Assembly: GCA_016182495.1 (NCBI GenBank)
Contig: JACPGK010000032.1
Coordinates: 23,917-87,916 of the forward strand
Reading direction: 5' to 3'
Length of the DNA: 64,000 nucleotides
Source of the DNA: Candidatus Kerfeldbacteria bacterium
GTDB taxonomy: Bacteria > Patescibacteriota > Patescibacteriia > UBA9570
This document shows positions 1-64,000 of this stretch, one piece after another. How positions within the stretch are numbered: position 1 is the stretch's first letter; each line of letters begins with the position of its first letter. Under the pieces are notes generated by a model, which did no database searches, was not told where the DNA came from, and saw only the letters and a program-made list of their open reading frames with translations. The position numbers were made by a program, and so were the translations under genes.

Positions 1-515
1 CATTCATTGCCAATGATAGTTCGCCCGCTCGACGGCAACGTTTACGCCAGGTGCTGAATGATTACGGTTTTTCCGATACTACGGTCAGCGGAAAAAAAGC
101 TGAAATTATCTATCAACGTCAACCAAATTATTTCGATAAAATTTTATTGGATGCTCCGTGCAGTTCAGAACGTCATGTTTATAACAGCCCAAATCATTTA
201 CAGTTATGGTCGCCCAATCGAGTGCGATCATTACAACAACGTCAGTTGGCGCTACTGGGCGGATTACTGTTAGCCCTCAAACCAGGTGGCCGATTAGTAT
301 ACTCTACCTGCGCCTTAACGCCTGAAGAAAATGAACTGGTAGTGCAAAAATTTTTGGATAAACGCGGCGCCATGATCACACTACGCTCTTTTGCAGACTG
401 CGTTAGCTTACCTGTGCCGGGTGAACCCAGCCAATTGCTACCTGCTACCTGGCGGATATTTCCTCATCGGCATCAGCTTGACCCGATGTTTATAGCGGTA
501 TTCGAAAAAAAATAA
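1..515 (+). CDS. 16S rRNA m5C methyltransferase of the RsmB/RsmF (NOL1/NOP2/Sun) family, C-terminal portion; the 5' end runs off the window
   Basis: Translation contains LDAPCSSE (motif IV) and GGRLVYSTCALTPEENE (motif VI catalytic Cys). The frame stays open upstream of the GTG at 51 back to nt 3. Confidence 0.7.
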   Translation, partial: FIANDSSPARRQRLRQVLNDYGFSDTTVSGKKAEIIYQRQPNYFDKILLDAPCSSERHVYNSPNHLQLWSPNRVRSLQQRQLALLGGLLLALKPGGRLVYSTCALTPEENELVVQKFLDKRGAMITLRSFADCVSLPVPGEPSQLLPATWRIFPHRHQLDPMFIAVFEKK

Positions 516-519
516 TTAT

Positions 520-1071
520 TTATTTCGCCCATTTCTCCGGATTCTCCCAAATATACCGCCGGACCATTTGTAATTCCCGTGGGGTACGAATAATCCGTTC
601 ATAAAACCGGGGTTGCCATTGAAATTGTGGATATCCAATGGATCGAATCCGTTTGGTACATATTGATTTGAATTGATTGATGATGGATCCTAATGTATTG
701 GGTTGCCACCGATGTGTTGTAGAGACGCCCCGCCGGGGCGTCTCTACCCCATGACCGTACGGATGGAATATACCTGGTATATGGTGATGATCACCAATCA
801 CCAGAATGCCATGAAAATGATCCGGCATAATTATCCAGGCATCCAATGTAATATTGGATCGAATAATAGGTGTACGCAACCATTCATCCAATACAATCAT
901 CCCCATATCCGATAATTGTACGATACCATCAATAATATTCCCAAAATATCGACGGTGACGCTGACGGGTACAGAGAGTGACAAAATACCAGCCAGGGGAG
1001 GCATAATTCCAATAAGGTAGACGAATGGATGCAATGCGATAACGATTGGCAAACCGGGTGACCATATACAA
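520..1071 (-). CDS. REP-associated tyrosine transposase (RAYT) / IS200-like HuH transposase
   Basis: HuH motif MPDHFHGILV and tyrosine motif WQPRFYERIIR (compare RAYT WQRGFYDHVIR); a size of about 180 aa fits RAYTs. Confidence 0.75.
   Translation of the reverse strand: MYMVTRFANRYRIASIRLPYWNYASPGWYFVTLCTRQRHRRYFGNIIDGIVQLSDMGMIVLDEWLRTPIIRSNITLDAWIIMPDHFHGILVIGDHHHIPGIFHPYGHGVETPRRGVSTTHRWQPNTLGSIINQFKSICTKRIRSIGYPQFQWQPRFYERIIRTPRELQMVRRYIWENPEKWAK
719..747. repeat. 29-nt perfect palindrome GTAGAGACGCCCCG-C-CGGGGCGTCTCTAC (REP-like, GTAG-initiated) lying inside the RAYT coding sequence
   Basis: Read directly from the sequence: two 14-nt arms that are exact reverse complements around a single C, GC-rich relative to the flanks. 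Confidence 0.8.
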
Positions 1072-1133
1072 AAACGCTCTCCGTGTTGCAGACAGCGCTC
1101 ATTTGAGTAGAATGGTAGCATAAAATAAAATCA

Positions 1134-1162
1134 TTGACAAGTTCCGTGATTGCCCGTATAGT
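1134..1162 (+). promoter_or_regulatory. Sigma-70-type promoter for typA: TTGACA (1134-1139), 17-nt spacer, TATAGT (1157-1162)
   Basis: Consensus -35 with near-consensus -10 and 17-nt spacing, 13 nt upstream of the ATG at 1176. Confidence 0.6.
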
Positions 1163-1175
1163 ACGCGCGATCTCT

Positions 1176-2990
1176 ATGAATCAAATTCGGAACGTCGCCA
1201 TTATTGCACACGTTGACCATGGTAAAACTACCTTGGTGGATGCTTTATTGCGTCAATCAAAAACCCACCTGGGTAAAGAATTAGCCGACTCCGATTTAAT
1301 CATGGATAGCAACGAGCTTGAACGTGAACGCGGTATTACCATTTTTTCAAAAAATGCCGCCATTCAATGGGGCGATACCAAAATTAATATCATTGATACC
1401 CCTGGTCATGCCGATTTTGGTGGCGAAGTAGAACGAGTGCTCACTATGGCCGATGGCTGCTTATTGTTAGTGGACGCCAAAGAAGGCCCCATGCCGCAAA
1501 CTCGGTTTGTGTTAAAAAAAGCTTTGGCCATGAAGCTAAAAACCATTGTAGTGATTAATAAAATTGATAAAGCCGATGCCCGCTGTAACGTAGTGCTCAA
1601 TAAAACCTTTGATTTGTTTATTGAATTAGGGGCCGATGATGCGGCTGCTGATTTTCCAGTCATTTACGCCTCGGCCAAACAAGGCAAAGCTGGCCTGGAA
1701 GCCAACTTAAACACGATGCAAAATATCACACCAATTTTTGAAGCGATCATCCAACATGTTCCAGCCCCAACTGGTGATGCCAGTCAACCTTTGCAATTAC
1801 TAGCCAGCAATATTACAGCTGATAATTTTAAGGGACGGGTAGCTACTGGGAGAATTTATAATGGTACTATTCAAGCTGGACAAACCGTTACTCATATTAA
1901 TCGACAAGGTGTTCAAAAAAACTATCGCTTAGTTTCGCTAATGACATTCCATGGTTTGCAACGCATTGAAGCCGATCAAGCCAGCGCCGGCGATATTGTA
2001 GCCGTAGCTGGTATCCCTGATATTACCATTGGCGAAACCTTGGCCGATGCGCAGCATCCACAAGCCTTACCGTTGTTAAGCATTGAAGAGCCAACTGTCA
2101 AAATGACCTTTACCGTCAATAATTCACCGTTGGCTGGTAAGGAAGGCGATTTTAGCACATCACGACAAATTCGCGAACGCTTATACAAAGAATTAGAAAC
2201 CGATATGGCCTTACGGGTTGAAGATGATCTCAATGGAGATTGGACAGTATCTGGTCGAGGCGAACTGCATCTAGCTATTTTGATTGAACGAATGCGGCGA
2301 GAGGGATATGAATTTCAGGTATCACGCCCGAAAGTAATCACTCGAATAATTGACGGTAAAACGTTAACACCATATGAACGCGTCTACATTGAAGTACCAG
2401 AAGAACACTCCGGCGTAGTGATTCAAAAATTAGGGAGCCGCCATGGTACCATGCAAGATATGACCAGCGATAATGGCCTGGTGTTTCTTGAATTTGTTAT
2501 TCCAACCCTAGGCCTGTTTGGTTACCGCAGTGAATTTTTAACCGATACCCGTGGTTTGGGCATTATCAACACCATGTTTCATGACTATTTACCTGATCCT
2601 GGCAATTGGCCCGATCGCGATCAAGGCTCATTGGTAGCCCATGAAAGTGGCACCACCAACATGTATGGCTTACTGAATGTGCAAGATCGCGGCGTGCTGT
2701 TTATTGGTCCAGCGGTGACGGTATATAAAGGTCAAGTGGTTGGTCAACATTCTCGACCCAACGATTTAAGCGTTAATGTATGTAAAACCAAACAGCTATC
2801 CAACATGCGTTCAAAGGGTGACGGTACTAGCGAACATTTTAAAAGTCCACGCCTGATGGGATTAGAAGATGCTTTAGAATACATTGGTGATGATGAATTG
2901 GTTGAAGTAACTCCAAAAAATATTCGGATTCGTAAAATGGTATTGGATAAAGTGGATGAGCGGCGCAAACAACTGGGTATTACATCATAG
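1176..2990 (+). CDS. typA: Ribosome-associated translational GTPase TypA/BipA
   Basis: NVAIIAHVDHGKTTLVD, DTPGHADF and NKIDK G-motifs together with an EF-G-like domain order. The start is placed at ATG 1176 (MNQIRN...) because the track start at 1134 lies inside the promoter -35. Confidence 0.9.
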   Translation: MNQIRNVAIIAHVDHGKTTLVDALLRQSKTHLGKELADSDLIMDSNELERERGITIFSKNAAIQWGDTKINIIDTPGHADFGGEVERVLTMADGCLLLVDAKEGPMPQTRFVLKKALAMKLKTIVVINKIDKADARCNVVLNKTFDLFIELGADDAAADFPVIYASAKQGKAGLEANLNTMQNITPIFEAIIQHVPAPTGDASQPLQLLASNITADNFKGRVATGRIYNGTIQAGQTVTHINRQGVQKNYRLVSLMTFHGLQRIEADQASAGDIVAVAGIPDITIGETLADAQHPQALPLLSIEEPTVKMTFTVNNSPLAGKEGDFSTSRQIRERLYKELETDMALRVEDDLNGDWTVSGRGELHLAILIERMRREGYEFQVSRPKVITRIIDGKTLTPYERVYIEVPEEHSGVVIQKLGSRHGTMQDMTSDNGLVFLEFVIPTLGLFGYRSEFLTDTRGLGIINTMFHDYLPDPGNWPDRDQGSLVAHESGTTNMYGLLNVQDRGVLFIGPAVTVYKGQVVGQHSRPNDLSVNVCKTKQLSNMRSKGDGTSEHFKSPRLMGLEDALEYIGDDELVEVTPKNIRIRKMVLDKVDERRKQLGITS

Positions 2991-4317
2991 ACCATAACAA
3001 CCACAAACCCGAGGCCGTCATCACAATTAATAACGCGGTACCCAGCAGGTTCGATAGCCAGTTGTTACGATAGCGCTGCATGATAGTTTTGTTATTGGCA
3101 ATCAACAGAATAATCAAAATCAGTGGTGGCGCACATAACCCATTGAGAATGGCCGTATAATACAACATGGTAAATGGTGGTATACCGCTAAAATTAACCG
3201 CGATGCCAATAATCGTGGCTACGGCAATAGTGCCGTAAAATCCATGAGCCTGATGAAACGATCGGTATAACCCTTCGCGCCAACCCATGATTTCCGATAC
3301 CGCGTACGACATTGAGCCAGCTAATACTGGAATTGCTAGCAAGCCAGTACCAAGAATGCCTAAAGCAAACAACCAATACGTAGCTGGTCCAGCCAGGGGG
3401 CGTAACGCTTCGGCCGCTTCGGCAGCAGTGGTAATAGTAATAATACCGTGTTCCCCCAACGTGGCCGCACTGGTCAGCATGATAAAAAACATTATTACAT
3501 TGGAAAATAACATACCAATCATGGTATCAAGACGCATCGATTGAATATCAGCTCCGGCTACCCGTGGTTTAGTAGTATTCATATTGCGTAGCTTGTGGTT
3601 GGCTACAGCTTCTTCTACTTCTTCGCTGGTTTGCCAAAAAAATAAATAGGGCGAAAAGGTGGTGCCAAATATTGCTACAATGTTCATTATAAAATCTGGC
3701 GTCAAATTAAAACTCGGCAGTACCACCGCTTGAATTACAGTGGGCCAGTGTGGCTGCACTAAAAAGGCGGTTACAATATAAGCTACCAAAGTCACCGTTA
3801 AATATTTCAAATAGCGGGCGTAGACACGATAAGATAAACCAATTTCTAATGCTACGGTTATAATCGCTATACAAAATAACCACCAAATAGCCGGCCCGCC
3901 AAACAATAATTGACTCACCGCCGCCATGGCTCCAAGATTAGCGCCAATATTAACAACATTAGCGATACTTAATAATACAACGGTACCGTAGAGAATCGGC
4001 TTAGCATAATGTTGCTTCATCACCGCCGCTAACCCTCGACCAGTCACTAGGCCAATGCGACCGCACATTTCTTGAATAGCTACCATTAATGGCCAGGTGA
4101 ATAGAGCTGTCCACAATTGTTGATAATGAAACTGGACTCCGGTTTGTGAATACGTTCCAATCCCAGATGGATCATCATCGGAAGCACCAGTGATGAAACC
4201 AGGCCCAAGCTTGTGCCGGAGCGTCTTAAGCAATGAACGAATAGTCACAAAAGAACACAGGTCTTTAAGGCCAAAGCATAGGCAATGCCAAGCATAAAAG
4301 CCAAAATAATAACACAA
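2980..4317 (-). CDS. Nramp-family divalent cation transporter, a divergent NRMT-like variant with DPSG in place of DPGN; the start is uncertain and a GTG about 23 codons in is possible
   Basis: GPGFITGASDDDPSGIGTYSQTG (TM1 motif), about 11 transmembrane helices, and an Nramp-like TM6 region FGTTFSPYLFFWQ. Confidence 0.75.
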   Translation of the reverse strand: MCYYFGFYAWHCLCFGLKDLCSFVTIRSLLKTLRHKLGPGFITGASDDDPSGIGTYSQTGVQFHYQQLWTALFTWPLMVAIQEMCGRIGLVTGRGLAAVMKQHYAKPILYGTVVLLSIANVVNIGANLGAMAAVSQLLFGGPAIWWLFCIAIITVALEIGLSYRVYARYLKYLTVTLVAYIVTAFLVQPHWPTVIQAVVLPSFNLTPDFIMNIVAIFGTTFSPYLFFWQTSEEVEEAVANHKLRNMNTTKPRVAGADIQSMRLDTMIGMLFSNVIMFFIMLTSAATLGEHGIITITTAAEAAEALRPLAGPATYWLFALGILGTGLLAIPVLAGSMSYAVSEIMGWREGLYRSFHQAHGFYGTIAVATIIGIAVNFSGIPPFTMLYYTAILNGLCAPPLILIILLIANNKTIMQRYRNNWLSNLLGTALLIVMTASGLWLLWSMM

Positions 4318-4364
4318 AGCAACAAACAGGTACGGATTATTTTACGAGTCATACGTGTAGTCAA

Positions 4365-5279
4365 TCATACTCTCAAATATCGGCCAATAGATAGCATACT
4401 ACTACCGACGGCTAATACTATTGATACCACCACTTGAAAGGCAAAAATATACCAAAAATGCTCTTGAAAAAATAAACTTAAACTAAAATTATACCCAGTG
4501 AAAAAATTATTAACATAGGGTGTGGCCGCAGCCATGGTTATCCACAACAACACCATAGCAATACTACTCGAAACTAAAGCGTACACTAGCCCTTCTAAAA
4601 TAAACGGAGCGCGCACAAACCAATTAGTCGCTCCCACTAATTTCATAATCCCCAATTCCTCACGATGCGCATAAATCGCCACCCGCACTGTATTAAACAT
4701 CATGATCACAGAAATGATTATAAAAATTAAACTCACTACTAACGCGCCTTGGTATAAACGCCGAATAATACTGGATAAGCGTTCAATCACCAATTGGTGA
4801 TCAGAAAAATTTTTATCTTGCACTAAAGTATCGTATTGTGAAGCCTCGAATTGTTGCGTAATCACAGCATAATCCTGCAAGGCGTAGGCTTGAATCACTA
4901 AACTGGCCGGTAACGGGTTATCGGTTAATTCGGCTAGGGCAGCGGCAATATTAGGATTATTGGCATGACTGGCTTTAAATTTTTCTAAGGCTTCATCACG
5001 TGATACATAACGAACGCTTTTGACTTCTGGGATACTTTGTAGCCACACTTGAGCAGTAATAACATCCTGCTCATCAACTTCGGGCTTGAAATAGATATCA
5101 ATATTAATTTTTTCTTCAACGGCTTGAACAGCTTGATCGGCTACAATGTTGAGCGTAGCCACTAAACTGGTGGTGAGTAAGGTAAGAGTCAAAATAAAAA
5201 TGGTAATAATTGATAACCATAAATTACGCCACACATTTTGGAAAGCAAATTTAGATGTACGATAAACAGTAATCAGCAT
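4365..5279 (-). CDS. ftsX: Cell-division ABC transporter permease FtsX
   Basis: FtsX N-terminus (MLITVYRTSKFAFQNVWRNLWLSIITIF), large extracellular loop, three C-terminal TM helices, and a position directly downstream of ftsE. Confidence 0.8.
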   Translation of the reverse strand: MLITVYRTSKFAFQNVWRNLWLSIITIFILTLTLLTTSLVATLNIVADQAVQAVEEKINIDIYFKPEVDEQDVITAQVWLQSIPEVKSVRYVSRDEALEKFKASHANNPNIAAALAELTDNPLPASLVIQAYALQDYAVITQQFEASQYDTLVQDKNFSDHQLVIERLSSIIRRLYQGALVVSLIFIIISVIMMFNTVRVAIYAHREELGIMKLVGATNWFVRAPFILEGLVYALVSSSIAMVLLWITMAAATPYVNNFFTGYNFSLSLFFQEHFWYIFAFQVVVSIVLAVGSSMLSIGRYLRV

Positions 5280-5281
5280 AG

Positions 5282-5962
5282 TTAAATAATATATTTACCT
5301 GATTGTTGATCAGATACAATGGTGCCATCGTCAATGCTAATCACCCGTTTACGCAAACGATTAACAATATCTTTATTATGCGTTACCAACATAATAGTGG
5401 TGCCAAGGGTGTTAATTTTTAACAGCAGCTCGATAATTTCTTGAGCATTAATAGTATCAAGATTACCAGTTGGTTCATCGGCTACTAATACTTTTGGTCG
5501 ATGAACTAAAGCTCGGCCAATGGCCACGCGCTGGCGCTGCCCACCGGATAGCTGATGCGGAAATTTATCACGTTTCTCATTCAAGCCAACCACTTTTAAC
5601 ACCTGCGGTACAATTCGGTTAATGTGCCCTTGATTCACCCCACACACTTCTAAAGCAAAGGCGACATTTTCATAGACGGTTTTTTTTGGCAGCAGCTTAA
5701 AATCTTGAAACACCATCCCCACCTGCCGACGCAACACCGGAATATCAGCCGACCGAACAGCTGTAATATCCCAGCTACCAATAATCACGCGGCCTTTACT
5801 GGGCCGCTCTTCAGCAATGACCATTTTAGCTAACGTAGTTTTGCCAGTACCCGATTGGCCAACAATCGAAACAAACTCGGCTGGTCGAATATGCAACGAT
5901 AAATCTCGAGCCGCGTAAGTATTATCCGAATAAATCTTGGTTACTTTATCAAACCGAATCAT
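5282..5962 (-). CDS. ftsE: Cell-division ABC transporter ATP-binding protein FtsE
   Basis: Walker A GQSGTGKTT, ABC signature LSGGQRQRVAIGRAL, Walker B VLVADEPTGNLD. Confidence 0.85.
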   Translation of the reverse strand: MIRFDKVTKIYSDNTYAARDLSLHIRPAEFVSIVGQSGTGKTTLAKMVIAEERPSKGRVIIGSWDITAVRSADIPVLRRQVGMVFQDFKLLPKKTVYENVAFALEVCGVNQGHINRIVPQVLKVVGLNEKRDKFPHQLSGGQRQRVAIGRALVHRPKVLVADEPTGNLDTINAQEIIELLLKINTLGTTIMLVTHNKDIVNRLRKRVISIDDGTIVSDQQSGKYII

Positions 5963-5980
5963 GCCACCCAGTATAGCACA

Positions 5981-6742
5981 TTACTGAACTTGTTGTACGG
6001 TTACAGCCACTACGCCAGCTGATAAATCAGCGATTTTAGCAAAATCGTCACGAGGTAAATCTACCACTCGCCCAGGAACAAACGGTCCAGTTGATACAAC
6101 AGTGCTATCAACTGATGCTTGGGTAGAAACATTGGTCACCCGAATCACGCTACCCAGCGGAAAATCATTGCTGGCGGCACCGTGCCAATCATACCAACTG
6201 GCATACCCTGCAATCATATCGCCAGAGCTGCTGGCTGATGCCTGAAATACAGCTACAATAGCGCTGCGATGACGAATACTAGCGCGCACCACTAAATGAG
6301 CGCTATCATCTTTTGTTTTCAAGCGCTGCCAGCGTTGTTGAGCAGGGTTCCATAGTTTGATTATTTTGGTGGTTTGTATTTGATCGGCTGGATATGATAA
6401 TTCAAGCCATACTTTTTTACGCAACTGTACCGGTTGACTATGACGTAATGTATAACGATACAAATCACCCACGAGCGGTTGATCACCAACCGGATACCGC
6501 TGTGGTTGGCGAACTTGTTCAATAGTCATCCCCACTCGTTTGAGTTGGCGCCAATGTTTAAAACTGCGCCCCGGTATGCCTACGGCAAAGGTACCAGCCA
6601 AATTGCGTAACGTATACCCTTGCCGAATAGTGGCTTGATGCAACACTGTACGCGCTGTGTTAGCGTTCGCAGCCTGACTGATTCCAGGAATGACTAAACT
6701 ACTTAGACTAATGATAATGGCTATACTCAAGCCGCGACGCAT
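5981..6742 (-). CDS. Secreted RlpA-like / 3D-type double-psi beta-barrel (DPBB) protein, a putative peptidoglycan-binding or lytic factor
   Basis: Signal peptide MRRGLSIAIIISLSSLVIPGISQA; C-terminal GYASWYDWHG...VIRVTNVS...GPFVPGRVVDLPRDDFAKIA matches the RlpA/DPBB pattern. Confidence 0.6.
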   Translation of the reverse strand: MRRGLSIAIIISLSSLVIPGISQAANANTARTVLHQATIRQGYTLRNLAGTFAVGIPGRSFKHWRQLKRVGMTIEQVRQPQRYPVGDQPLVGDLYRYTLRHSQPVQLRKKVWLELSYPADQIQTTKIIKLWNPAQQRWQRLKTKDDSAHLVVRASIRHRSAIVAVFQASASSSGDMIAGYASWYDWHGAASNDFPLGSVIRVTNVSTQASVDSTVVSTGPFVPGRVVDLPRDDFAKIADLSAGVVAVTVQQVQ

Positions 6743-6753
6743 AGGTGTAGAAG

Positions 6754-7173
6754 CTAGGATAAAAATGGTGAAATTTGTTCAACAATATCGTGTGGTACAA
6801 TATTGGATTTCACAAAATAGCCTTGAGCGCCAAGTTCTTCGGCTCGTTGCCGATCTTCCAAACCATCTAAATTGGTCATCACAAATACTGGTACATCTTT
6901 AAATTGTGACAAAGAGCGTAAATGCTGCAGTACCACAAAGCCACTACGCTGACTAAAATCTAAATGATCACCGGTTTTTTGAGGAATTAACAAATCCAAC
7001 AATATTACTTTAGGAAGCTGTTGTGAAGTAATGCACTCTTGAATAATGGCTTTGGCTTCCGATACAGTGGTGGCAGTCAGAATATCTTTAACAACCCGCT
7101 GTAAGGCTAAGCGATAAAGACTTAATAAACTGGGCTCGTCTTCAATCAATAAAATTCGAGATGAGCTTGACAT
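6754..7173 (-). CDS. Stand-alone response-regulator receiver domain (CheY-like)
   Basis: ILLIEDEP, phospho-acceptor context VILLDLLIP, conserved T/K positions (VFVMTNL...YFVKS); no output domain is present. Confidence 0.7.
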   Translation of the reverse strand: MSSSSRILLIEDEPSLLSLYRLALQRVVKDILTATTVSEAKAIIQECITSQQLPKVILLDLLIPQKTGDHLDFSQRSGFVVLQHLRSLSQFKDVPVFVMTNLDGLEDRQRAEELGAQGYFVKSNIVPHDIVEQISPFLS

Positions 7174-7217
7174 ACGGCAATTATATTACTATGTTTATAC
7201 TCGTTCGTCAAGAGTAG

Positions 7218-7290
7218 GCCCGCGTAGCTCAATTGGTAGAGCGACGGTATCGTAAACCGTAGGTCGTCAGTTCAAACCTGACCGTGGGCT
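7218..7290 (+). tRNA. tRNA-Thr (anticodon CGU); no CCA is encoded
   Basis: A cloverleaf was folded by hand: acceptor GCCCGCG/CGTGGGC (one G-U pair), D arm GCTC-AATTGGTA-GAGC, anticodon stem ACGGT/ACCGT with loop ATCGTAA, T arm GTCAG-TTCAAAC-CTGAC. Confidence 0.85.
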
Positions 7291-8276
7291 CAAAATGGTA
7301 CAGCTGTAGGCTCAACTAAAATACGCACCTGGGCTTGTTCGCGTTGTTGTTCTAGATAACTATCCAAATCAAATTTAATCAAAATATGACGGGCATGCAC
7401 CTGTTCAGGTTCGGTATCAGTGGCAGCTTTACGTTCGATCAGTTGAATCAAATGAAAACCAAATTCAGTTTGTACAATATCAGATAGTTGATTTGGCTCG
7501 GTTAAAGCAAAGGCCGCTTCTTCGAACGGTGCCACCATTTGGCCACGACTAAACCAACCCAAATCACCACCATTACTGGCCGAACCATCTTGGCTGTACT
7601 GCTCGGCTAAACTAGCAAATTGATTAGGATCAGCTTGGAGTTGCTGTTGTACATCGACCAGTTGTTGCCTAGCCGGAGCACCGTAACTATCGAACTCATT
7701 AGCCAATAAATAGTCCTGCAATTTTTGACGTAACACTAATTCTCGCACCACTTGCTGTTTAAAGTCATCAATCGTCCAACCATATAATTCTTCCAAGGTA
7801 GCTGCGATATCGGCTTCACTACCTTGAATTTGCGTAGCCACGAATTCCTGATAACTTTTATCAATTTCATCACTGGTAACAATCAAATCACGGTCGGCCG
7901 CTAACTGTTCAAGAAGAATCAATAAAATTTGACGGTCGAGTTCAGCGGTGGCGATTTCGCTTTTTTCTGGCAAAGCGCCCACTTGATCAACAAATGATGG
8001 ATCACTGGAAAACTGTTCAACTACTCGCCAAGCATCCGCCAAACTCTGCTGAAAATCTCGATAGGCAATCGACTGTTGATTAACCGTGGCAATAGGATAC
8101 GGAAACCACTGCACCATGTTAGCGGTAAATTGGTTTGATTGATTGAGTGTATAAAGGGCTGTGGCTGTATAGATAAATGGTGATACTACCAACACCAGTA
8201 GTACAATACTACCAATAATAATATACCGGCGTAAGTGATGCACTGCTTTGGTCGTTTCGGAAATAGCTTGATCCAT
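7290..8276 (-). CDS. Membrane-anchored PpiC/parvulin-type peptidyl-prolyl isomerase (PrsA/SurA-like foldase)
   Basis: N-terminal TM segment and C-terminal rotamase motif [21 protein letters not shown]...[10 protein letters not shown]. Confidence 0.7.
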
Positions 8277-8298
8277 AAAAAATGCGCTAGAAATTAGT

Positions 8299-8712
8299 TT
8301 AATGAAAAAAATACTGTTGCCATTTAATGATATTCGATTCGCTACTGGTTCCAGTTGCTACCGTAGTTGAGTCACTGACTAGTCCAGTTGATGCAGCGGT
8401 ATCAGCCTGGGGAATGACTACGACAGTTTCGCCAGCTTTTTTTAAACCGAGCTTTTGCCGAGCTTGTTTTTCTTGAAATGATGATGAATTGAAATAGGCA
8501 ATTAAATCCTCCAGGTTGGCATTGTCGCGTTCTAATGCCACAATATCATGTTCTAAACCGGCAATTTGTCGACGGACTTCAATTTGACGGATAGCCTCTT
8601 TGGCGGCAGCGATACCAACCACCACTACCGCTGTTAAGCCAATCACTGTAAAAACACGTGATCGTAAAACCACTTGAAGAGATTTAAATTTAGGAGCTGG
8701 TCGAGAACGCAT
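8299..8712 (-). CDS. FtsB/DivIC-like septum-formation initiator (single TM plus coiled coil)
   Basis: Short basic N-terminus, TM segment [18 protein letters not shown], and a coiled coil [31 protein letters not shown]. Confidence 0.5.
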
Positions 8713-9190
8713 GTTTGGCTAGTATATCACGAATTCGTTGGGGTTGATAGACATGCTGCAGCGTTATGCGATCAACGCCCGACTGTGGTGTAATAATAAT
8801 AGTGCCGTATTTAAACACGGTAGCCCATAGACCAATTTGTTCATATTGCACATCGCGTATCTGGGGCCAAAGAATTTCACTGACTGTTTTCGACCATACA
8901 CCATGTTGCCGGACATCAATCAAGCGCTGCTCGGTGAGCACTACCAAATCATTTCTCCATAGTAACCAATGACGTCCAAACCATAGCAACGTAATGCACA
9001 ATACTAGTATAAATACGATCAAACCTTTACTGCCCCACCGAGCAAACCAAGCCAATAAGAAAAAATTTCCAAAATATACTACTACCCCTAGGCTAAATTG
9101 TGGTAATTTTGTTATACTATGTTCGCGAATGACGAGCACGATAGTTTCGTCAGGCCGCAATTGATTTATTAAATGACGAGGTACTTTCAT
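8690..9190 (-). CDS. Membrane protein with a bacterial PH domain (bPH_2 / YdbS-like)
   Basis: Two TM helices followed by a PH-like fold segment LVVLTEQRLIDVRQ...YGTIIITPQSG. Confidence 0.45.
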   Translation of the reverse strand: MKVPRHLINQLRPDETIVLVIREHSITKLPQFSLGVVVYFGNFFLLAWFARWGSKGLIVFILVLCITLLWFGRHWLLWRNDLVVLTEQRLIDVRQHGVWSKTVSEILWPQIRDVQYEQIGLWATVFKYGTIIITPQSGVDRITLQHVYQPQRIRDILAKHAFSTSS

Positions 9191-9318
9191 ATGGCTAAAG
9201 CCAAAATTTCTTCAAAAAAAGTGATGCGCTGGGTTTGGATAGGAGTGTGTATTATCATGCTACTAGCCATGGTTATTTTTACCGTGTTGCCTGGCCTGAA
9301 TTCTGTACAATATAGCAT

Positions 9319-10350
9319 TTAACGGTCAAGTAAAAACAACATTAAACCTAAACTGGCAGTCACCATAGCAATAATCCAAAACCGCATTACTATTTTAGGT
9401 TCGGGCCAGCCGTTGGCTTCTAGATGATGATGAATCGGTGCCGATGTAAACAGTTTTCGACCAAACAGTTTTTTTGAAATCATCTGTAGTAAAGCCGATA
9501 CGGTTTCAATAACAAACACGAACCCAATTAATGGTAGTAAGGCGGCATAATTAGTCAGTAAAGCAATCACGCCTAGAGTAACGCCTAAAGACATGGCGCC
9601 GGTATCGCCCATGATAAATCGAGCCGGAAAAATATTAAACCACAAAAAGGCTAACAGCGCTCCACCGATTACTCCACAAAATGCCGCTAAATCATAACGC
9701 CCTAACAAAAACGCCACTATCCCATACACCGAAAAAGCCGCCATCAAGGTACCGCCGGCTAGACCATCCAAACCATCAGTTTCGTTGACCGAAAAACTAG
9801 TGGCTACAATCACACCGATAAATACCGGTATATACCACCAACCAATTTGGATGTTGCCAAAAAATGGAATGTGCAGTACATCCCAATCTAATTTAAAGTA
9901 AAACCAAACTGCTCCCACCAGCGCAATGGCCGTATAAATCAATAGGCGATGACGCATGCGCAACCCACCGCCGTGTGAACCTTGGCGACGAATATTAAAA
10001 ATATCATCAACCAACCCCACCCCGGCCGAAACTAACAAAACGCCTAACGGTAAAAAAGTTTCAGAACGGGATAAAAAGTTCAAAAAACCTAATTTAGGCC
10101 ATACGCCTGCAACCACACTGCCAGCTAAGGTTAGCATTGCTGTAGTTCCCCAAATTAATATTCCACCCATGGTGGGGGTGCCCGCTTTACTAGCATGTAA
10201 TTGCGCATACACCGGGGCTTCACTCGCCAAACGAATCTGCTTACCCAATTTATATCGGTATAAAAAATGAGTCAGCACAGGCGTACAAACTGTGGCAACA
10301 ATAAAGGAACTGGTTCCTAAAAATAATATTCGCACCAACTGATCCACCAT
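9319..10350 (-). CDS. mraY: Phospho-N-acetylmuramoyl-pentapeptide transferase
   Basis: PTMGG, VNETDGLDGLAGG and HHHLE motifs with a 10-TM architecture. Confidence 0.9.
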   Translation of the reverse strand: MVDQLVRILFLGTSSFIVATVCTPVLTHFLYRYKLGKQIRLASEAPVYAQLHASKAGTPTMGGILIWGTTAMLTLAGSVVAGVWPKLGFLNFLSRSETFLPLGVLLVSAGVGLVDDIFNIRRQGSHGGGLRMRHRLLIYTAIALVGAVWFYFKLDWDVLHIPFFGNIQIGWWYIPVFIGVIVATSFSVNETDGLDGLAGGTLMAAFSVYGIVAFLLGRYDLAAFCGVIGGALLAFLWFNIFPARFIMGDTGAMSLGVTLGVIALLTNYAALLPLIGFVFVIETVSALLQMISKKLFGRKLFTSAPIHHHLEANGWPEPKIVMRFWIIAMVTASLGLMLFLLDR

Positions 10351-10733
10351 TATGAATGCTGGGTAATAATAATTAAGGCTATAGCTAGGCCTAACAATAA
10401 CTCTAACAGCACTGTACTGCTTAGCAACAGGTAACTTATCATGATATCACGTTGCCGCCAGTGCCAGGCCAAAATACCGTTCAATAGCAGTATCACTGTA
10501 CCAGATAATGGCATATACAGTAGCTGATACCACTCGCCAACCAAATCGACACCAAAATAAATAGTATAGTGCAGAGGCACTAAATCACTGGTTGGTGGAA
10601 TAAACCAATACAGTGCTAGCCACTGGCCGGCCTGTAGTAACCCAGCTATTAGACTGCTCCATACCAGTATCGGTTGCTGCCACCAGTGTCCGGCACTAGC
10701 TGCTTGAGCAATAAGTGTGCGCGTTGTTGCCAT
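10350..10733 (-). CDS. Hypothetical small membrane protein (3-4 TM)
   Basis: Hydrophobic ORF whose stop overlaps the mraY start; no recognisable motif. Confidence 0.35.
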   Translation of the reverse strand: MATTRTLIAQAASAGHWWQQPILVWSSLIAGLLQAGQWLALYWFIPPTSDLVPLHYTIYFGVDLVGEWYQLLYMPLSGTVILLLNGILAWHWRQRDIMISYLLLSSTVLLELLLGLAIALIIITQHS

Positions 10734-10763
10734 TGATCTATACTATACCAGATTGCAAAAAAA

Positions 10764-10772
10764 TGGTATAAT
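10764..10772 (+). promoter_or_regulatory. Extended -10 element TGgTATAAT placed 6 nt before the pilB ATG, implying a near-leaderless transcript
   Basis: TG at 10764-65 and TATAAT at 10767-72, with the ATG at 10779. Confidence 0.45.
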
Positions 10773-10778
10773 TTTTTC

Positions 10779-12506
10779 ATGATTCATCCTGATCGAATCA
10801 AGCGTGTGTTGCTGAAGCATAGTATTGTTACAGAAAAAATTGCAGATGACTTAATTGCTCAAGCCAAACAAAAAAATGTCAACTTATTGATTTTTTTAGA
10901 ACAGCAAGAGCTTATTCCTGAAGAAGATTTATATGAAAAATTAGCCAGCGACTTTGCTGTACCGTTTATCAATCTGCAAAACGTTACTATCCCGCAACCA
11001 GTACTGGAAATACTACCTGAAGCCATTGCTCATACTCATGAAGTGGTAGTATTTGAATATAATCAAGCGGATCATAGCATTAAAATTGCCACCACTGACC
11101 CAGACGATTTGCAAACCATTGATTTTTTACGCAAAAAAACTGGCTGCACTGTAACGGTATACTTTACTACTCCAGCCAGTATTACAGCCGTCGTCAGCCA
11201 GTATCATAGCCATATTGAAAAAGAATTTGCTCTGTTTCAGCAACCCCTCGAGCGCGGTAATCAATTATCAGCTAGCGATATTACGCAAAATATCCCGATT
11301 ATTAAAATGGTGGATACCATTTTAGATTATGCCATTTTTCAAAATGCTTCAGATGTGCATATTGAACCGACCGATAAAAATATTGTTATTCGATTTCGGG
11401 TAGATGGTATTTTGCGTGACGTGATGACTTTACCAAAATCGATTCAATCTGGTTTAGTAGCCCGCATAAAAATTTTAGCTAACCTGAAATTAGATGAGCA
11501 TCGCTTACCACAAGATGGCCGACTGAATATTACAGCTAATGCGAAACGAGTGGCTGTACGGGTATCAATTTTGCCAGTGTACGATGGGGAAAAAATTGTC
11601 ATGCGGTTATTGGACGAATCAAAAAATATTTTAACACTAGAACAGCTTGGTTTAAATACTGTCGCTTTAGCCGTGTTGCGGCGACACATCACTAAGCCAC
11701 ACGGTATGATTTTAGCCACTGGTCCAACTGGTTCAGGCAAAACCACCACTTTATACACCGTGTTGAGCATTATGAATACTCCTGGGGTGAACATTTCAAC
11801 CATTGAAGATCCTATCGAGTACCGCATGAACCGAATCAATCAAAGCCAGGTGAATCCTAAAATTGGCTTTACCTTTGCTTCTGGTTTACGCTCACTGTTA
11901 CGCCAAGATCCTAATATTATTATGGTTGGAGAAATTCGTGATGACGAAACAGCTCAAATCGCTGCTCATGCGGCCATGACCGGGCATTTAGTACTATCAA
12001 CCTTACATACTAATGATGCTATTAGTGCCGTTTTTCGATTAGCGGAAATGGCCGTGCCTCATTTTTTAATTGCTTCAACTGTCAATGTTATTGTAGCGCA
12101 ACGTTTAGTCAGACGCATTTGTTCGGATTGCGTGCAAAGCTATCAATTAAATAAAGCCAGCATTGATGAAATTAGTCAGCGTTATAATTTAACCGATGTG
12201 CTGGATGGTTTTAAACGATTAGGTGAGGAATTAACTGAAGATGGCAGTTTAGAACATTTAAACTTTTTTCGGGGCGGAGGGTGCGCCAAATGTGGTGATA
12301 CTGGTTATCGCGGTCGTTTGGGTTTATACGAGGTGTTTGAAATGACTGAAGCGGCTAGTCAAGCCGTGTTGCGTCAGGCTAGTAAAGAAGAGCTATTACA
12401 GATTGCGATGCGAGATGGTATGATTACCATGGCACAAGATGGTTTTGTAAAAGCCAAGCGCGGTTTAACAACGATTGAAGAAATACTACGGGTAGCTAAA
12501 GAATAA
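10779..12506 (+). CDS. pilB: Type IV pilus assembly ATPase PilB (GspE family)
   Basis: N-terminal T2SSE_N-like domain, Walker A GPTGSGKTTTLY, Asp/His boxes, and a tetracysteine CSDC...CAKCGDTGYRGR. Confidence 0.9.
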   Translation: MIHPDRIKRVLLKHSIVTEKIADDLIAQAKQKNVNLLIFLEQQELIPEEDLYEKLASDFAVPFINLQNVTIPQPVLEILPEAIAHTHEVVVFEYNQADHSIKIATTDPDDLQTIDFLRKKTGCTVTVYFTTPASITAVVSQYHSHIEKEFALFQQPLERGNQLSASDITQNIPIIKMVDTILDYAIFQNASDVHIEPTDKNIVIRFRVDGILRDVMTLPKSIQSGLVARIKILANLKLDEHRLPQDGRLNITANAKRVAVRVSILPVYDGEKIVMRLLDESKNILTLEQLGLNTVALAVLRRHITKPHGMILATGPTGSGKTTTLYTVLSIMNTPGVNISTIEDPIEYRMNRINQSQVNPKIGFTFASGLRSLLRQDPNIIMVGEIRDDETAQIAAHAAMTGHLVLSTLHTNDAISAVFRLAEMAVPHFLIASTVNVIVAQRLVRRICSDCVQSYQLNKASIDEISQRYNLTDVLDGFKRLGEELTEDGSLEHLNFFRGGGCAKCGDTGYRGRLGLYEVFEMTEAASQAVLRQASKEELLQIAMRDGMITMAQDGFVKAKRGLTTIEEILRVAKE

Positions 12507-12513
12507 GTATACT

Positions 12514-13578
12514 ATGGCAAAAAAAATAACGTTCGCGATTCGGTCGGTACCGCCAGTTGATAAAATCTTTTTTGTACAAAATTTAGCGTTAATGGTGAAA
12601 ACCGGTTTCTCTATTTCTGATGCATTACAAGCCCTGATTAAGCAAACAAAAAATAATCTGTTTAAACGGACCATTGCCCAATTGCATCATGATGTATTGG
12701 CCGGGGTCAATTTTGCTTCAGCCTTAAGCAAACACCCGGCGGTATTTAATGAATTGTTCGTCAATTTAGTCGCCACTGGAGAAATCAGTGGTAATTTAGA
12801 AAATACGCTCCAAGAAATTGCCGTTCAACTCAAAAAAAGCTACGCCTTAAAACGTAAAATTCGCAATGCCATGATTTATCCGGCATTGATAGTGACGGTG
12901 ATGATTATTGTTGGAGTCGGTGTATTCGTGTTTGTGGTGCCAAAAATTCTTGATCTGTACACACAAAATAACTATGTGCTGCCTCTGCCTACTCGAATTA
13001 TTTTGTGGTTAAGCACTTTTCTGCAACACAATGCTCTAGTGATCAGTGTCAGTGTGATTGCTATAGTACTTGGCATGATTGGTTTGTGGCGCACAACCGG
13101 CGGACGGCAGGTATTCGACAAATTATTACTGCGCTTACCAATTGTTGGAGAAATTATTAAAAAAGTGACCATTGCAAAAATGATGCGGATTCTTAATTCA
13201 TTAATCGTCACGGATATTCCAATTGTCAAAAGTTACCAATTGATCGCCCATGCGTTAGGCAATACCAGTTACCGTAACCATTTATTACAATCGAGCGAAT
13301 TACTGACTAAAGGCGGCAGCTTGTATTCAACCATTTCAAGCCGAGCAGATTTATTTAACCCCGTAATCGCTCAAATGGTGAATGTTGGTGAACAAACCGG
13401 AGCATTGGATAAAATTACTGCAGAAATTGCTACCTTTTATGAAGATGAGGTAGAGGCAGTGATGTCTAACTTAACGGTTATTATTGAACCAGTACTGATG
13501 GTAGCCATTGGTGCTGGCGTTGGATTTTTAGCCGTTGCCATTGTTATGCCAATTTATGCCTTGGTGGAACAAATCTAA
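12514..13578 (+). CDS. pilC: Type IV pilus platform protein PilC (GspF family)
   Basis: Two T2SSF-like repeats and three TM helices, immediately downstream of pilB. Confidence 0.8.
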   Translation: MAKKITFAIRSVPPVDKIFFVQNLALMVKTGFSISDALQALIKQTKNNLFKRTIAQLHHDVLAGVNFASALSKHPAVFNELFVNLVATGEISGNLENTLQEIAVQLKKSYALKRKIRNAMIYPALIVTVMIIVGVGVFVFVVPKILDLYTQNNYVLPLPTRIILWLSTFLQHNALVISVSVIAIVLGMIGLWRTTGGRQVFDKLLLRLPIVGEIIKKVTIAKMMRILNSLIVTDIPIVKSYQLIAHALGNTSYRNHLLQSSELLTKGGSLYSTISSRADLFNPVIAQMVNVGEQTGALDKITAEIATFYEDEVEAVMSNLTVIIEPVLMVAIGAGVGFLAVAIVMPIYALVEQI

Positions 13579-14884
13579 CGGCGTTACTATTCTTGAAGCC
13601 ATTATTGCCGTAGCGGTGATGGCGTTAGTTTCTGGCAGTGTATTGGGGTTGTTATGGGGTGGCTTAAAATCAGCTGATGCTAATCAACGCCGCCAACTGG
13701 CGGTTGGTTTAGCCAATCAGCAACTCGAAATTATTAAAAATTTACCATACGATTCTGTTGGTACAACTGGTGGCGTACCATCTGGCAACTTGCCACAGAC
13801 ACAAACCAGTGTCATTAATAATACTACTTATACTATTACGACAGATGTGCATTATGTCGACGATAACTATGATCAAAAAACTCCTAATGATACTTTAAAT
13901 ACCGATTATAAACGAGTTGAAATTATTGTAACTTGGCCACACACTGATCAGGTGGTTGAAACATCAACGCTGATTGTTCCAAATGGTATTGAAAACAATG
14001 CTACTGGTGGCACCTTGTGGCTAGAAGTGTATGATCCTACTACTGATCCAGTCACACTCATTAATAAAGCCACGGTTACCATTTTGGCACCAACCGTAAC
14101 GCCCGCTGTATCGTTGAGCGTTAAAACTGATACTGATGGCCGCTATATTTTACCAGGCGCACCGGTTGGCACAGAAGCGTATCAAATTACGGTAACAAAA
14201 ACTGGTTATGGTTCAGCCCGTACCTATACAGCTGATATCGAGATGAATCCTAATCCCAATCCAGCCGATTTAAGTGTAGCGCAAGGTGAAGTGACGACAG
14301 AATATTTTCAAATTGCTCGCTTAGCCGACAGTATTAGTTTGCATACGCGAGATATCACGACTGATGCACCAGTGACTGTAGCCTTTGCTATACATAGTGA
14401 TAGTGTAATTGGCAGCGATGGTAGTGGTAATGAAATTTATGAATACAGTACTATCAATCTAACTGATGCGGCTGGCGGCTGGCAGTTGAATGATCCCGAA
14501 TCTGGTAACTATACTATTATTTTTGATGAAGCTGCCATTGGTTATGTGGTCGCTGGCACAACTCGCGATATTCCATTTGAAGTATTACCAAACGCTAACG
14601 AATCAGTCACGATCTATTTGCACAGCGCTATTCCATTTTCTGGTTTACTAACGGTGGTGGATGCGAATAACGCTCGCTTAGCCGACGCTACCGTACGTTT
14701 GTACACGGCTGATTTAACGTTCGATGTCACGCAAACAACTACCAGTTACGGTCAGACATTTTTTGATACGATTACGGCCGGCTCGTATTTAATTGATGTT
14801 ACCGCAACGGGGTATGCCGTGTATAATGGTTCAATCATCATTGGTGGTAATGATGAACAGACTATTTATATGGCTACGCTTTAA
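13556..14884 (+). CDS. Large pilin-like protein (about 440 aa) with a prepilin-type N-terminus and beta-rich repeats (carboxypeptidase-regulatory-like); possibly the major pilin
   Basis: Class III signal KSNG|VTILEAIIAVAVMALV with Glu at +5 and repeated VT(K/A)TGY segments; the start is set at Met8 of the track ORF. Confidence 0.55.
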   Translation: MPWWNKSNGVTILEAIIAVAVMALVSGSVLGLLWGGLKSADANQRRQLAVGLANQQLEIIKNLPYDSVGTTGGVPSGNLPQTQTSVINNTTYTITTDVHYVDDNYDQKTPNDTLNTDYKRVEIIVTWPHTDQVVETSTLIVPNGIENNATGGTLWLEVYDPTTDPVTLINKATVTILAPTVTPAVSLSVKTDTDGRYILPGAPVGTEAYQITVTKTGYGSARTYTADIEMNPNPNPADLSVAQGEVTTEYFQIARLADSISLHTRDITTDAPVTVAFAIHSDSVIGSDGSGNEIYEYSTINLTDAAGGWQLNDPESGNYTIIFDEAAIGYVVAGTTRDIPFEVLPNANESVTIYLHSAIPFSGLLTVVDANNARLADATVRLYTADLTFDVTQTTTSYGQTFFDTITAGSYLIDVTATGYAVYNGSIIIGGNDEQTIYMATL

Positions 14885-14886
14885 TT

Positions 14887-15510
14887 ATGATATCAATCAA
14901 CCGCCGTGGCTTTACCTTGATTGAAGCGGTGGTAGCTATGCTGATTACTGCCTTAATGATATTGGTTGGATCTGATTTATTAATTAATGGCAATCGTTTA
15001 GCCAACACCATCAGTGAACAAACTGATGCTATTACTACGGCCCGAGTAGCCCTTGATCCGGTAGGTAAAATTGTGCGCGAATTACGCAGTGGTGAAAATG
15101 GTGAGTACCCAATTATAGTAGCTGAAGCTGATTCATTCATTTTTTATTCTGATGTTGATAGCGACGCCCTCACTGAACAAGTTGAATACACCGTGGTTGG
15201 CACCGAATTGCGGCAACGCCTAATTGAACCAAGTGGTGATCCTGCCACTTATGATCCCGCCGCTACAGTTGAAACAGTTATTGCTAATGGCATTGTCAAC
15301 ACCAGTCTTACGGCTGAACCAATTTTCCGCTATTATACCAGTGACTATCCAACTGATACTACGAACAATCCTTTACCAACTCCGGCTGATGTTACTGCTA
15401 TTACGTTGGTAGCAATTCACCTTGACATCAATATTAATCCAAACCAGTTACCCGAAACGAGCGCCGTGGAGACATTTATTCAACTACGTAACCTTAAAAC
15501 CAACTTATGA
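14887..15510 (+). CDS. Type IV minor pilin / pseudopilin
   Basis: Canonical prepilin motif RRG|FTLIEAVVAMLI. Confidence 0.7.
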   Translation: MISINRRGFTLIEAVVAMLITALMILVGSDLLINGNRLANTISEQTDAITTARVALDPVGKIVRELRSGENGEYPIIVAEADSFIFYSDVDSDALTEQVEYTVVGTELRQRLIEPSGDPATYDPAATVETVIANGIVNTSLTAEPIFRYYTSDYPTDTTNNPLPTPADVTAITLVAIHLDININPNQLPETSAVETFIQLRNLKTNL

Positions 15511-16871
15511 AACGAGGCAGCAACCTTATTATCGCCATTATCTTTGGTGGTTTAATTGTGATGAGTAGCGGTGCTTTAATTAGTTTATTAATTGTGCAAC
15601 AACGTACCGTGCGTAACAACGTTGCTAAAGAACAAGCTCTGCAAGTTGCCGAGGCTGGTTTAAATCGCTACCGTTGGATATTAGCGCACGACCCTGAAGA
15701 TTTTGCGGGCCAAGATAAAGATTATGTAGACGCCGATGGTGATACCATCGGACACTATACCGTAACAGTGACGCCTCCTCAAATTGGCTCGACAGTGGTG
15801 ACTTTAACGGCTACTGGTTGGACCACAGCCTATCCAAATGTTCAACGAACCCTACGCGCCCGCTATGGTCAAGGATCATACGCCGAATATGCCGTGCTGA
15901 CCGATGCGAATATTTGGTTTGGTGAGGAAGAAGAAGTGCACGGAAAATTACATTCTAATGGCGGTATTCGAATGGATGGCACGGTAGATTCACAAACTAC
16001 CTCCATTCAAGAAACCTACATTTGTGGAGCTGAACATGGCTGTGATGATGAAGAAAAACCAGGAATTTGGGGTGATGGCGGTGATACTCAATACTGGGAT
16101 TTTCCAATTGCCGACGGGGTTGATTTTGATGCTATCACTCTAGATTTAGAAACGATGCATGAGGTGGCTGAAATTGATGGTATTTTATTAGGAGATTCGG
16201 GTGAATATGGCTATCATATTGTATTTAATAATACCGGCACGTTCACGGTGTATGTGGTGACGAAATTAAAAAATTCCGCCTATGGTTCGGATGGAAAAAG
16301 TTGGCGCTATTTTTCCTATGATATTAAACAGGAATCTGTGTTAGCTGGATATGAAAACGTAGCCTTACCAGCCAGTGGCATTATTTTTGTAGAAGATGAC
16401 ACTTGGGTATCGGGTCAAGTGGCTGGTCGAGTAACTGTTGCGGCCGCCAAGTTGCCAGAACCAGGCGATGAAACCATCGATATTATGATTCCAGATAACA
16501 TTACCTATTATCCTGATCGCACCAGTGGATCGGTACTAGGGTTAGTGGCGCAGCACGACGTGACTATTTCATTGGAAGTGCCAACTGATCTGACTATTGA
16601 TGCCGCTTTGCTGGCTCAAACTGGCCAAGTGTATCGAGTGTATTTTCATCCTAATTCAAATAAAACCCATGCGGTAAAAAATTATATTGAAACCTACGGC
16701 ACAGTGATTACGCATGGTATTTGGACCTGGAGTTGGGTGAATGCCAGTGGCAATGTTACCTCTGGCTTCCAACAAACCAACTCGATTCATGATCCAGCCT
16801 TAGTATATGCTCCGCCACCTTATTTTCCCACCAAAGATGAGTACACCTTTTTATCGTGGGAGGAGCTATGA
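15507..16871 (+). CDS. PilX-N-domain minor pilin-like protein (454 aa)
   Basis: N-terminal TM segment followed by ALQVAEAGL (the PilX_N signature A.QAAEAGL); large Gly/Asp-rich C-terminal region. Confidence 0.5.
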   Translation: MKRGSNLIIAIIFGGLIVMSSGALISLLIVQQRTVRNNVAKEQALQVAEAGLNRYRWILAHDPEDFAGQDKDYVDADGDTIGHYTVTVTPPQIGSTVVTLTATGWTTAYPNVQRTLRARYGQGSYAEYAVLTDANIWFGEEEEVHGKLHSNGGIRMDGTVDSQTTSIQETYICGAEHGCDDEEKPGIWGDGGDTQYWDFPIADGVDFDAITLDLETMHEVAEIDGILLGDSGEYGYHIVFNNTGTFTVYVVTKLKNSAYGSDGKSWRYFSYDIKQESVLAGYENVALPASGIIFVEDDTWVSGQVAGRVTVAAAKLPEPGDETIDIMIPDNITYYPDRTSGSVLGLVAQHDVTISLEVPTDLTIDAALLAQTGQVYRVYFHPNSNKTHAVKNYIETYGTVITHGIWTWSWVNASGNVTSGFQQTNSIHDPALVYAPPPYFPTKDEYTFLSWEEL

Positions 16872-17770
16872 TTTTCTTTAATGGCCAAACCAGAGTAGGC
16901 ATCGATTTAAGCGACTATAAAGTGCGCTTAATTGCCTTGACTGGGACTCGTAAACCAAGTATTCGAACATTTTGCGAAATAGACATACCAACCGGCACTA
17001 TCAATGAAGGGGCTATTCAAAAAACCGAAGTAGTGGTGCAGTTACTCAAAACCCTAGCTCGTCATTGTAAAGGATTACACTGGCACGATCGTACTGTACG
17101 AGTTGGTATACCAGAACAACAAAGTTTTATTACCACCGTATCGCTCGATAGTAACCACAAAGGTGATAACATTGATCAAGTGTTAGAAGTGATACCGTTT
17201 AAAAAAGAAGAACTCTACTATGATGTGCATGAACACCGTACCAGACAAGCTATGTCCATCGCAGCTGCTCGCAAAGCGTTTGTTGATCAGTATTTACAAA
17301 TATTTTCAGCGGCCAATTTCCATGTGGTAGCATTATATAGCGAAGCCGAGGCGATGGCCACTGCCTTGCTCGATAAAACAACCTCGACCACTGCCGGGAT
17401 TATTATTATTGATCTTGGTCGGGCTCGTACTACGGTAATTTTTTGCTGTAAAGGGTTAGTTTATTTTACAACCAGTTATCCTAGCGTGCTGACTGGAGAT
17501 ACTCTGAATCAAGGCAATTTCTTGGCGGTAACGCAACAAGCCATGGCTTTTTATGGTCAGCATTATGCTCAATATGCTACACTGCAACAACTCGTATTGT
17601 GTGGCAGCGGTGCCTATCAGCCAAATCTGGCCACTACTACGCAAACGGCCTGTGCTATTACTACTGTGCTCGGTAATCCATTACAACATATTCGCAGTAA
17701 CCACTTTACTAAAAAATTAAATCGTCCGCTAACATTTACTACGGCTATTGGCTTGGTATTGTATGCTTAA
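16868..17770 (+). CDS. pilM: Type IV pilus assembly protein PilM (actin-like ATPase fold)
   Basis: VGIDLSDYKVRLI, IIIDLGRARTT and LCGSGA motifs. The start is set at the ATG that overlaps the upstream stop (ATGA), with GGAGG just upstream. Confidence 0.7.
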   Translation: MIFFNGQTRVGIDLSDYKVRLIALTGTRKPSIRTFCEIDIPTGTINEGAIQKTEVVVQLLKTLARHCKGLHWHDRTVRVGIPEQQSFITTVSLDSNHKGDNIDQVLEVIPFKKEELYYDVHEHRTRQAMSIAAARKAFVDQYLQIFSAANFHVVALYSEAEAMATALLDKTTSTTAGIIIIDLGRARTTVIFCCKGLVYFTTSYPSVLTGDTLNQGNFLAVTQQAMAFYGQHYAQYATLQQLVLCGSGAYQPNLATTTQTACAITTVLGNPLQHIRSNHFTKKLNRPLTFTTAIGLVLYA

Positions 17771-18299
17771 CATTTTACCAGCTGAACAAAAAAATATTCT
17801 CGAACAACAACAGTGGTACTGGGTATTGCGCCAAAGTGCTGTTATTATTATTGCCACTATCCTGCTGGTAAATGGATTAATTATCGGCTGTCAGCAACTG
17901 TTACAACTATGGCAACGTAGCTTAGCCCAACAAACTGATACCATTATTTTAGATGATGACACGGAAAACCGTCTTAAAGCCAAACTCGATCGACTGAACA
18001 ATTTGATTCGAGGCACAAAAAATATTCAAACTACACAGGCTGAACCAGTCAGTATTATCACTGCTTTAATGCCAGCTATCCCCGATCAAGTAGTAATAAG
18101 TAAACTGACCATAGAAATGACTGATAGTAGTGTAACCATTATTGGTACCGTGCGCGACCGAGCGATGTTATCAGTTGTCCGCCAACAATTAGAACAAGCC
18201 GCCATTGATTCTGATCGTTTAACCGAACCTAATTTTGTGGTGACTAATTTAACTTCCGGGGACACTATTCCGTTCACCTTTAGTGCTAGTATACTATGA
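17763..18299 (+). CDS. pilN: PilN-like bitopic membrane protein
   Basis: MLNILPAEQK (the PilN INLLP motif), a TM segment, and a periplasmic coiled-coil domain. Confidence 0.6.
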   Translation: MLNILPAEQKNILEQQQWYWVLRQSAVIIIATILLVNGLIIGCQQLLQLWQRSLAQQTDTIILDDDTENRLKAKLDRLNNLIRGTKNIQTTQAEPVSIITALMPAIPDQVVISKLTIEMTDSSVTIIGTVRDRAMLSVVRQQLEQAAIDSDRLTEPNFVVTNLTSGDTIPFTFSASIL

Positions 18300-18838
18300 A
18301 ATTCACCAAACCATCCTATTTAATTCGAGGGATCATTTGGTTCGGCACAGCAGTGTTACTGCTACTGATTAGTATAATTTTTATTATCCGGCCAGGACAG
18401 AGTGCTATTGGCACTACCACTGCTGCTGTTCGTACTGTCATAGCCGAACAAACTACTCCACAATCAGCTACCTCAAATTTAGTACGAGCCGTAAAACGAG
18501 AACAGGATATTGATGCCATGACCATTCAGTTATTAAATAATTACATTGATCCAGCCGCCCCACTCGATTTTATCAACCTACTTGAACAGGCGGCGACTAG
18601 TCGATCGGTTGATGTATCATTTACTATTACTGATCCTATTCCTAGCCATATTCAAGCTGGAGAACCAGCTCCGGTTCGTTTAACGCTGGCAATAACTGGT
18701 GAATTAGTAGCTGTGCTTGAATTTATCAATGATGTTGTAACCCAGCCAATGCAATTAGATATTGCAGCCATCACTATCCAACCAGCTGAACATGGTGCGA
18801 TTCAAGCAAATGTAACAGTAACATCTCACTGGCAATGA
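18296..18838 (+). CDS. pilO: PilO-like bitopic membrane protein
   Basis: N-terminal TM segment plus a roughly 150-aa extracytoplasmic domain, translationally coupled (ATGA) to pilN. Confidence 0.45.
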   Translation: MKFTKPSYLIRGIIWFGTAVLLLLISIIFIIRPGQSAIGTTTAAVRTVIAEQTTPQSATSNLVRAVKREQDIDAMTIQLLNNYIDPAAPLDFINLLEQAATSRSVDVSFTITDPIPSHIQAGEPAPVRLTLAITGELVAVLEFINDVVTQPMQLDIAAITIQPAEHGAIQANVTVTSHWQ

Positions 18839-19152
18839 ACAATTATCAATCCCTGGTTAAAAAATATCTGCCATTCAGCTGCAGTGTACTAGCACTTGGC
18901 TATGTTGGTTACATGATTTGGTTTATTGTGCAAACCAGTGTCTTGCCACTGTTTTCTGATCAAACGTTATTACTGAACAGCGAACAGTATAGTATCCCCG
19001 ATGCAGCCGTACAACGACAAATTGATTTTGCTGACCAGCGCCGTACTAACCGGCCCAATACTGCTGATGTGATTGATCGCTTTGATCATGGTAATGAAGG
19101 AGTTCTTACCAGCACGAATGATGCCTCCGTTGAACAATTACCTACTCCTTAG
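18835..19152 (+). CDS. Small membrane protein at the end of the pil operon (possible PilP analogue)
   Basis: One TM helix and an ATGA overlap with the pilO-like gene. Confidence 0.3.
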
Positions 19153-21715
19153 CTTGATGACTGTTAAAAGTTAACTTACCTTGACGATAATCAACCGTGA
19201 TAGTAGTGCCAGCCGGTAACTTACCTTCAATTAACCGCCAAGCTAATTCATCGGTGATGGTATTTTGAATAATGCGTTGTAATGGACGCGCCCCAAACAC
19301 TGGATCAAAACCAATGCTGACCAAATGGTCAGTGGCCGCTGCCGTACACTGTACCGTTACTCCTTTATCAGCCAATCGATCAATCACTCGCTGCAGCTGC
19401 AGCTGAACAATGGCCTGCATATCAGTGGCCGTGAGTTGCTGAAAAATAATACTATCATCAATCCGATTTAAAAACTCTGGACGAAATGCCTGACGCAGCA
19501 CTGTTTGTACAGCTTGACGCTGTTGATCGGGTTGGTTAGCTAACTGCATAATTTCTGGACTGGCTAAATTTGAAGTCATAATAATGATGACATTCTTAAA
19601 ATCAACTGTTCGACCTTTGGCATCGGTTAATCGTCCATCATCTAATACCTGCAGTAATATGTTCAATACTGCTGGATGGGCCTTTTCAATCTCATCAAAT
19701 AAAATTACTGTATAGGGGTGACGCCGAACAGCCTCGGTGAGTTGGCCGCCTTCTTCGTACCCAACGTAACCAGGCGGTGATCCAATTAATCGGGCTACAC
19801 TATGTTTTTCCATATACTCCGACATATCAATCCGTGTGAGCATTTTTTCACTGGTAAACAATACCTGGGCAAGGGCTTTGGCCAATTCTGTTTTACCTAC
19901 GCCAGTTGGCCCTAAAAAAATAAATGATCCAAGTGGCCGATCTTCGGCCTGAATCCCAGCCCGACTGCGCCGAACCGCTCGGGCTACTGCGGTGATGGCT
20001 TGGGTTTGTCCAATCACCCGTTCACCCAACTGCTTCTCTAAATGTGTCAACTGCTCGGTTTCAGTGGTAAGCATTTTAGTCACCGGAATACCAGTCCAAC
20101 GTGATACCACTTGGGCAATATCTTCTTCCGTCACTTCATCTTTCAAAATTTTCTGATCGCGTTGAATATCGGCTAACTGTTGCTGGGCTTGGTGGATAGT
20201 TTTTTCCAGAGCAGGAATTTTACCATAAGTAATTTCGGCCACGGCCTGTAAATCGCCTAACCGTTCTGCCTGAATGGCCTGCTCCTTCAGTTGATCAATG
20301 TGCTTACTGGCGGTTGAAATTTGATCAATGTATTTTTTTTCATTCTGCCAGTGTAATTGTATTTCTTTTAACTGTTCCCCCAGTTCAGCCAAATCGTGTT
20401 CTAGGGCAGTTAAACGCTGCTGCGATTGGGTGTCGTGTTCTTTAGTCAAAGCCGCCCGTTCAATTTCTAACTGACGAACTCGTCGTTCTAAACGATCCAG
20501 CGCTGTTGGTTTACTATCACGCTCAAGCTGTAATACCGAACAGGCTTCATCCATCAAATCAATGGCTTTATCTGGTAAAAAACGATCAGTAATATAGCGA
20601 GTCGATAACAACACCGCTGCCACTACAGCGTTATCGCGAATTTTAACCCCATGATGAACTTCATATTTTTCTTTAATACCGCGTACAATAGAAATGGCAT
20701 CGGCTGTAGTGGGCTCTTCTACCATGACTGGTTGAAATCGTCGTTCCAGCGCCGCATCTTTTTCAATATAACGACGGTATTCTTTAATAGTGCTAGCGCC
20801 AATGGCATGTAATTGGCCACGCGCTAACGTTGGCTTCAATAAATTGCCAGCATCCATAGCACCTTCAGCACTGCCAGCTCCAATAATCGTATGCAATTCA
20901 TCAATAAATAAAATGATTTGGCCATTGGACTGTTCAATTTCTTTCAACAAGGCTTTTAAACGATCTTCAAACTCGCCACGATATTTGGTACCAGCCACTA
21001 GGGCTCCTAAATCTAGGGCTAGTAACTGTTTGCGCTTTAAGCTTTCTGGCACATCACCATCAACGATCTTTTTAGCTAGACCTTCAACGATGGCGGTTTT
21101 ACCAGTACCGGGTTCGCCTACTAATACCGGATTATTTTTACTACGCCGTGATAATATTTGCATGACGCGACGAATTTCATCATCCCGACCAATCACCGGA
21201 TCAATTTTTCCAGTTCGAGCCAAAGCTGTAAAATCGTGAGTATATTTAGCCAACACCTCATACTTACTTTCCGGTTCTGCATCAGTGACGCGTTGTGATC
21301 CACGAATGGTTTTAAGCACATCTAATACTTGTTGTTGAGTGAATGGCAGCAGTTTGGTAATAGCAGTATTATCTAGTAAAGCTAATAATAGATGCTCGGT
21401 GCTAACGTAATCATCCTTCAATTGAGCCGCTGACTGTTCAGCCCGGGTTAAAACCTGTCGTAAATCGTTACCAATATACGGTTCACCGCCAGTAACCTTA
21501 GGTAGAGCGTCCAGTTCAGCCTGCAGGCTACGTTGCACGGCTGCGGGTTGATGATTTAACTTCAGTACCAACTTTGGTACCAAACCTTCTGATTGTTGTA
21601 CTAAAGCCAAAGCCAAGTGTGGTGGCTTAATTTCTTGATGTGAACTGTGCTCGGCCAGCTGTATAGTATGCTGGATAGCTTCAGCCGCTTTGGTAGTAAA
21701 ACGATTTAAATTCAT
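19142..21715 (-). CDS. clpB: Disaggregase chaperone ClpB
   Basis: Two AAA+ modules (GEPGTGKTA / GPTGVGKTE) separated by a long coiled-coil M-domain, plus a Clp_N repeat N-terminus. The preferred start is ATG 21715 (MNLNRF). Confidence 0.9.
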
Positions 21716-21726
21716 TAGCACTCTCT

Positions 21727-21756
21727 AGTATAGAGTGCTAATTATCAATTCGTCAA
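21727..21756 (-). promoter_or_regulatory. Candidate promoter for clpB (TTGACG, 18-nt spacer, TATACT on the minus strand)
   Basis: The reverse complement of 21751-21756 is TTGACG and that of 21727-21732 is TATACT. Confidence 0.35.
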
Positions 21757-21763
21757 GTGCTGG

Positions 21764-22282
21764 CTAGCGCTGATACAAAAAAATAGTAATAGCCTGTTGT
21801 CCTGGCTTATCAACTATAGTAGGCTGCCAACCGACAATTGGAAAAACATAAGAAATAACTCGACTGCCTGGTTTCAGTTCACGTTCTAATTTTAAGCGCA
21901 AGGTATGACGTAATTTTTCGGGCATACCAAACACATACACCACATCAGCGGTAGCTAAATTAATTCGGAACAGGTTGCGCCAATAAAACTGCACATTGGT
22001 TCGGCCTGAACGCCATTGTCGAAACTTACATACCAGCCATAACGGCCAGGCTAACTCCACGCCAATAGCTTGGCCAGAACAATGTTCAGCAACATACAAT
22101 ACCGTTTTACCGTTACCACAGCCTAAATCATAAAACGTTTCTGTTGGTTGTAGCTGGGCTAAGCGCAGTATCCGCGGTAAATCCTTTTGCCACATTGGTA
22201 CCCATGGAGCCAGCGACCAGCTAGGTAGAGCCATCATTGCCACCAACCCAAACAGTAGAATGAATAGTAGCCACCACATCAC
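21764..22282 (-). CDS. Class I SAM-dependent methyltransferase (small, membrane-anchored)
   Basis: Motif I YDLGCGNGK and an N-terminal hydrophobic segment. Confidence 0.55.
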   Translation of the reverse strand: MMWWLLFILLFGLVAMMALPSWSLAPWVPMWQKDLPRILRLAQLQPTETFYDLGCGNGKTVLYVAEHCSGQAIGVELAWPLWLVCKFRQWRSGRTNVQFYWRNLFRINLATADVVYVFGMPEKLRHTLRLKLERELKPGSRVISYVFPIVGWQPTIVDKPGQQAITIFLYQR

Positions 22283-25047
22283 TAAATTGGTTCAGCTTTA
22301 ATCACAGTTACTTCACCGCCGGGTTGTAGTTCCACGCTATCGCGACGTGATAATTGTTTATCCAGTAATAATTTGGCAATGCCATCTTGCACTGTATCTT
22401 GAATTAAACGACGCAACGGACGAGCTCCAAATTGACGATTATAGCCACGCTGAACCAAATCAATCACCGCAACTGGTGTCCATTGTAATGTAATACCCTT
22501 GGCTTGCAGCTGATGAGCTAACTGCTGCAACATTAATTCACCAACTTGCACCAGTTCTTCGGGCGTGAATGGAGTAAATACTGCAATATGATCGAACCGA
22601 TTTAAAAATTCTGGCCGAAAATAATGCCGTAATAAATCTCCGGACAATAATTCTTGCTCAATCGCCTGGGTGGTGGCGCCTTGATCGTAACGCTGTTGAA
22701 TAGTATCGGTACCAGCATTGGATGTGGCAATAATCATGGTATTGCTAAAATCAATCGTGCGGCCAGTACCATCAGTCAGTCGGCCATCTTCCATCACTTG
22801 TAAAAAAACATTGAGTACATCGCTATGGGCTTTCTCGAGCTCATCGAGCAACACAATGCCGAATGGCGTGCGCCGAACAGCTTCGGTGAGATGTCCTTGC
22901 TCACCGGCAGCACCGATCAGTTTAGTTAAACTGTCAGGGGTATCATATTCCGACATGTCAAATCGCAACATGGCTTGCTCGTTGCCAAAATAAACAGCCG
23001 CAATAGCTTTAGCGGTTTCGGTTTTACCTACTCCGGTGGGACCTAAAAATAGTAAGGAGGCGATTGGCCGAGTTGTATCGCGAATATCCTCTCTAGCCCG
23101 CCGTAACGCTCGCGCAATGGCTTGAATAGCTTCAGTTTGACCAATAACGCGTTCAGCTAAAATCTGTTCGAGATGCAACAACTTTTGAGCTTCAGTTTGA
23201 GAAATAGCACTTAACTGCACATTGGTTTTTTCGGACATAATCCGTTCCACCACCGCTTTAGAGACTAAAGCATGCTCACCCAATTGTTCACGGGCATAAA
23301 TAGCCGCCTCTTCCATAATGTCGAGTGCTTTAGCCGGTAAATGACGATCTTTCATAAATCGTTCAGTTAATTCGACAGCCGCTACTAAAGCATCGTGCGT
23401 AAAATATACTTTTTGCTTACTTTCTACATAGAGTGCTCGACTAGCTAACACGCGTACCGCATCGGCTGGTGCCAGTTCTGCTACTGTGACTACTTGAAAT
23501 CTGCGTAAAAATGTTTCGTTATTTTCAATATATTTCTGAAACTCTGGCGTGGTAGTAGTGCCTACTACCTTAATATACCCCTGGGAAATATAGTTCATTA
23601 AAATTTTCCCAATATCAATATTAGAACCAGTTGAGCCGGCCCCCAATAACGTATGGATATCTTCAATGCCCCAAATCACGTTGCCGGCCATAATAATATC
23701 TCGAATGATTAATTCCATCCGTTGTTCTATGCCACCAACGCCGCCGGCGCCGGCAATAATAGCACCGGGTTCCGACACTACAAAACGTTTATCCTGCAAC
23801 GATACTGGCACATCTTCGGCTGTCATTAACTGGGCAATGCCCTGCAATAGGCTGGTTTTGCCGCTGCCAGATTCACCGACAAATAACACACTGCTATGAC
23901 CTTCTTGCAACACCCGAAAGGCTTCTTGCACAGCTTGGTTCCGGCCAATCACTGGTAAAAAGTGACCGGCTCTGGCTTGCAGGGTAAAATCTTGCGATAC
24001 AGCGTCGAGTTGGTTGGTGGGTCGAGCGGTCATGGCTCGATTCATAATCGTTTTAGGTTTACTGCGACCTAAATGATACCGTCGCTGTTGTTGTTGCAGC
24101 ATATCATCCACTATATTGCTCCATTCCACCAGGCTACGCACTTTATCAAGTGTCACTTCGCGTTCGTATAAAGCGTCATTAATTAATTGATCCGCTAAAA
24201 TACAACCAACTAACGCTTCTACCGGTTTTACTTGGGGGCGATGATGGTCACGCGCTTCAGCATAGGCTAACAGTAAAGCCCGTCGCAGCTCGGCCCCTAA
24301 ATCAGGTGTTGTGAATGGATGCGCACTTTTCTCTAATCGATTAGTCAAACGCGCCAAGGTACGCTGCAACTCGCGATTATCAATTTCTAAACGATACAAC
24401 AATGCTCGAATATCACTACGCTCGTACAACGTCAGCAAGAGATGGAGGGGCTTCACTTCAGTGTGATGCCACCGTTCAGCCAACAAATACGCCTGTTCTA
24501 AAGCAGCCGTGGTGGTATCGTGCAGGTAGAGTGATGCCTCAATTTTTTTCTGATCAGGAACGTTACGCCAATATTTCCAATCCGTAGCGCTGCCGGTAAT
24601 AGTAAAATGCGCTAATTTATTTTCGGCAGTAATATAGCGATGTTGGTTGCTACGGACCAATCGGTAATATAAAAATAAATCAGCTACTACCGAGGCCCAA
24701 AAGCCTAAAATTAATGGCGAGCGCTGACTAAATAAATGCACTAACGGTTGATGCGTCACTTGCAATTCAATGATCTCTAACAGTAATGCTATTAAGCCGG
24801 CGCTGGCGGCAACGATGAACACAGTAGTCACTATCCAGTTGATGGTACGTTCGAGTTTTTTTTCAAGTACGCTGCTTACCGATAATTGCTCGCCCCAATA
24901 CACTAAATCATTTTCAATAAAACCTAACACTGATTGTTCAGCCCGACACCAGCTGCAGATGACGTGTTTACCGGCCGGAGTAATGGTATAACCAAACCCA
25001 TGACACTGTGGACAATCAATCCAAGCAGCTGATAGCGCTACAGCCAT
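22282..25047 (-). CDS. Clp/Hsp100-family double-AAA+ ATPase with an N-terminal CxxC...CxxC zinc ribbon and two predicted TM helices
   Basis: CPQC...CSWC; TM segments INWIVTTVFIVAASAGLIALLLEII and LILGFWASVVADLFLYYRL; two Clp_N-like repeats; Walker A GESGSGKTS and GPTGVGKTE; Walker B-2 IVLLDELEKAH; no long M-domain. Confidence 0.8.
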   Translation of the reverse strand: MAVALSAAWIDCPQCHGFGYTITPAGKHVICSWCRAEQSVLGFIENDLVYWGEQLSVSSVLEKKLERTINWIVTTVFIVAASAGLIALLLEIIELQVTHQPLVHLFSQRSPLILGFWASVVADLFLYYRLVRSNQHRYITAENKLAHFTITGSATDWKYWRNVPDQKKIEASLYLHDTTTAALEQAYLLAERWHHTEVKPLHLLLTLYERSDIRALLYRLEIDNRELQRTLARLTNRLEKSAHPFTTPDLGAELRRALLLAYAEARDHHRPQVKPVEALVGCILADQLINDALYEREVTLDKVRSLVEWSNIVDDMLQQQQRRYHLGRSKPKTIMNRAMTARPTNQLDAVSQDFTLQARAGHFLPVIGRNQAVQEAFRVLQEGHSSVLFVGESGSGKTSLLQGIAQLMTAEDVPVSLQDKRFVVSEPGAIIAGAGGVGGIEQRMELIIRDIIMAGNVIWGIEDIHTLLGAGSTGSNIDIGKILMNYISQGYIKVVGTTTTPEFQKYIENNETFLRRFQVVTVAELAPADAVRVLASRALYVESKQKVYFTHDALVAAVELTERFMKDRHLPAKALDIMEEAAIYAREQLGEHALVSKAVVERIMSEKTNVQLSAISQTEAQKLLHLEQILAERVIGQTEAIQAIARALRRAREDIRDTTRPIASLLFLGPTGVGKTETAKAIAAVYFGNEQAMLRFDMSEYDTPDSLTKLIGAAGEQGHLTEAVRRTPFGIVLLDELEKAHSDVLNVFLQVMEDGRLTDGTGRTIDFSNTMIIATSNAGTDTIQQRYDQGATTQAIEQELLSGDLLRHYFRPEFLNRFDHIAVFTPFTPEELVQVGELMLQQLAHQLQAKGITLQWTPVAVIDLVQRGYNRQFGARPLRRLIQDTVQDGIAKLLLDKQLSRRDSVELQPGGEVTVIKAEPI

Positions 25048-25427
25048 AGGTAAATATTAGTATCAATGATGCCAAATTGGTATACAATATTATACACTAC
25101 AAATACCGGAGCCAGTAACCACACCGCTAGTAACGCTAACAACAGTATAATATAGGCGGTGGCTTGCAAAGTGAGTAAACTAAAATGTACCAAACGTACC
25201 GGAAAACTAATCAACCGACTCCAAATATCGGTTAAGCCATACATGGGCACAAACAAGTATTGTGCCAATATTTTTAAATTGAGTGACCGAACAATATCTT
25301 GAGCCTGCCAACTTAATACTCGAATTATTTTTATGGTACCAGCGCCATACCACCACACTGGAAAATACATCACCATTAAAACGATATCAACCACCAAAAA
25401 TCGTACCACCTGTGTAAACGTTGACAT
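25038..25427 (-). CDS. Hypothetical small membrane protein
   Basis: Hydrophobic ORF overlapping the start of the Clp-like gene by 10 nt. Confidence 0.4.
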   Translation of the reverse strand: MSTFTQVVRFLVVDIVLMVMYFPVWWYGAGTIKIIRVLSWQAQDIVRSLNLKILAQYLFVPMYGLTDIWSRLISFPVRLVHFSLLTLQATAYIILLLALLAVWLLAPVFVVYNIVYQFGIIDTNIYLWL

Positions 25428-25454
25428 GGCATCAGTATACCACCGCCCAGGTGG

Positions 25455-25823
25455 TTATTCAAAATGCCAATACGGCCCTAGGGCTAACAATACTACTAGG
25501 CTAGTGATAAAAAAAATACTAAACCACCAATTCCAGCCGTAACTTAAAAAAGCCATCAAGCCAACTAGAGCAATAACATCGGCCATTGCCCAGGCAATAT
25601 ACTCCTGCTGTAAAATACGTTTAAACACAATCGCCAATAGCGCGCTCATTAAGCCCACAGCGATTAAAGCATACAGCATGGCAGTGGATTTTGTAGTGAT
25701 GTACGGCGTAGTGTACTGTAACCAATACGCTAGCGCAAAATAAACCAAGGTACTAGTCAACAGACTGGCCCATACAGTATACACGGCCGGCATATTACGA
25801 TGATTGATAATTGAATCAACCAT
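25455..25823 (-). CDS. Hypothetical small membrane protein
   Basis: 4-TM hydrophobic ORF in the same operon. Confidence 0.4.
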   Translation of the reverse strand: MVDSIINHRNMPAVYTVWASLLTSTLVYFALAYWLQYTTPYITTKSTAMLYALIAVGLMSALLAIVFKRILQQEYIAWAMADVIALVGLMAFLSYGWNWWFSIFFITSLVVLLALGPYWHFE

Positions 25824-25829
25824 GTTTCT

Positions 25830-26156
25830 TTAACACGTATAAGTTGAAGCTACTACATACAATAAACTAGCGGCGGCCAGGCTCATGCTAATTGAAATCA
25901 TAACCAACCACGATACGTGATGGCGGTGGTGTTCAAATAAATTATAGGCTTCGAGTAGTAACCCAATTAATAACACTGCTACTCCTCCGTAGCCAAACTT
26001 AGCTGCTCCTAATAATAAGGTATTAGCGCATACTTCTGTAAATACGGGAAACAACATCATACCAAACACTACGCTGACCATGACAGTTCCAATGAAAACT
26101 ACTAACACAGGTAAAGCTGGGTGTAAACCGGTTTTGGAAGGTGGGTGATGAACCAT
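25830..26156 (-). CDS. Hypothetical small membrane protein
   Basis: 3-TM hydrophobic ORF with a His-rich loop EHHRHH. Confidence 0.4.
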   Translation of the reverse strand: MVHHPPSKTGLHPALPVLVVFIGTVMVSVVFGMMLFPVFTEVCANTLLLGAAKFGYGGVAVLLIGLLLEAYNLFEHHRHHVSWLVMISISMSLAAASLLYVVASTYTC

Positions 26157-26187
26157 AGACAGTAATTAGTATAGCTAGTTCAATTGG

Positions 26188-26928
26188 TTAGGGCAAATAG
26201 AGTACGGCTGGCACTGGTAAAGAATTTTCTTGATACTGTACAGCTGGTGTACTAATCACTAACCCAGTAGATGTGCCACCATCCAGATTCAATGCCATAG
26301 TTAAATCGAGCTTCAGTTCATGAGTCACTATGTCAGCTAATTGGCTAAGTGACAGCACTCCATATTCAGCCACCATCAAATAGATGGCACCGGTTTTATC
26401 GGTGGCCAGCACAGTGCGTTGGGCGGTATCAGCTGATCCAGCTGTGTACACGTCTGCCCCGTGTAGCAGTATCGGATACGATTCCACTGCATACAAAGCA
26501 TCGCTAGCCGTTGTGGCACTCGGTTGTAAAGACCAACCTTGCCCTGTTAGGCTTTGGGCTACCCCGGTGCCAGCGCGCAGTTTTGGTCCGTACGTTTCAC
26601 CGTTAATCACCAACCGAGTAGTGGGTTGATACTGTTCATCAAAATAACTGGCATTAATCACCACCTGGGCTTGTAACTGTTGCTGCCATTCGGCTACTGT
26701 TTTTGGGTTAGACTGATCGTAGGCTAATAGTAGCGCTTGTTGGCTGGGAGCGATTTTGACAATCGAAAATAATTCTTGACCAGAAGCTTGATTAACCACC
26801 ATCTGTTTAAAGCGCACCCCTGTGACTACTGTAGTCCACTGTTGGTATTGCGTTGGTGGCGTGATTGTGGTAGTGCAACTGGTACCAAGCACAATGACTG
26901 TTAAAAGAATACAAAAAAAATAACGCAT
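26188..26928 (-). CDS. Phosphodiester glycosidase-family (NAGPA-like) lipoprotein
   Basis: Lipobox LGTSC and the C-terminal LNLDGGTSTGL motif typical of PF09992. Confidence 0.5.
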   Translation of the reverse strand: MRYFFCILLTVIVLGTSCTTTITPPTQYQQWTTVVTGVRFKQMVVNQASGQELFSIVKIAPSQQALLLAYDQSNPKTVAEWQQQLQAQVVINASYFDEQYQPTTRLVINGETYGPKLRAGTGVAQSLTGQGWSLQPSATTASDALYAVESYPILLHGADVYTAGSADTAQRTVLATDKTGAIYLMVAEYGVLSLSQLADIVTHELKLDLTMALNLDGGTSTGLVISTPAVQYQENSLPVPAVLYLP

Positions 26929-26934
26929 GGTTTA

Positions 26935-28059
26935 TCAGTATAGCGCGAGATTAATTCGAATGTCACGTAACAGTTGAATATAAAAACTAACATTGTGCAC
27001 GGTGGCTAAGCGGGCAGCTAACGGTTCGTGTACAGAAAATAAATAACGCAGATAGGCTCGACTATAGCCGCTGGTGCACGTGGAACAATCACACAGTGGG
27101 TCAAGTGGTTGAGAATCAGTTTGATAGCTTAAATTATCAAGCGATAATTTAGTATAGTGCACCAGGCTTAAATTCTGTTCCACTAACTGTGAGGCAGTGT
27201 GTACATACACCTGGCCATGACGAGCGTTGCGGGTTGGTAACACACAATCAAACATATCTATCCCTCGCTTCACCGCTTGAAGAATTTGCTCTGGTTGACC
27301 TACGCCCATTAAATAGCGTGGCTGTTCAGCTGGTAATAATGGTACCGTCGCATCCAACACGTGATACATTATTTCTGGCGGTTCACCAACGGCTAAGCCA
27401 CCAATAGCATAACCATCAAACCCAATGGCGCGCAATTCACTGGCGCTGCGGGCCCGTAAATCAGGCCAAGTGGAACCTTGAACGATGCCGAACAGTAGAG
27501 ACCTTTCGCGGGACGTTTCTACACTATGTACCGCTCGACACCGTTCTGCCCAGTTGGTAGTTAAACGAACCGATTCTTCCACCTGGGCACGATTAGCTGG
27601 GTAGCCAGGAAAATAATCAAAACACATTCGAATATCTGAACCAATGGCTGCTTGAATATCCATGGCTAATTCTGGCGTGAAAAAAAATTCATGGCCATCA
27701 ATGTGCGAATTAAAACGCACGCCATCGGGTGATACCAAGCGCAAACGGGCTAAACTAAATACTTGGTAGCCGCCGGAATCTGTTAAAATTGGCTTAGTCC
27801 AGTGCATAAACTGATGTAAGCCACCTACCTGTTTGAGCACCTTTATACCTGGGCGTAAAAATAAATGATAGGTATTGGCCAAGATAATATCATTACCAAT
27901 GGTTGTTAAATCGCTGTTCGCTAAATGTTTAAGGCTGCCCCGAGTAGCAATGGGCATGAAGGCCGGTGTTGGCACCAAACCATGATCGGTGTGCAATTGG
28001 CCACTGCGGGCCTGCTGCCAGCGGTGAGTAATCGTGAACATCGTTTTAATTGGATTCAA
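26935..28059 (-). CDS. tgt: Queuine tRNA-ribosyltransferase
   Basis: DCVLPTRNARHGQ, GVGQPE and the CDCSTC Zn site. Confidence 0.9.
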   Translation of the reverse strand: MNPIKTMFTITHRWQQARSGQLHTDHGLVPTPAFMPIATRGSLKHLANSDLTTIGNDIILANTYHLFLRPGIKVLKQVGGLHQFMHWTKPILTDSGGYQVFSLARLRLVSPDGVRFNSHIDGHEFFFTPELAMDIQAAIGSDIRMCFDYFPGYPANRAQVEESVRLTTNWAERCRAVHSVETSRERSLLFGIVQGSTWPDLRARSASELRAIGFDGYAIGGLAVGEPPEIMYHVLDATVPLLPAEQPRYLMGVGQPEQILQAVKRGIDMFDCVLPTRNARHGQVYVHTASQLVEQNLSLVHYTKLSLDNLSYQTDSQPLDPLCDCSTCTSGYSRAYLRYLFSVHEPLAARLATVHNVSFYIQLLRDIRINLALY

Positions 28060-29815
28060 CCACTACCCCATCATCGGTAGCGGCTGGATCGGTATTGAGC
28101 TTGGTAGTCACTTGGTCGGTTTGGGTTTGCATTGGCTGATCGGTTGCTTGATCGGTAGCTGTAACAATGGCTTCGTTTACCAACACGACCAGTTTATTCA
28201 CATCACCTTTGCTTGGCGTAATGGATACTGAAAAATCGGCTTGTTTGGTAACACCACTATCAACTGATTTTAAAGTGAAGGTAACACTACGATCGCTGGC
28301 ATTGTAACTTAGTCGGTTGTCATCAGTATCAATAAAGGTAGTAGTATCGGGCAAGCTGGCTGTCATGGTAATGTTTTCCATAGTACTACCCGTGGCCGTT
28401 ACCAGCCAACGAATTGTATAGGTAGTTGTTTCTCCAACCTGTGGTGGAGTAGGGCCACTGCCAAGTTTTGTTAAGTCGTCATCGTAGTAACGACCAAATG
28501 ATGCCGCTGTTAAACTACCACTTAAAGTTGTGGTTACCGTGGCAATTTGCTCAAAACTCACCGGAATATCGGCTGTGTGAGCGCTCATTACTGCTAGAGT
28601 GGCAGTAATAGTACTGGCATCTTCTATGGCGGTATTGGGAACAACCAATTGATACCCCAGGGTAGCGGTTTGATTTGATTTTAATTCATCAATCGCCTCT
28701 AACGTTACTGCTGCTGAATCGACTGCCTCACCGCTAAATTCTAGCTGTAGAGTAACATCATCTAAGCTAACGGTTGAAGTATTTTCAATAGTAATATCGT
28801 AATCAATGGTTTCGCCAGGAGAAACAAATTCAGGCGCATTGAGCTGTAAGCGTAATTCTGGATTAATCACTGTAATGATTGTACTGGTTTCTGCTTGCAC
28901 ATTAAAAAAACCATCCGGTTCTAGTAAGCCTAACTGGACAATAAATTCTTCCGTACTGCCATCTTTAGCTGCCAGATCACCGCTCACCGTAACCGTGACT
29001 GAACTATTCTGATCAATTTGATCAAACACCCAAGTATGATTACTTTGAGTAGCGCTCGGATCAGCTGAACTCGGACTAAAGGTATCAGGATACTGCACGT
29101 ACGCTTTGACATTGGTGAGTGGTAAACTAGCCGTATTGGTAACTGTAAAAACATAATCAATCACTTCGCCAGTGCGGGCTTGTTCCGGAGCAGTCACCGC
29201 TACTTTCATAATTGAATCATTCAGTTGCATGGAGATATGACTGGACGTTTGAAAATCGGAACTAAAATTGACTGGCTGATAGGTAAATAGTACGGTGAAA
29301 TCTTTACTATCCCCTTTTTGACCAACCAGTTGACCAGTGAAATCAATAGTGGCACTGGCTCCGGCCGGTAATTGGCTGACTGACCAGCTGGTGGTGTTTG
29401 GCGCATTTGGTTGTGGTTGAGCAGATCGTAAATAAAATCCAGCCGGTAGCACTAATTCGATGTCGCCGTGGTCAATCGCTACCGAGCTGTTATTGGTATA
29501 TGTAATCGTCAACGCCACTTCGTCACCCGAGGCTACGGCCGCTGGTGCAGCTAGCGCAATAATCACATCGCTCGAGCTTACTCCCGGCCGACTAGCACCA
29601 AATACGATATAGCCCAAGGCTGTAGCCACCAGTGATAGCACCATAATGGCTAACACCAATAATCCAATTGGTTTACGCGCTGTGGTTGTACGACGTTCCA
29701 GGGTAGTCATATCAACAGCCCCTTGAGTATGATCGTTTTGATACAGTTTGATCAATTCATCGTGATGATCAACATTAGCAGTAGTTGCTGTGCTCACCTT
29801 TTTTTTCTTGGACAT
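28046..29815 (-). CDS. N-terminally membrane-anchored, Thr/Ser/Val-rich surface protein with DUF11/CARDB-like beta repeats
   Basis: Lys-rich cytoplasmic tail, a single TM segment, then repeated ...TVTNTASLPLTNV.../...VTVSGDL... modules. Confidence 0.5.
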   Translation of the reverse strand: MSKKKKVSTATTANVDHHDELIKLYQNDHTQGAVDMTTLERRTTTARKPIGLLVLAIMVLSLVATALGYIVFGASRPGVSSSDVIIALAAPAAVASGDEVALTITYTNNSSVAIDHGDIELVLPAGFYLRSAQPQPNAPNTTSWSVSQLPAGASATIDFTGQLVGQKGDSKDFTVLFTYQPVNFSSDFQTSSHISMQLNDSIMKVAVTAPEQARTGEVIDYVFTVTNTASLPLTNVKAYVQYPDTFSPSSADPSATQSNHTWVFDQIDQNSSVTVTVSGDLAAKDGSTEEFIVQLGLLEPDGFFNVQAETSTIITVINPELRLQLNAPEFVSPGETIDYDITIENTSTVSLDDVTLQLEFSGEAVDSAAVTLEAIDELKSNQTATLGYQLVVPNTAIEDASTITATLAVMSAHTADIPVSFEQIATVTTTLSGSLTAASFGRYYDDDLTKLGSGPTPPQVGETTTYTIRWLVTATGSTMENITMTASLPDTTTFIDTDDNRLSYNASDRSVTFTLKSVDSGVTKQADFSVSITPSKGDVNKLVVLVNEAIVTATDQATDQPMQTQTDQVTTKLNTDPAATDDGVVVESN

Positions 29816-29822
29816 GGCGATA

Positions 29823-30440
29823 TTATACTAAAAGAATATTGGCTTGTACATGTGCCGGGCCATGCTGTATCAACCAGCGCTGCATACTAGCCACAATGCC
29901 TTGCCATTGACTATTGGTTAAGCGCAACTTTTGCACGCTCTGATAAGGTGTACTGGTTAACCACTGGATAATTTTAATCACCTCGGACTGATTCGTTTGA
30001 GCGGCTAAATCATAGCCTAATACCCGAATCACTTTGCAAGCAAAACTACACAACACGGTGCGATGAGCTCCGGTTTGATCAATCCAGGCTAAAATTTCAT
30101 ACAGCAATTGGTATAATACCGTATCGGCGGCCCCTTCGGGAGTAAGATCACCTACTAATTGGGTACACCAATGAGCGGCCTGCCACGACTGTTGCTGGGC
30201 TGTAATATGTTTAAACCGATGCCGGATAACGGCGCCACCTATTTTTGGACGTTGCCGAGCAGCGATTAAATATAAATCAATTTCGGCAAACGGTTCTAGG
30301 CTGCCAGCTAGCTTTGATTGCAGTTTGCGTACGCCATGTCCACGGACAATTTGCTTACCGGCTGTTTCAGAATACACTGTGTATACTCGATCGGCTTCTC
30401 GCCAGGCGCGATAGTACAGCACAATCGCTCGAGTATTCAT
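29823..30440 (-). CDS. recO: DNA repair protein RecO
   Basis: N-terminal OB-fold pattern RAIVLYYRAWREADRVYTVYSETAGK...LEPF; typical length. Confidence 0.6.
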   Translation of the reverse strand: MNTRAIVLYYRAWREADRVYTVYSETAGKQIVRGHGVRKLQSKLAGSLEPFAEIDLYLIAARQRPKIGGAVIRHRFKHITAQQQSWQAAHWCTQLVGDLTPEGAADTVLYQLLYEILAWIDQTGAHRTVLCSFACKVIRVLGYDLAAQTNQSEVIKIIQWLTSTPYQSVQKLRLTNSQWQGIVASMQRWLIQHGPAHVQANILLV

Positions 30441-33313
30441 CGCTGCAATACCACCGATATTTTTGCCTGATTGACGGTTAATTCTACAGCGGCTGCATCA
30501 AGTTGAGTAGCTGGTTCCAACCGATTGGCCAGTACGCTGCGTTGTAATAATTCAGCCTGCTGACTGAATATACTCTGCAGCACTGGATCGCTAGTCATGT
30601 ACTGTAGCACCACCTGATCGTGAATACTTAAACCTTGTTGTTTACGCAAAGCATTAATTTGACGAACTAATTCTCGCAGCATGCCTTGCTGGGCTAACTC
30701 GGGAGTAATAACGGTATCTAATTGATAATCTGCCCCGGGCTGAATCTGCTGCACATTCACTTCTGCCGCCACTACGCTGATCAGCTCATTTGACCATTGC
30801 TCACTGTGCGGAACGGTAGCACTGGTTAATGGTTGACGCACTTTCAGGCCAGCGTGTTCACGCAGGGCCAATATTTTTTCTACGGCCTGACGCGCTAACG
30901 CCATCTGTTCCAGCACCGTGGCATCATAGTACGATTGATCAAAGGCTGGCCAATCTGCCAAATGCACTGAATCACCAGTACCACCCAACTGTTGATAAAT
31001 ATGGTCACTAATAAAAGGAGTAAATGGAGCTAATAATTTAGTGACGGTTAATACCACATAGCGCAAAGTAGCTAAAGTCGATTGAGCTTGATCGTCGGAT
31101 AATTTAATTCGATCACGACTACGCCGGATATACCAGGTTGATAATTCTTGAATAAAACTTTCCAATTGATGAGTGGCGCTGGCTAAATCGTACTGTTCCA
31201 TTGCCGTGGTGACCTGTTGTACTGTTTGCTGGCACAAGCTAACAATCCAACGATCCATAATGTGCTCCGTGCTTGGTTGGGCTGATGGCGTTTGATCACG
31301 GGCAAACAGTTGATAGAACGTAAAGATATTCCACAATGTTAACAGCACTTTTTTCATCACCAAATCAACTCCTTTTTCGGAAAAACGTAAATCTTCTGCC
31401 TGCACTACCGGTGAACTCATCAAATAAAACCGTAAAGCATCGGCTCCGTATTTATTTAATACCAATTCGGGTTCAGGATAATTTTTTAAACGTTTACTCA
31501 TTTTTTTACCATCTTCAGCCAATACTAACCCATTCACAATCACGTTACGAAAAGCCGGTTTATCAAATAACGCCGTGCTTAACACCATCAAGGTATAAAA
31601 CCAACCACGAGTTTGATCTTGCCCTTCGGCAATAAATTGGGCCGGAAAGTTAGCCTCAAACTCGGCTTTATGTTCAAAAGGATAGTGTTGTTGCCCATAC
31701 GGCATGGCACCAGATTCGAACCAACAATCCACTACCTGGGGGATGCGCTTAAACTGTTTGTTATCCTTTGTAATCACAATTGGATCAACATATTGTTTAT
31801 GCAGATCAGTTACGGTGACGCCGGATAATTCAGCCAATTCAGCCATACTACTCACACAAATCACCTCACCGTCAGCTGCCTTCCAAATAGGCAATGGCGC
31901 GCCCCAATAACGATCACGTGAAATGGCCCAATCTTTGGCTCCGGCTAGCCACTTACCAAACCGGCCAGCTTTAATATGATCGGGCAGCCAGTGAATTAGG
32001 TCGTTATTTTTAAGCAGACGTTCTTTTAGATTTGTCACCCGAACAAACCAAGAAGTTGTGGCATAGTTCAACAAGGGAGTATCACAGCGCCAACAGTGCG
32101 GATAGTTATGGCGATACGTTTCAGTGCGCCACACTAGACCAGCTGATTGGACTAATTCCAATAACTTAGCTTGCCCCCGTTTCACTGGTAAGCCAGCCAA
32201 CGGTTTAGTTAACTGGTTAAAGGTACCGTCCATATCAACATCCATCACCATTGGCAAATGATTGGTTTGGGCTGCTTGCATATCAATATCCCCATAGGAA
32301 CCGTTAATAGTGACAATGCCCGTACCCTCGGTGACTTCAACATAATCGGCGGCAAACACATGGTACACGTTGGGATTATTTTTTACTTCCGGTACATCAC
32401 GGTAATAGTCAACAATCGGTTGATAGGCTAACCCAACCAGCTGATCACCTTTGAATTCATCAATCACTTGGTAATGAGTAACGTTCTGCATCACTGTGGC
32501 CAGGCGATCTTTCACGCAAATCACATAGTCGTCACCCACTTTAACTTTCACATACGTATGCTGTACACCAACCGATAATCCCATGGTAGTTGGCGTGCTC
32601 CAGGGTGTAGTGGTCCAAGCCAGTAAGTAGGTGTTTGGTTGATTGAGCACTTTAAATTTCCAGGTGACGGCGATATCATCAACCTCGCGATAGCCTAAAG
32701 TGACTTCAAAATTCGATAACGGCGTGACACAACGTGGGCACACATGCATGGCTTTTTTACCTTCGTAAATTAAGCCTTGTTTATATAATTCACTAAATAC
32801 CCACCAGACCGATTCCATAAAAGTGGGATCCATAGTGCGGTAGTCGTTATCCATATCCACCCACCGCCCTAATCGCTCAATGGTACTGCGCCATTCTTTG
32901 GTGTAGCGTAACACACTATCGCGGCAGGCATCGTTAAATTTAGCCACCCCAATGGCTTCAATATCCTGTTTGGTTTTTAGGCCCAATTCTTGTTCAATCA
33001 AATTTTCCACTGGCAAGCCGTGACAATCCCAACCCCAACGCCGTTCTACTCGATAGCCACGCATAGTGGCATAACGTGGTACGACATCTTTGATAGTGGA
33101 AGCAACAATATGACCATAATGGGGTAAGCCGGTAGCAAAGGGCGGGCCATCATAAAATACAAAGGAACGATCAACTGGTCGCTGGCTGACGGATCGTTCA
33201 AAAATGTTTAGTTGTTTCCAACGCTCACTGACTTGTTGCTCAAGTTGGGCAAAATTTGGTTGCGGCATAATAAAATTTGCCCGAACTATAGCATTGTTTG
33301 GCGTGAATGGCAA
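30437..33313 (-). CDS. ileS: Isoleucine--tRNA ligase
   Basis: PHYGHIV (HIGH), GWDCHGLPVE and KMSKRLKN (KMSKS), with the domain order of a class I editing synthetase. Confidence 0.85.
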   Translation of the reverse strand: MPFTPNNAIVRANFIMPQPNFAQLEQQVSERWKQLNIFERSVSQRPVDRSFVFYDGPPFATGLPHYGHIVASTIKDVVPRYATMRGYRVERRWGWDCHGLPVENLIEQELGLKTKQDIEAIGVAKFNDACRDSVLRYTKEWRSTIERLGRWVDMDNDYRTMDPTFMESVWWVFSELYKQGLIYEGKKAMHVCPRCVTPLSNFEVTLGYREVDDIAVTWKFKVLNQPNTYLLAWTTTPWSTPTTMGLSVGVQHTYVKVKVGDDYVICVKDRLATVMQNVTHYQVIDEFKGDQLVGLAYQPIVDYYRDVPEVKNNPNVYHVFAADYVEVTEGTGIVTINGSYGDIDMQAAQTNHLPMVMDVDMDGTFNQLTKPLAGLPVKRGQAKLLELVQSAGLVWRTETYRHNYPHCWRCDTPLLNYATTSWFVRVTNLKERLLKNNDLIHWLPDHIKAGRFGKWLAGAKDWAISRDRYWGAPLPIWKAADGEVICVSSMAELAELSGVTVTDLHKQYVDPIVITKDNKQFKRIPQVVDCWFESGAMPYGQQHYPFEHKAEFEANFPAQFIAEGQDQTRGWFYTLMVLSTALFDKPAFRNVIVNGLVLAEDGKKMSKRLKNYPEPELVLNKYGADALRFYLMSSPVVQAEDLRFSEKGVDLVMKKVLLTLWNIFTFYQLFARDQTPSAQPSTEHIMDRWIVSLCQQTVQQVTTAMEQYDLASATHQLESFIQELSTWYIRRSRDRIKLSDDQAQSTLATLRYVVLTVTKLLAPFTPFISDHIYQQLGGTGDSVHLADWPAFDQSYYDATVLEQMALARQAVEKILALREHAGLKVRQPLTSATVPHSEQWSNELISVVAAEVNVQQIQPGADYQLDTVITPELAQQGMLRELVRQINALRKQQGLSIHDQVVLQYMTSDPVLQSIFSQQAELLQRSVLANRLEPATQLDAAAVELTVNQAKISVVLQR

Positions 33314-36300
33314 TTAGCCAGGAAATTCAAATAATTGTTTGGCTTGAATGGCTTTATTTTTTAAGCGCTCAACCAACGTAGCCATACCCGCGGGAGTATC
33401 TAAGTGAAAAGCAGCCACTAATGCTGGTCCGCGCAAGGCTTTGGCGCGGTCATCATCGCGCAGGCCATCACGTAATTTTGTGACAATAGGTTTGATAAAT
33501 ACTCCTTCGTTTGTTAAAGCTTCGCGTAAAGCTGTTACTACCGCAGGCGATTTGATCCAGTCAGGAACTTGTTTGCCGAGATTACCAAATTTAACCCATT
33601 GTTTTGCTTCAGCTTTTAATGCGTCTGGTTCAACTGCCACGGGTTCAGCAACCGGTACTACTGCTTCCTCGACTGGAGCTGGAGTTTCTGCTGCCGACGC
33701 TGCCTCGTCTGCAATTGGAACAGCTGCTTGAATTTCAGCTGGTGCTGCTGCAGCCGGCGCTTCAACTGGTTCAGCCGCAAGTGCTTCGGCCACAATTGGT
33801 TTACGTGATTTTCGTGCTGGCTTGTTTACGTCTTGAACAACTGGTTCATCAACTCTAGTTTTAGCTTTAACTCTACCTTTTTTAATTGGTATTGCTGGGG
33901 TGGCAGCTGGTTCTTCAACTGCAACAGCTGCTGGGGCAGGTGCTGGCACTGGTTCAGCTGGTGGTTGGGGTAAATCACGCAGAATTGTTTTTAAGTTTAC
34001 TTGGTTAGGTTTTTTGCCTAGTGTTGTTAACAAAGCAGCCACCGCTGGTTGATACGGTTCATCATTAGCTTGCACTAAACCAACGGCTTTGAGAGTATCG
34101 GCCACTGTTCGACCGGCGTTGTTATCGGGTGATAATGCTAATTGCAAACTATCCAAATTGGGTTTGCGGCGAGTTTCTTTAACATGCACCAAACCTACTC
34201 GTAAGGCTTCAATTAAAGCTGGATGATTCAACATTGTTCTCAAGTCTATAAATTCTGGCAAGGCATTAACTTTAGCTTGTTCTCCATTGAATAGTTCAGC
34301 TAGGTTGCCAAGACCTTTATGTTCATCAACCCCTGCTGCTACTACCACTCGCGGAGCTTCTGTAACCCAAGGCCTAGCCCCTGCTGCACTTGACCGACCG
34401 CTGCGACCGGATTTTTTGCCAAGATCAATTGGATAATCAAATACATCAGCTGCCAAAGTTTTACCGTTCTTAATATTAGTCAGCACTGTTCCTAAACGCT
34501 CGTTGCTAAATTGATGTTCAGCTGAAACTAAACCACTAGCCCGCTGCACTGCTACACCAATATTTTCTGTGGCTGCTGGCTGTACGGTAGCATGTAACTC
34601 TTGAACAGCCTGGGCAAGGGTTTGCGCCTGTGGTGCTTGTAGTAATTCATTGGGTAAATCGAGTAAGCGGGCAAAAATGAAATCGGTAAAGGTGCCGCCA
34701 AAATTGCGTACAATCACGCGCATGGCCTGGGCTAATTGATTATGTCGCTCAAGCTCTGCACCGGTTGGTTCAGCTTCACCACTATCCCGGTAAATATTAG
34801 CTTCGCCGCGATTGGCTCGTTCCACAATTTCAGTCAGTCGTTCAGTGTTCGGTGTGTCATCTTCTACTAAGCCAGTGGCTATCCCCAAATCCTGCTCAAA
34901 CCGACGATCAACCAAATTACGATTCAACCGCCGTTCGTTCAGCAAATGATCAATGATTCTAATCTGATCAACTGGGTTAGCAACCAGAGTTGTTATTCGA
35001 TGGGTGATATCTTTGCCTAATTTATCACCAAAAATTTTAGTAATTCTTTCCTGTTTACTAGCTAACCGTTCGGGTAAATCCACTTGCGCTCTAAAAAATC
35101 CATCCAGCACTTGGCGAAAGCCATTGATAGCTCCTATTAATTTATTATAATCACGTTGAGCTTGCTCACTGGCGCGAGCATCAGCTGGCGGTAATTCCAA
35201 TACCTTTCCATCAGCTTGAATTAAGGCCAAACGTGGCTCAATAGTATCAGTTAAAACCGTTCGGTAAGCTTGGGCTCCAGCTACATCGAGTGGTGGTTTT
35301 TTAGGAATTTTCGGCACCTCTACATGAGCTATAAACCAGCGTAACCGAGCTTTCAAAGCACCATTTAATACGTAGGAGCGATTATCTAATTCACGCTGAC
35401 ATAGCGCCGCAAAGCTTGCCGGATCGGTAAAGCCCCTACCACTTGGATTACGCACCGGTGCGCGTTTCAGTTCATCAGGCATAGCTGTTTGCACGGTATT
35501 CAAAGTAGCTTGTAAAGCAACCAGCCGTTGCTTGAGCCCTTGTTCAACTGTCCGAGTAGTATCATCAGATACCCGCGAAGCTGCTGAATCGGCGTTTTCA
35601 CAGTGTTTCTTCACTTCGCCAATTTGTACAAAAACTTCGTTGGCTGGCTGGAGTACTTCAGTGTTCAGCCGACTGACTAATGCAGTAGCTGCAGCCACTT
35701 GTTCAGTGGTAATTGGAGTTCGTTCAGAGGGAGAAGGTGCACCTGAAGCAACTGGGTTGGCGACGGTTGTCTGTGCTAAATCAGCAACGCACTGCTTTAC
35801 AATTGTGTCGGCACCGGCGATGATGTTTGCTTCGGATACAGTGGCTAAATCGGTAATGGTGTGACCATTAAATTCGGCGGCTGGGATAGTAGTAAGAGCA
35901 TCAGCTACTTGTGTCCGGAAATACTCTAGCACTGCTAATTGTTGTGATAGTGTTAAACCACGAGTGGTCATGGCTTCGGTAAAGCCACGTACGAACACAT
36001 TACCATATAAATCACGCAACTCACTTAATTGGCGATCCAGCTGAAGTTGTTCTTCTGGAGTATGAAAGGCTATATCCATTCTAAATAAAGGTTTTTGATT
36101 TTTGGCTAAACGTTCAGCCATGGCGGTTACTTCAGCTTCATTTACAAGATGAGTTGCGGAATCAACTAAACCGAGAGCAGCTAATAACGGTAGGTCTAAA
36201 GCTACGTTACGTAATGGCTGCCATTGTAGGCTCACTCGCAATGCCCTTACCGTATTGACTAACCGGCGCATGGCGGCGGCTTGCTTATCGGGATTAGACA

Positions 36301-39300
36301 AATGAGTACGTAAGCTTGCTAACAATGGAGTAAAAAAACTGTCATCAAAGTCAAAGCTAGTTCGTAAATCTTCGATGATAGCCGTGGTAGGATCAGTGGT
36401 TTCAGGTATCAGTTGAATGATATCTCGTTCAAAATTAACGGCTCGTGCCACCATGGCAGAAACATCGTCCGCTAGTACAGCTACGCGCTGATCGGGAGTA
36501 GCCGCGGTTAAAGCCAGTCCGCGTGGGCCAACCAAATGACGATTCCAACTGCCAATAAATGCAAGCAAAGCATTACGTTGTGATTCTAACTCTGGAGCAG
36601 CGCCCGTTAAAGCAAGCATCAATTGATCGCGAAATGATTCGCCAAACGTAGTTCCAACTACATCGCGTAGATGATTAATTTCACTGCGTAATTCGGCTGG
36701 GGTTTTTTTCAATTCAAAAATGCTAGCTGACCGTTGAATGATTCGGGTAAAAATATCTTGTAACCGCCGACGTTGGAGTCGACCAAGTCGATCGACAATA
36801 CGAACTTCAGCAAAAAAATCCATGTTGTTATCGGCTGTCACGGTTGATCCATCCGCTAACCGAAAGTTCCGTAATTGCTGCAGCAGATTATCTAACATCT
36901 CAACCACTACGTTATCAGTAAAAGGAACATTAGCGTCAGTTTCGGCAGTGCGTATGGCAGCTTGTAAGTCATTAGAAAAGCGTTCACCAAGCACCTGTTC
37001 TAATTGACCACCCAGTTGCCGAATACGTTCAGCAGGATTGGTTGGTACACCGAGATCAAAAATATTAGGCTGACGATCAATAATATCATACATTAAGCGC
37101 TGCCACACCGCTGGATTATCAGTACCATCTGCCTGGTGCACGCCAATGGCTTGAAAAAACTCACCCCGGGTAGCTTGGCTTACTGTTCGATTACCAGATA
37201 AGCGGTACGTGGTGATGGCCTGAAGGGCATGCCGTAACATTGCGGTAATTTCGCTGTTAGGAATGCTTTGCTGGCGCTGATGTTCAATGCCTTGAATGGT
37301 TGTTTCAAAACGACCCATGAAAGCCTGGCCAACAATGGCTTGTAATTGATTAAATTGGCGGCCTAAGTCTTGTAATTCGGCTTGTTGAGCAGCATTGCCC
37401 ACAGGGGCTGTAGCCACCCGTCGTTCCAGCGCCTGGCGAGCTAACTCGGCTGGGTTAGGTGCCGCTTGAGGGGGATGTGGTGGTACTGGGGCACCTGGTG
37501 CAGCGCCAGCAGCAGCAGCCGGGCCAGCACCAGCCGCGGTTGGCAGGGCAAAAATATCAGCCGCCGTTGCCATGATGCCAGCACATACTTGGCGCACCCG
37601 AGTTGGTACTAACTGACCACGGACATCGACTAAACCAACGTGTTGTAAAAATTCAACCCCTAATTGCATACCGGTTTGAGCAGCTAGTACGGTTCGCGCT
37701 TGAACAATAGCTAAATGATACATCCCTAACCGTTCAGCCGCAGTATAATTACGGCCGGTAGCTACTTCACTGGCTTGCACAGCGGCTGCCAAAGCAGTAA
37801 AAAAGTTATCACCAAAAATCTGCTTGATACGATTCACCTCTTGTTCTACCGCTTGGCCTTGCTGACGTTCTTGATTAATGGTCACTAATACATTTGGCGT
37901 ACCACGAATAATACCTTGCAATACTCGTCGTAACGGTGCCCCGGTGGCTAAGCGGCCACTGGTATCAGTCAACCCTAAATGTTCTAATAATTCATTACCA
38001 ACCCCTAAACCAGGGTGTAATCGCATCACTGCTTGTGCCTGTACCACAGCAAAATTATACATCACGACGCGGGCAGGGCGATTGAATTGGTGGCTAGTGC
38101 GAGTAGCTTCTTGCTGAATTTCAGCATCAAGCGCTGTAATAAATGGATCGCCAAAATGATGACGTAGTTCTGCTAAAGCATGATCGTGTGCTTCATAACT
38201 AGCCACGGCTGAAGCAAACTGACCTTCCAGTGCGGTAATGGCGGCATGTAATCCAGTCACCTGTGTTTGCATTGCCAAATACACTGGGGGGTTTAAAAAT
38301 TGAGGAAGTTGCGTTACTGTGGTTACATCCAGGTGCAGATCGTTTATTGGATTAAGCGCAGTGGCTCGTAAATTAGCCAATAACGTTTGCCATTCAACCA
38401 AGGTACCATTACCACTGGCCAAGCGGGCTTGGATATCGGTAGCCAATGGCTGCCAGGCAGTGGTTACTGCTGTAGCCAGACGGGTAGTGCGATCACAAAT
38501 GGTTTGATCTAACAAGCGGCCATGAGTTTCGGTTTGTTGATTAATAGCCGTCAAACGATCATTCAAGGTGGCTCCATTCTGTAAACGCAGTGACCCAACT
38601 CCCGAAAAAGTTGCCATACAATGTATGCGATACAGTTCCCGTAACTTATTTAATCGATCTTTAGCATCATGTTCTTTGGTGCGTACCTCGGCAGTAAGTT
38701 CGTTACGTTGCCAATGTTGTTGCAGTTCTGTCATTAACCGTTGCACGGCAACTAAATCTGGCTGGGCTTGAGTTTCAACTTGGCTATCAGTCTGTTCAGC
38801 TTGAGCTATTGCTTCTGGATGATCCAAATTAACTGCCCTCACCTGTTCATCGGTACTTATGATATGTTCCGAATGATTAGCCGAACGGTTATTATCAGCA
38901 ATAGCTGATGCTCCCAACATTTGTTCACCCAAAATACCGCCAGCTAATATTACACTGGCGCCTAACTTATCAACTAAGCCTGCTTCCCAGCGATCAGCCG
39001 CACTGGCTAAGGCCAGTTCAGTCAATACCCGACTAGTGCCCACTGGTTGATAAATATCTTGCAATAATAGTAAACGCACATCAGGATTAGTAGACACTAT
39101 GTCACCAACAATGGTATCGCCGGTTGGGGCTGGTGCCGCCGCGACAGCAGCGGCTTCGCGTATCGCTCGAGCTTGTTCTACTAATTGCATCCACCGTTGA
39201 TTAACTCCAACATAGTCTGGGGCGCCGGAACCATCAACAAAGCGCAATTCGTGACTACGAATAAAGGCAGTATCTTTTCCTTGAAAAGCTTCATGTAAAG

Positions 39301-41854
39301 CAGCTGATTTATCTAAGTGTGGTCCATTATCATGTAATATATTTCGAGTGGCGCGTTCTAACCGAGCCACCACCACGGCTGGATCTTCGGCAGCGTTAAT
39401 TAAGCCTTGCTGTTGAGCTTGTAAAAATAATTCTAACCGAGTTTGGCGCCAGCCAGTGGCTACCTTGGCGGCTTTGTCTAAATATTCACCGGGTTGAATA
39501 GCATTAGGAGCAATGTTGAAGTCAGACCCACTAACTTGAATATCTTGGGCATTGGCTAACCCCATTTTTTCTAAAATTACTTTAATTGATGGTGTGGCAA
39601 ATAACCGCTCCATAAAATTACCACCCGTTAATGGCGTAGCTGGGGGCGGTGGTGGAGCAGCCGCCGTAACGCCTGAATCAGTTAATGCCAAGGTCGTAAT
39701 GGGTTTGCCATCAAAAGCAGATTTTATCACTACATGATTCTGATCAGTTTGTTGAATAATAAACTGGGCGGCTTTATCGTGCAGGTCAGTTAATTTAGCT
39801 TTTATTTCTTCGGAGAGTAATGCAATTGGCTGTCCTACCGGCACTGTTTCACCGGCGTTATCTTTAAATACTTCCAACAACCCTTGGGCACTAACTGCTA
39901 AACGATATTGCAAAGTATCGGATAGTTTTACCACAAAGGCTTTATCTGGTGATAGATCCACTAGGGTAGGTTCAACGGCGCGCATCACGGTTTCTCCTGC
40001 GTCAACTGTATCTACCGTAATACGCATTTCTCCCAAAGGTTTGCCAGTTTGCTCATCAAATAATTTTAAATTCGAACCATCGGCTTTAACCTGCAAATTA
40101 TTAGGATCAATGTTACTGGGTAATTCACTACTGGTCATAACCTGATGCGCTTGATTAAACACAGTAATGCGACCATCAGCGGATACTTCTGCTACAGCTG
40201 ATTGACCGCCTACTGTTAATTGAGTTGGGTGTGGTAATGATGGTGCCGGCGGCTTTGACCAGGGTAGATGTTCTTTAAGATAAGTAACAGGCCAAGTAGC
40301 TGCCAATGCATCCATGGCCATAGCGGCTGCTCCACCAAAGGCGCCACTCACAATAGCCGATCGCACTATAGCGGCTCGTTCACCTTTTTCTAAATGTTTT
40401 TTAAGATGAGCTTCGTTGGCTTTTAATGTCAATAAATTAGTTGAAGCAATCCGAGCCAGAGTTTGTTTAAGATGATCCTGCTGACCAGTATTGCTAGTAG
40501 CATTATGCCGTTCCAAGGCTTGATCAAAGGTCATCACGGCGCGCTGAAAATTATCTAACAAATCATTTTGCGCTTTAAAACGATTATCGAGTCCGAACGA
40601 AATATAATCTTGACGCTCATCACCTTTGGCTAGGCGCGTGCGCAATAACCGATTTTGCACATCGGCAATCACCGCATACGATTGTTCTAAGGTATGCTCG
40701 ATACTATTCCCACTGCCAATAACGCCTTGCAAAGCTTGCGTAACGGCTGCTAAATCGCGATTGATATCGGAAGCACTACGCACAATTCCAGCTGGGCCTG
40801 CGCCAACAGCGGCATCAATCCGACGCTGACGTTTACGTTCTTTACCATTAAAATATTCACGCACCGCTCCGGCGGCTGCTCCAGCCCCAAAGGCCACTGC
40901 TAAACCACCGCCACCGGCCAGTAGACCAGCGCCCAAGGTGCCACCAATCATCAAGCGGTTAATACCAAGACGAGTAGCAGCTCCCCACACTGTGCCACTC
41001 AATAACACCATCCGACGAACTCGGCCCCACTTGGTTTGATCGTGCCGATAATCGGTTGAGCTTAATACTTCTACTGATTGCGCTTGGGCTAGTTGAGCTA
41101 CTTCAGAACGTAAAATAAAACGGAGATGATTTTCTACGGCTCGTTTTATATTGGGATCAGCGGCGTTAACATATTCTGGATCCCCCGGTTCACCAATGTC
41201 GAGCAGATTATCAAAATCGAGTTCGGCTACTATTTTATTAATACCAGTCCGATAATCGACGTTAGCTAATAATTCTGGCAATTCCAATTCACCGCGCTGA
41301 AAGCGTTCAATTAAATTTCTAAAAGCAACATTACGATCATTAGCCAACTCTAGATACTGTTCTAAACGTTGCTTGCGAGCTTGCCGTTCTAAAGCATCCT
41401 TGGCTAACGCCATCATATCGGACTTATGAGCTATGATACTAGCTTTTCTCTCTTTAACATCAGTGCCTAACCCTTGACCAAATACTTCAATAGCTTCGTG
41501 CCAGCGGTTGGCAATATGGCGATGTAATTTGTACCACGAGGTGGATCGTTTTTTCTGATTGAATTCATGACGTGCCTCAACATTGGAACGTAATGTAACA
41601 TGACGTTCAATTTCTGCTACCACTTCGGCTAGTTCACTGCTTTTTAAGCCTAGCTCATTAGCATGATCAACTAAATCATCAATCACGTCGTCTTCGAGTA
41701 AAGCAGAACTAGCTAACGATTCAGCTCGATTGCGATTTTGTAAATGATTACGCAATTGATCAGCACTAATGTTTTCACCTGACCGCCGGCCAGCTCGGCT
41801 AGTTTCAACCTGTTGCTGCAATGGGCGACGAAATCGTTCAGCAGATATAGCCAT
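33314..41854 (-). CDS. Giant (2,846 aa) membrane-anchored protein of unknown function, helix-rich with Pro-rich hinges, internal repeats, an Ala/Pro/Glu-rich spacer and a roughly 110-aa C-terminal domain
   Basis: Single uninterrupted ORF. Gly-zipper TM pair around residues 285-330 and a third hydrophobic segment around residue 500; no catalytic motif recognised. Zero-nt gap to ileS. Confidence 0.8.
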   Translation of the reverse strand: MAISAERFRRPLQQQVETSRAGRRSGENISADQLRNHLQNRNRAESLASSALLEDDVIDDLVDHANELGLKSSELAEVVAEIERHVTLRSNVEARHEFNQKKRSTSWYKLHRHIANRWHEAIEVFGQGLGTDVKERKASIIAHKSDMMALAKDALERQARKQRLEQYLELANDRNVAFRNLIERFQRGELELPELLANVDYRTGINKIVAELDFDNLLDIGEPGDPEYVNAADPNIKRAVENHLRFILRSEVAQLAQAQSVEVLSSTDYRHDQTKWGRVRRMVLLSGTVWGAATRLGINRLMIGGTLGAGLLAGGGGLAVAFGAGAAAGAVREYFNGKERKRQRRIDAAVGAGPAGIVRSASDINRDLAAVTQALQGVIGSGNSIEHTLEQSYAVIADVQNRLLRTRLAKGDERQDYISFGLDNRFKAQNDLLDNFQRAVMTFDQALERHNATSNTGQQDHLKQTLARIASTNLLTLKANEAHLKKHLEKGERAAIVRSAIVSGAFGGAAAMAMDALAATWPVTYLKEHLPWSKPPAPSLPHPTQLTVGGQSAVAEVSADGRITVFNQAHQVMTSSELPSNIDPNNLQVKADGSNLKLFDEQTGKPLGEMRITVDTVDAGETVMRAVEPTLVDLSPDKAFVVKLSDTLQYRLAVSAQGLLEVFKDNAGETVPVGQPIALLSEEIKAKLTDLHDKAAQFIIQQTDQNHVVIKSAFDGKPITTLALTDSGVTAAAPPPPPATPLTGGNFMERLFATPSIKVILEKMGLANAQDIQVSGSDFNIAPNAIQPGEYLDKAAKVATGWRQTRLELFLQAQQQGLINAAEDPAVVVARLERATRNILHDNGPHLDKSAALHEAFQGKDTAFIRSHELRFVDGSGAPDYVGVNQRWMQLVEQARAIREAAAVAAAPAPTGDTIVGDIVSTNPDVRLLLLQDIYQPVGTSRVLTELALASAADRWEAGLVDKLGASVILAGGILGEQMLGASAIADNNRSANHSEHIISTDEQVRAVNLDHPEAIAQAEQTDSQVETQAQPDLVAVQRLMTELQQHWQRNELTAEVRTKEHDAKDRLNKLRELYRIHCMATFSGVGSLRLQNGATLNDRLTAINQQTETHGRLLDQTICDRTTRLATAVTTAWQPLATDIQARLASGNGTLVEWQTLLANLRATALNPINDLHLDVTTVTQLPQFLNPPVYLAMQTQVTGLHAAITALEGQFASAVASYEAHDHALAELRHHFGDPFITALDAEIQQEATRTSHQFNRPARVVMYNFAVVQAQAVMRLHPGLGVGNELLEHLGLTDTSGRLATGAPLRRVLQGIIRGTPNVLVTINQERQQGQAVEQEVNRIKQIFGDNFFTALAAAVQASEVATGRNYTAAERLGMYHLAIVQARTVLAAQTGMQLGVEFLQHVGLVDVRGQLVPTRVRQVCAGIMATAADIFALPTAAGAGPAAAAGAAPGAPVPPHPPQAAPNPAELARQALERRVATAPVGNAAQQAELQDLGRQFNQLQAIVGQAFMGRFETTIQGIEHQRQQSIPNSEITAMLRHALQAITTYRLSGNRTVSQATRGEFFQAIGVHQADGTDNPAVWQRLMYDIIDRQPNIFDLGVPTNPAERIRQLGGQLEQVLGERFSNDLQAAIRTAETDANVPFTDNVVVEMLDNLLQQLRNFRLADGSTVTADNNMDFFAEVRIVDRLGRLQRRRLQDIFTRIIQRSASIFELKKTPAELRSEINHLRDVVGTTFGESFRDQLMLALTGAAPELESQRNALLAFIGSWNRHLVGPRGLALTAATPDQRVAVLADDVSAMVARAVNFERDIIQLIPETTDPTTAIIEDLRTSFDFDDSFFTPLLASLRTHLSNPDKQAAAMRRLVNTVRALRVSLQWQPLRNVALDLPLLAALGLVDSATHLVNEAEVTAMAERLAKNQKPLFRMDIAFHTPEEQLQLDRQLSELRDLYGNVFVRGFTEAMTTRGLTLSQQLAVLEYFRTQVADALTTIPAAEFNGHTITDLATVSEANIIAGADTIVKQCVADLAQTTVANPVASGAPSPSERTPITTEQVAAATALVSRLNTEVLQPANEVFVQIGEVKKHCENADSAASRVSDDTTRTVEQGLKQRLVALQATLNTVQTAMPDELKRAPVRNPSGRGFTDPASFAALCQRELDNRSYVLNGALKARLRWFIAHVEVPKIPKKPPLDVAGAQAYRTVLTDTIEPRLALIQADGKVLELPPADARASEQAQRDYNKLIGAINGFRQVLDGFFRAQVDLPERLASKQERITKIFGDKLGKDITHRITTLVANPVDQIRIIDHLLNERRLNRNLVDRRFEQDLGIATGLVEDDTPNTERLTEIVERANRGEANIYRDSGEAEPTGAELERHNQLAQAMRVIVRNFGGTFTDFIFARLLDLPNELLQAPQAQTLAQAVQELHATVQPAATENIGVAVQRASGLVSAEHQFSNERLGTVLTNIKNGKTLAADVFDYPIDLGKKSGRSGRSSAAGARPWVTEAPRVVVAAGVDEHKGLGNLAELFNGEQAKVNALPEFIDLRTMLNHPALIEALRVGLVHVKETRRKPNLDSLQLALSPDNNAGRTVADTLKAVGLVQANDEPYQPAVAALLTTLGKKPNQVNLKTILRDLPQPPAEPVPAPAPAAVAVEEPAATPAIPIKKGRVKAKTRVDEPVVQDVNKPARKSRKPIVAEALAAEPVEAPAAAAPAEIQAAVPIADEAASAAETPAPVEEAVVPVAEPVAVEPDALKAEAKQWVKFGNLGKQVPDWIKSPAVVTALREALTNEGVFIKPIVTKLRDGLRDDDRAKALRGPALVAAFHLDTPAGMATLVERLKNKAIQAKQLFEFPG

Positions 41855-41856
41855 AG

Positions 41857-42168
41857 TTATGGTTGAGTAAATTCAACATACTCTTGCTCAAATTGTTTGA
41901 TGGCCGTTTGTAACTGTTGCGATAAATCTGGAATGCGACTATTTAAAAAAGTTGTCACCTCGTTTTGGGGTGCTTCGCGTTGTATTAAGCTGGCATACTC
42001 AACGGCATCATTATCGGATAATTGTTCGGTGATAATAGTTTCTAAACGCTGCTCTAATTGCAACGATAAATCCATAATCATTTTTTCTTCCAGGGCTTCA
42101 GGCAACACCGTGGCATGCACGGTGCGAACAAGATTCTTTAAAAAGGCGTATAAACGTGGGTCAGTCAT
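41857..42168 (-). CDS. Small acidic helical protein (103 aa) encoded 2 nt upstream of the giant gene
   Basis: ORF translationally coupled to the giant ORF (stop 41857, giant start 41854); sits directly behind a consensus promoter. Confidence 0.5.
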   Translation of the reverse strand: MTDPRLYAFLKNLVRTVHATVLPEALEEKMIMDLSLQLEQRLETIITEQLSDNDAVEYASLIQREAPQNEVTTFLNSRIPDLSQQLQTAIKQFEQEYVEFTQP

Positions 42169-42180
42169 AAATAACAGAAC

Positions 42181-42208
42181 ATTATATACAAAAAACCAAT
42201 TTTGTCAA
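42181..42208 (-). promoter_or_regulatory. Near-consensus sigma-70 promoter (TTGACA, 16-nt spacer, TATAAT on the minus strand) driving the small-ORF / giant-gene operon
   Basis: The reverse complement of 42203-42208 is TTGACA and that of 42181-42186 is TATAAT; the start codon at 42168 implies a very short leader. Confidence 0.55.
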
Positions 42209-42258
42209 GAGCAAATGACAAATAATTATTAACTCACTGATACACAAAAATAATTATA

Positions 42259-42843
42259 TCACAATTTTTTACTTCTGGCAAGCGGCGGCGGAAAAATTTC
42301 AAAATAAATTCCAAAATTTGTTGAGTCTCCGGCACGATGAGAATAAAACTTGTCGTTATTACATTGTGTGCAGGCGCGCAGCATTTCGATGTGCCCCAGT
42401 GGCACTCCACAGCGTTTAGCTTGGTGTACATTTTCTACTTGAATATCAATATCGTTATAACAACATGGGCCGATCGCCGGACCAATGCCAACGTAACTAT
42501 CACGCGCGCCTAATTTAATTAGGGCTTGCGGTAAAATTTGTTTGATCGTTCCTAAAAAACCAGCATGCAACACACCACCAAAACCGCGTTTGGGATTATA
42601 TACCAAAATCGGTACGCAATCAGATACACCAATACGTAAGCGGATGCCTGGTTGTCGGGTAATTAAACCATCGGTTTGTGGCAATATGTTAACGGCTGCA
42701 TTCGTTACCACGGTAACGGTATTGCTATGCACCTGTTCAGCTTTCACATGATACGGTTGGCGGTGCTCGGTGTGACGCGTAGAAATACCGTGATCAATTG
42801 TTGAAAACTGTTGAAATAATTTGAATTGAATTAAATCAGCCAT
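42259..42843 (-). CDS. pgeF: Peptidoglycan editing factor PgeF / YfiH (DUF152 laccase-domain) family
   Basis: DHGISTRH, VHSNTVTVV, DGLITRQPGIRLRIGVSDCVPIL and HAGFLGT motifs. The start is moved to MADLIQF (42843), giving an 8-nt overlap with the upstream gene. Confidence 0.75.
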   Translation of the reverse strand: MADLIQFKLFQQFSTIDHGISTRHTEHRQPYHVKAEQVHSNTVTVVTNAAVNILPQTDGLITRQPGIRLRIGVSDCVPILVYNPKRGFGGVLHAGFLGTIKQILPQALIKLGARDSYVGIGPAIGPCCYNDIDIQVENVHQAKRCGVPLGHIEMLRACTQCNNDKFYSHRAGDSTNFGIYFEIFPPPLARSKKL

Positions 42844-43978
42844 GATACACTTGATCATACACTTGTAAGGTCTCTTGAGCACATTTGGTCCAAGAAAACT
42901 GTTTAACGCGCTGACGGCCAGCTCTGCCTAACCGTTGGCGCAGAGCAGCGCTACCAACGACTCGATCAATCGCTTGTTGCACAGCTCGAGTAGATTGTGG
43001 GTTCACTAATACACCGGCTTTCCCCACTACTTCGGGCAGTGACGCTACGTTTGAGGTAATCACTGGCACACCGTAACTCATGGCTTCGACTACCGGCAAA
43101 CCAAAACCTTCATAAAAAGATGGAAACACAAAGGCTGTGGCACAGCGCAGCAAAGCTGCTTTTTGCAGACCAGTGACATAACCAACATAACGAATGTGGC
43201 CTGATTTGACTGCTTGAATGGCTTCATAGTTTTTATGAAACTGATAACCCTTGGCACCAGCAATCACTAGTTGCACGTCGTGGTAGCGTTTTGGTTTAGC
43301 TTTGGCCAAGCTATCGAAAGCCGTAATCAGGCCAGCAATATTTTTGCGTGGTTCTAATGTACCGATATATAACAGGTAATGCTCCTGCAAATGCCAGGGT
43401 CGCAACACTCGGTAAGCCCCTAACTTGGTAGGCAACTGGGGAGCAGCATAACCTTCATAAATTACTCGAATATGGTTGGCTGGCACTTTAAACTGACGTC
43501 GGATATCTTGAGCGGTTGATTGCGATACGGCGATTACTGCATTAGCTCGCTGGACACTTTTTGGAACTAATACGTTAATGGAAAAATTTTGCTTGGGTGG
43601 AAACCATTCCGGGTGTTGGTAAATAGCCAAATCATGAACCGTCACCACGGTAGGCTTATGGTACTGTAATGGAATACTGTTGGCTGGAGCATGAAATACA
43701 TCTAACTGGGCTTGATTAAGCGTTCGGCTAACCATCAAGTGAGAATAGGCATAGGGTAAGTAGCGCTTATATTCCGATAATGGAAAACGCACAATTTCGG
43801 TACGACGACGTTTAAATTCGTGCGCGTTATTAGCGCGGTGATCAAAAAATAACACATAGGTATTACGCTGATCAATCTGTAATAAATTTTTAACTAAATA
43901 ATACGTATAGTGCCCTACTCCGGCTTTTTCACCATGCGCCGGACTAAGGATAGTGCGACAATCAATACCAATGCGCAT
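42836..43978 (-). CDS. GT4-family glycosyltransferase
   Basis: C-terminal EGFGLPVVEAMSYGVPVITSNVASLPEVVG on a GT-B fold. Confidence 0.8.
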   Translation of the reverse strand: MRIGIDCRTILSPAHGEKAGVGHYTYYLVKNLLQIDQRNTYVLFFDHRANNAHEFKRRRTEIVRFPLSEYKRYLPYAYSHLMVSRTLNQAQLDVFHAPANSIPLQYHKPTVVTVHDLAIYQHPEWFPPKQNFSINVLVPKSVQRANAVIAVSQSTAQDIRRQFKVPANHIRVIYEGYAAPQLPTKLGAYRVLRPWHLQEHYLLYIGTLEPRKNIAGLITAFDSLAKAKPKRYHDVQLVIAGAKGYQFHKNYEAIQAVKSGHIRYVGYVTGLQKAALLRCATAFVFPSFYEGFGLPVVEAMSYGVPVITSNVASLPEVVGKAGVLVNPQSTRAVQQAIDRVVGSAALRQRLGRAGRQRVKQFSWTKCAQETLQVYDQVYHG

Positions 43979-43981
43979 AGC

Positions 43982-45616
43982 TTACATTTTTTCCGGTGCG
44001 GAAATGCCCATTAATTGCAAGGCATTGCGCAACACCACTTGGGTAGCCTGCACTAATTGTAACCGCGATCGTTCTACTGAACCATCGTGTTGAATAATCC
44101 GGTGACTGGAATAAAACTTATGAAAGGCGCGGGCTACATCTAACGTGTACTGGGGCAGCTTGTGCACTTGATAGTTCTCCCCTATTTGGGCCAGTACATC
44201 GGGGAATTGAAATAACTTTTTGGCTAAATCTTCTTCGGCAGCGGTGGTTAATTGAATCGAAGCCGGCGTATGATCAGTCACTTTTTGCAACAAGCTACAA
44301 ATACGGGCATGAGCATACTGCACGTAGTACACTGGATTTTTATCGGATTGTTCGCGGGCTAAATTTAAATCAAAATCCATGTGAGTATTAGAATCGTACA
44401 TTAAAAAGAACCACCGAGCGACATCTAAACCAATCTCTTCAATTAATTCTTGCAACGTTACAAAGGTGCCCTTACGTTTCGACATGCGTAATTCTTTACC
44501 ATTAAACATCAACCGCACCAACTGCACAAAAATAATATCCATTTGCTGGCGATGTCCAATGGCTGCTAGAGCTGCTTCCATCCGCCCTTTAAAGCCGTGA
44601 TGGTCGGCCCCCAATAACCATACCCAATGATCGATGTTACGATCTTCAAACTTATCCAATAAATATAAAATGTCTGAAAAAAAATAGGTCTTGCTGCCAT
44701 CCTGTTTAATAATCACCCGATCTTTATCGTCGCCAAACCGGCTGGAAGCAAACCACGTGGCGCCAGCTTGTTCATAAATTAATTGATGGTCGCGTAAAAA
44801 AGCCATGGCCCGTTCCAGGTTGGCTGGTGTATGCAAACTTTTTTCTGATTTCCACACATCATAATGAATCTGCAACGTATCTTCTACAAACGATTTAATC
44901 TGGCTAGTCATTTTTTCTAACGCCCAATCTTTAATTTGATCACGTAAGCCAGCTAGAGCTGCTTGGCTACCAAGTTGCACATCCGGCAACTGCACTTGCT
45001 TGGCCAGATCAATAATATAGTCTCCCCGGTATAATTCATCGGGATAATCCACCTTAATACCTTGATGCTGTAGATATCGTCGTAACACCGATTCGGCTAG
45101 CACTTCTACCTGATTACCAAAATCGTTAATGTAGTATTCAGCAATCACTGTATAGCCGTTAGCGCGCAACACTCGCACAATCACATCGCCAGTAAAGCCA
45201 CCGCGACCGTTGCCCAAATGTAATGGTCCGGTTGGATTAGCTGATAAAAACTCTGCCAGAATAGTTTTGTGTTTTGGTTTACCGCGACCATACTGATCGC
45301 CTTGTTCCAAAATTAAACGCACCCCGCCAGCTAAAAATTCATCATTGACAAATATATTTAAAAAACCTGGGCTCACTACCTGCACATGATCAAGGCCAAC
45401 CATATCTAACTGGCTGGCTAAATCGTTGCCAATCTCAATGGGGTTGCGTTGTACCAACTTGGCTAGCTGCATGGCTACGTTACTGGCGTAATCACCTTGA
45501 GTGCGATATGGCGGATTAGTGACATCGAATTCAGGCACAACAAAACTCGGCCAAGTATGACTTTGCTGTAAAGCAGTAATGGCCTGATTAATTTTATCAA
45601 CGATAATAGCTTTCAT
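43982..45616 (-). CDS. argS: Arginine--tRNA ligase
   Basis: SANPTGPLHLGNGRG and an anticodon-binding (DALR) C-terminus. Confidence 0.9.
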   Translation of the reverse strand: MKAIIVDKINQAITALQQSHTWPSFVVPEFDVTNPPYRTQGDYASNVAMQLAKLVQRNPIEIGNDLASQLDMVGLDHVQVVSPGFLNIFVNDEFLAGGVRLILEQGDQYGRGKPKHKTILAEFLSANPTGPLHLGNGRGGFTGDVIVRVLRANGYTVIAEYYINDFGNQVEVLAESVLRRYLQHQGIKVDYPDELYRGDYIIDLAKQVQLPDVQLGSQAALAGLRDQIKDWALEKMTSQIKSFVEDTLQIHYDVWKSEKSLHTPANLERAMAFLRDHQLIYEQAGATWFASSRFGDDKDRVIIKQDGSKTYFFSDILYLLDKFEDRNIDHWVWLLGADHHGFKGRMEAALAAIGHRQQMDIIFVQLVRLMFNGKELRMSKRKGTFVTLQELIEEIGLDVARWFFLMYDSNTHMDFDLNLAREQSDKNPVYYVQYAHARICSLLQKVTDHTPASIQLTTAAEEDLAKKLFQFPDVLAQIGENYQVHKLPQYTLDVARAFHKFYSSHRIIQHDGSVERSRLQLVQATQVVLRNALQLMGISAPEKM

Positions 45617-45776
45617 AAAACCGATTGGAATTATAGCATACTTTTATATTGAAAAATTATAGTAAACAAAAAACTCTTGTTCTTTAGGCAAATCACCATA
45701 GGGTGAAGCTTAACAATTTATACATATAAGTATAAAATAACAACTATGATTAAGCGTCAACATACTGCACCAGCTT

Positions 45777-46715
45777 GTGATTATTGATGAAATCCAGCAT
45801 CTGCCAACATTATTTCCATTGTTACGAGCGTTGATTGATCAGCAGCGCCAACCAGGGCAATTTCTAATTTTAGGCTCTGCTTCTCCACACCTTTTACGAC
45901 AGGCTTCTGAATCATTGGCTGGACGAATCATTTATCATGAATTAACACCGTTGACATTAGCTGAATGCACGCCTCACCCATATACCTGGAAACAATTATG
46001 GTTGCGCGGAGGATATCCTGAAAGCATGCTAGCAAACACCGATACTATTAGTTACCAATGGCGGCAATCATTTATTCGTAACTATATTGAACGTGATATC
46101 CCACAATTACAGGCAATCCGAACATCAGGCGCGCAGTTACAACGACTATTATTAATGTTAGCCCATAGTCATGGTCAGCTATGGAATCGATCAGCCATTG
46201 CTAAGGCCCTCGGTATATCAATGCGTACCATTCAACAGTTTGTTGATTTATTCATTGATACATTTCTAGTACGACAACTCCAGCCTTATCATGTTAACCT
46301 CAAAAAAAGATTAATTAAAACTCCAAAACTCTATTTCCGAGATAGCGGTATTATCCATACACTGCTGAATATTCAAACTCTAGATCAACTGCATAATCAT
46401 CCGGCCGTTGGTGCTTTATGGGAAGGATTTGCCATCGAGCAACTACTGAATATATTACCGTCCACTTGGCAATATTATTTTTATCGTACACACACTGGCG
46501 TAGAAGTTGACTTGCTGCTAATTTCACCAACTCATCAGCACATTCTTGTAGAAATAAAATATACTCTATCCCCCACTCTATCACGAGGTTTTTGGGAAGC
46601 CTACCAAGATTTATATTGTCACAAAGCCTATATTCTTTATCCAGGGACAGAACACTATAACCTAGCTAAACATGTAACAGTGTTGCCTATAGCTGCGATA
46701 TCGACGGTAGCATAA
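45777..46715 (+). pseudogene. N-terminally truncated DUF4143-type AAA ATPase (begins at the Walker B, lacks the Walker A)
   Basis: Starts IIDEIQHLPTLFPLL (Walker B region); only about 160 nt of non-coding sequence lie upstream, and a short out-of-frame ORF MIKRQHTAPACDY precedes it. Confidence 0.45.
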
Positions 46716-46770
46716 TTGAAGAGCAGCCACACTGTTCAGAAGCACAATTCTAGGCTATGCTTACACACCT

Positions 46771-47217
46771 ATGCCTACGTTGGTACACAATCAGCGTCTT
46801 AAATTCGACTATGAAATTTTGGAGAATTTCACAGCTGGTATTGTATTAACCGGTGCTGAAGTAAAATCATGCAAGCGTAAACAAGTGAGCTTACAAGGGG
46901 CTTACATTATTATTGAAGGCGGTGCGGCCTGGTTAAAAAATGCTCGCGTCAGCCCCTACCAAGCCAACAATCAACGACACTACGACCCGTTACGCCTGCG
47001 TAAATTACTGCTGCGCCGAGTAGAACTAGCTAGCCTAACTGGAAAACTCCAACAGGCTGGCTTGACATTACTGCCGGAATCCTTGTATACTCAAGGCGGT
47101 TTAGTGAAAGTTAAACTGGTTCTAGTGCGCGGCCGTAAAAAAGTTGATAAGCGCGCTTTGATCAAAAAACGAGATGTTGATCGTCGCATTGCTCAAGCTT
47201 TGCGCCGAGCAATATAG
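46771..47217 (+). CDS. smpB: SsrA-binding protein
   Basis: KFDYEILENFTAGIVLTGAEVKS and a basic C-terminal tail. Confidence 0.9.
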   Translation: MPTLVHNQRLKFDYEILENFTAGIVLTGAEVKSCKRKQVSLQGAYIIIEGGAAWLKNARVSPYQANNQRHYDPLRLRKLLLRRVELASLTGKLQQAGLTLLPESLYTQGGLVKVKLVLVRGRKKVDKRALIKKRDVDRRIAQALRRAI

Positions 47218-47286
47218 TTAATAAACGTTCCCACCCACGTTGCTTCGTAGAGGGCTTACCCATCGGAGCCACGCAGTGGCGTAGGT

Positions 47287-47684
47287 GGGGATGTGTATAT
47301 CATTGATAGGTTCGTTCTTTATAGTATCGGCTAGCAATGCCCAGCATCATTTCAAAGGCTGAAACTTCTAAGTGCAAACTTAGTTCAAAAAGTAAAAGCC
47401 AAGGTGGCCGCGTTATCTAACGCGTTCCGTCCAGCTTTTGCTCCTGTTGTAGCTTAATTCTACAACCATCCAGCAGGCTGATCTCTGATAGGCCTGTGCG
47501 GGTGTCATATTCATCGGGGTCGGTAGCTGTGTAGCTGGTGCTTAGCTGCCTAAACTATGGCCAGATCGGTTAACACTGTTTGGTGTCATTTTCAGGTGTT
47601 AGCTTAAATTCAAACGGCACTACGCTAGTAGATGATATTATCAAGCCAACCTAGACGCGGGCGTAATTCCCGCCATCTCCACCA
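47287..47684 (+). ncRNA. ssrA: tmRNA (SsrA), standard one-piece; predicted tag ANLVQKVKAKVAALSNAFRPAFAPVVA
   Basis: 3' end GACGCGGGCGTAATTCCCGCCATCTCCACCA (T arm plus acceptor plus CCA); the 5' GGGGATG pairs with CATCTCC; the resume context TAAGTGCAAAC resembles E. coli TAGTCGCAAAC; an in-frame TAA lies at 47455; the gene is adjacent to smpB. Confidence 0.7.
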
Positions 47685-47715
47685 CGTTTTACCTAATCGT
47701 TAAATCAGCACAGGT

Positions 47716-48228
47716 ATTTCCAATAAAGATTTTCGCCGGAATGAACAAATCCGATCAGCCCAGGTACGGGTGATCGATGCCCAGGGTAACCAATTAGGTG
47801 TATTATCAATTGCCGATGCCCTGCAACGAGCGCGCGAGCAAGAGGTAGATTTGGTTGAAGTATCACCGTTGGCTAATCCACCAGTTTGTAAATTGATTAA
47901 CTACGGCCAACTGCTGTACGAAAAAAATAAACGCGAACGTAAACAAAAAGCCAAACAAAAAAAAGTTGAAGTTAAAGGTATTCGGCTATCCACTACCATT
48001 GGCGATCATGATTTCAGTATTCGCGTCAATCAATCTCAAAAATTTTTAGAAAAAGGTCATAAAGTGTCAATCGAGTTGCTACTACGCGGGCGACAAAAAG
48101 CCCATCCCGAAGTAGGTTTAGAAGTTATGACCAAATTCCTAGCGGCTATTGCCAGCTGGGCGGTAGTAGAATCACCAATTAAACGACAAGGTGGAAAATT
48201 TAATGCCATTGTAACAGCGAAAAAGTAA
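47716..48228 (+). CDS. infC: Translation initiation factor IF-3, starting at a non-AUG codon (ATT at 47716 or ATC at 47704)
   Basis: The in-frame N-terminal extension KDFRRNEQIRSAQVRVIDAQGNQLG matches the conserved IF-3 N-terminus and no ATG is available; PVCKLINYG motif. Confidence 0.8.
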   Translation: MSNKDFRRNEQIRSAQVRVIDAQGNQLGVLSIADALQRAREQEVDLVEVSPLANPPVCKLINYGQLLYEKNKRERKQKAKQKKVEVKGIRLSTTIGDHDFSIRVNQSQKFLEKGHKVSIELLLRGRQKAHPEVGLEVMTKFLAAIASWAVVESPIKRQGGKFNAIVTAKK

Positions 48229-48229
48229 T

Positions 48230-48436
48230 ATGCCTAAAAAAAAGTTAAAGACAGTAAAAACCATCAGCAAACGTATTAAAGTGTCGCACGGTAAAAAGAA
48301 AACCTTACTGATGCGCTCATCCGGCCAAGATCATTTTAATGCACGCGAACGCGGTAAAACGACTCGCAAAAAACGTCGTCATAATACTGTAGCTCGAGTG
48401 AATGAACGTAATGTTCGCCGTGCACTGAACGGATAA
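48230..48436 (+). CDS. rpmI: 50S ribosomal protein L35
   Basis: MPKKKLKTVKTISKRIKVSHGKK. Confidence 0.9.
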   Translation: MPKKKLKTVKTISKRIKVSHGKKKTLLMRSSGQDHFNARERGKTTRKKRRHNTVARVNERNVRRALNG

Positions 48437-48496
48437 CCGAAAGTAATTTTCAATAATCAATTTTCAAAGTATTATTCATAATTCATTGTTAACGAT

Positions 48497-48844
48497 ATGC
48501 CACGTGTTAAACGAGGAACCACTCATGTTCGCCGCCGCAAAACCTTATTAAAACGAGCTAAAGGTTTTCGCCTTGGCCGCCGCAAAACCATTCGCCTTGG
48601 CCGCGTAGCGGTGATTAAATCGGGTGTGCATGCTTATCAAGGTCGCAAATTAAAAAAACGCACTCGCCGCGGTGAATGGAATATCAGTATTAATGCCGCT
48701 GTCCGCGAACATGGCCTATCGTATAGTAAATTTATGAACGGTTTAAAACGCTCCGGCATTACCTTAGATCGTAAAGTATTGAGTCAGTTAGCCAAACAAC
48801 ATCCGGCGGTATTTGCCGAATTGGTCAAAGCCGTAAATGCCTAG
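48497..48844 (+). CDS. rplT: 50S ribosomal protein L20
   Basis: MPRVKRGTTHVRRRKTLLKRAKGFRLGRRK. Confidence 0.9.
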   Translation: MPRVKRGTTHVRRRKTLLKRAKGFRLGRRKTIRLGRVAVIKSGVHAYQGRKLKKRTRRGEWNISINAAVREHGLSYSKFMNGLKRSGITLDRKVLSQLAKQHPAVFAELVKAVNA

Positions 48845-49430
48845 CGTGCAACAGCAGTGCACACCCCAACAGTGGCAATTACTGTTGCGATTTATTGCGG
48901 TAGTGAAAAGCTGGAATACTAAAATCAATCTGATATCACGGCGTGATGTGGATCATATTATGGAACATCATGTAATGCCCTGTTTGTTATTTAAACAACT
49001 GCACCGCTTACATGATCATGAAACCATTATTGATATTGGTAGCGGGGGCGGTTTTCCAGGGGTGATTAACGCTATTGTATTTCCAACCAGTCAATTTGTA
49101 CTGGTTGATGCAACACAAAAAAAAGTTAAAGCCCTCCAAGATATTTGCGCCACTCTAGGCCTGCATAACACCGAGATAGTGTGGGCTCGCATTGAACACC
49201 TGGCTACGAGGTCTGATTATCAGGCTCGCTTTGACCACACCACCAGCCGAGCAGTAGCGCCATTGGCTACACTAGTAAGCTGGAGTCAGCCACTGCTTAA
49301 ATCAGGTGGCACAGTCGAAGCCTTAAAAGGTGGTAACTTGGCTACAGAAATTGCCGCCGTGTCGCAACCAGTCAAGCAATACCGGGTAACGCCATCAGCC
49401 GCTTTAGTGATTGCCAGTGTAATGGTATAA
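48837..49430 (+). CDS. rsmG: 16S rRNA m7G527 methyltransferase RsmG (GidB)
   Basis: IIDIGSGGGFPGV and LVDATQKKVKAL. Confidence 0.85.
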   Translation: MPSVQQQCTPQQWQLLLRFIAVVKSWNTKINLISRRDVDHIMEHHVMPCLLFKQLHRLHDHETIIDIGSGGGFPGVINAIVFPTSQFVLVDATQKKVKALQDICATLGLHNTEIVWARIEHLATRSDYQARFDHTTSRAVAPLATLVSWSQPLLKSGGTVEALKGGNLATEIAAVSQPVKQYRVTPSAALVIASVMV

Positions 49431-49438
49431 TACTACTC

Positions 49439-51244
49439 ATGAAACGTTGGTGTATTGTTTTCATAGTTATACTTAACTTGGGGTTGAGTGATGCGGCCCA
49501 AGCCAAGCCTGCTAAATTTGATACGTTGGCTGATGCTGCCATTGGCACCACTAGTGTAACGGTACGGTATTATAATATAGCCGCTACCAAAAAATTTCAG
49601 TTTCAACTATGGGATAAACGGGCTGGTCGAACCAGCTATCGTAGCATAGACAGTTGGTTTATTAAACGAACCAATAAGAAGAAAAAAATTTTTGAGACCC
49701 CCATTGCCGATTTAAAATCCAATCGTGATTATCGTTTGCGTTATCGTCCAATCTACGGCGGTGATCGACCGGGTTTATGGTCTAATTACCTGTTGTTTCG
49801 TACCAAAAATCAATCTGTTACTTTTAATTTAACTTCGGCCGTTACGTTAGCAACCGATGATGTGCCGCAGGTGGTGATGGCCGATTCAGGACCACATCCT
49901 ATGACATTACAAAACGATGGCAGCTGGAGCTTTGAATTAGAAGGCGTCAGCCGTGATGATGTGATTCAATTTGTATTGTCGCGTAATTTTTTAAGTACCA
50001 TTGGCTATGAACAATTTGAACCAGATGATCCTACAGCCTGGCGCGAGTTTACCGTAACAGATTTACCGCTCGAACGTAACGTTACCGTAGAACAATGGCG
50101 CTGGTTTGATCCTAGTGTAAGCAGTGGTACGGTATCTACCGATGCCTGGGTAGTAACCGATCGTGACCAGTTTGTTGTGAGTGCTATGTTACCGAGCGAT
50201 TATACCGATGCCAGCGATAGTTATTTAGTAGCTTCAACCATGCAAACACTAGCCGAAGCTGGTTTTAATTATGTCACTATCCCCTACTCTGCTCGATTTT
50301 TGTTAAGTGCTAATCCGCTTACAGCCGAAAGCCGATCGAATAAAAATACCCCTAGCACCGAACAACTAGAAAGTATCCTCACTGAAGCCACTAGCACTGG
50401 CTTAACACCAATACTATATTTACAAATGAAACTTGATCCCGATAATGCTGATGCTATAGCTAATGATTTAGCTGGCACGCACGATACTTCGTATCTGACG
50501 AGTTATTTAACGGAGTGGCGTCAAACCATGCGTGATGGAGTGGAATTCGCTATGGCTCATGCTATTACCACGGTAGTGCTTGAACCAACTTTTGACACGT
50601 TAGAGTACAGCGATGACGCTCAACAACAGTATATCAGCTTTATTATTGCTAATGATTTATTACCAATGATTGCTGATGGTTACAGCGGTATATTAACAAG
50701 CGGGGCTGTGAACAATGACGGCGATTTTAGTTGGTATGCAGCTAGCCAATTAGATTGGGTGGGCATTAATTGGCAACCGGATTTAACTGATAGTTTGGAG
50801 CCTACCATGGCAAATATGTATACTACCGCAGTAACTGCTGTAACGAACGAGCTAGCTAGCCTAAACGCTTTATACAACAAACCAATCTACCTAGCCGGTT
50901 TTACGCTGGCCAGCTGGGATGGCGCAGCGGGAGCTTTACCAGCTAGCCTAGTGCCAACTAATGCCGTTGATCCGGCTGAACCAATCAATGATGCTTATCC
51001 GCGCGACTATCAAGAACAAGCTGATGCCTATGAAGCCGCCTGGCGGGTTGTGGCCGACAGTAACTTTATTGTTGGCGCCACTACGCAACGATACGGCTAC
51101 TTTGATATTCACGATACCACCGAGGCGATTCGTAACAAACCAGCCGAACAGGTGTGGAGCCGGTGGATAGATTTGTTTAGCGATGCTCCTACCACCGTGC
51201 TCTTGCTGGCGTCGTTCAATTTTTCGATTCACTTCTCCAGGTAA
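49439..51244 (+). CDS. Secreted hypothetical protein (601 aa), possibly a TIM-barrel carbohydrate-active enzyme
   Basis: Signal peptide MKRWCIVFIVILNLGLSDAAQA; no motif assignable by eye. Confidence 0.45.
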   Translation: MKRWCIVFIVILNLGLSDAAQAKPAKFDTLADAAIGTTSVTVRYYNIAATKKFQFQLWDKRAGRTSYRSIDSWFIKRTNKKKKIFETPIADLKSNRDYRLRYRPIYGGDRPGLWSNYLLFRTKNQSVTFNLTSAVTLATDDVPQVVMADSGPHPMTLQNDGSWSFELEGVSRDDVIQFVLSRNFLSTIGYEQFEPDDPTAWREFTVTDLPLERNVTVEQWRWFDPSVSSGTVSTDAWVVTDRDQFVVSAMLPSDYTDASDSYLVASTMQTLAEAGFNYVTIPYSARFLLSANPLTAESRSNKNTPSTEQLESILTEATSTGLTPILYLQMKLDPDNADAIANDLAGTHDTSYLTSYLTEWRQTMRDGVEFAMAHAITTVVLEPTFDTLEYSDDAQQQYISFIIANDLLPMIADGYSGILTSGAVNNDGDFSWYAASQLDWVGINWQPDLTDSLEPTMANMYTTAVTAVTNELASLNALYNKPIYLAGFTLASWDGAAGALPASLVPTNAVDPAEPINDAYPRDYQEQADAYEAAWRVVADSNFIVGATTQRYGYFDIHDTTEAIRNKPAEQVWSRWIDLFSDAPTTVLLLASFNFSIHFSR

Positions 51245-51265
51245 AAATACCATAAACAATCAAGG

Positions 51266-52438
51266 TTACTCTAGATATTGCCGTTGTGTCAACTGTTCGG
51301 GTAAGTTGCTTTGTCCTTGATGTTGGCCATAGCCTACTTGTTTCATCAGGGTGGTAGGAGCATTGCGTAAATGCATTGGTACGGGAGCGGCCTCGGTTTC
51401 GCGAATATCGCTTAACACTTGTTGGGCAGCTTGGTACACGACCCGCGATTTTGGAGCTTGAGCGCAATAGGCCACCGCTTGAAATATAGCGTACTGACCT
51501 TCAGGCATACCCAAAAAATGAACGGTTTGGTAGGCGGCGACACATAGGGATAAAGCTTGCGCATCGGCCAAACCAATATCTTCGGAAGCAAATTCGACTA
51601 CTCGACGCATCACGTATAACGGATCTTCTCCCGAATTCAACATGCGCCCACACCAATACAAGGCGGCATTCACATCGCTAGCCCGCATGGTTTTATGTAA
51701 AGCTGAAATTAAATTGTAATGTTCTTCACCGGCTTTATCGTAGCGTAAGGCTACTTTAGTTAAAATATCTTTTACTTGAGAATGGGTCAATTGGCTAACA
51801 TCTGTAAAATTCTTCTGCAGTAGTTCAATAGTGTTCAACGCTACCCGAGCATCACCATCAGCCATATTGGCAATCAAGCCAACTACCTCGGTTGGTAACG
51901 ACAATTTAGTGTGGCTGATAATTGTGGTAATGTCGGCAGTGGTCAGACGTTCAAACACAAACACTTGGCAACGCGATAGTAAGGCCGAATTCAACTCAAA
52001 CGATGGATTTTCGGTGGTGGCACCAATTAAGGTGATAATGCCCTGCTCAATAAACGGCAGTAAGGAATCTTGCTGGGCTTTATTCCAACGGTGAATCTCA
52101 TCAATAAATACCACGGTGCGCTTAGCATGCAATTCTTTATCAGTTTTGGCTTGGCTGGTAATATCACGCAGTTCTTTTACGCCAGCGGTGACGGCTGATA
52201 ACGTGACAAATTTAGCTTGACTGGCTTGGGCGATAACATGGGCCAGAGTGGTTTTGCCGCTACCAGGTGGGCCCCAAAAAATCATCGATAGCAACTGATC
52301 TTGCTCAATCAGGCGTCGAATACTGCCAGTGTTACCTACCAATTTAGCCTGACCAACAAACTGGGCTAACGTACTGGGTCGCAATTGTTCCGCCAGTGGT
52401 TGATGTTGGGCAAGATTATGCTGAAATAATGAATCCAT
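51266..52438 (-). CDS. rarA: Replication-associated recombination protein A (MgsA/RarA AAA+ ATPase)
   Basis: FWGPPGSGKTTLAHVIA, VVFIDEIHRWNKAQQDSLLP and a MgsA C-terminal domain. Confidence 0.85.
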   Translation of the reverse strand: MDSLFQHNLAQHQPLAEQLRPSTLAQFVGQAKLVGNTGSIRRLIEQDQLLSMIFWGPPGSGKTTLAHVIAQASQAKFVTLSAVTAGVKELRDITSQAKTDKELHAKRTVVFIDEIHRWNKAQQDSLLPFIEQGIITLIGATTENPSFELNSALLSRCQVFVFERLTTADITTIISHTKLSLPTEVVGLIANMADGDARVALNTIELLQKNFTDVSQLTHSQVKDILTKVALRYDKAGEEHYNLISALHKTMRASDVNAALYWCGRMLNSGEDPLYVMRRVVEFASEDIGLADAQALSLCVAAYQTVHFLGMPEGQYAIFQAVAYCAQAPKSRVVYQAAQQVLSDIRETEAAPVPMHLRNAPTTLMKQVGYGQHQGQSNLPEQLTQRQYLE

Positions 52439-53442
52439 TAGCTTTGACGTTGGCGCATGGCTTGACGAATTTTTCTGATACTAGCTCGGGCAATAAAGAA
52501 TACAGGTACAAAAATAACACTATAAACGGCCAACCAAATAAAGAATACGGTTATTTTACCAGTGGAACGAATTAATGAATAGATTGCTCGGCCAAATTCG
52601 TATTTCACCATGCCAGCGAAAGTTGAGCGATCATATTGATAGTAATTGCCTTCCCAAAATGATACATATTGAGCAATATGCACGGTCACATTCACTAAAT
52701 TATATTGAGCAATGGTTTCATCGCGCGCTTGTTTTGAATCTTCAATGATTTGCCGGGTGGTGACGAGTTGCTCTTGAGCAGCGCTGCGGGCGGCGTCGGT
52801 TGATTGTGGTGAAGCAATAACATTTTCTAATTTGGTCACTTGTTGTTGAGCAAAATCAAGGTACTCATCCATCGCCACCACTTCTGAACTGACATTAGCT
52901 ACCGTATATTGAGTGACTTCAACTTCGTTATTGGCATCCAGTGTTTTGAGAGTATCTTCAAAGCTTTGTAATTGATCATTGGGTAATTGAATATCAATTG
53001 TGCCGCTGGTATCGTAATAAGAAATATTAACAATGTAGCCACCTAATCGGGTTACTTCTTCGCGCACACTATTGATAATATCTAACGTATCATTTTTAAC
53101 ATCAAGGGCCAACTCAATTGATTCACTAAACACTGATTTTGACTGCCCATCATCTTGATAGGTATACTCTTGGTCAACCTCATCATTATAACGAGGTTCA
53201 TCACGATCAAAAAAATCAAGCTCTTCCACCTGAATACCATTACTCGATAAACCACTCACTTCCGGAGAACCTAAAGCCAATGAATCACCCAGTGCCTTCT
53301 CTTTCGGCATTGAACGGTTCGAGGTGGCGTACGCAGTAATTAATGCCAAGCCAGCTAAACCTAGGCCACCGATAGTATAGCCTAGCACTGCCCAGGACTT
53401 TTTTTTGGTTGATTGAGCTTGTTCCATAGAAATGGTAGTCAA
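52438..53442 (-). CDS. DUF4349-like membrane protein (N-terminal TM, coiled-coil ectodomain, two C-terminal TM helices)
   Basis: Architecture only. Confidence 0.4.
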   Translation of the reverse strand: MTTISMEQAQSTKKKSWAVLGYTIGGLGLAGLALITAYATSNRSMPKEKALGDSLALGSPEVSGLSSNGIQVEELDFFDRDEPRYNDEVDQEYTYQDDGQSKSVFSESIELALDVKNDTLDIINSVREEVTRLGGYIVNISYYDTSGTIDIQLPNDQLQSFEDTLKTLDANNEVEVTQYTVANVSSEVVAMDEYLDFAQQQVTKLENVIASPQSTDAARSAAQEQLVTTRQIIEDSKQARDETIAQYNLVNVTVHIAQYVSFWEGNYYQYDRSTFAGMVKYEFGRAIYSLIRSTGKITVFFIWLAVYSVIFVPVFFIARASIRKIRQAMRQRQS

Positions 53443-53557
53443 TGAATTAGAGTTGATTGATGATTAAATTGAGTGATAAAGATGGTTTGAATAGTATGAC
53501 TAAAATCATAAAAAATTACAATGAACAACGCTCCACTACAATACCTGCAGCAGAGCG

Positions 53558-54538
53558 CTATTCCTCCATCTGGTCATGTGAGCCTCCGTTAGCAGCCAAC
53601 AGCTCGGCATGATGCTCACGCCGTTGCGTTTGCACCAACGCCCTAATTTCCAGGCCTATTTGAATGTAGACCAAGAAATTAAATAGAGCGGTATGGCCAA
53701 AGTGGCACCACAGTGGGCGAGCGTAGTACCAGCGGGTACGCAGCTCGGCCAGGCTGATGCCGTCATCTTCGGCCGGACGGCTAAACCGAGCCTCGCTGGG
53801 ATGCACAATCATATCGGCCTTCGTAGCACAGAAGAACCGATAGATAATGCTCTCCCGGGCACGCAACTGTTGACCCAACGCCTCAACTGCCTTGAGGTGT
53901 ATATCGTCGGGCTTAAAGTGCTCTGCCCCGGGCAGCGAGCTCATGGCCCACAGCCGCGATCCCTGCCAAGGAGTGGAGATGCACAGTACGGCATCTAGGC
54001 GAATACCCTGCTGTTGCAGCAGCTGGTGCGCCAGTACCGTAAGATCTTGTCCACCCTTGCTAAAACCCAAGCCGATGATTGGAACACCGGCTTGATAGTC
54101 GGGTAACAAAACTTCAGCCACCCAAGTTTGGTTAAGCAACGCTAACCGGTGGTAGAAGTTATACCCACCGTATATATCCACGTTGCCACCATTGGGCGTG
54201 CGCAGTACCAGTACCCGACAGCTCCAGCTGCGGCTTAGCCTACGGGCAAACCAGTAGGCGTGAGCTGGTACTTGGCCAAAGCCGACCCCCAGTACCACGG
54301 TAGCTAGCTGCGCTCCCCGTGGCTTGAACTCACGCGGCATTTGGCCATGGTATCGCCGCACGTGATAATGCGTGTAGCGTTCCAGTGGCCGAACTATGCC
54401 GTGAGTGAAAATCAACTGAACAATCTGTTTGATACTAGCCTGCTGACGTTGCAGCCGAAGAATATGAAACTTCAGCCACCGGCGCCACAGACTGAACTGA
54501 AACTTCCAACCACGGTTATGGTTGTTTATCTTGTCCAC
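53558..54538 (-). CDS. Alpha/beta-hydrolase (lipase/esterase-like) carried on a GC-rich segment
   Basis: Nucleophile-elbow IIGLGFSKGG (GxSxG followed by G); GC clearly elevated compared with the flanks, with multiple antisense ORFs that are a high-GC artefact. Confidence 0.55.
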   Translation of the reverse strand: MDKINNHNRGWKFQFSLWRRWLKFHILRLQRQQASIKQIVQLIFTHGIVRPLERYTHYHVRRYHGQMPREFKPRGAQLATVVLGVGFGQVPAHAYWFARRLSRSWSCRVLVLRTPNGGNVDIYGGYNFYHRLALLNQTWVAEVLLPDYQAGVPIIGLGFSKGGQDLTVLAHQLLQQQGIRLDAVLCISTPWQGSRLWAMSSLPGAEHFKPDDIHLKAVEALGQQLRARESIIYRFFCATKADMIVHPSEARFSRPAEDDGISLAELRTRWYYARPLWCHFGHTALFNFLVYIQIGLEIRALVQTQRREHHAELLAANGGSHDQMEE

Positions 54539-54621
54539 TACGAATCACTCCATGAGCTGCCCTTTGTGGCAGCATGTGGTAGCAGCGCCAGCGTAGTACC
54601 AATACTAGGTAATGTCAAACC

Positions 54622-56385
54622 TTAAACGATGTGGCGAGTACGATAATTACGCCGCCAGTTATGCTCGTGTTTTTCTTTACGTTCTAATTCTAAAGCTGGT
54701 CGATACAATATATCAATGTACTCTTCCAGCATGCGACGGGCAGAAAATTTTGTCCATACCAATTTCATGGTAGCTTTCATCCGTTGTACCCAATCAGACG
54801 ATATCCCTTGATTGTTACGTTGATAATATAATGGCACGACCTGCTGTTCTAAAATGTCATATAATTCACCAGCTCCGTCATCGGGAATTTCCCAACCAAT
54901 ACCGGTTAGTTTGGCTTCTACCACCCAACCATCACTCACCGAACACTGCAACACGCCATTGGCGCCAGCTTTCATACCACTGGTACCACTGGCTTCTTGC
55001 CCACGAATGGGAGTGTTCAACCAAACATCGGATCCAGATACTAATACATCGGCTAAGGCTAAACTATAATTTGGAACAAACACCACCTGATCCTGCAGTT
55101 GAAATTGTTTAATCAGCTGGTTAATATGAACAATCGCTTGATGCATAGTGGCATCATTGGGATGTGCCTTGCCGGCTAACACAATTTGCACTGGCCTAGC
55201 TGTTTGCGTTACTAACCGTTGTAATCGTTTCATATCACTAAACAACATGGTAGGGCGTTTATAGGCAGCAAAGCGGCGCGCCCACGTAATGATAATATGA
55301 TCTTGCTGTAAATGTTTGCCAGTGCGATATTGAATTTCATCAATCAAACGATGTTTAGCCATGTCATGCACTCGCCATAATTCGTGTTCTGGCATATCAG
55401 TAATGGCTTTAGTATCAAAATACGGCGCTTGGGCTTTAATATCGGCATTCACCCAAGTAGCCAGGTGCACGCCGTTGGTAATAGCTGGCATAGTAACATC
55501 GGGCCACATTTGTTTGGCCATGGTGGAATGATACTGACTAACGGTATTAGTGTGACAAGCCATGTTTAAGGCTAGTCGAGTTAAACTAAAATCATTGGGC
55601 GACCCAGCCACCGTACCTTGAGCTAACATATCATTCATTGGCAAACCGAGTTGTTTAGCATAGGTACTCAATTGATCCGTCACCTGCGTACAGGTAAACA
55701 CTTCGTTACCACCCGGAATTAAGGTGTGGTTGGTAAACACAATTTTTTGGCGGCCATAATTGTAGGCATCATAAAATGACATGCCATATTCGTTCATATA
55801 ATGGTAAGTGATTTCAAATATGGCCAACGCCGAATGACTTTCGTTCAAATGAAAAATCGAAGGATGAATGTGTAAAGCCATTAAAGCGCGCACCCCGCCA
55901 ATGCCTAGGACAATTTCTTGCAATAACCGATTAGCACGATCATTACCGTATAACCGACGCGTAATTAAGCGATGCTCTGGGGTATTTTGCGGAACATCGG
56001 TATCTAATAAATACACCGACACATCGCCTTCTAAATATTCCCAAATTTGAAAAAAAATCTCTCCTTGAGCCACTGGGATACTTACCAATAATGGATCTCC
56101 TTGCATGGTGGCTACTAATTCAATCGGGGCGTCAGAAATGTTCAGTAGCGGGTAATCCTCTTTTTGCTCGCCAGTTAAGGTAAGGCGCTGCTTAAAATAG
56201 CCCTGCTTGTAGAACAAGCCTACTGCCACAAAGGGTAGTTCTTGGGTATTGGCTTGGCGAACAATATCGCCAGCTAACACACCTAAACCACCGGCATAAA
56301 TTGGCAGCCGTTCATCCACAGCGAATTCCGCACTCATGTAGGCTAGTGGATGTTCGCCCAAGGTACTACGAAACTTGCGTAAATT
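54622..56385 (-). CDS. Alpha-glucan (glycogen/maltodextrin) phosphorylase, short GT35 form
   Basis: AYMSAEFAVDERLPIYAGGLGVLAGD...VAVGLFYKQGYFKQ; the start is set at MNLRKF (56385) rather than the track start. Confidence 0.8.
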   Translation of the reverse strand, partial: NLRKFRSTLGEHPLAYMSAEFAVDERLPIYAGGLGVLAGDIVRQANTQELPFVAVGLFYKQGYFKQRLTLTGEQKEDYPLLNISDAPIELVATMQGDPLLVSIPVAQGEIFFQIWEYLEGDVSVYLLDTDVPQNTPEHRLITRRLYGNDRANRLLQEIVLGIGGVRALMALHIHPSIFHLNESHSALAIFEITYHYMNEYGMSFYDAYNYGRQKIVFTNHTLIPGGNEVFTCTQVTDQLSTYAKQLGLPMNDMLAQGTVAGSPNDFSLTRLALNMACHTNTVSQYHSTMAKQMWPDVTMPAITNGVHLATWVNADIKAQAPYFDTKAITDMPEHELWRVHDMAKHRLIDEIQYRTGKHLQQDHIIITWARRFAAYKRPTMLFSDMKRLQRLVTQTARPVQIVLAGKAHPNDATMHQAIVHINQLIKQFQLQDQVVFVPNYSLALADVLVSGSDVWLNTPIRGQEASGTSGMKAGANGVLQCSVSDGWVVEAKLTGIGWEIPDDGAGELYDILEQQVVPLYYQRNNQGISSDWVQRMKATMKLVWTKFSARRMLEEYIDILYRPALELERKEKHEHNWRRNYRTRHIV

Positions 56386-56428
56386 CATTGAGACTAATAG
56401 TATAGCATAATAGTAGCCTGACGTATAT

Positions 56429-57070
56429 ATGGGACGCAGAAAAAAATTAGAAAAATTTGCCGACTTAAACACATTTGCTTCAGTATTACAGTATCCGTTA
56501 GCCATGGCTGGACAGTGGACTGCCTGGTTTGGTAATACTCAACCAATCGTGTTGGAATTAGGCTGTGGTAAAGGCGATTACAGTTTGGCTCTGGCCAGCC
56601 AACACCCTGAAAAAAATTATATTGGCATTGATATTCAAGGTGAACGTTTATGGTATGGCGCCAGGGCTGCAGACCAAGCTCAATTAAACAATATGGCCTG
56701 GTTACGCCTGCCGATTGAACAACTAAACGAACAATTTTTAGCCGGCGAAGTTGCCGAACTGTGGTTAACATTTCCAGATCCGTTTCCACGTGACCGCCAA
56801 GCCAAAAAAAGGCTCACCTCTCCTCGATTTTTACAGATGTATAAAACTATTCTTCAACCAGATGGTGTGATGCACCTAAAAACTGATTCGGCCGAACTAT
56901 TTGACTATAGTGTAGCCATGGTGACTGCTGACAATGGCTATATTCTAGCCGCCGTATCGGATGTGTATCGCGATCAACCCGTACCGTCTGAATTGGCTAT
57001 TACCACTACCTTTGAACGCCGCCATTTAGCCGCCGGAAAAACCATTCACTATTTAGCGTGGCAGTGGTAA
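56429..57070 (+). CDS. trmB: tRNA (guanine46-N7)-methyltransferase
   Basis: VLELGCGKGDY, IGIDIQ and WLTFPDPFP. Confidence 0.85.
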   Translation: MGRRKKLEKFADLNTFASVLQYPLAMAGQWTAWFGNTQPIVLELGCGKGDYSLALASQHPEKNYIGIDIQGERLWYGARAADQAQLNNMAWLRLPIEQLNEQFLAGEVAELWLTFPDPFPRDRQAKKRLTSPRFLQMYKTILQPDGVMHLKTDSAELFDYSVAMVTADNGYILAAVSDVYRDQPVPSELAITTTFERRHLAAGKTIHYLAWQW

Positions 57071-57082
57071 CATGCTCTAATT

Positions 57083-57592
57083 ATGGAACAAGAACCGATC
57101 CAAGAAGTATGGGGTTATCAACGCTTAAAAACTGGCATTATTGATGCTTTCGAAAATAATCAGTCCGGATTAACAGCTTACGAGCACTTACCCCGCCAAT
57201 TATCACTCGGTGATCACACGGTACCTGGTTCGTTTGCTGGTATGATCCACTCTCATTCCAATGGACTAACATTCTCCCCGTTCGATATTGCCAACCTTCT
57301 CACTATACCTGATCTTAAATTTTCGCTAGTGTCATTTAGCGATCGAGCGGCGGCTTTAGTGACCACCGCCGACACCCAGTGGTTGCCTATCACTAATCGC
57401 GAACACCAAGCCGAGCGCTGGACTAGTCAAATCGACCAACGCCTAGATCGTTTTCATACAAACGATGCAGCGGTTAATCTAGTCAATACACAGCAAGCGA
57501 TACTGGCCATGGTAAAAACACTGGCATCACGCTATCGTTTAGGTTATTACGAAGGATCATTAACTAGTGATTCGCTTCAGCGCGTTGCTTAA
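57083..57592 (+). CDS. Hypothetical protein with a JAB/MPN-like E...HSHx6Sx2D motif
   Basis: YEHL...MIHSHSNGLTFSPFDI. Confidence 0.35.
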   Translation: MEQEPIQEVWGYQRLKTGIIDAFENNQSGLTAYEHLPRQLSLGDHTVPGSFAGMIHSHSNGLTFSPFDIANLLTIPDLKFSLVSFSDRAAALVTTADTQWLPITNREHQAERWTSQIDQRLDRFHTNDAAVNLVNTQQAILAMVKTLASRYRLGYYEGSLTSDSLQRVA

Positions 57593-57594
57593 GG

Positions 57595-59292
57595 TTACCA
57601 CGACCCGCCGCCACCGCCGCCAAAACCGCCACCGGAAGAACCACCGCTAGTTGAAGCCGATTTGGCTGAAGCCGCCTGCAAACCGCTGGTCATACTGTTG
57701 GTAAAAGTAGAAAAATTACTGACAAACTGACTGGCTACAAAATACCCTCCGGCTGTACCAATATACCAATCGGGCGCTGGAATATTGATATCTTTAAATT
57801 GCTCGGCCCATTGTTGTTCTACTCCCAGGGCAACGGCGTACGGTAAATATTCCATAAATTGGGTTGGTTTTTTGGCGGGAGCATTATGAAATGTAAAGCG
57901 CGCTTGATCGGTTACTCGCAAAAACCATTTAAAACCAACCACGTCATCTTTCGTTTCAGCGCCCAATTTAGTTTTACGAGCCATCAACCAACCAAATATC
58001 ACAATCACTGCGCCGGTGACAAAATTCATAGCCAGGCTGATGCCAGTACGATACTGCTCAACACTTAACACTAAAATACCGGTTACTGCCACGGCTAAAA
58101 AGATAAAGATAACTCGAACAATGGTTGGATTATGCTTATACAAACCACGTTTGACTAACTCTCCATAAATATCCGAGCGCAGAGCTTGTAACTTTTTACC
58201 ACGTTGAAGATCGTTACGAATCGTTTTTAAAGTAACCGAGGTTTCACTTTGAAAAATTAATTCGGCGATGCGTTGTTCGATCGTTTCTGTAATCGAATTT
58301 AATGGTTTACGCAGTGTTAAGCGGTAATCCGGTTTTTTTAGTATGCCACCTGCTGATAACTGTTCAATGGTGATAAAGCCTTGCTGGGCTAACCATAAAA
58401 TTCCAGCCGTAATATCACGGTTGTGAACGTGTTCATCAATCAAAGTGCCCACCAGTGTTGGTTTCAGTTGGGCTGGCGGTTCGTACTGCGGCACAATAGT
58501 AGGTCGACCTTTGGGATCTTTACCAAACAATAACCATACCAACGCCATAACTACAGTAACACTACCAAAAACAATTATGCCCCAATAACGCCACCACCAT
58601 AGCCGAGCCTGCAGCCAAACACCTGGCTCGCTAACAATATTTTTTGGCCAACCAACGGCAATAGTTAAACCATCTGCCACCAGTAAATCATCAACCTGCG
58701 CTGTGATTCGGCCATCACGTACTGTAATCGGACAGGTGTTAGTGCCTTCTACTGGGCCAACGTAACAAGCCAATCGGAGATCGTTATCAGATACTGTACC
58801 TGGTAATCGCACCATGGCTTCAGCATGATCGATTACTACCGTCCATTCATTGCCGGTAATATTCCAATACAATTCGTCAAGATCATTAAAATAATTGATC
58901 GCTCCTTCCACGCGGTAACGAATACGATACGTATGTTTACCGTCAATAGTGCTATCAGGGTCCCCTATTTTGATTTGGCGATAGCGACCAACACTGCTCA
59001 CTGTATATGGTTCCAGTTGATCATCACGGAGCACACTATCTACTGTCAGCCACAACCATCGGGTATCGCCGGTATCCGTATCATAGCGTACGGGGATATT
59101 GCGAAAAATGCCATGACGATACGCATAGCCAAAATCGTAGGTGATTGATTCTTCAATAAACACCGTGGCATCTGGTTGAATATCGATGCGGACGATAAAA
59201 TTATCAATTGATTCAGCCTGAACCGTGCCAACCCAGGCAATGTTTGCTGCCAGCACCACCACACCAATAATTAACCGCCACCAAGTATACAT
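57595..59292 (-). CDS. DUF2207-family membrane protein with a Gly-rich C-terminus
   Basis: Signal peptide or TM segment, a large ectodomain, TM helices, and the tail SGGSSGGGFGGGGGGSW. Confidence 0.65.
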   Translation of the reverse strand: MYTWWRLIIGVVVLAANIAWVGTVQAESIDNFIVRIDIQPDATVFIEESITYDFGYAYRHGIFRNIPVRYDTDTGDTRWLWLTVDSVLRDDQLEPYTVSSVGRYRQIKIGDPDSTIDGKHTYRIRYRVEGAINYFNDLDELYWNITGNEWTVVIDHAEAMVRLPGTVSDNDLRLACYVGPVEGTNTCPITVRDGRITAQVDDLLVADGLTIAVGWPKNIVSEPGVWLQARLWWWRYWGIIVFGSVTVVMALVWLLFGKDPKGRPTIVPQYEPPAQLKPTLVGTLIDEHVHNRDITAGILWLAQQGFITIEQLSAGGILKKPDYRLTLRKPLNSITETIEQRIAELIFQSETSVTLKTIRNDLQRGKKLQALRSDIYGELVKRGLYKHNPTIVRVIFIFLAVAVTGILVLSVEQYRTGISLAMNFVTGAVIVIFGWLMARKTKLGAETKDDVVGFKWFLRVTDQARFTFHNAPAKKPTQFMEYLPYAVALGVEQQWAEQFKDINIPAPDWYIGTAGGYFVASQFVSNFSTFTNSMTSGLQAASAKSASTSGGSSGGGFGGGGGGSW

Positions 59293-59302
59293 AGTTGTCA
59301 GT

Positions 59303-60583
59303 TTAGCAGATACCTTGGCGTTGTGTTAAGTATTGTTTAGCTTCGGCTGCTAAATATAGCCCTCCTAAAATCAAAATGACTGTTGTTGTATTGGCTAGTT
59401 GTTCGGCTTGAACAATAGCTTGAGCCACGCCAGCTGGCTGCGATATTGTTTGTCGAGCACTAGAAGGTAAGTGCGTTACATACTGAAACAACTGATCAAC
59501 TGGCACAGCTTTATACTGGGCTTGCGTAATAATAAGCTCATCAGCCAGTGGGCAAATAATATCAGCCATGGCTTGATATGGTTTATCGTACGAGCAACCA
59601 AAAATGATAATTTTTTTATAGTGCGGTAACACTGTCGATACCAACCGACTAACTGCTTGCAAGCCAGCTGGATTATGTCCAACATCCGCTATTAATAGCG
59701 GGTTAGCTTGCAGCACTTCAAAACGTAACGGCCAGCGTACCGTGGCTAAACCATCATATAAGGCAGCGTCGGAAATATCCCAGCCACGCTGGCGTAGGGC
59801 TGCTATGGCTGCAATTACTCCGGCGGCATTGGTTAATTGATGTTCTCCCAGTAATGAAAGCTTGATGGCTGAATAATGTTGGTACGAAAATTCTTGCCCA
59901 GTCATAGTAACAGGCCCGGCTATAGTATCGCTGGGCTGAACTACTATCAGCTGGGCGTGTTGCTTGGCAGCGCTAGTTTCGAAAACCTCTATCATTGCTG
60001 GATCGCGCTCGGTAGTAATACAAATACTATTTGATTTGATAATACCGGCTTTCTCCTGGGCAATAGCCGCTTTAGTTTTGCCTAAAATTTCAGTATGATC
60101 TAAATCGACATTGGTAATCACCGATACAGCGCTAGTAATAATATTGGTGGGATCGTATCGGCCACCGATGCCAACTTCAACCACTACTGTATCAACCTGC
60201 TGATCAACATAATATTGCAGAGCCATGGCCCAGAGCACTTCAAAAATACATGGTTGAACTGCCTGTACTAACGGCTGGAAGTGTTCAAAATATGCTAAAA
60301 AATCAGCCTCACTAATATCGATCCCATTGATTTTAATACGCTCGTTATAGTGCAACAAATGAGGCGAGGTAAATAATCCAGTACGATAGCCAGCCTGTTG
60401 CAATACCCTGGCCAGCATAGCGCAGGTGGAACCTTTACCATTAGTACCGGTAACATGAACAAATCGTAACGCTTGATAATTACAGCCACTAGCAGCCAGT
60501 AATTGTTCAATCCGCTGCAACCCAGCCGTAGCCGGATAGCGTGGTAATGTATGTAAATACTGCAGCACTGCCTGATAGGTCAT
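59303..60583 (-). CDS. folC: Folylpolyglutamate synthase / dihydrofolate synthase
   Basis: Mur-ligase P-loop HVTGTNGKGST. Confidence 0.85.
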   Translation of the reverse strand: MTYQAVLQYLHTLPRYPATAGLQRIEQLLAASGCNYQALRFVHVTGTNGKGSTCAMLARVLQQAGYRTGLFTSPHLLHYNERIKINGIDISEADFLAYFEHFQPLVQAVQPCIFEVLWAMALQYYVDQQVDTVVVEVGIGGRYDPTNIITSAVSVITNVDLDHTEILGKTKAAIAQEKAGIIKSNSICITTERDPAMIEVFETSAAKQHAQLIVVQPSDTIAGPVTMTGQEFSYQHYSAIKLSLLGEHQLTNAAGVIAAIAALRQRGWDISDAALYDGLATVRWPLRFEVLQANPLLIADVGHNPAGLQAVSRLVSTVLPHYKKIIIFGCSYDKPYQAMADIICPLADELIITQAQYKAVPVDQLFQYVTHLPSSARQTISQPAGVAQAIVQAEQLANTTTVILILGGLYLAAEAKQYLTQRQGIC

Positions 60584-60592
60584 GCGGTTTCA

Positions 60593-60985
60593 TTATTGGT
60601 GGGATAATTTTGGTTTCACTTTAAGCACGTAAACCAAAGTGTTGGTGATCAAACTAATCACGATCACTAAAATAATATACGTACTCACTACCGATAGAGC
60701 AAAGCTTTGTTCCCAGCCAACTGCTACATAAATATCTCTGGCTTGAACCAACACGGTTACTACAGCGAAACAGAGCCATAACCAAATACTCTGCCAAAAT
60801 TGGCCGGGTTGGCGATGACGCATACTATATTTAGCACCCAACACAAACAATACCAGTGGTGGAATCACTACGTAGGCCGCCATCGCTATAACTATAGCCA
60901 GATACCAATCGGTATAGCGCAATCCAGCAAATACTCCAGCACACACTAGAGTTACGATTGTCAGAATAATGAGGTAACGTTTCAT
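60593..60985 (-). CDS. Hypothetical 4-TM membrane protein
   Basis: Hydrophobic ORF. Confidence 0.35.
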   Translation of the reverse strand: MKRYLIILTIVTLVCAGVFAGLRYTDWYLAIVIAMAAYVVIPPLVLFVLGAKYSMRHRQPGQFWQSIWLWLCFAVVTVLVQARDIYVAVGWEQSFALSVVSTYIILVIVISLITNTLVYVLKVKPKLSHQ

Positions 60986-61005
60986 GGTATAGTACTATTA
61001 TAATC

Positions 61006-62610
61006 ATGAAACTGACCGCAGAGCAACAACAGGTAGTTAAAACCATTACTGGACCAGTGTTAGTGGTGGCTGGTCCGGGCAGCGGTAAAACTGCTACTGT
61101 GGTGGCTCGAGTACACTATCTGGTACAACAGCATCAGGTAAAGCCAGTCCATATTTTGGTTATTAGCTTTACAAATAAATCAGCAGCCGAAATTAAACAC
61201 CGGTTGGCTGATGTTCACCCGTGGGTAGGTACGTTTCATGCTTTAGCTTGGCAAATTTTACACACTACCAAGCATCTACTGCTGGAACATGAACAACGTA
61301 TCATCGTGGCGCAACTCATACAACAAAACCCTGTCTGGAATATATCAATGCGTACTGCCTTACAAACCCTAACCCGAGAACGAGCCGATCGCTCTAGAAC
61401 ACCGTCGGCCTTAACTAAGGCGTATCAAGCAGTATTAGCTGAACAATCTGCCATTGATTTTGATGAAGTGTTATTGCAAGCAGTGGCGTTATTAGAACAC
61501 AATGCTGATCTGCGGCAACACTATCAAACACTGTGGCAGTATGTAATGGTTGATGAAATGCAAGATACCAATCCCATTCAAAATGAATTACTGGGGTTGT
61601 TCATCAATCAGTCGGCTAATCTGTGCGTGATTGGTGATCCTGATCAAGCTATTTATGGTTTCCGCGGTGCTACCATTGATCATCTATTAAATTTCAGTAA
61701 GCAGTACCCGGCTAGTCAGCAACTAACCTTATCAAACAATTATCGCTCCAGTGCTACCATTGTCCAGGCGGCTGCTGGTTTGATTGCACATAATCAAGAT
61801 CGTTTTATACAGCACAGTAAAGCCATTCAACCTGCTGGATCACTGATTACCGTCATTCAACCAGCTGCTATTACCGCTACTATTGAGCAACTGATTGGTG
61901 GATCATCGCACCAACAAATTGATCAACATCATCAATTAGGCAACGTCGACCAATCGTATAGCTTTGGTGATATGGCTATTATTGTTCGCTTTAATTATTT
62001 GGGGCGTCAATTGCAAAAAAAGTTGACGGCCGCCGGTTTGCCCCATCAACTGGTGGGTGAGACTAATTTTTTTGAACGATTAGAAATTCGTACGATCCTG
62101 GAGGTACTAGAAAAAAATATTATTACTGATAGTTCCCTATCACAGCAATTACAACAATGCGTTACAGCTGAACAAGCTCATTACAGCATCGTTCAGCAGC
62201 AACGGCTGGAACAACTACTGACTCTAGCCATGAGTTATAATGATCTACCAGCGGATGTGGCCTATCAACAATTGCACGATCAAGCTGCCTTGAGTCGCAA
62301 CGAAGATTACTGGAATCAGCAGCGAGATGTCATTACTATTATCACCGCTCATGCCGCTAAAGGTTTAGAGTGGCCAGTAGTGTTTATTGCTGGAGTAGAA
62401 GCAGGGGTGTTTCCGGCTGAACCAACTGAAGCAGAACGCCGGTTATTTTATGTAGCCATGACTCGAGCTCAACAGCAACTCTATCTGGTGAGTAAGGCTG
62501 ATAGGCCATCTATTTTTTTATCCGAATTGCCCGATGCCTGTCTGCAGCATCAATTAGATCAGGGATCAAAAAAAACTAAACCGACCAAGCCTCAATTACG
62601 TTTATTGTAG
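61006..62610 (+). CDS. Short UvrD/PcrA/Rep-family superfamily-1 DNA helicase
   Basis: AGPGSGKTAT (motif I), VDEMQDTN (motif II), GDPDQAIYGFRGA, and ITAHAAKGLEWPVVF (motif VI). Confidence 0.8.
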   Translation: MKLTAEQQQVVKTITGPVLVVAGPGSGKTATVVARVHYLVQQHQVKPVHILVISFTNKSAAEIKHRLADVHPWVGTFHALAWQILHTTKHLLLEHEQRIIVAQLIQQNPVWNISMRTALQTLTRERADRSRTPSALTKAYQAVLAEQSAIDFDEVLLQAVALLEHNADLRQHYQTLWQYVMVDEMQDTNPIQNELLGLFINQSANLCVIGDPDQAIYGFRGATIDHLLNFSKQYPASQQLTLSNNYRSSATIVQAAAGLIAHNQDRFIQHSKAIQPAGSLITVIQPAAITATIEQLIGGSSHQQIDQHHQLGNVDQSYSFGDMAIIVRFNYLGRQLQKKLTAAGLPHQLVGETNFFERLEIRTILEVLEKNIITDSSLSQQLQQCVTAEQAHYSIVQQQRLEQLLTLAMSYNDLPADVAYQQLHDQAALSRNEDYWNQQRDVITIITAHAAKGLEWPVVFIAGVEAGVFPAEPTEAERRLFYVAMTRAQQQLYLVSKADRPSIFLSELPDACLQHQLDQGSKKTKPTKPQLRLL

Positions 62611-62613
62611 AAT

Positions 62614-63924
62614 TTAAAATAGAGAGCGTTGTTGAGCTGTGTTTAAGGCGGCTCGTTCTTCAGCAGTAAACACTGTAATCACACCATATTCACCATCGTA
62701 ACCGCCTTGACGATGTACCTGGCCAGCTCGCATTCGTTTAATGGCTTCCGCCAGTATCGGCGTACTGTGGGCAGCGATTTGTGCAAGTGGAATGGTTAAT
62801 AAAATACTAAACTCGTTACCCAGGGCGGCTAATAAACGATGATGTTCTGCCACCACTCGCTTACTACTGGGTGAAACAGTAAAAATTTCAGCAATAATTT
62901 CTGGTAGTGGAATAATACTAGTGAATGGACGGGCTAGGTTTGGTTTGGCGCCAATTGGTCGATCGGCTAAAGCTTGTACCCGATTAAGCACCCCAATGGT
63001 GAGTGGTTGACCACACCGTGGACACAGCCCTTGATGCTGCTGGCTTTGGGTGGGTTCAAGTTTTACTTGGCAAGTACGATGACCATCTAAATGGTATTTA
63101 CCTTCCTCGGGAAAAAATTCAATGGTTGACTCGAAACCAGTTGGATCGTTGGTTCGTAGCGCCGTAATAATACCAGCATAACTCAATTCGGTATCAAAAA
63201 CATTAGCTTCGCGCCCCAACTTACCAGGTGAATGGGCATCGGAATTTGATACTAAAGCAATGTTATCTAATTGAGATAATCGCCAATTCATGGCTGGATC
63301 GGAGGATAAACCAGTTTCAATGGCGTAAATATGTTTGGTTAAATCATCAAAGGCTTCGGTGAGTGTGTCGAAGCCTGATTTAGAACCAAACACTGAAAAA
63401 TGGGGTGTCCAAGCATGCGCTGGAATCAGCATGGCTTGATCATCGGCCATCAACACGATTTTCAATAGCTCCTTAGCATCTAAGCCTAAAATGGGCCGGC
63501 CGTCGGCGGTAAGGTTACCAATGGTTTGCAGCGCGGTATTAATTTTAGCAGCAGCTGTAAAACTAGGCGCCAGTACCAAGCAATGCATTTTACGAACTCG
63601 GTCATTCTTTTTATAAATACAACTGATTTCGACCGTCAGTAAAAACCGCATAGTTTGGCGACAACTAGGTGGCACGGCTAATTGCGTAGTTTGATCGTAA
63701 ATGGATTTCAGACGAAACAAGCCTGGTTCGGCCGGCTCTAATTTTTCTTGCATCTCTTTAAACCAACGGGGATGTGTAAAATCGCCGGTACCCATCACGG
63801 CAATGCCTTTTAACTGGCCCCACTGGTTCAGACTAACAATATTCATGTTTTTTGAAGTGGCTCGAGAATAGTGCGAATGAATATGGAAATCGGCAATAAA
63901 CTGTTGACGAGCAAGTTGTATCAT
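62614..63924 (-). CDS. PHP-domain nuclease, endonuclease Q-like (TIGR00375-type)
   Basis: N-terminal DFHIHSHYS PHP motif and a Cys cluster HRTC...CPRC. Confidence 0.5.
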   Translation of the reverse strand: MIQLARQQFIADFHIHSHYSRATSKNMNIVSLNQWGQLKGIAVMGTGDFTHPRWFKEMQEKLEPAEPGLFRLKSIYDQTTQLAVPPSCRQTMRFLLTVEISCIYKKNDRVRKMHCLVLAPSFTAAAKINTALQTIGNLTADGRPILGLDAKELLKIVLMADDQAMLIPAHAWTPHFSVFGSKSGFDTLTEAFDDLTKHIYAIETGLSSDPAMNWRLSQLDNIALVSNSDAHSPGKLGREANVFDTELSYAGIITALRTNDPTGFESTIEFFPEEGKYHLDGHRTCQVKLEPTQSQQHQGLCPRCGQPLTIGVLNRVQALADRPIGAKPNLARPFTSIIPLPEIIAEIFTVSPSSKRVVAEHHRLLAALGNEFSILLTIPLAQIAAHSTPILAEAIKRMRAGQVHRQGGYDGEYGVITVFTAEERAALNTAQQRSLF

Positions 63925-64000
63925 ACTTTGGGTATACCATATTATAAAAACGAAGTATACTAATGCTACGTAATATATTTAATAAGCCATAAAAAATAAT

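Follow-up and report, generated by a model that had tools for sequence, protein, structure and literature searches.

A 2,846-aa protein and a small acidic protein encoded directly upstream of it form a cassette in a Candidatus Kerfeldbacteria genome. Judged from sequence comparisons, much of the C-terminal ~1,900 aa of the giant protein is made up of an array of a previously undescribed ~105-aa helical repeat. The cassette was analysed within a 64,000-nucleotide stretch of contig JACPGK010000032.1 (the window). An earlier note on this DNA had placed it in a CPR host and pointed to Saccharibacteria; the host is a CPR bacterium, but the source is a Kerfeldbacteria groundwater genome. The giant cassette is an orphan and not a demonstrated new system. 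Tentatively, and at somewhat less than an even chance, we read it as a segmented rod that is tethered to the membrane, is non-enzymatic and is translated together with a partner.

The two ORFs adjoin as had been described. The small ORF (41857..42168, minus strand, as are all features below) encodes 103 aa with a pI of 4.4, and its stop codon is separated by 2 nt from the ATG start of the giant ORF (33314..41854; TAA-CT-ATG), whose product has been deposited under a Candidatus Kerfeldbacteria MAG as hypothetical protein HYV33_05520. All strings quoted in the earlier note were located in the giant protein. Its concern about mis-assembly, for which long-read coverage was to be checked, is eased by the recovery of the intact ORF on a 90-kb Logan contig of a separate sequencing run, and of parts of it on three shorter contigs from other runs, all with 100% identity to the window. 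These four assemblies and the window are metagenomes of one study and are 100% identical, so their independence is incomplete, which leaves some room for an assembly error, for chimerism, or for an ORF that is decaying or does not encode a protein. Such an artefact is nevertheless extremely unlikely, as a frame of 2,846 codons would stay open by chance with a probability of ~1e-71 at this base composition, no long DNA-level repeats able to mislead an assembler were found inside the gene, the protein-level repeats keep a common fold signature, and other species carry conserved counterparts of the N-terminal 940 aa at this locus. In GC and GC3 the giant ORF differs by no more than about 1 sd from the other window genes.

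The ~105-aa domain occurs in tandem within the giant in four robust, two semi-robust and up to five weaker copies. The robust core comprises R1-R4 (36707..38188; aa 1223-1326, 1336-1438, 1497-1602 and 1611-1716), with leave-one-out HMM E-values of 1e-8 to 2e-17 for the four copies, and is interrupted by an Ala/Pro hinge (aa 1439-1496) containing GAPVPPHPPQAAPNP (aa 1454-1468). R5 (aa 1718-1828; score reached in 3/300 shuffles) and R6 (aa 1827-1927) follow at 36074..36703 and, beyond a helical region without a significant match to the repeat profile (aa 1928-2257; 35084..36073), so do R8-R10 (33971..35083; aa 2258-2360, 2374-2475 and 2510-2628). The weaker copy R0 lies ahead of the core (aa 1040-1150; 38405..38737), and its score was reached by 0/300 shuffles. 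Further copies beat 300 shuffles, whereas N-terminal control segments do not. The copies are 12-31% identical to one another, AF2 models the repeat as a five-helix unit (pLDDT 78.8), and a search of the repeat profile against 1.84 billion representative proteins returned the query itself as the only match. The array is followed by an Ala/Pro/Glu-rich low-complexity spacer (aa 2629-2731; 33662..33970), and by a basic C-terminal domain (aa 2732-2846; 33317..33661; pI 9.35) in which KQWVKFGNLG... begins at aa 2751. This ~110-aa domain had been considered distinct, which it probably is not: it ends in ...LFEFPG, the terminal motif of the repeat, and its score (reached by 11/300 shuffles) weakly suggests that it may be the last copy, R11. 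The >2,300 aa previously described as helix-rich are helical but not undifferentiated, and the reported poly-Pro hinges and spacer are all present.

Homologues of aa 1-940 and of the small ORF are found in related MAGs at the same slot, argS-GT4-YfiH-[cassette]-ileS-recO, with E-values of 8e-67, 7e-14, 7e-18 and 3e-9 for the matches in L006 and L013. The synteny of small ORF, giant ORF and ileS that the earlier note proposed to search for is thus seen for the small ORF and the N-terminal module, but the large gene of these MAGs (gene A) is shorter, at ~1,200 aa, and another large gene (gene B) follows it. Neither a signal peptide nor a TM segment is present in gene B, whose N-terminus in L013 weakly resembles DnaJ (PF00226; E 4.8e-4, which misses the cutoff). 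For the last ~1,900 aa of the giant, gene A of the relatives offers no counterpart, except possibly for one terminal repeat-like domain. In gene A of each of these two relatives, the very end of the C-terminus scores above 500/500 shuffles with the repeat HMMs of the giant, which suggests a single ancestral copy that was amplified later. The slot upstream of ileS is occupied by the cassette in the window, L006 and L013, by large VWA and Tubulin_2-like genes in L009, by a NUDIX gene in L012 and by nothing in L011; the cassette is absent from more distant relatives at the conserved backbone.

The N-terminal module begins with an Arg-rich domain (aa 1-282; 41009..41854) that is conserved in gene A of L006. 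Its composition is cytoplasm-like and its secondary structure, predicted at low confidence, is helical, in line with the ~280 helical, cytoplasmic residues reported earlier. A conserved Gly/Ala-rich, weakly hydrophobic pair follows (aa 283-333; 40856..41008), a putative membrane hairpin with a GGGG turn and flanking basic clusters, in which the stretch previously quoted as a TM pair corresponds to aa 288-331. A basic helical region (aa 334-490; 40385..40855; pI 9.7) with the conserved motif RQDYISFGxxNRFxAQ leads to the third conserved Gly/Ala-rich segment (aa 494-521; 40292..40375); conservation of the Gly/Ala segments together with the basic flanks amounts to 41% identity. Beyond it are a Pro-rich linker and a segment rich in beta-hairpins, low in Arg and variable in length (aa 522-742; 39629..40291), which ends in PPPPPATP (aa 734-741), and a conserved helical domain common to gene A of L006 and L013 (aa 743-934; 39053..39628; E 7e-14 and 7e-18). 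An AF2 model of aa 1-1150 had a pLDDT of 40.5, too poor to support a fold or the hairpin. A motif scan of the giant found no P-loop, HExxH, LPxTG or GxSxG, and family searches found no known-family match, no adhesin-type domain and no characterised full-length homologue. The reported absence of a catalytic signature is borne out by these searches, and the homology to a characterised family that could have overturned the earlier note did not emerge.

Transcription of the pair would be driven by the sigma-70-type promoter TTGACA-16-TATAAT (42181..42208), a 12/12 match to consensus where a near-consensus promoter had been reported; its -10 box ends 12 nt before the ATG of the small ORF, which makes a very short leader. 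The genome has no Shine-Dalgarno sites, and in many genes the -10 box lies 5-16 nt ahead of the ATG. Taken with the 2-nt stop-start spacing, the lack of Shine-Dalgarno sites points to coupled translation of the small ORF and the giant. The giant had also been described as fused without a gap onto ileS and probably co-transcribed with it. TIGR00392, the ileS model, aligns from residue 18 of the ORF opened at TTG 33313, and on the Logan contig ileS is called with 943 aa and a start 45 nt downstream of the giant ORF. The ileS start is therefore most likely ATG 33268 (gene 30437..33268), with TTG 33313 merely the first possible start past the giant stop. The 45-nt spacer carries a promoter-like site, TTGCCA-17-(TG)TATAGT (33285..33313; 10/12, extended -10), just before the ileS ATG and outside the cassette. 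Because -10 boxes lie close to ATGs in this genome and Shine-Dalgarno sites are lacking, a gene 45 nt past a stop most likely needs its own promoter. It is very improbable that the giant gene and the essential ileS form a functional operon, co-transcribed and co-regulated for a biological reason, even though they share a strand, an intrinsic terminator is not predicted between them, and the cassette is next to ileS both in this stretch and, with gene B or a 262-aa gene in between, in L006, L007, L008 and L013. The argS-GT4-YfiH-ileS-recO backbone carries the cassette in one subclade only, and cassette-free relatives retain this backbone around ileS, which looks like an incidental, conserved-backbone neighbour with its own likely promoter.

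The small acidic helical protein and its homologue directly upstream of gene A in L006 align across nearly the whole 84-position model of DUF5663 (PF18908), a family without known function, but score 17.4 and 17.7 bits in a profile scan, below the 23.7-bit gathering cutoff. No mention of DUF5663 was found in the collection of papers searched. The precomputed annotation of P0002 lists PF18908. LXG polymorphic toxins of the T7SSb are paired with small helical Lap partners. By analogy only, the cassette resembles them in the small acidic helical protein of ~100 aa, whose gene directly precedes that of a large protein with ~250 helical N-terminal aa and a lineage-variable C-terminal part. It differs in having no LXG or WXG100 family match and no toxin domain, T7SS genes are absent from the window, and the internal Gly/Ala hydrophobic segments of the giant are ill-suited to a secreted toxin.

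The analysis directly shows the ORFs, the repeats, the homologues, the synteny and the lack of known domains, whereas membrane insertion, topology, partner binding and function of the cassette are inferred. In the preferred rod, the small DUF5663-like protein would be translationally coupled to a modular giant. The first part of the giant is the ~940-aa module common to ~1,200-aa proteins at this locus in related MAGs, and the second is a lineage-specific extension of ~1,900 aa, largely a tandem amplification of the five-helix domain, with Ala/Pro hinges breaking the array and a flexible Ala/Pro/Glu spacer before the basic terminal copy. The Gly/Ala segments would anchor the giant in the cytoplasmic membrane with its N-terminus inside and everything beyond the third segment outside, the small protein may bind or chaperone the cytoplasmic N-domain, and the array would act as a stalk or spacer holding the terminal domain away from the cell.

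Doubtful but serious as a competitor is a structural or organising scaffold in the cytoplasm, at most peripherally membrane-associated, in which all 2,846 aa would lie inside with the small partner, the Gly/Ala segments would be in-plane or re-entrant anchors or soluble Gly-rich linkers, and gene B would belong to the same assembly. The putative TM segments have Hessa sums of +3.3 and +4.8 and a maximum KD of 1.57. In hydrophobicity all three are exceeded by each clear TM or signal-anchor segment among 22 window proteins and lie where soluble proteins do; the hairpin halves span only ~13 residues on each side of GGGG, and no signal peptide was found on the giant. Arg and Leu are abundant in the repeat region and Lys is scarce, and L+E+R+Q make up 32%, as in ClpB and ileS. 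Gene B, with no signal peptide and the weak J-like domain in L013, hints at cytoplasmic partners and was counted against the rod. The TM pair and third segment of the earlier note are therefore present as stretches, but are of marginal hydrophobicity and are putative anchors, and its envelope-anchored, extracellular reading is weakened. Against a wholly cytoplasmic location, segment 3 spans ~23 residues in each of the three homologues, with flanking charges biased as expected for N-in/C-out, and a possible fourth segment that could return the chain inside is not conserved in L013. Additionally, the composition shifts after segment 3 from cytoplasm-like (aa 1-493) to exported-like (aa 521-740), where a Pro/Thr/Ala-rich linker is followed by a beta segment that is low in Arg, a trait shared with the window's DUF11 surface protein; the Ala/Pro/Glu spacer is the only other exported-like segment. 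By composition score the repeat region is intermediate between the exported set and the cytoplasmic one. An accessory cassette serving conflict, defence or effector functions, with the conserved N-module for delivery or anchoring and a fast-evolving C-terminal region as the specificity or effector part, would suit the variable island upstream of ileS and the absence of most of the C-terminal region from gene A. It is improbable, as no cassette protein had a PADLOC, PHROGs, phage or plasmid match, motifs of toxins, nucleases, NTPases or proteases were not found, the GC and GC3 values are native, and the repeats are old and diverged, unlike polymorphic-toxin modules.

The segmented rod has counterparts among known proteins. 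Spectrin repeats of ~106 aa form rods as tandem helical bundles, and the ~105-aa helical repeat, arranged head-to-tail with hinges, would likewise act as a length-setting rod. The 'periscope'-type stalk proteins of Gram-positive bacteria have beta-rich repeats, often near-identical in DNA, signal peptides and LPxTG anchors. The giant resembles them in that a long array of one domain stands between an anchor and a functional domain at the terminus, and in a copy number that varies by lineage (one possible copy in relatives versus up to 11), but its repeats are 12-31% identical and it has no DNA repeat, signal peptide or LPxTG. Giant genes of Omnitrophota (>10,000-30,000 aa) encode numerous TM helices and SecA_DEAD, peptidase or carbohydrate-active domains (bioRxiv 10.1101/2023.11.21.568195). 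They too are metagenome-derived, very long, mostly unannotated ORFs of ultra-small bacteria with unreliable TM predictions, but the giant has neither such size nor such helices and domains.

The precedent for the surface-rod reading is the CPR predator Vampirococcus lugosii, whose ten longest proteins (1,392-4,163 aa) are inferred to be membrane or surface attachment proteins (PMC8080830). The giant shares with CPR giants the host group, the size class, the absence of a catalytic signature, a putative tether and a proposed surface or attachment role; it has none of their WD40, PKD, DUF11, integrin or fibronectin domains (PMC8080830), is all-helical bar one beta segment, carries a private repeat and is doubtfully anchored. 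For this organism, a role as a surface fibre or in attachment would result, host attachment or effector delivery by the giant being pure conjecture, and our best guess is that the cassette is a clade-specific accessory unit of the Kerfeldbacteria (CPR) genome.

The small ORF (103 aa; 41857..42168, minus strand) and the giant ORF (2,846 aa; 33314..41854, minus strand; hereafter the giant) form a two-gene cassette in which the stop codon of the first and the start codon of the second are separated by 2 nt (TAA-CT-ATG). This spacing had been described in an earlier note, as had a near-consensus promoter, which proved to be a perfect TTGACA-16-TATAAT (42208..42181, minus strand) with its -10 box ending 12 nt ahead of the small-ORF ATG. 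The sequence features quoted there were all found at their positions, and a motif search of the giant bears out the reported absence of P-loop and HExxH motifs; LPxTG, GxSxG and strict GxxxGxxxG motifs were also absent. A second strong promoter-like site, TTGCCA-17-(TG)TATAAT (11/12; 42253..42281, minus strand), lies ~70 nt upstream of the perfect promoter at the 3' end of a YfiH-like gene, and the cassette may have tandem promoters.

The intact 2,846-aa ORF is present on one 90-kb Logan contig and its first 5.2 kb on another, and the small protein is identical on four Logan contigs, each from a different sequencing run; all four contigs match the window with 100% identity. Among the runs of the source groundwater samples, SRR12113385, SRR12113390, SRR12113419 and SRR12113422 contain the locus. 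An open frame as long as the giant has a chance of ~1e-71 at the base composition of the window, and it is extremely improbable that the giant is an artefact. It has been deposited as the hypothetical protein HYV33_05520 of a Candidatus Kerfeldbacteria MAG. Both its GC (0.461) and its GC3 (0.326) lie within ~1 standard deviation of the other window genes, and a recent horizontal transfer of the cassette was rejected because these values are native. No DNA-level repeats were found in the giant gene, save for low complexity in the Ala/Pro/Glu spacer.

Homologues were sought by scanning GTDB species representatives with ileS, which covered the neighbourhood of ileS only and yielded 80 loci. One of these, L006, has the gene order of the window's backbone (argS, GT4, YfiH, small ORF, a 1,213-aa gene A, a 943-aa gene B, a 262-aa gene, ileS, recO, a DUF11 protein and tgt) and an ileS that is 64% identical to that of the window. 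The synteny search proposed in the earlier note places the small ORF and gene A at a shared chromosomal position upstream of ileS. The two small ORFs are homologous (E 3e-9), and in phmmer searches gene A of L006 matched the giant at aa 56-539 (E 8e-67) and aa 743-934 (E 7e-14); the identity is 30% over 940 aa and 41% around three weakly hydrophobic Gly/Ala segments. Gene A of L013, a Kerfeldbacteria MAG from the same groundwater study, also matched the giant (E 7e-18); it is truncated, and together with gene B it lies immediately upstream of ileS. By the homology of its N-terminal module and by its chromosomal position beside a small-ORF partner, the giant belongs to an unnamed Kerfeldbacteria gene A family. 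Homology between the giant and gene A was not found over the full length with the C-terminal region included, and aa 940-2846 of the giant have no significant similarity to the gene A C-terminus, gene B or the 262-aa protein. The summed lengths would also suit an origin of the giant by fusion of genes A and B with the 262-aa gene; this idea was rejected when HMM, hhalign and shuffle tests gave no homology.

The cassette is missing in remoter relatives, in which the slot is empty (GT4-YfiH-ileS in L011), holds a NUDIX gene (L012) or is occupied by large VWA and Tubulin_2-like genes (L009). This distribution makes the cassette specific to one subclade, where it fills a variable slot within a backbone of housekeeping genes. 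The L009 locus (ileS 59% identical) encodes within 3..8792 a 1,139-aa ORF without a family, a 571-aa VWA protein and a 1,017-aa Tubulin_2-like protein; none of the three has a PADLOC match, and together they look like another accessory system that occupies this variable island. The gene B family comprises proteins of 940-1,130 aa (L006, 6283..9111; L013, 2374..5766; L007, 2..1285; L008, 1..705) that in the relatives always lies just upstream of ileS or of the 262-aa gene, including upstream of ileS in L007 and L008. It is absent from the window, has no Pfam match above threshold and no signal peptide in the relatives, and in L013 contains an internal duplication and a sub-threshold DnaJ-like N-terminus in which HPD is changed to HAD. 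The L005, L006 and L008 TPA assemblies are labelled 'uncultured Gammaproteobacteria bacterium'; the labels look wrong or like placeholders, as ileS, gene order and cassette match Kerfeldbacteria.

The earlier note had treated the region beyond the third segment as an undifferentiated helix-rich stretch; instead, it holds an internal repeat of ~105 aa. Four copies (aa 1223-1326, 1336-1438, 1497-1602 and 1611-1716) detect one another in leave-one-out HMM searches (1e-8 to 2e-17), and aa 1827-1927 and 2374-2475 join the profile on iteration. With the resulting six-copy HMM, aa 1040-1150, 2258-2360 and 2510-2628 score above 300/300 shuffles, whereas the score of aa 1718-1828 is reached by 3/300 shuffles and that of the C-terminal 115 aa by 11/300; none of five control segments from the N-terminal 960 aa stands out. 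In an alignment, 11 copies share FGxxF close to their start, GLVDxxGxL halfway along and a closing ΦFxΦ. The giant ends directly after a ΦFxΦ-type motif, which suggests that its C-terminal domain may be a last copy of the repeat. The domain had been described as distinct, and it is indeed basic (pI 9.35) and set off by the Ala/Pro/Glu spacer; its separateness from the preceding array is what this possible kinship puts in doubt. Against the repeat HMMs, the C-terminal 115 aa of gene A score above 500/500 shuffles in L006 as well as in L013 (6.8-9.5 bits), which hints that a single terminal copy may be ancestral and may have been amplified in the lineage of the window.

Searches for known families returned little. 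The repeat profile (A4), the only profile searched sensitively against the whole library, recovered the query alone when HMMER was run in full on 1.84 billion representative proteins, and neither a Pfam Spectrin match nor a three-helix-bundle fold match was found for the repeat. In word-index searches the full-length giant and the small ORF each returned only the query, and the profile of the ~940-aa N-terminal module (A2) returned nothing, the query included; as the tool also missed the L013-type homologue, its negatives are weak. The family may well extend beyond the three to five MAGs found, since the sensitive library search used the repeat profile only, the word-index tool misses homologues and the genome scan was centred on ileS. 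There were no matches in JGI metagenome scans (A2 and A3), an IMG/VR scan (A2), tblastn against phages and plasmids or, for the giant and the relatives' cassette proteins, PADLOC and PHROGs, and PDB sequence searches with the protein, A2, A4 and A5 gave only noise. The giant has no Pfam family at E <= 0.1 and a single, spurious NCBIfam match (15.9 bits against a cutoff of 287). Adhesin and surface-repeat families (Ig-like, cadherin, DUF11, RTX, LPxTG-anchored) gave no HMM match, sortase motif or signal peptide, and no catalytic or known binding domain was detected. By these searches, neither the repeat nor the N-terminal module falls into a described family.

For the small protein, the nearest label is DUF5663 (PF18908), with 17.4 bits (E 0.007; model 9-83 of 84) against a gathering cutoff of 23.7; the L006 homologue scores 17.7 bits against the same cutoff, and the precomputed annotation of an identical protein is PF18908. 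Its only PADLOC/PHROGs match is to LeoB (E 0.014, 12.3 bits), no paper on DUF5663 was found in the literature searched, and Rfam finds no RNA element at the cassette locus. The giant genes of Omnitrophota encode >10,000 aa with many TM helices, SecA_DEAD and enzyme domains (10.1101/2023.11.21.568195), whereas the giant has 2,846 aa, no SecA and no strong TM segment. The large membrane proteins reported for CPR predators bear recognisable adhesion domains (PMC8080830). The giant has only its general kind in common with either group.

Membrane anchoring was assessed with a same-genome yardstick of 19-aa sums on the Hessa scale and maximum Kyte-Doolittle (KD) values. Obvious TM or signal-anchor segments occur in 22 window proteins and range from -4.8 to +0.1 (Hessa) with maximum KD of 2.0-3.1, and soluble window proteins from +4.2 to +12 with 0.8-1.65. 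The best segments of the giant reach +3.3 and +4.8 with a maximum KD of 1.57, so that no segment of ~19 aa has TM-typical hydrophobicity. A glycine-zipper TM pair had been proposed at aa 288-331; this could not be upheld, as neither GxxxGxxxG nor a Pfam Gly-zipper match is found and the spacing is only small-xxx-small. Membrane anchoring is the least secure part of the earlier note's picture. The giant lacks the hydrophobicity of the window's TM proteins and a signal peptide, but the Gly/Ala segments (aa 288-331 and 494-521) and their basic flanks are conserved in the homologues. The third segment is ~23 residues long in all three homologues with a more positive N-side, and after it come a linker rich in Pro, Thr and Ala and a low-Arg segment rich in beta-hairpins; together these features favour membrane insertion. 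A crude composition log-odds score, trained on cytoplasmic versus N-anchored proteins of the window, is cytoplasm-like for aa 1-282 (-0.12) and 334-493 (-0.10), exported-like for aa 521-740 (+0.02) and intermediate for the repeat region (-0.03 to -0.05). Membrane tethering of the giant is thus probable, and the repeat array may lie on either side of the membrane. A fourth TM segment at aa 958-986, which would bring the chain back to the cytoplasm, was rejected, as this weak stretch is not conserved in L013. A single-sequence AF2 model of aa 1-1150 (pLDDT 40.5) was too poor for a fold search.

The giant had also been said to be fused without a gap to ileS, a result of running the ileS frame out to the first TTG past the stop. 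The TIGR00392 alignment to that TTG-started ORF begins only at residue 18, and the gene call on the Logan contig gives a 943-aa ileS starting 45 nt past the giant stop, which places its start at ATG 33268. Across ~51 window genes, no Shine-Dalgarno motif lies within 22 nt of a start, ~17 genes carry a box resembling TATAAT, TATACT or TATAGT that ends 5-16 nt ahead of the ATG, and operon-internal genes are stop-start coupled (example starts in this survey are 6754..7173, 10779..12506, 28046..29815 and 49439..51244). As a rule, mRNAs in this Kerfeldbacteria genome seem to have no leader or almost none, and genes within operons to be coupled stop to start. Given these patterns and the 45-nt gap, ileS most likely uses its own promoter, for which the spacer holds a candidate, TTGCCA-17-(TG)TATAGT (33313..33285, minus strand). 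A meaningful giant-ileS operon is very unlikely in view of this gap and site, even though no terminator is predicted between the genes and there may be read-through into ileS.

Elsewhere in the window, a full-length tmRNA (47287..47684, plus strand; Rfam 76 bits) that ARAGORN did not report lies beside smpB (46771..47217). Two ClpB-like paralogues (19142..21721 and 22282..25047, minus strand) flank a small methyltransferase-like gene. A strongly hydrophobic segment near residue 72, within the long N-terminal extension of the 921-aa copy, suggests that this ClpB-like ATPase is anchored in the membrane. Directly upstream of this copy are two small ORFs of 129 and 122 aa (25038..25427 and 25455..25823, minus strand) with strongly hydrophobic segments and no Pfam match.

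From its conserved, putative anchoring module through hinge-separated tandem helical domains and a flexible spacer to a basic terminal domain, the giant is built like a structural rod or stalk. We tentatively favor a segmented rod that would be tethered in the membrane and project from the cell; the small acidic protein, co-translated with it, would act on its cytoplasmic N-domain. The main rival, a cytoplasmic, membrane-peripheral scaffold, would account for the weak hydrophobicity, for the lack of a signal peptide in both the giant and gene B, and for the sub-threshold J-like domain in L013; it is somewhat less likely than the rod, and the more positive N-side of the third segment and the exported-like aa 521-740 speak against it. 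The location in a variable island could also indicate a conflict or effector cassette, which is unlikely as PADLOC, PHROGs, phages and plasmids gave no significant match. The projecting rod can be taken further, to a more speculative proposal that we hold quite doubtful: the ~105-aa five-helix unit would represent a novel domain family and the cassette would encode a CPR cell-surface fibre of a new type, in which a weakly hydrophobic Gly/Ala helical bundle would serve as the tether, a dedicated DUF5663 partner would assemble the fibre and lineage-specific repeat amplification, from one copy in relatives to about eleven in the giant, would tune the length of the stalk.

At present, the giant is a well-documented orphan ORF of a CPR MAG and a useful curated target, for which domain boundaries, homologues and a repeat profile are available. 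If it is a surface fibre, it would place DUF5663 in a functional context for the first time, illustrate how a giant protein grows by amplification of a private helical domain, and provide a concrete candidate for host or surface contact in one Kerfeldbacteria lineage.

Follow-up and report, generated by a model that had tools for sequence, protein, structure and literature searches.

The window, by which we mean the whole 64,000-nucleotide stretch of Candidatus Kerfeldbacteria DNA analysed here, contains a tmRNA gene (ssrA) lying between the genes for its protein partner SmpB and for the initiation factor IF3. The gene order, argS followed by smpB-ssrA-infC-rpmI-rplT, is a conserved arrangement, and among the Patescibacteria loci that we retrieved the tmRNA directly follows smpB in nearly all. 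The SmpB protein of the window is identical to an NCBI entry, the SsrA-binding protein SmpB of a Candidatus Kerfeldbacteria MAG (Patescibacteria/Parcubacteria group). On the other side, the probable start of infC comes 31 nucleotides past the tmRNA 3' end, with rpmI and rplT further downstream. Coordinates of all features are given in Table 1.

Table 1. Features of the smpB-ssrA-infC region (window coordinates)
Feature	Coordinates	Strand	Description	Basis
smpB	46771..47217	+	148 aa, protein partner of tmRNA	ORF; PF01668
Predicted sigma-70-type promoter	47062..47091	+	-35 TTGACA (47062-67), 18-nt spacer, -10 TATACT (47086-91)	
Pre-tmRNA leader, intergenic part	47218..47286	+	69 nt, with inner hairpin and motif GAGGGCUUACCCAUCG	
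Leader stem, 5' arm	47221..47235	+	AUA-A-ACGUUCCCACC, pairs with 47284-47298	MFE folds, covariation
Leader stem, 3' arm	47284..47298	+	last 3 nt of the leader and tmRNA nt 1-12, covering the 5' acceptor strand and some of the D-loop	
Mature one-piece tmRNA (ssrA)	47287..47684	+	398 nt	RF00023, 76.2 bits; clade consensus fold
Acceptor stem, 5' strand	47287..47293	+	GGGGAUG, partner CAUCUCC (47674-47680), includes the G3-U alanine identity pair	
D-loop analogue	47294..47303	+	UGUAUAUCAU, without the conserved GG, then UGAU (47304-47307)	
Tag frame	47374..47457	+	resume codon GCA (47374-47376), 27 codons, stop UAA (47455-47457)	
Helix 5 hairpin	47446..47466	+	GUUGUAG-CUUAAUU-CUACAAC, stop codon in the loop	seven pairs, several compensatory
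T-arm	47657..47673	+	stem GCGGG/CCCGC, T-loop CGUAAUU (47662-47668)	
Discriminator and CCA	47681..47684	+	discriminator A, genome-encoded CCA	
infC (IF3)	47716..48228	+	probable start AUU at 47716	translation ISNKDFRRNEQIRSAQVRVIDAQG, ORF, Pfam

The first-pass annotation had placed a tmRNA directly 3' of smpB, and the covariance model of the Rfam family RF00023 puts it there too, at exactly 47287-47684 on the forward strand (76.2 bits, for a gathering score of 47; E = 2.6e-29), with the same resume codon and no contradicting placement. The match extends over the full length of the model (positions 1-374 of 374), and it is the sole one in an Rfam scan of 46500-48500 at E <= 1. ARAGORN, when run with default settings, calls no tmRNA at 47287-47684; with the -ps70 option it recovers the tag of the window, along with wrong gene ends and many false calls.

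For comparison, a retrieval guided by SmpB yielded 160 loci from GTDB genomes and metagenomes, all with an SmpB at most 55% identical to that of the window; no relative above this level was found in searches of GTDB genomes and JGI metagenomes. Look-ups in the protein database and of the corresponding contigs provided a closer set of 11 lineages, with SmpB identities of 53-69%. In the following, 'the clade' designates the window tmRNA and these 11 closest tmRNAs (12 sequences). Loops were compared in 64 unique tmRNAs, that is, the 12 of the clade and 52 from other Patescibacteria.

The clade sequences share a consensus fold of 78 pairs, 46 of which show compensatory changes. All seven acceptor stem pairs are invariant, the third being G-U, and the T-arm has a stem of 5 bp, with G-C to A-U compensation in four sequences, and a loop of 7 nucleotides. 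The junction motifs of helix 2 expected at the SmpB contact are both found (UGAU at 47304-07, containing G19-A20, and UAGAC at 47652-56), and G19, A20 and U21 do not vary in the clade alignment. All PK1-PK4 regions are covered by the Rfam alignment, with covariation in their hairpin halves. CCA is encoded in the genome in 6 of the 12 members. The window RNA presents the model score, acceptor stem, T-arm geometry, G-A motif, reading frame and SmpB partner of a tmRNA, while two classical sequence hallmarks, the UUC T-loop and the GG D-loop, were looked for and are absent. Scores against RF00023 range from 52 to 87 bits in the clade and from 91 to 167 bits in 19 other Patescibacteria tmRNAs, a group in which the clade outlier L001 (91 bits) is counted. 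Four independent Logan assemblies, made from other runs, contain the tmRNA and 80 nucleotides of its leader in identical form, so the odd loops cannot be put down to an assembly error. Samples from which the DNA came include SRR12113390.

Upstream of the mature RNA: a probable promoter and a leader stem

Within the last third of smpB lies the best promoter-like site of the region 45500-49500, TTGACA-18-TATACT, which matches the consensus at 11 of 12 positions. It is made of smpB codons, namely those for G-L-T (GGC TTG ACA) and for L-Y-T (TTG TAT ACT). All 12 clade members have identical hexamers at the same codons, and in all 48 unique smpB genes from Patescibacteria with a tmRNA downstream, the hexamers have the form TTGAC(A/T/C) and TATA(C/A/G)T, some of them reaching a perfect TTGACA-18-TATAAT. 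The smpB genes of Flavobacterium, which have no adjacent tmRNA, encode G-L-T with varied codons and lack these hexamers. Codon choice follows the same lines: the Leu site is TTG in 56 of 56 genes, a codon used for 20% of the other Leu residues in these genes, the Tyr site is TAT in 56 of 56 (68% elsewhere) and the Thr site ACA in 41 of 56 (27% elsewhere). These comparisons argue strongly for a conserved ssrA promoter embedded in the smpB coding sequence, a reading that we hold to be likely. We infer a transcription start near 47098; with the promoter inside smpB, the window leader would then be about 190 nucleotides long.

The last part of this leader folds back on the tmRNA. An inverted repeat pairing 47230-39 with 47280-89 had been pointed out earlier, and is real, with nine of ten positions paired and one C-A mismatch. 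The full hairpin (47221-47298) has an MFE of -38.2 kcal/mol and a z-score of -5.1, with none of 200 shuffled sequences as stable. Every clade member but L001 (11 of 12) has a leader stem, although leaders vary from 38 to 119 nucleotides and differ in sequence; the stem arrangement is the same, and its 5' arm starts anywhere from 6 nucleotides before to 19 nucleotides after the end of the smpB stop codon. One motif, GAGGGCYTRCCCNYCG, is confined to four leaders, those of the window, L168, L171 and L176. Two other readings of the hairpin were discarded: it is single copy in the window, contrary to a repeated or mobile element, and the Rfam scan mentioned above provides no known RNA family for the leader.

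We evaluated the stem on trimmed constructs in which the inner part of the leader was replaced by a GAAA loop. In the trimmed alignment, 92.2% of the cells of 14 pairs are paired, compared with 72.7% in shuffled sequences, and none of 500 shuffles reaches the observed value; when the partner strand is slid as a control, the proportion falls to 44-51%. The RNAalifold structure has 16 pairs, of which 11 show compensatory changes; in nine leader-stem pairs both sides have changed, and covariation scores 0.52, versus 0.18 in shuffles, all covariation counts being inflated since the arms were taken from the MFE fold of each sequence. The test of duplex energy is moderate for single sequences (9 of 500 shuffles do as well in the window), and in median z the clade differs from the others (-1.7 versus -0.2, p = 0.002), several tmRNAs outside the clade having a strong leader duplex as well.

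In the predicted fold of the presumed 587-nucleotide precursor, tmRNA nucleotides 1-8 and 10-12 are paired with 47221-47232, leaving the 3' acceptor strand free. The leader stem is retained in the precursor MFE structure, and enforcing the acceptor stem costs 5.2 kcal/mol. As the leader stem competes with the mature fold, it must be removed or opened at some stage. It was first described as a possible processing stem; this remains plausible, the stem being larger than described (about 14 pairs) and showing covariation in relatives. RNase P is known to mature the 5' end of tmRNA (PMC3968760), and the role that we favour, with about an even chance, is in line with this: a processing stem that would be cut by a double-strand nuclease before RNase P acts. 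The leader stem may also serve a translation-coupled unmasking of the tmRNA.

Could the hairpin instead belong to the upstream gene, as an element that stabilises or terminates the smpB mRNA at its 3' end and overlaps the tmRNA 5' end incidentally? Its position is suggestive: it begins 4 nucleotides past the smpB stop codon, overlaps this codon in L169, L170 and L176, and the inner hairpin would stay on the 3' end of the mRNA after cleavage at +1. However, no U-tract follows the stem and a terminator scan finds nothing there, for which reason an intrinsic terminator was rejected. The compensatory changes, moreover, track the variable tmRNA positions 8-14 and -6 to -1, and, given a promoter embedded in smpB, most RNAs that include the hairpin would not be full-length smpB messages. 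We consider an incidental overlap unlikely; stabilising and processing roles are not mutually exclusive, and the hairpin could have both.

Rather less likely still is a stem without function, arising as a by-product where the G-rich 5' end of the tmRNA meets a pyrimidine-rich upstream sequence. Pairing of tmRNA nucleotides 1-7 with the leader is indeed not significant by itself: with shuffled leaders it is nearly as good (the pairing probabilities sum to about 5 of 7), and we dropped this pairing as evidence for the stem. Duplex z-scores are also modest in half of the clade. A by-product of base composition does not, however, easily account for the A/U-rich positions 8-14, which are paired far beyond shuffles (values of 0.07 or lower in 8 of the 12 clade members, versus 3 of the 52 others), for the pairs changed on both sides, or for the drop to about 47% paired in slid controls.

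Tag reading frame and elbow of the tmRNA

The covariance-model alignment lays the consensus UGCaAAC over UGCAAAC in the window, in agreement with the resume codon proposed at 47374, and places the proposed UAA stop in the loop of helix 5. The resulting tag is ANLVQKVKAKVAALSNAFRPAFAPVVA, and the same 27-aa peptide is returned by ARAGORN once its threshold is relaxed or both loops are repaired. The frame is uninterrupted throughout the clade (12 of 12), with stops in both other frames, and indels in the tag region are multiples of 3. Variable columns number 12, 11 and 20 at codon positions 1, 2 and 3, and pairwise codon differences include 124 synonymous ones. Homologous tags are called by ARAGORN in Magasanik-, Uhr- and other Patescibacteria (ANLVRQVKNAVASAFSMPTLASVVA, ANFVSKVKNALASAFSVPTFASVVA, ANLLSKVKTAVANAFGGGCNCNFAPVMA, ANLFNRAKNALANAFVPSFAPAVA), and tags throughout the phylum begin with the conserved residues AN(L/F)V.

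A resume codon located elsewhere, with a shorter or different tag, is very unlikely. It is true that sequence gives no certainty on this choice and that the context, CUAAGU GCA, is slightly unlike that of E. coli. But the covariance-model alignment, the logic of ARAGORN and the alignment of the 12 relatives agree on GCA or GCC, the phylum-wide AN(L/F)V start and the closed alternative frames point the same way, and the number of nucleotides up to the helix-5 stop is divisible by 3 in all members, whatever their indels.

The tag had been singled out in the first-pass annotation as unusually long, with a -PVVA end unlike the common -LAA. Both descriptions hold against the E. coli standard, and the most frequent tmRNA tag length overall is 10 aa (PMC11915505). 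Within the lineage, neither is peculiar: the clade tags are 27 aa long in 7 of 12 cases and 30, 26, 25, 20 and 20 aa in the remainder, and the 35 tags called by ARAGORN outside the clade have a median of 21 aa, 23 of them having at least 20 aa. Five of these 35 end in -VVA and nine in -AFA. Long tags being the rule in this lineage, the length is no peculiarity of this gene, however large in absolute terms. The long -PVVA tag is lineage-typical, and the tmRNA database, with its thousands of Patescibacteria tmRNAs, already contains this kind of tag (PMC11915505, supplementary file 3). In the tag sequence alone, residues 3-18 have hydrophobic residues spaced 3-4 apart with lysines between them, as in an amphipathic helix, and the C-terminus, like that of other ssrA degrons, is non-polar.

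The truly unusual feature of this tmRNA is the T-loop, which had been mentioned only in passing as CGTAATT rather than UUCGANU; the window does read CGUAAUU at this position. All 12 clade members follow a consensus YGURANN in place of UUCRAYU (CGUAAUU, UGUAAUU, CGUAAAU, UGUAACC, UGUAAUC, UGUGAGG and UGUGAUA), with positions 2 (G), 3 (U) and 5 (A) invariant. A UUC T-loop is found in 46 of the 52 other Patescibacteria tmRNAs. The D-loop varies along with it: GG is present in 41 of the 46 tmRNAs with a UUC T-loop and in none of the 12 in the clade, nor in any of the six other T-loop variants outside it. Most clade D-loops are without any G and have instead a conserved U-A-U stretch, in which the A at window position 47299 is invariant. 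The tRNA-Thr gene in the same window has canonical loops (GG and UUCAAAC), which makes the elbow change specific to the tmRNA.

The two loops together explain the failure of ARAGORN. When the T-loop alone or the D-loop alone is repaired in silico, the gene is still not called; when both are, it is called with the tag given above. Default ARAGORN finds none of the 12 clade tmRNAs and misses 17 of the 52 other unique Patescibacteria tmRNAs (35 found), so an apparent absence of tmRNA from genomes of this kind can be an artefact of the tool.

The tmRNA T-loop is described as highly conserved, the exceptions noted being a G at U342 in Caulobacter, whose tmRNA is in two pieces, and GG in a mitochondrial tmRNA (PMC1168896). 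The presence of G or C at positions 54 and 55 precludes the customary m5U and pseudouridine in the window RNA. Our guess is that G19-C56 would be replaced by A-U56, and G18-Psi55 by a U/G55 contact. In E. coli, interactions between D-loop and T-loop are reported to be needed for SmpB binding (Barends 2002, as cited in PMC3968760). Clade-specific substitutions do exist in SmpB, such as TLLPE for TLVPL and K11R, and no RNA contact could be assigned to them. The equivalent of E. coli Trp122 was considered as a residue co-evolving with the D-loop pocket and found no support, this position being non-Trp in every Patescibacteria sequence examined. A literature search brought up no earlier account of this T-loop, of the leader stem or of a promoter within smpB. 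In the paper on the tmRNA database, 5275 tmRNAs from Patescibacteria are listed and not commented on (PMC11915505).

The idea of a decaying, non-functional tmRNA, its odd loops and low score stemming from relaxed selection in a reduced genome, is hardly credible: it would fit the lowest Rfam scores among the Patescibacteria examined, the missing ARAGORN call and the elbow interactions reported as required for SmpB binding, but the variant loops are themselves conserved, with G, U and A of the T-loop and A of the D-loop invariant in 12 lineages whose SmpB is only 53-69% identical to that of the window, and the gene retains its 46 compensatory helix pairs, a coding constraint on the tag frame, an intact smpB and a near-consensus promoter. 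The 78 consensus pairs and the invariant acceptor stem with G3-U equally argue against a pseudogene. We consider it very likely that the locus encodes a functional tmRNA with the tag ANLVQKVKAKVAALSNAFRPAFAPVVA and an elbow variant fixed in the lineage. Judged from its sequence, it is a genuine tmRNA whose tag is ordinary and whose structure is a modestly novel variant within the standard one-piece family.

A possible maturation pathway and its implications

These elements can be assembled into a tentative sequence of events. Transcription would start from the strong promoter in the last third of smpB, near 47098, and produce the leader of about 190 nucleotides, of which the last 66 (47221-47286) would form the hairpin whose basal stem pairs with the acceptor 5' strand and the D-loop. 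This stem would have to be cut or melted before the acceptor stem could form and RNase P generate the 5' end at 47287; candidate agents are a double-strand-specific nuclease such as RNase III, or ribosomes terminating on read-through smpB mRNA. The mature RNA would then be charged with alanine through its G3-U pair, bind SmpB and enter stalled ribosomes, adding (A)ANLVQKVKAKVAALSNAFRPAFAPVVA, the non-polar C-terminus of which would act as the degradation signal.

A more ambitious reading joins elbow and leader: the Kerfeldbacteria-type tmRNA might represent a distinct subtype of the tRNA-like domain, with a co-evolved pair of loops, modification-free function and leader-gated maturation. The invariant A and flanking U residues of the D-loop would be set against G55-U56 of the T-loop, in place of the near-universal G18-Psi55 and G19-C56 contacts, and the leader would mask the acceptor strand and the D-loop until cut, or melted by ribosomes terminating on smpB. 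As a whole, this combination is speculative and unlikely to be correct. If true, leader gating would tie the amount of tmRNA supplied to the amount of SmpB.

The clade may be seen as a natural experiment, which suggests that a standard one-piece tmRNA tolerates replacement of its D-loop/T-loop contacts. The predicted promoter, frozen into two smpB codon pairs over a very deep radiation, would be a case of overlapping coding and regulatory constraint. It would also offer a handle on promoter recognition and stable-RNA processing in CPR bacteria, which cannot so far be cultured on their own.

Comparison with known systems

The window tmRNA has much in common with the E. coli type. Both have a G3-U acceptor stem, discriminator A, CCA, a T-stem of 5 bp with a 7-nucleotide T-loop, the G-A / G-A motif at the base of a long helix 2, a GCA resume codon, a stop codon in the helix-5 loop and SmpB as partner, and the window RNA probably shares the pseudoknot-rich body. 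They differ in the T-loop (CGUAAUU versus UUCGAAU, leaving no U54/U55 for m5U or pseudouridine), in the D-loop, which lacks GG in the window, and in the tag (27 aa ending in -PVVA, versus 10 encoded aa ending in -ALAA). The window leader is long and structured, with a predicted promoter inside smpB, while that of E. coli has 7 nucleotides.

Closer to home, Magasanikbacteria (L017, L029), Uhrbacteria (L003) and Buchananbacteria (L006) share the adjacency of smpB and ssrA and the putative smpB-embedded promoter. Other Patescibacteria have tags of the same build, AN(L/F)xxK(V/A)K...AF...FAPxxA, 20-28 aa long, several of them ending in -VVA. Unlike the clade, most keep the UUCRAYU T-loop and the GG D-loop and score 91-167 bits with RF00023.

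In its length of 27 aa, its hydrophobic, aromatic-containing composition and its small genome, the window tag resembles that of Mycoplasma, which is regarded as unusual and is reported to be read by Lon (Gur and Sauer 2008, PMC8403727). The two tags have no sequence similarity, and that of Mycoplasma ends in -AFA, that of the window in -VVA. By analogy with this kind of tag, which goes with a lack of ClpXP, one hypothesis would be that the Kerfeldbacteria tag has likewise switched to Lon.

The elbow finds its nearest parallels in the two-piece tmRNA of Caulobacter and the mitochondrial tmRNA of Reclinomonas, both of which have a G at the equivalent of U342 (Psi55) (PMC1168896). These RNAs are permuted or reduced, whereas the window tmRNA is a standard one-piece molecule, which in addition has U in place of C56 and has lost both D-loop G residues. 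As for the leader stem, its roughly 14 pairs at a mature end (single members reach up to about 20 bp), with compensatory changes, recall the stems of about two helical turns at which RNase III processes rRNA and other stable RNAs. The geometry is different: in contrast to rRNA-type stems, each of the two arms is located either upstream of the mature 5' end or at it, and one of them is the acceptor strand itself.

Promoter within smpB and gene order

The smpB gene contains a near-consensus sigma-70 promoter, the hexamers of which are kept at synonymous sites, and in the same codons, in all Patescibacteria smpB genes with a tmRNA after them (the window and the retrieved loci L001-L177). At the promoter site, 56 of 56 genes use TTG for Leu, a codon that accounts for 20% of the Leu codons in the rest of those genes. 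The embedded promoter was not found in smpB genes without an adjacent tmRNA.

Downstream, an AUU codon is the most likely start of infC (IF3), rather than the GTG at 47770 given by the ORF finder. This start lies only 31 nucleotides past the 3' terminus of the tmRNA, which is therefore wedged between smpB and infC-rpmI-rplT; all are on the same strand, in an order kept in all clade relatives. Most relatives do not carry the AAA_14/DUF4143 gene found upstream in the window, argS there directly adjoining smpB, and this gene is probably a lineage-specific insertion.

Features of the smpB-tmRNA-infC region (window coordinates unless a clade relative is named)
Feature	Position	Description
AAA_14/DUF4143 ATPase gene	45777-46715	between argS and smpB
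sigma-70 promoter	47062-47091	TTGACA-18-TATACT; smpB codons G-L-T and L-Y-T
leader motif GAGGGCYTRCCCNYCG	47250-47265; L168 2024-2039; L171 2005-2020; L176 1999-2014	
helix within tag frame	47389-47399 with 47431-47439	RNAalifold prediction; columns 117-125 with 160-174 of alignment A1
infC (IF3)	47716-48228	most likely AUU start at 47716; translation ISNKDFRRNEQIR...

Leader motifs and a predicted helix in the tag frame

Two motifs were identified in the leader. The first, GAGGGCYTRCCCNYCG, is conserved in four lineages about 22-45 nucleotides upstream of the tmRNA 5' end (+1) and includes a mini-palindrome, GGGC-UU-GCCC; the second, RGCGUAG, occupies -9 to -4. Within the tag reading frame, RNAalifold predicts that the KVKA codons (AAAGUAAAAGC) pair with the AFA codons (GCUUUUGC). 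Both strands are nearly invariant in A1, the alignment of the 12 clade tmRNAs, and peptide conservation at KVKA/AFA may therefore be due in part to RNA pairing, or vice versa.

SmpB substitutions and T-loop variants

In SmpB, encoded at 46771-47217 of the window, clade-specific substitutions were scored against 39 other Patescibacteria sequences. L/I103 is replaced by E in 11 of the 12 clade members (TLLPE versus TLVPL) and K11 by R in 10 of 12; the clade likewise differs at positions 34, 49, 56, 129 and 141. These substitutions may reflect co-evolution of SmpB with the changed tRNA-like domain.

With default settings, ARAGORN called only 35 of the 64 unique tmRNAs detected by Rfam or structural pattern in Patescibacteria loci L001-L160. 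Further, independent T-loop variants are CUCAYUA in four Paceibacteria-like loci (L033, L034, L038 and L041), UGCAAUU in L014 and GGCAGUA in L127. With every one of these variants, the D-loop has also lost one G residue or both.
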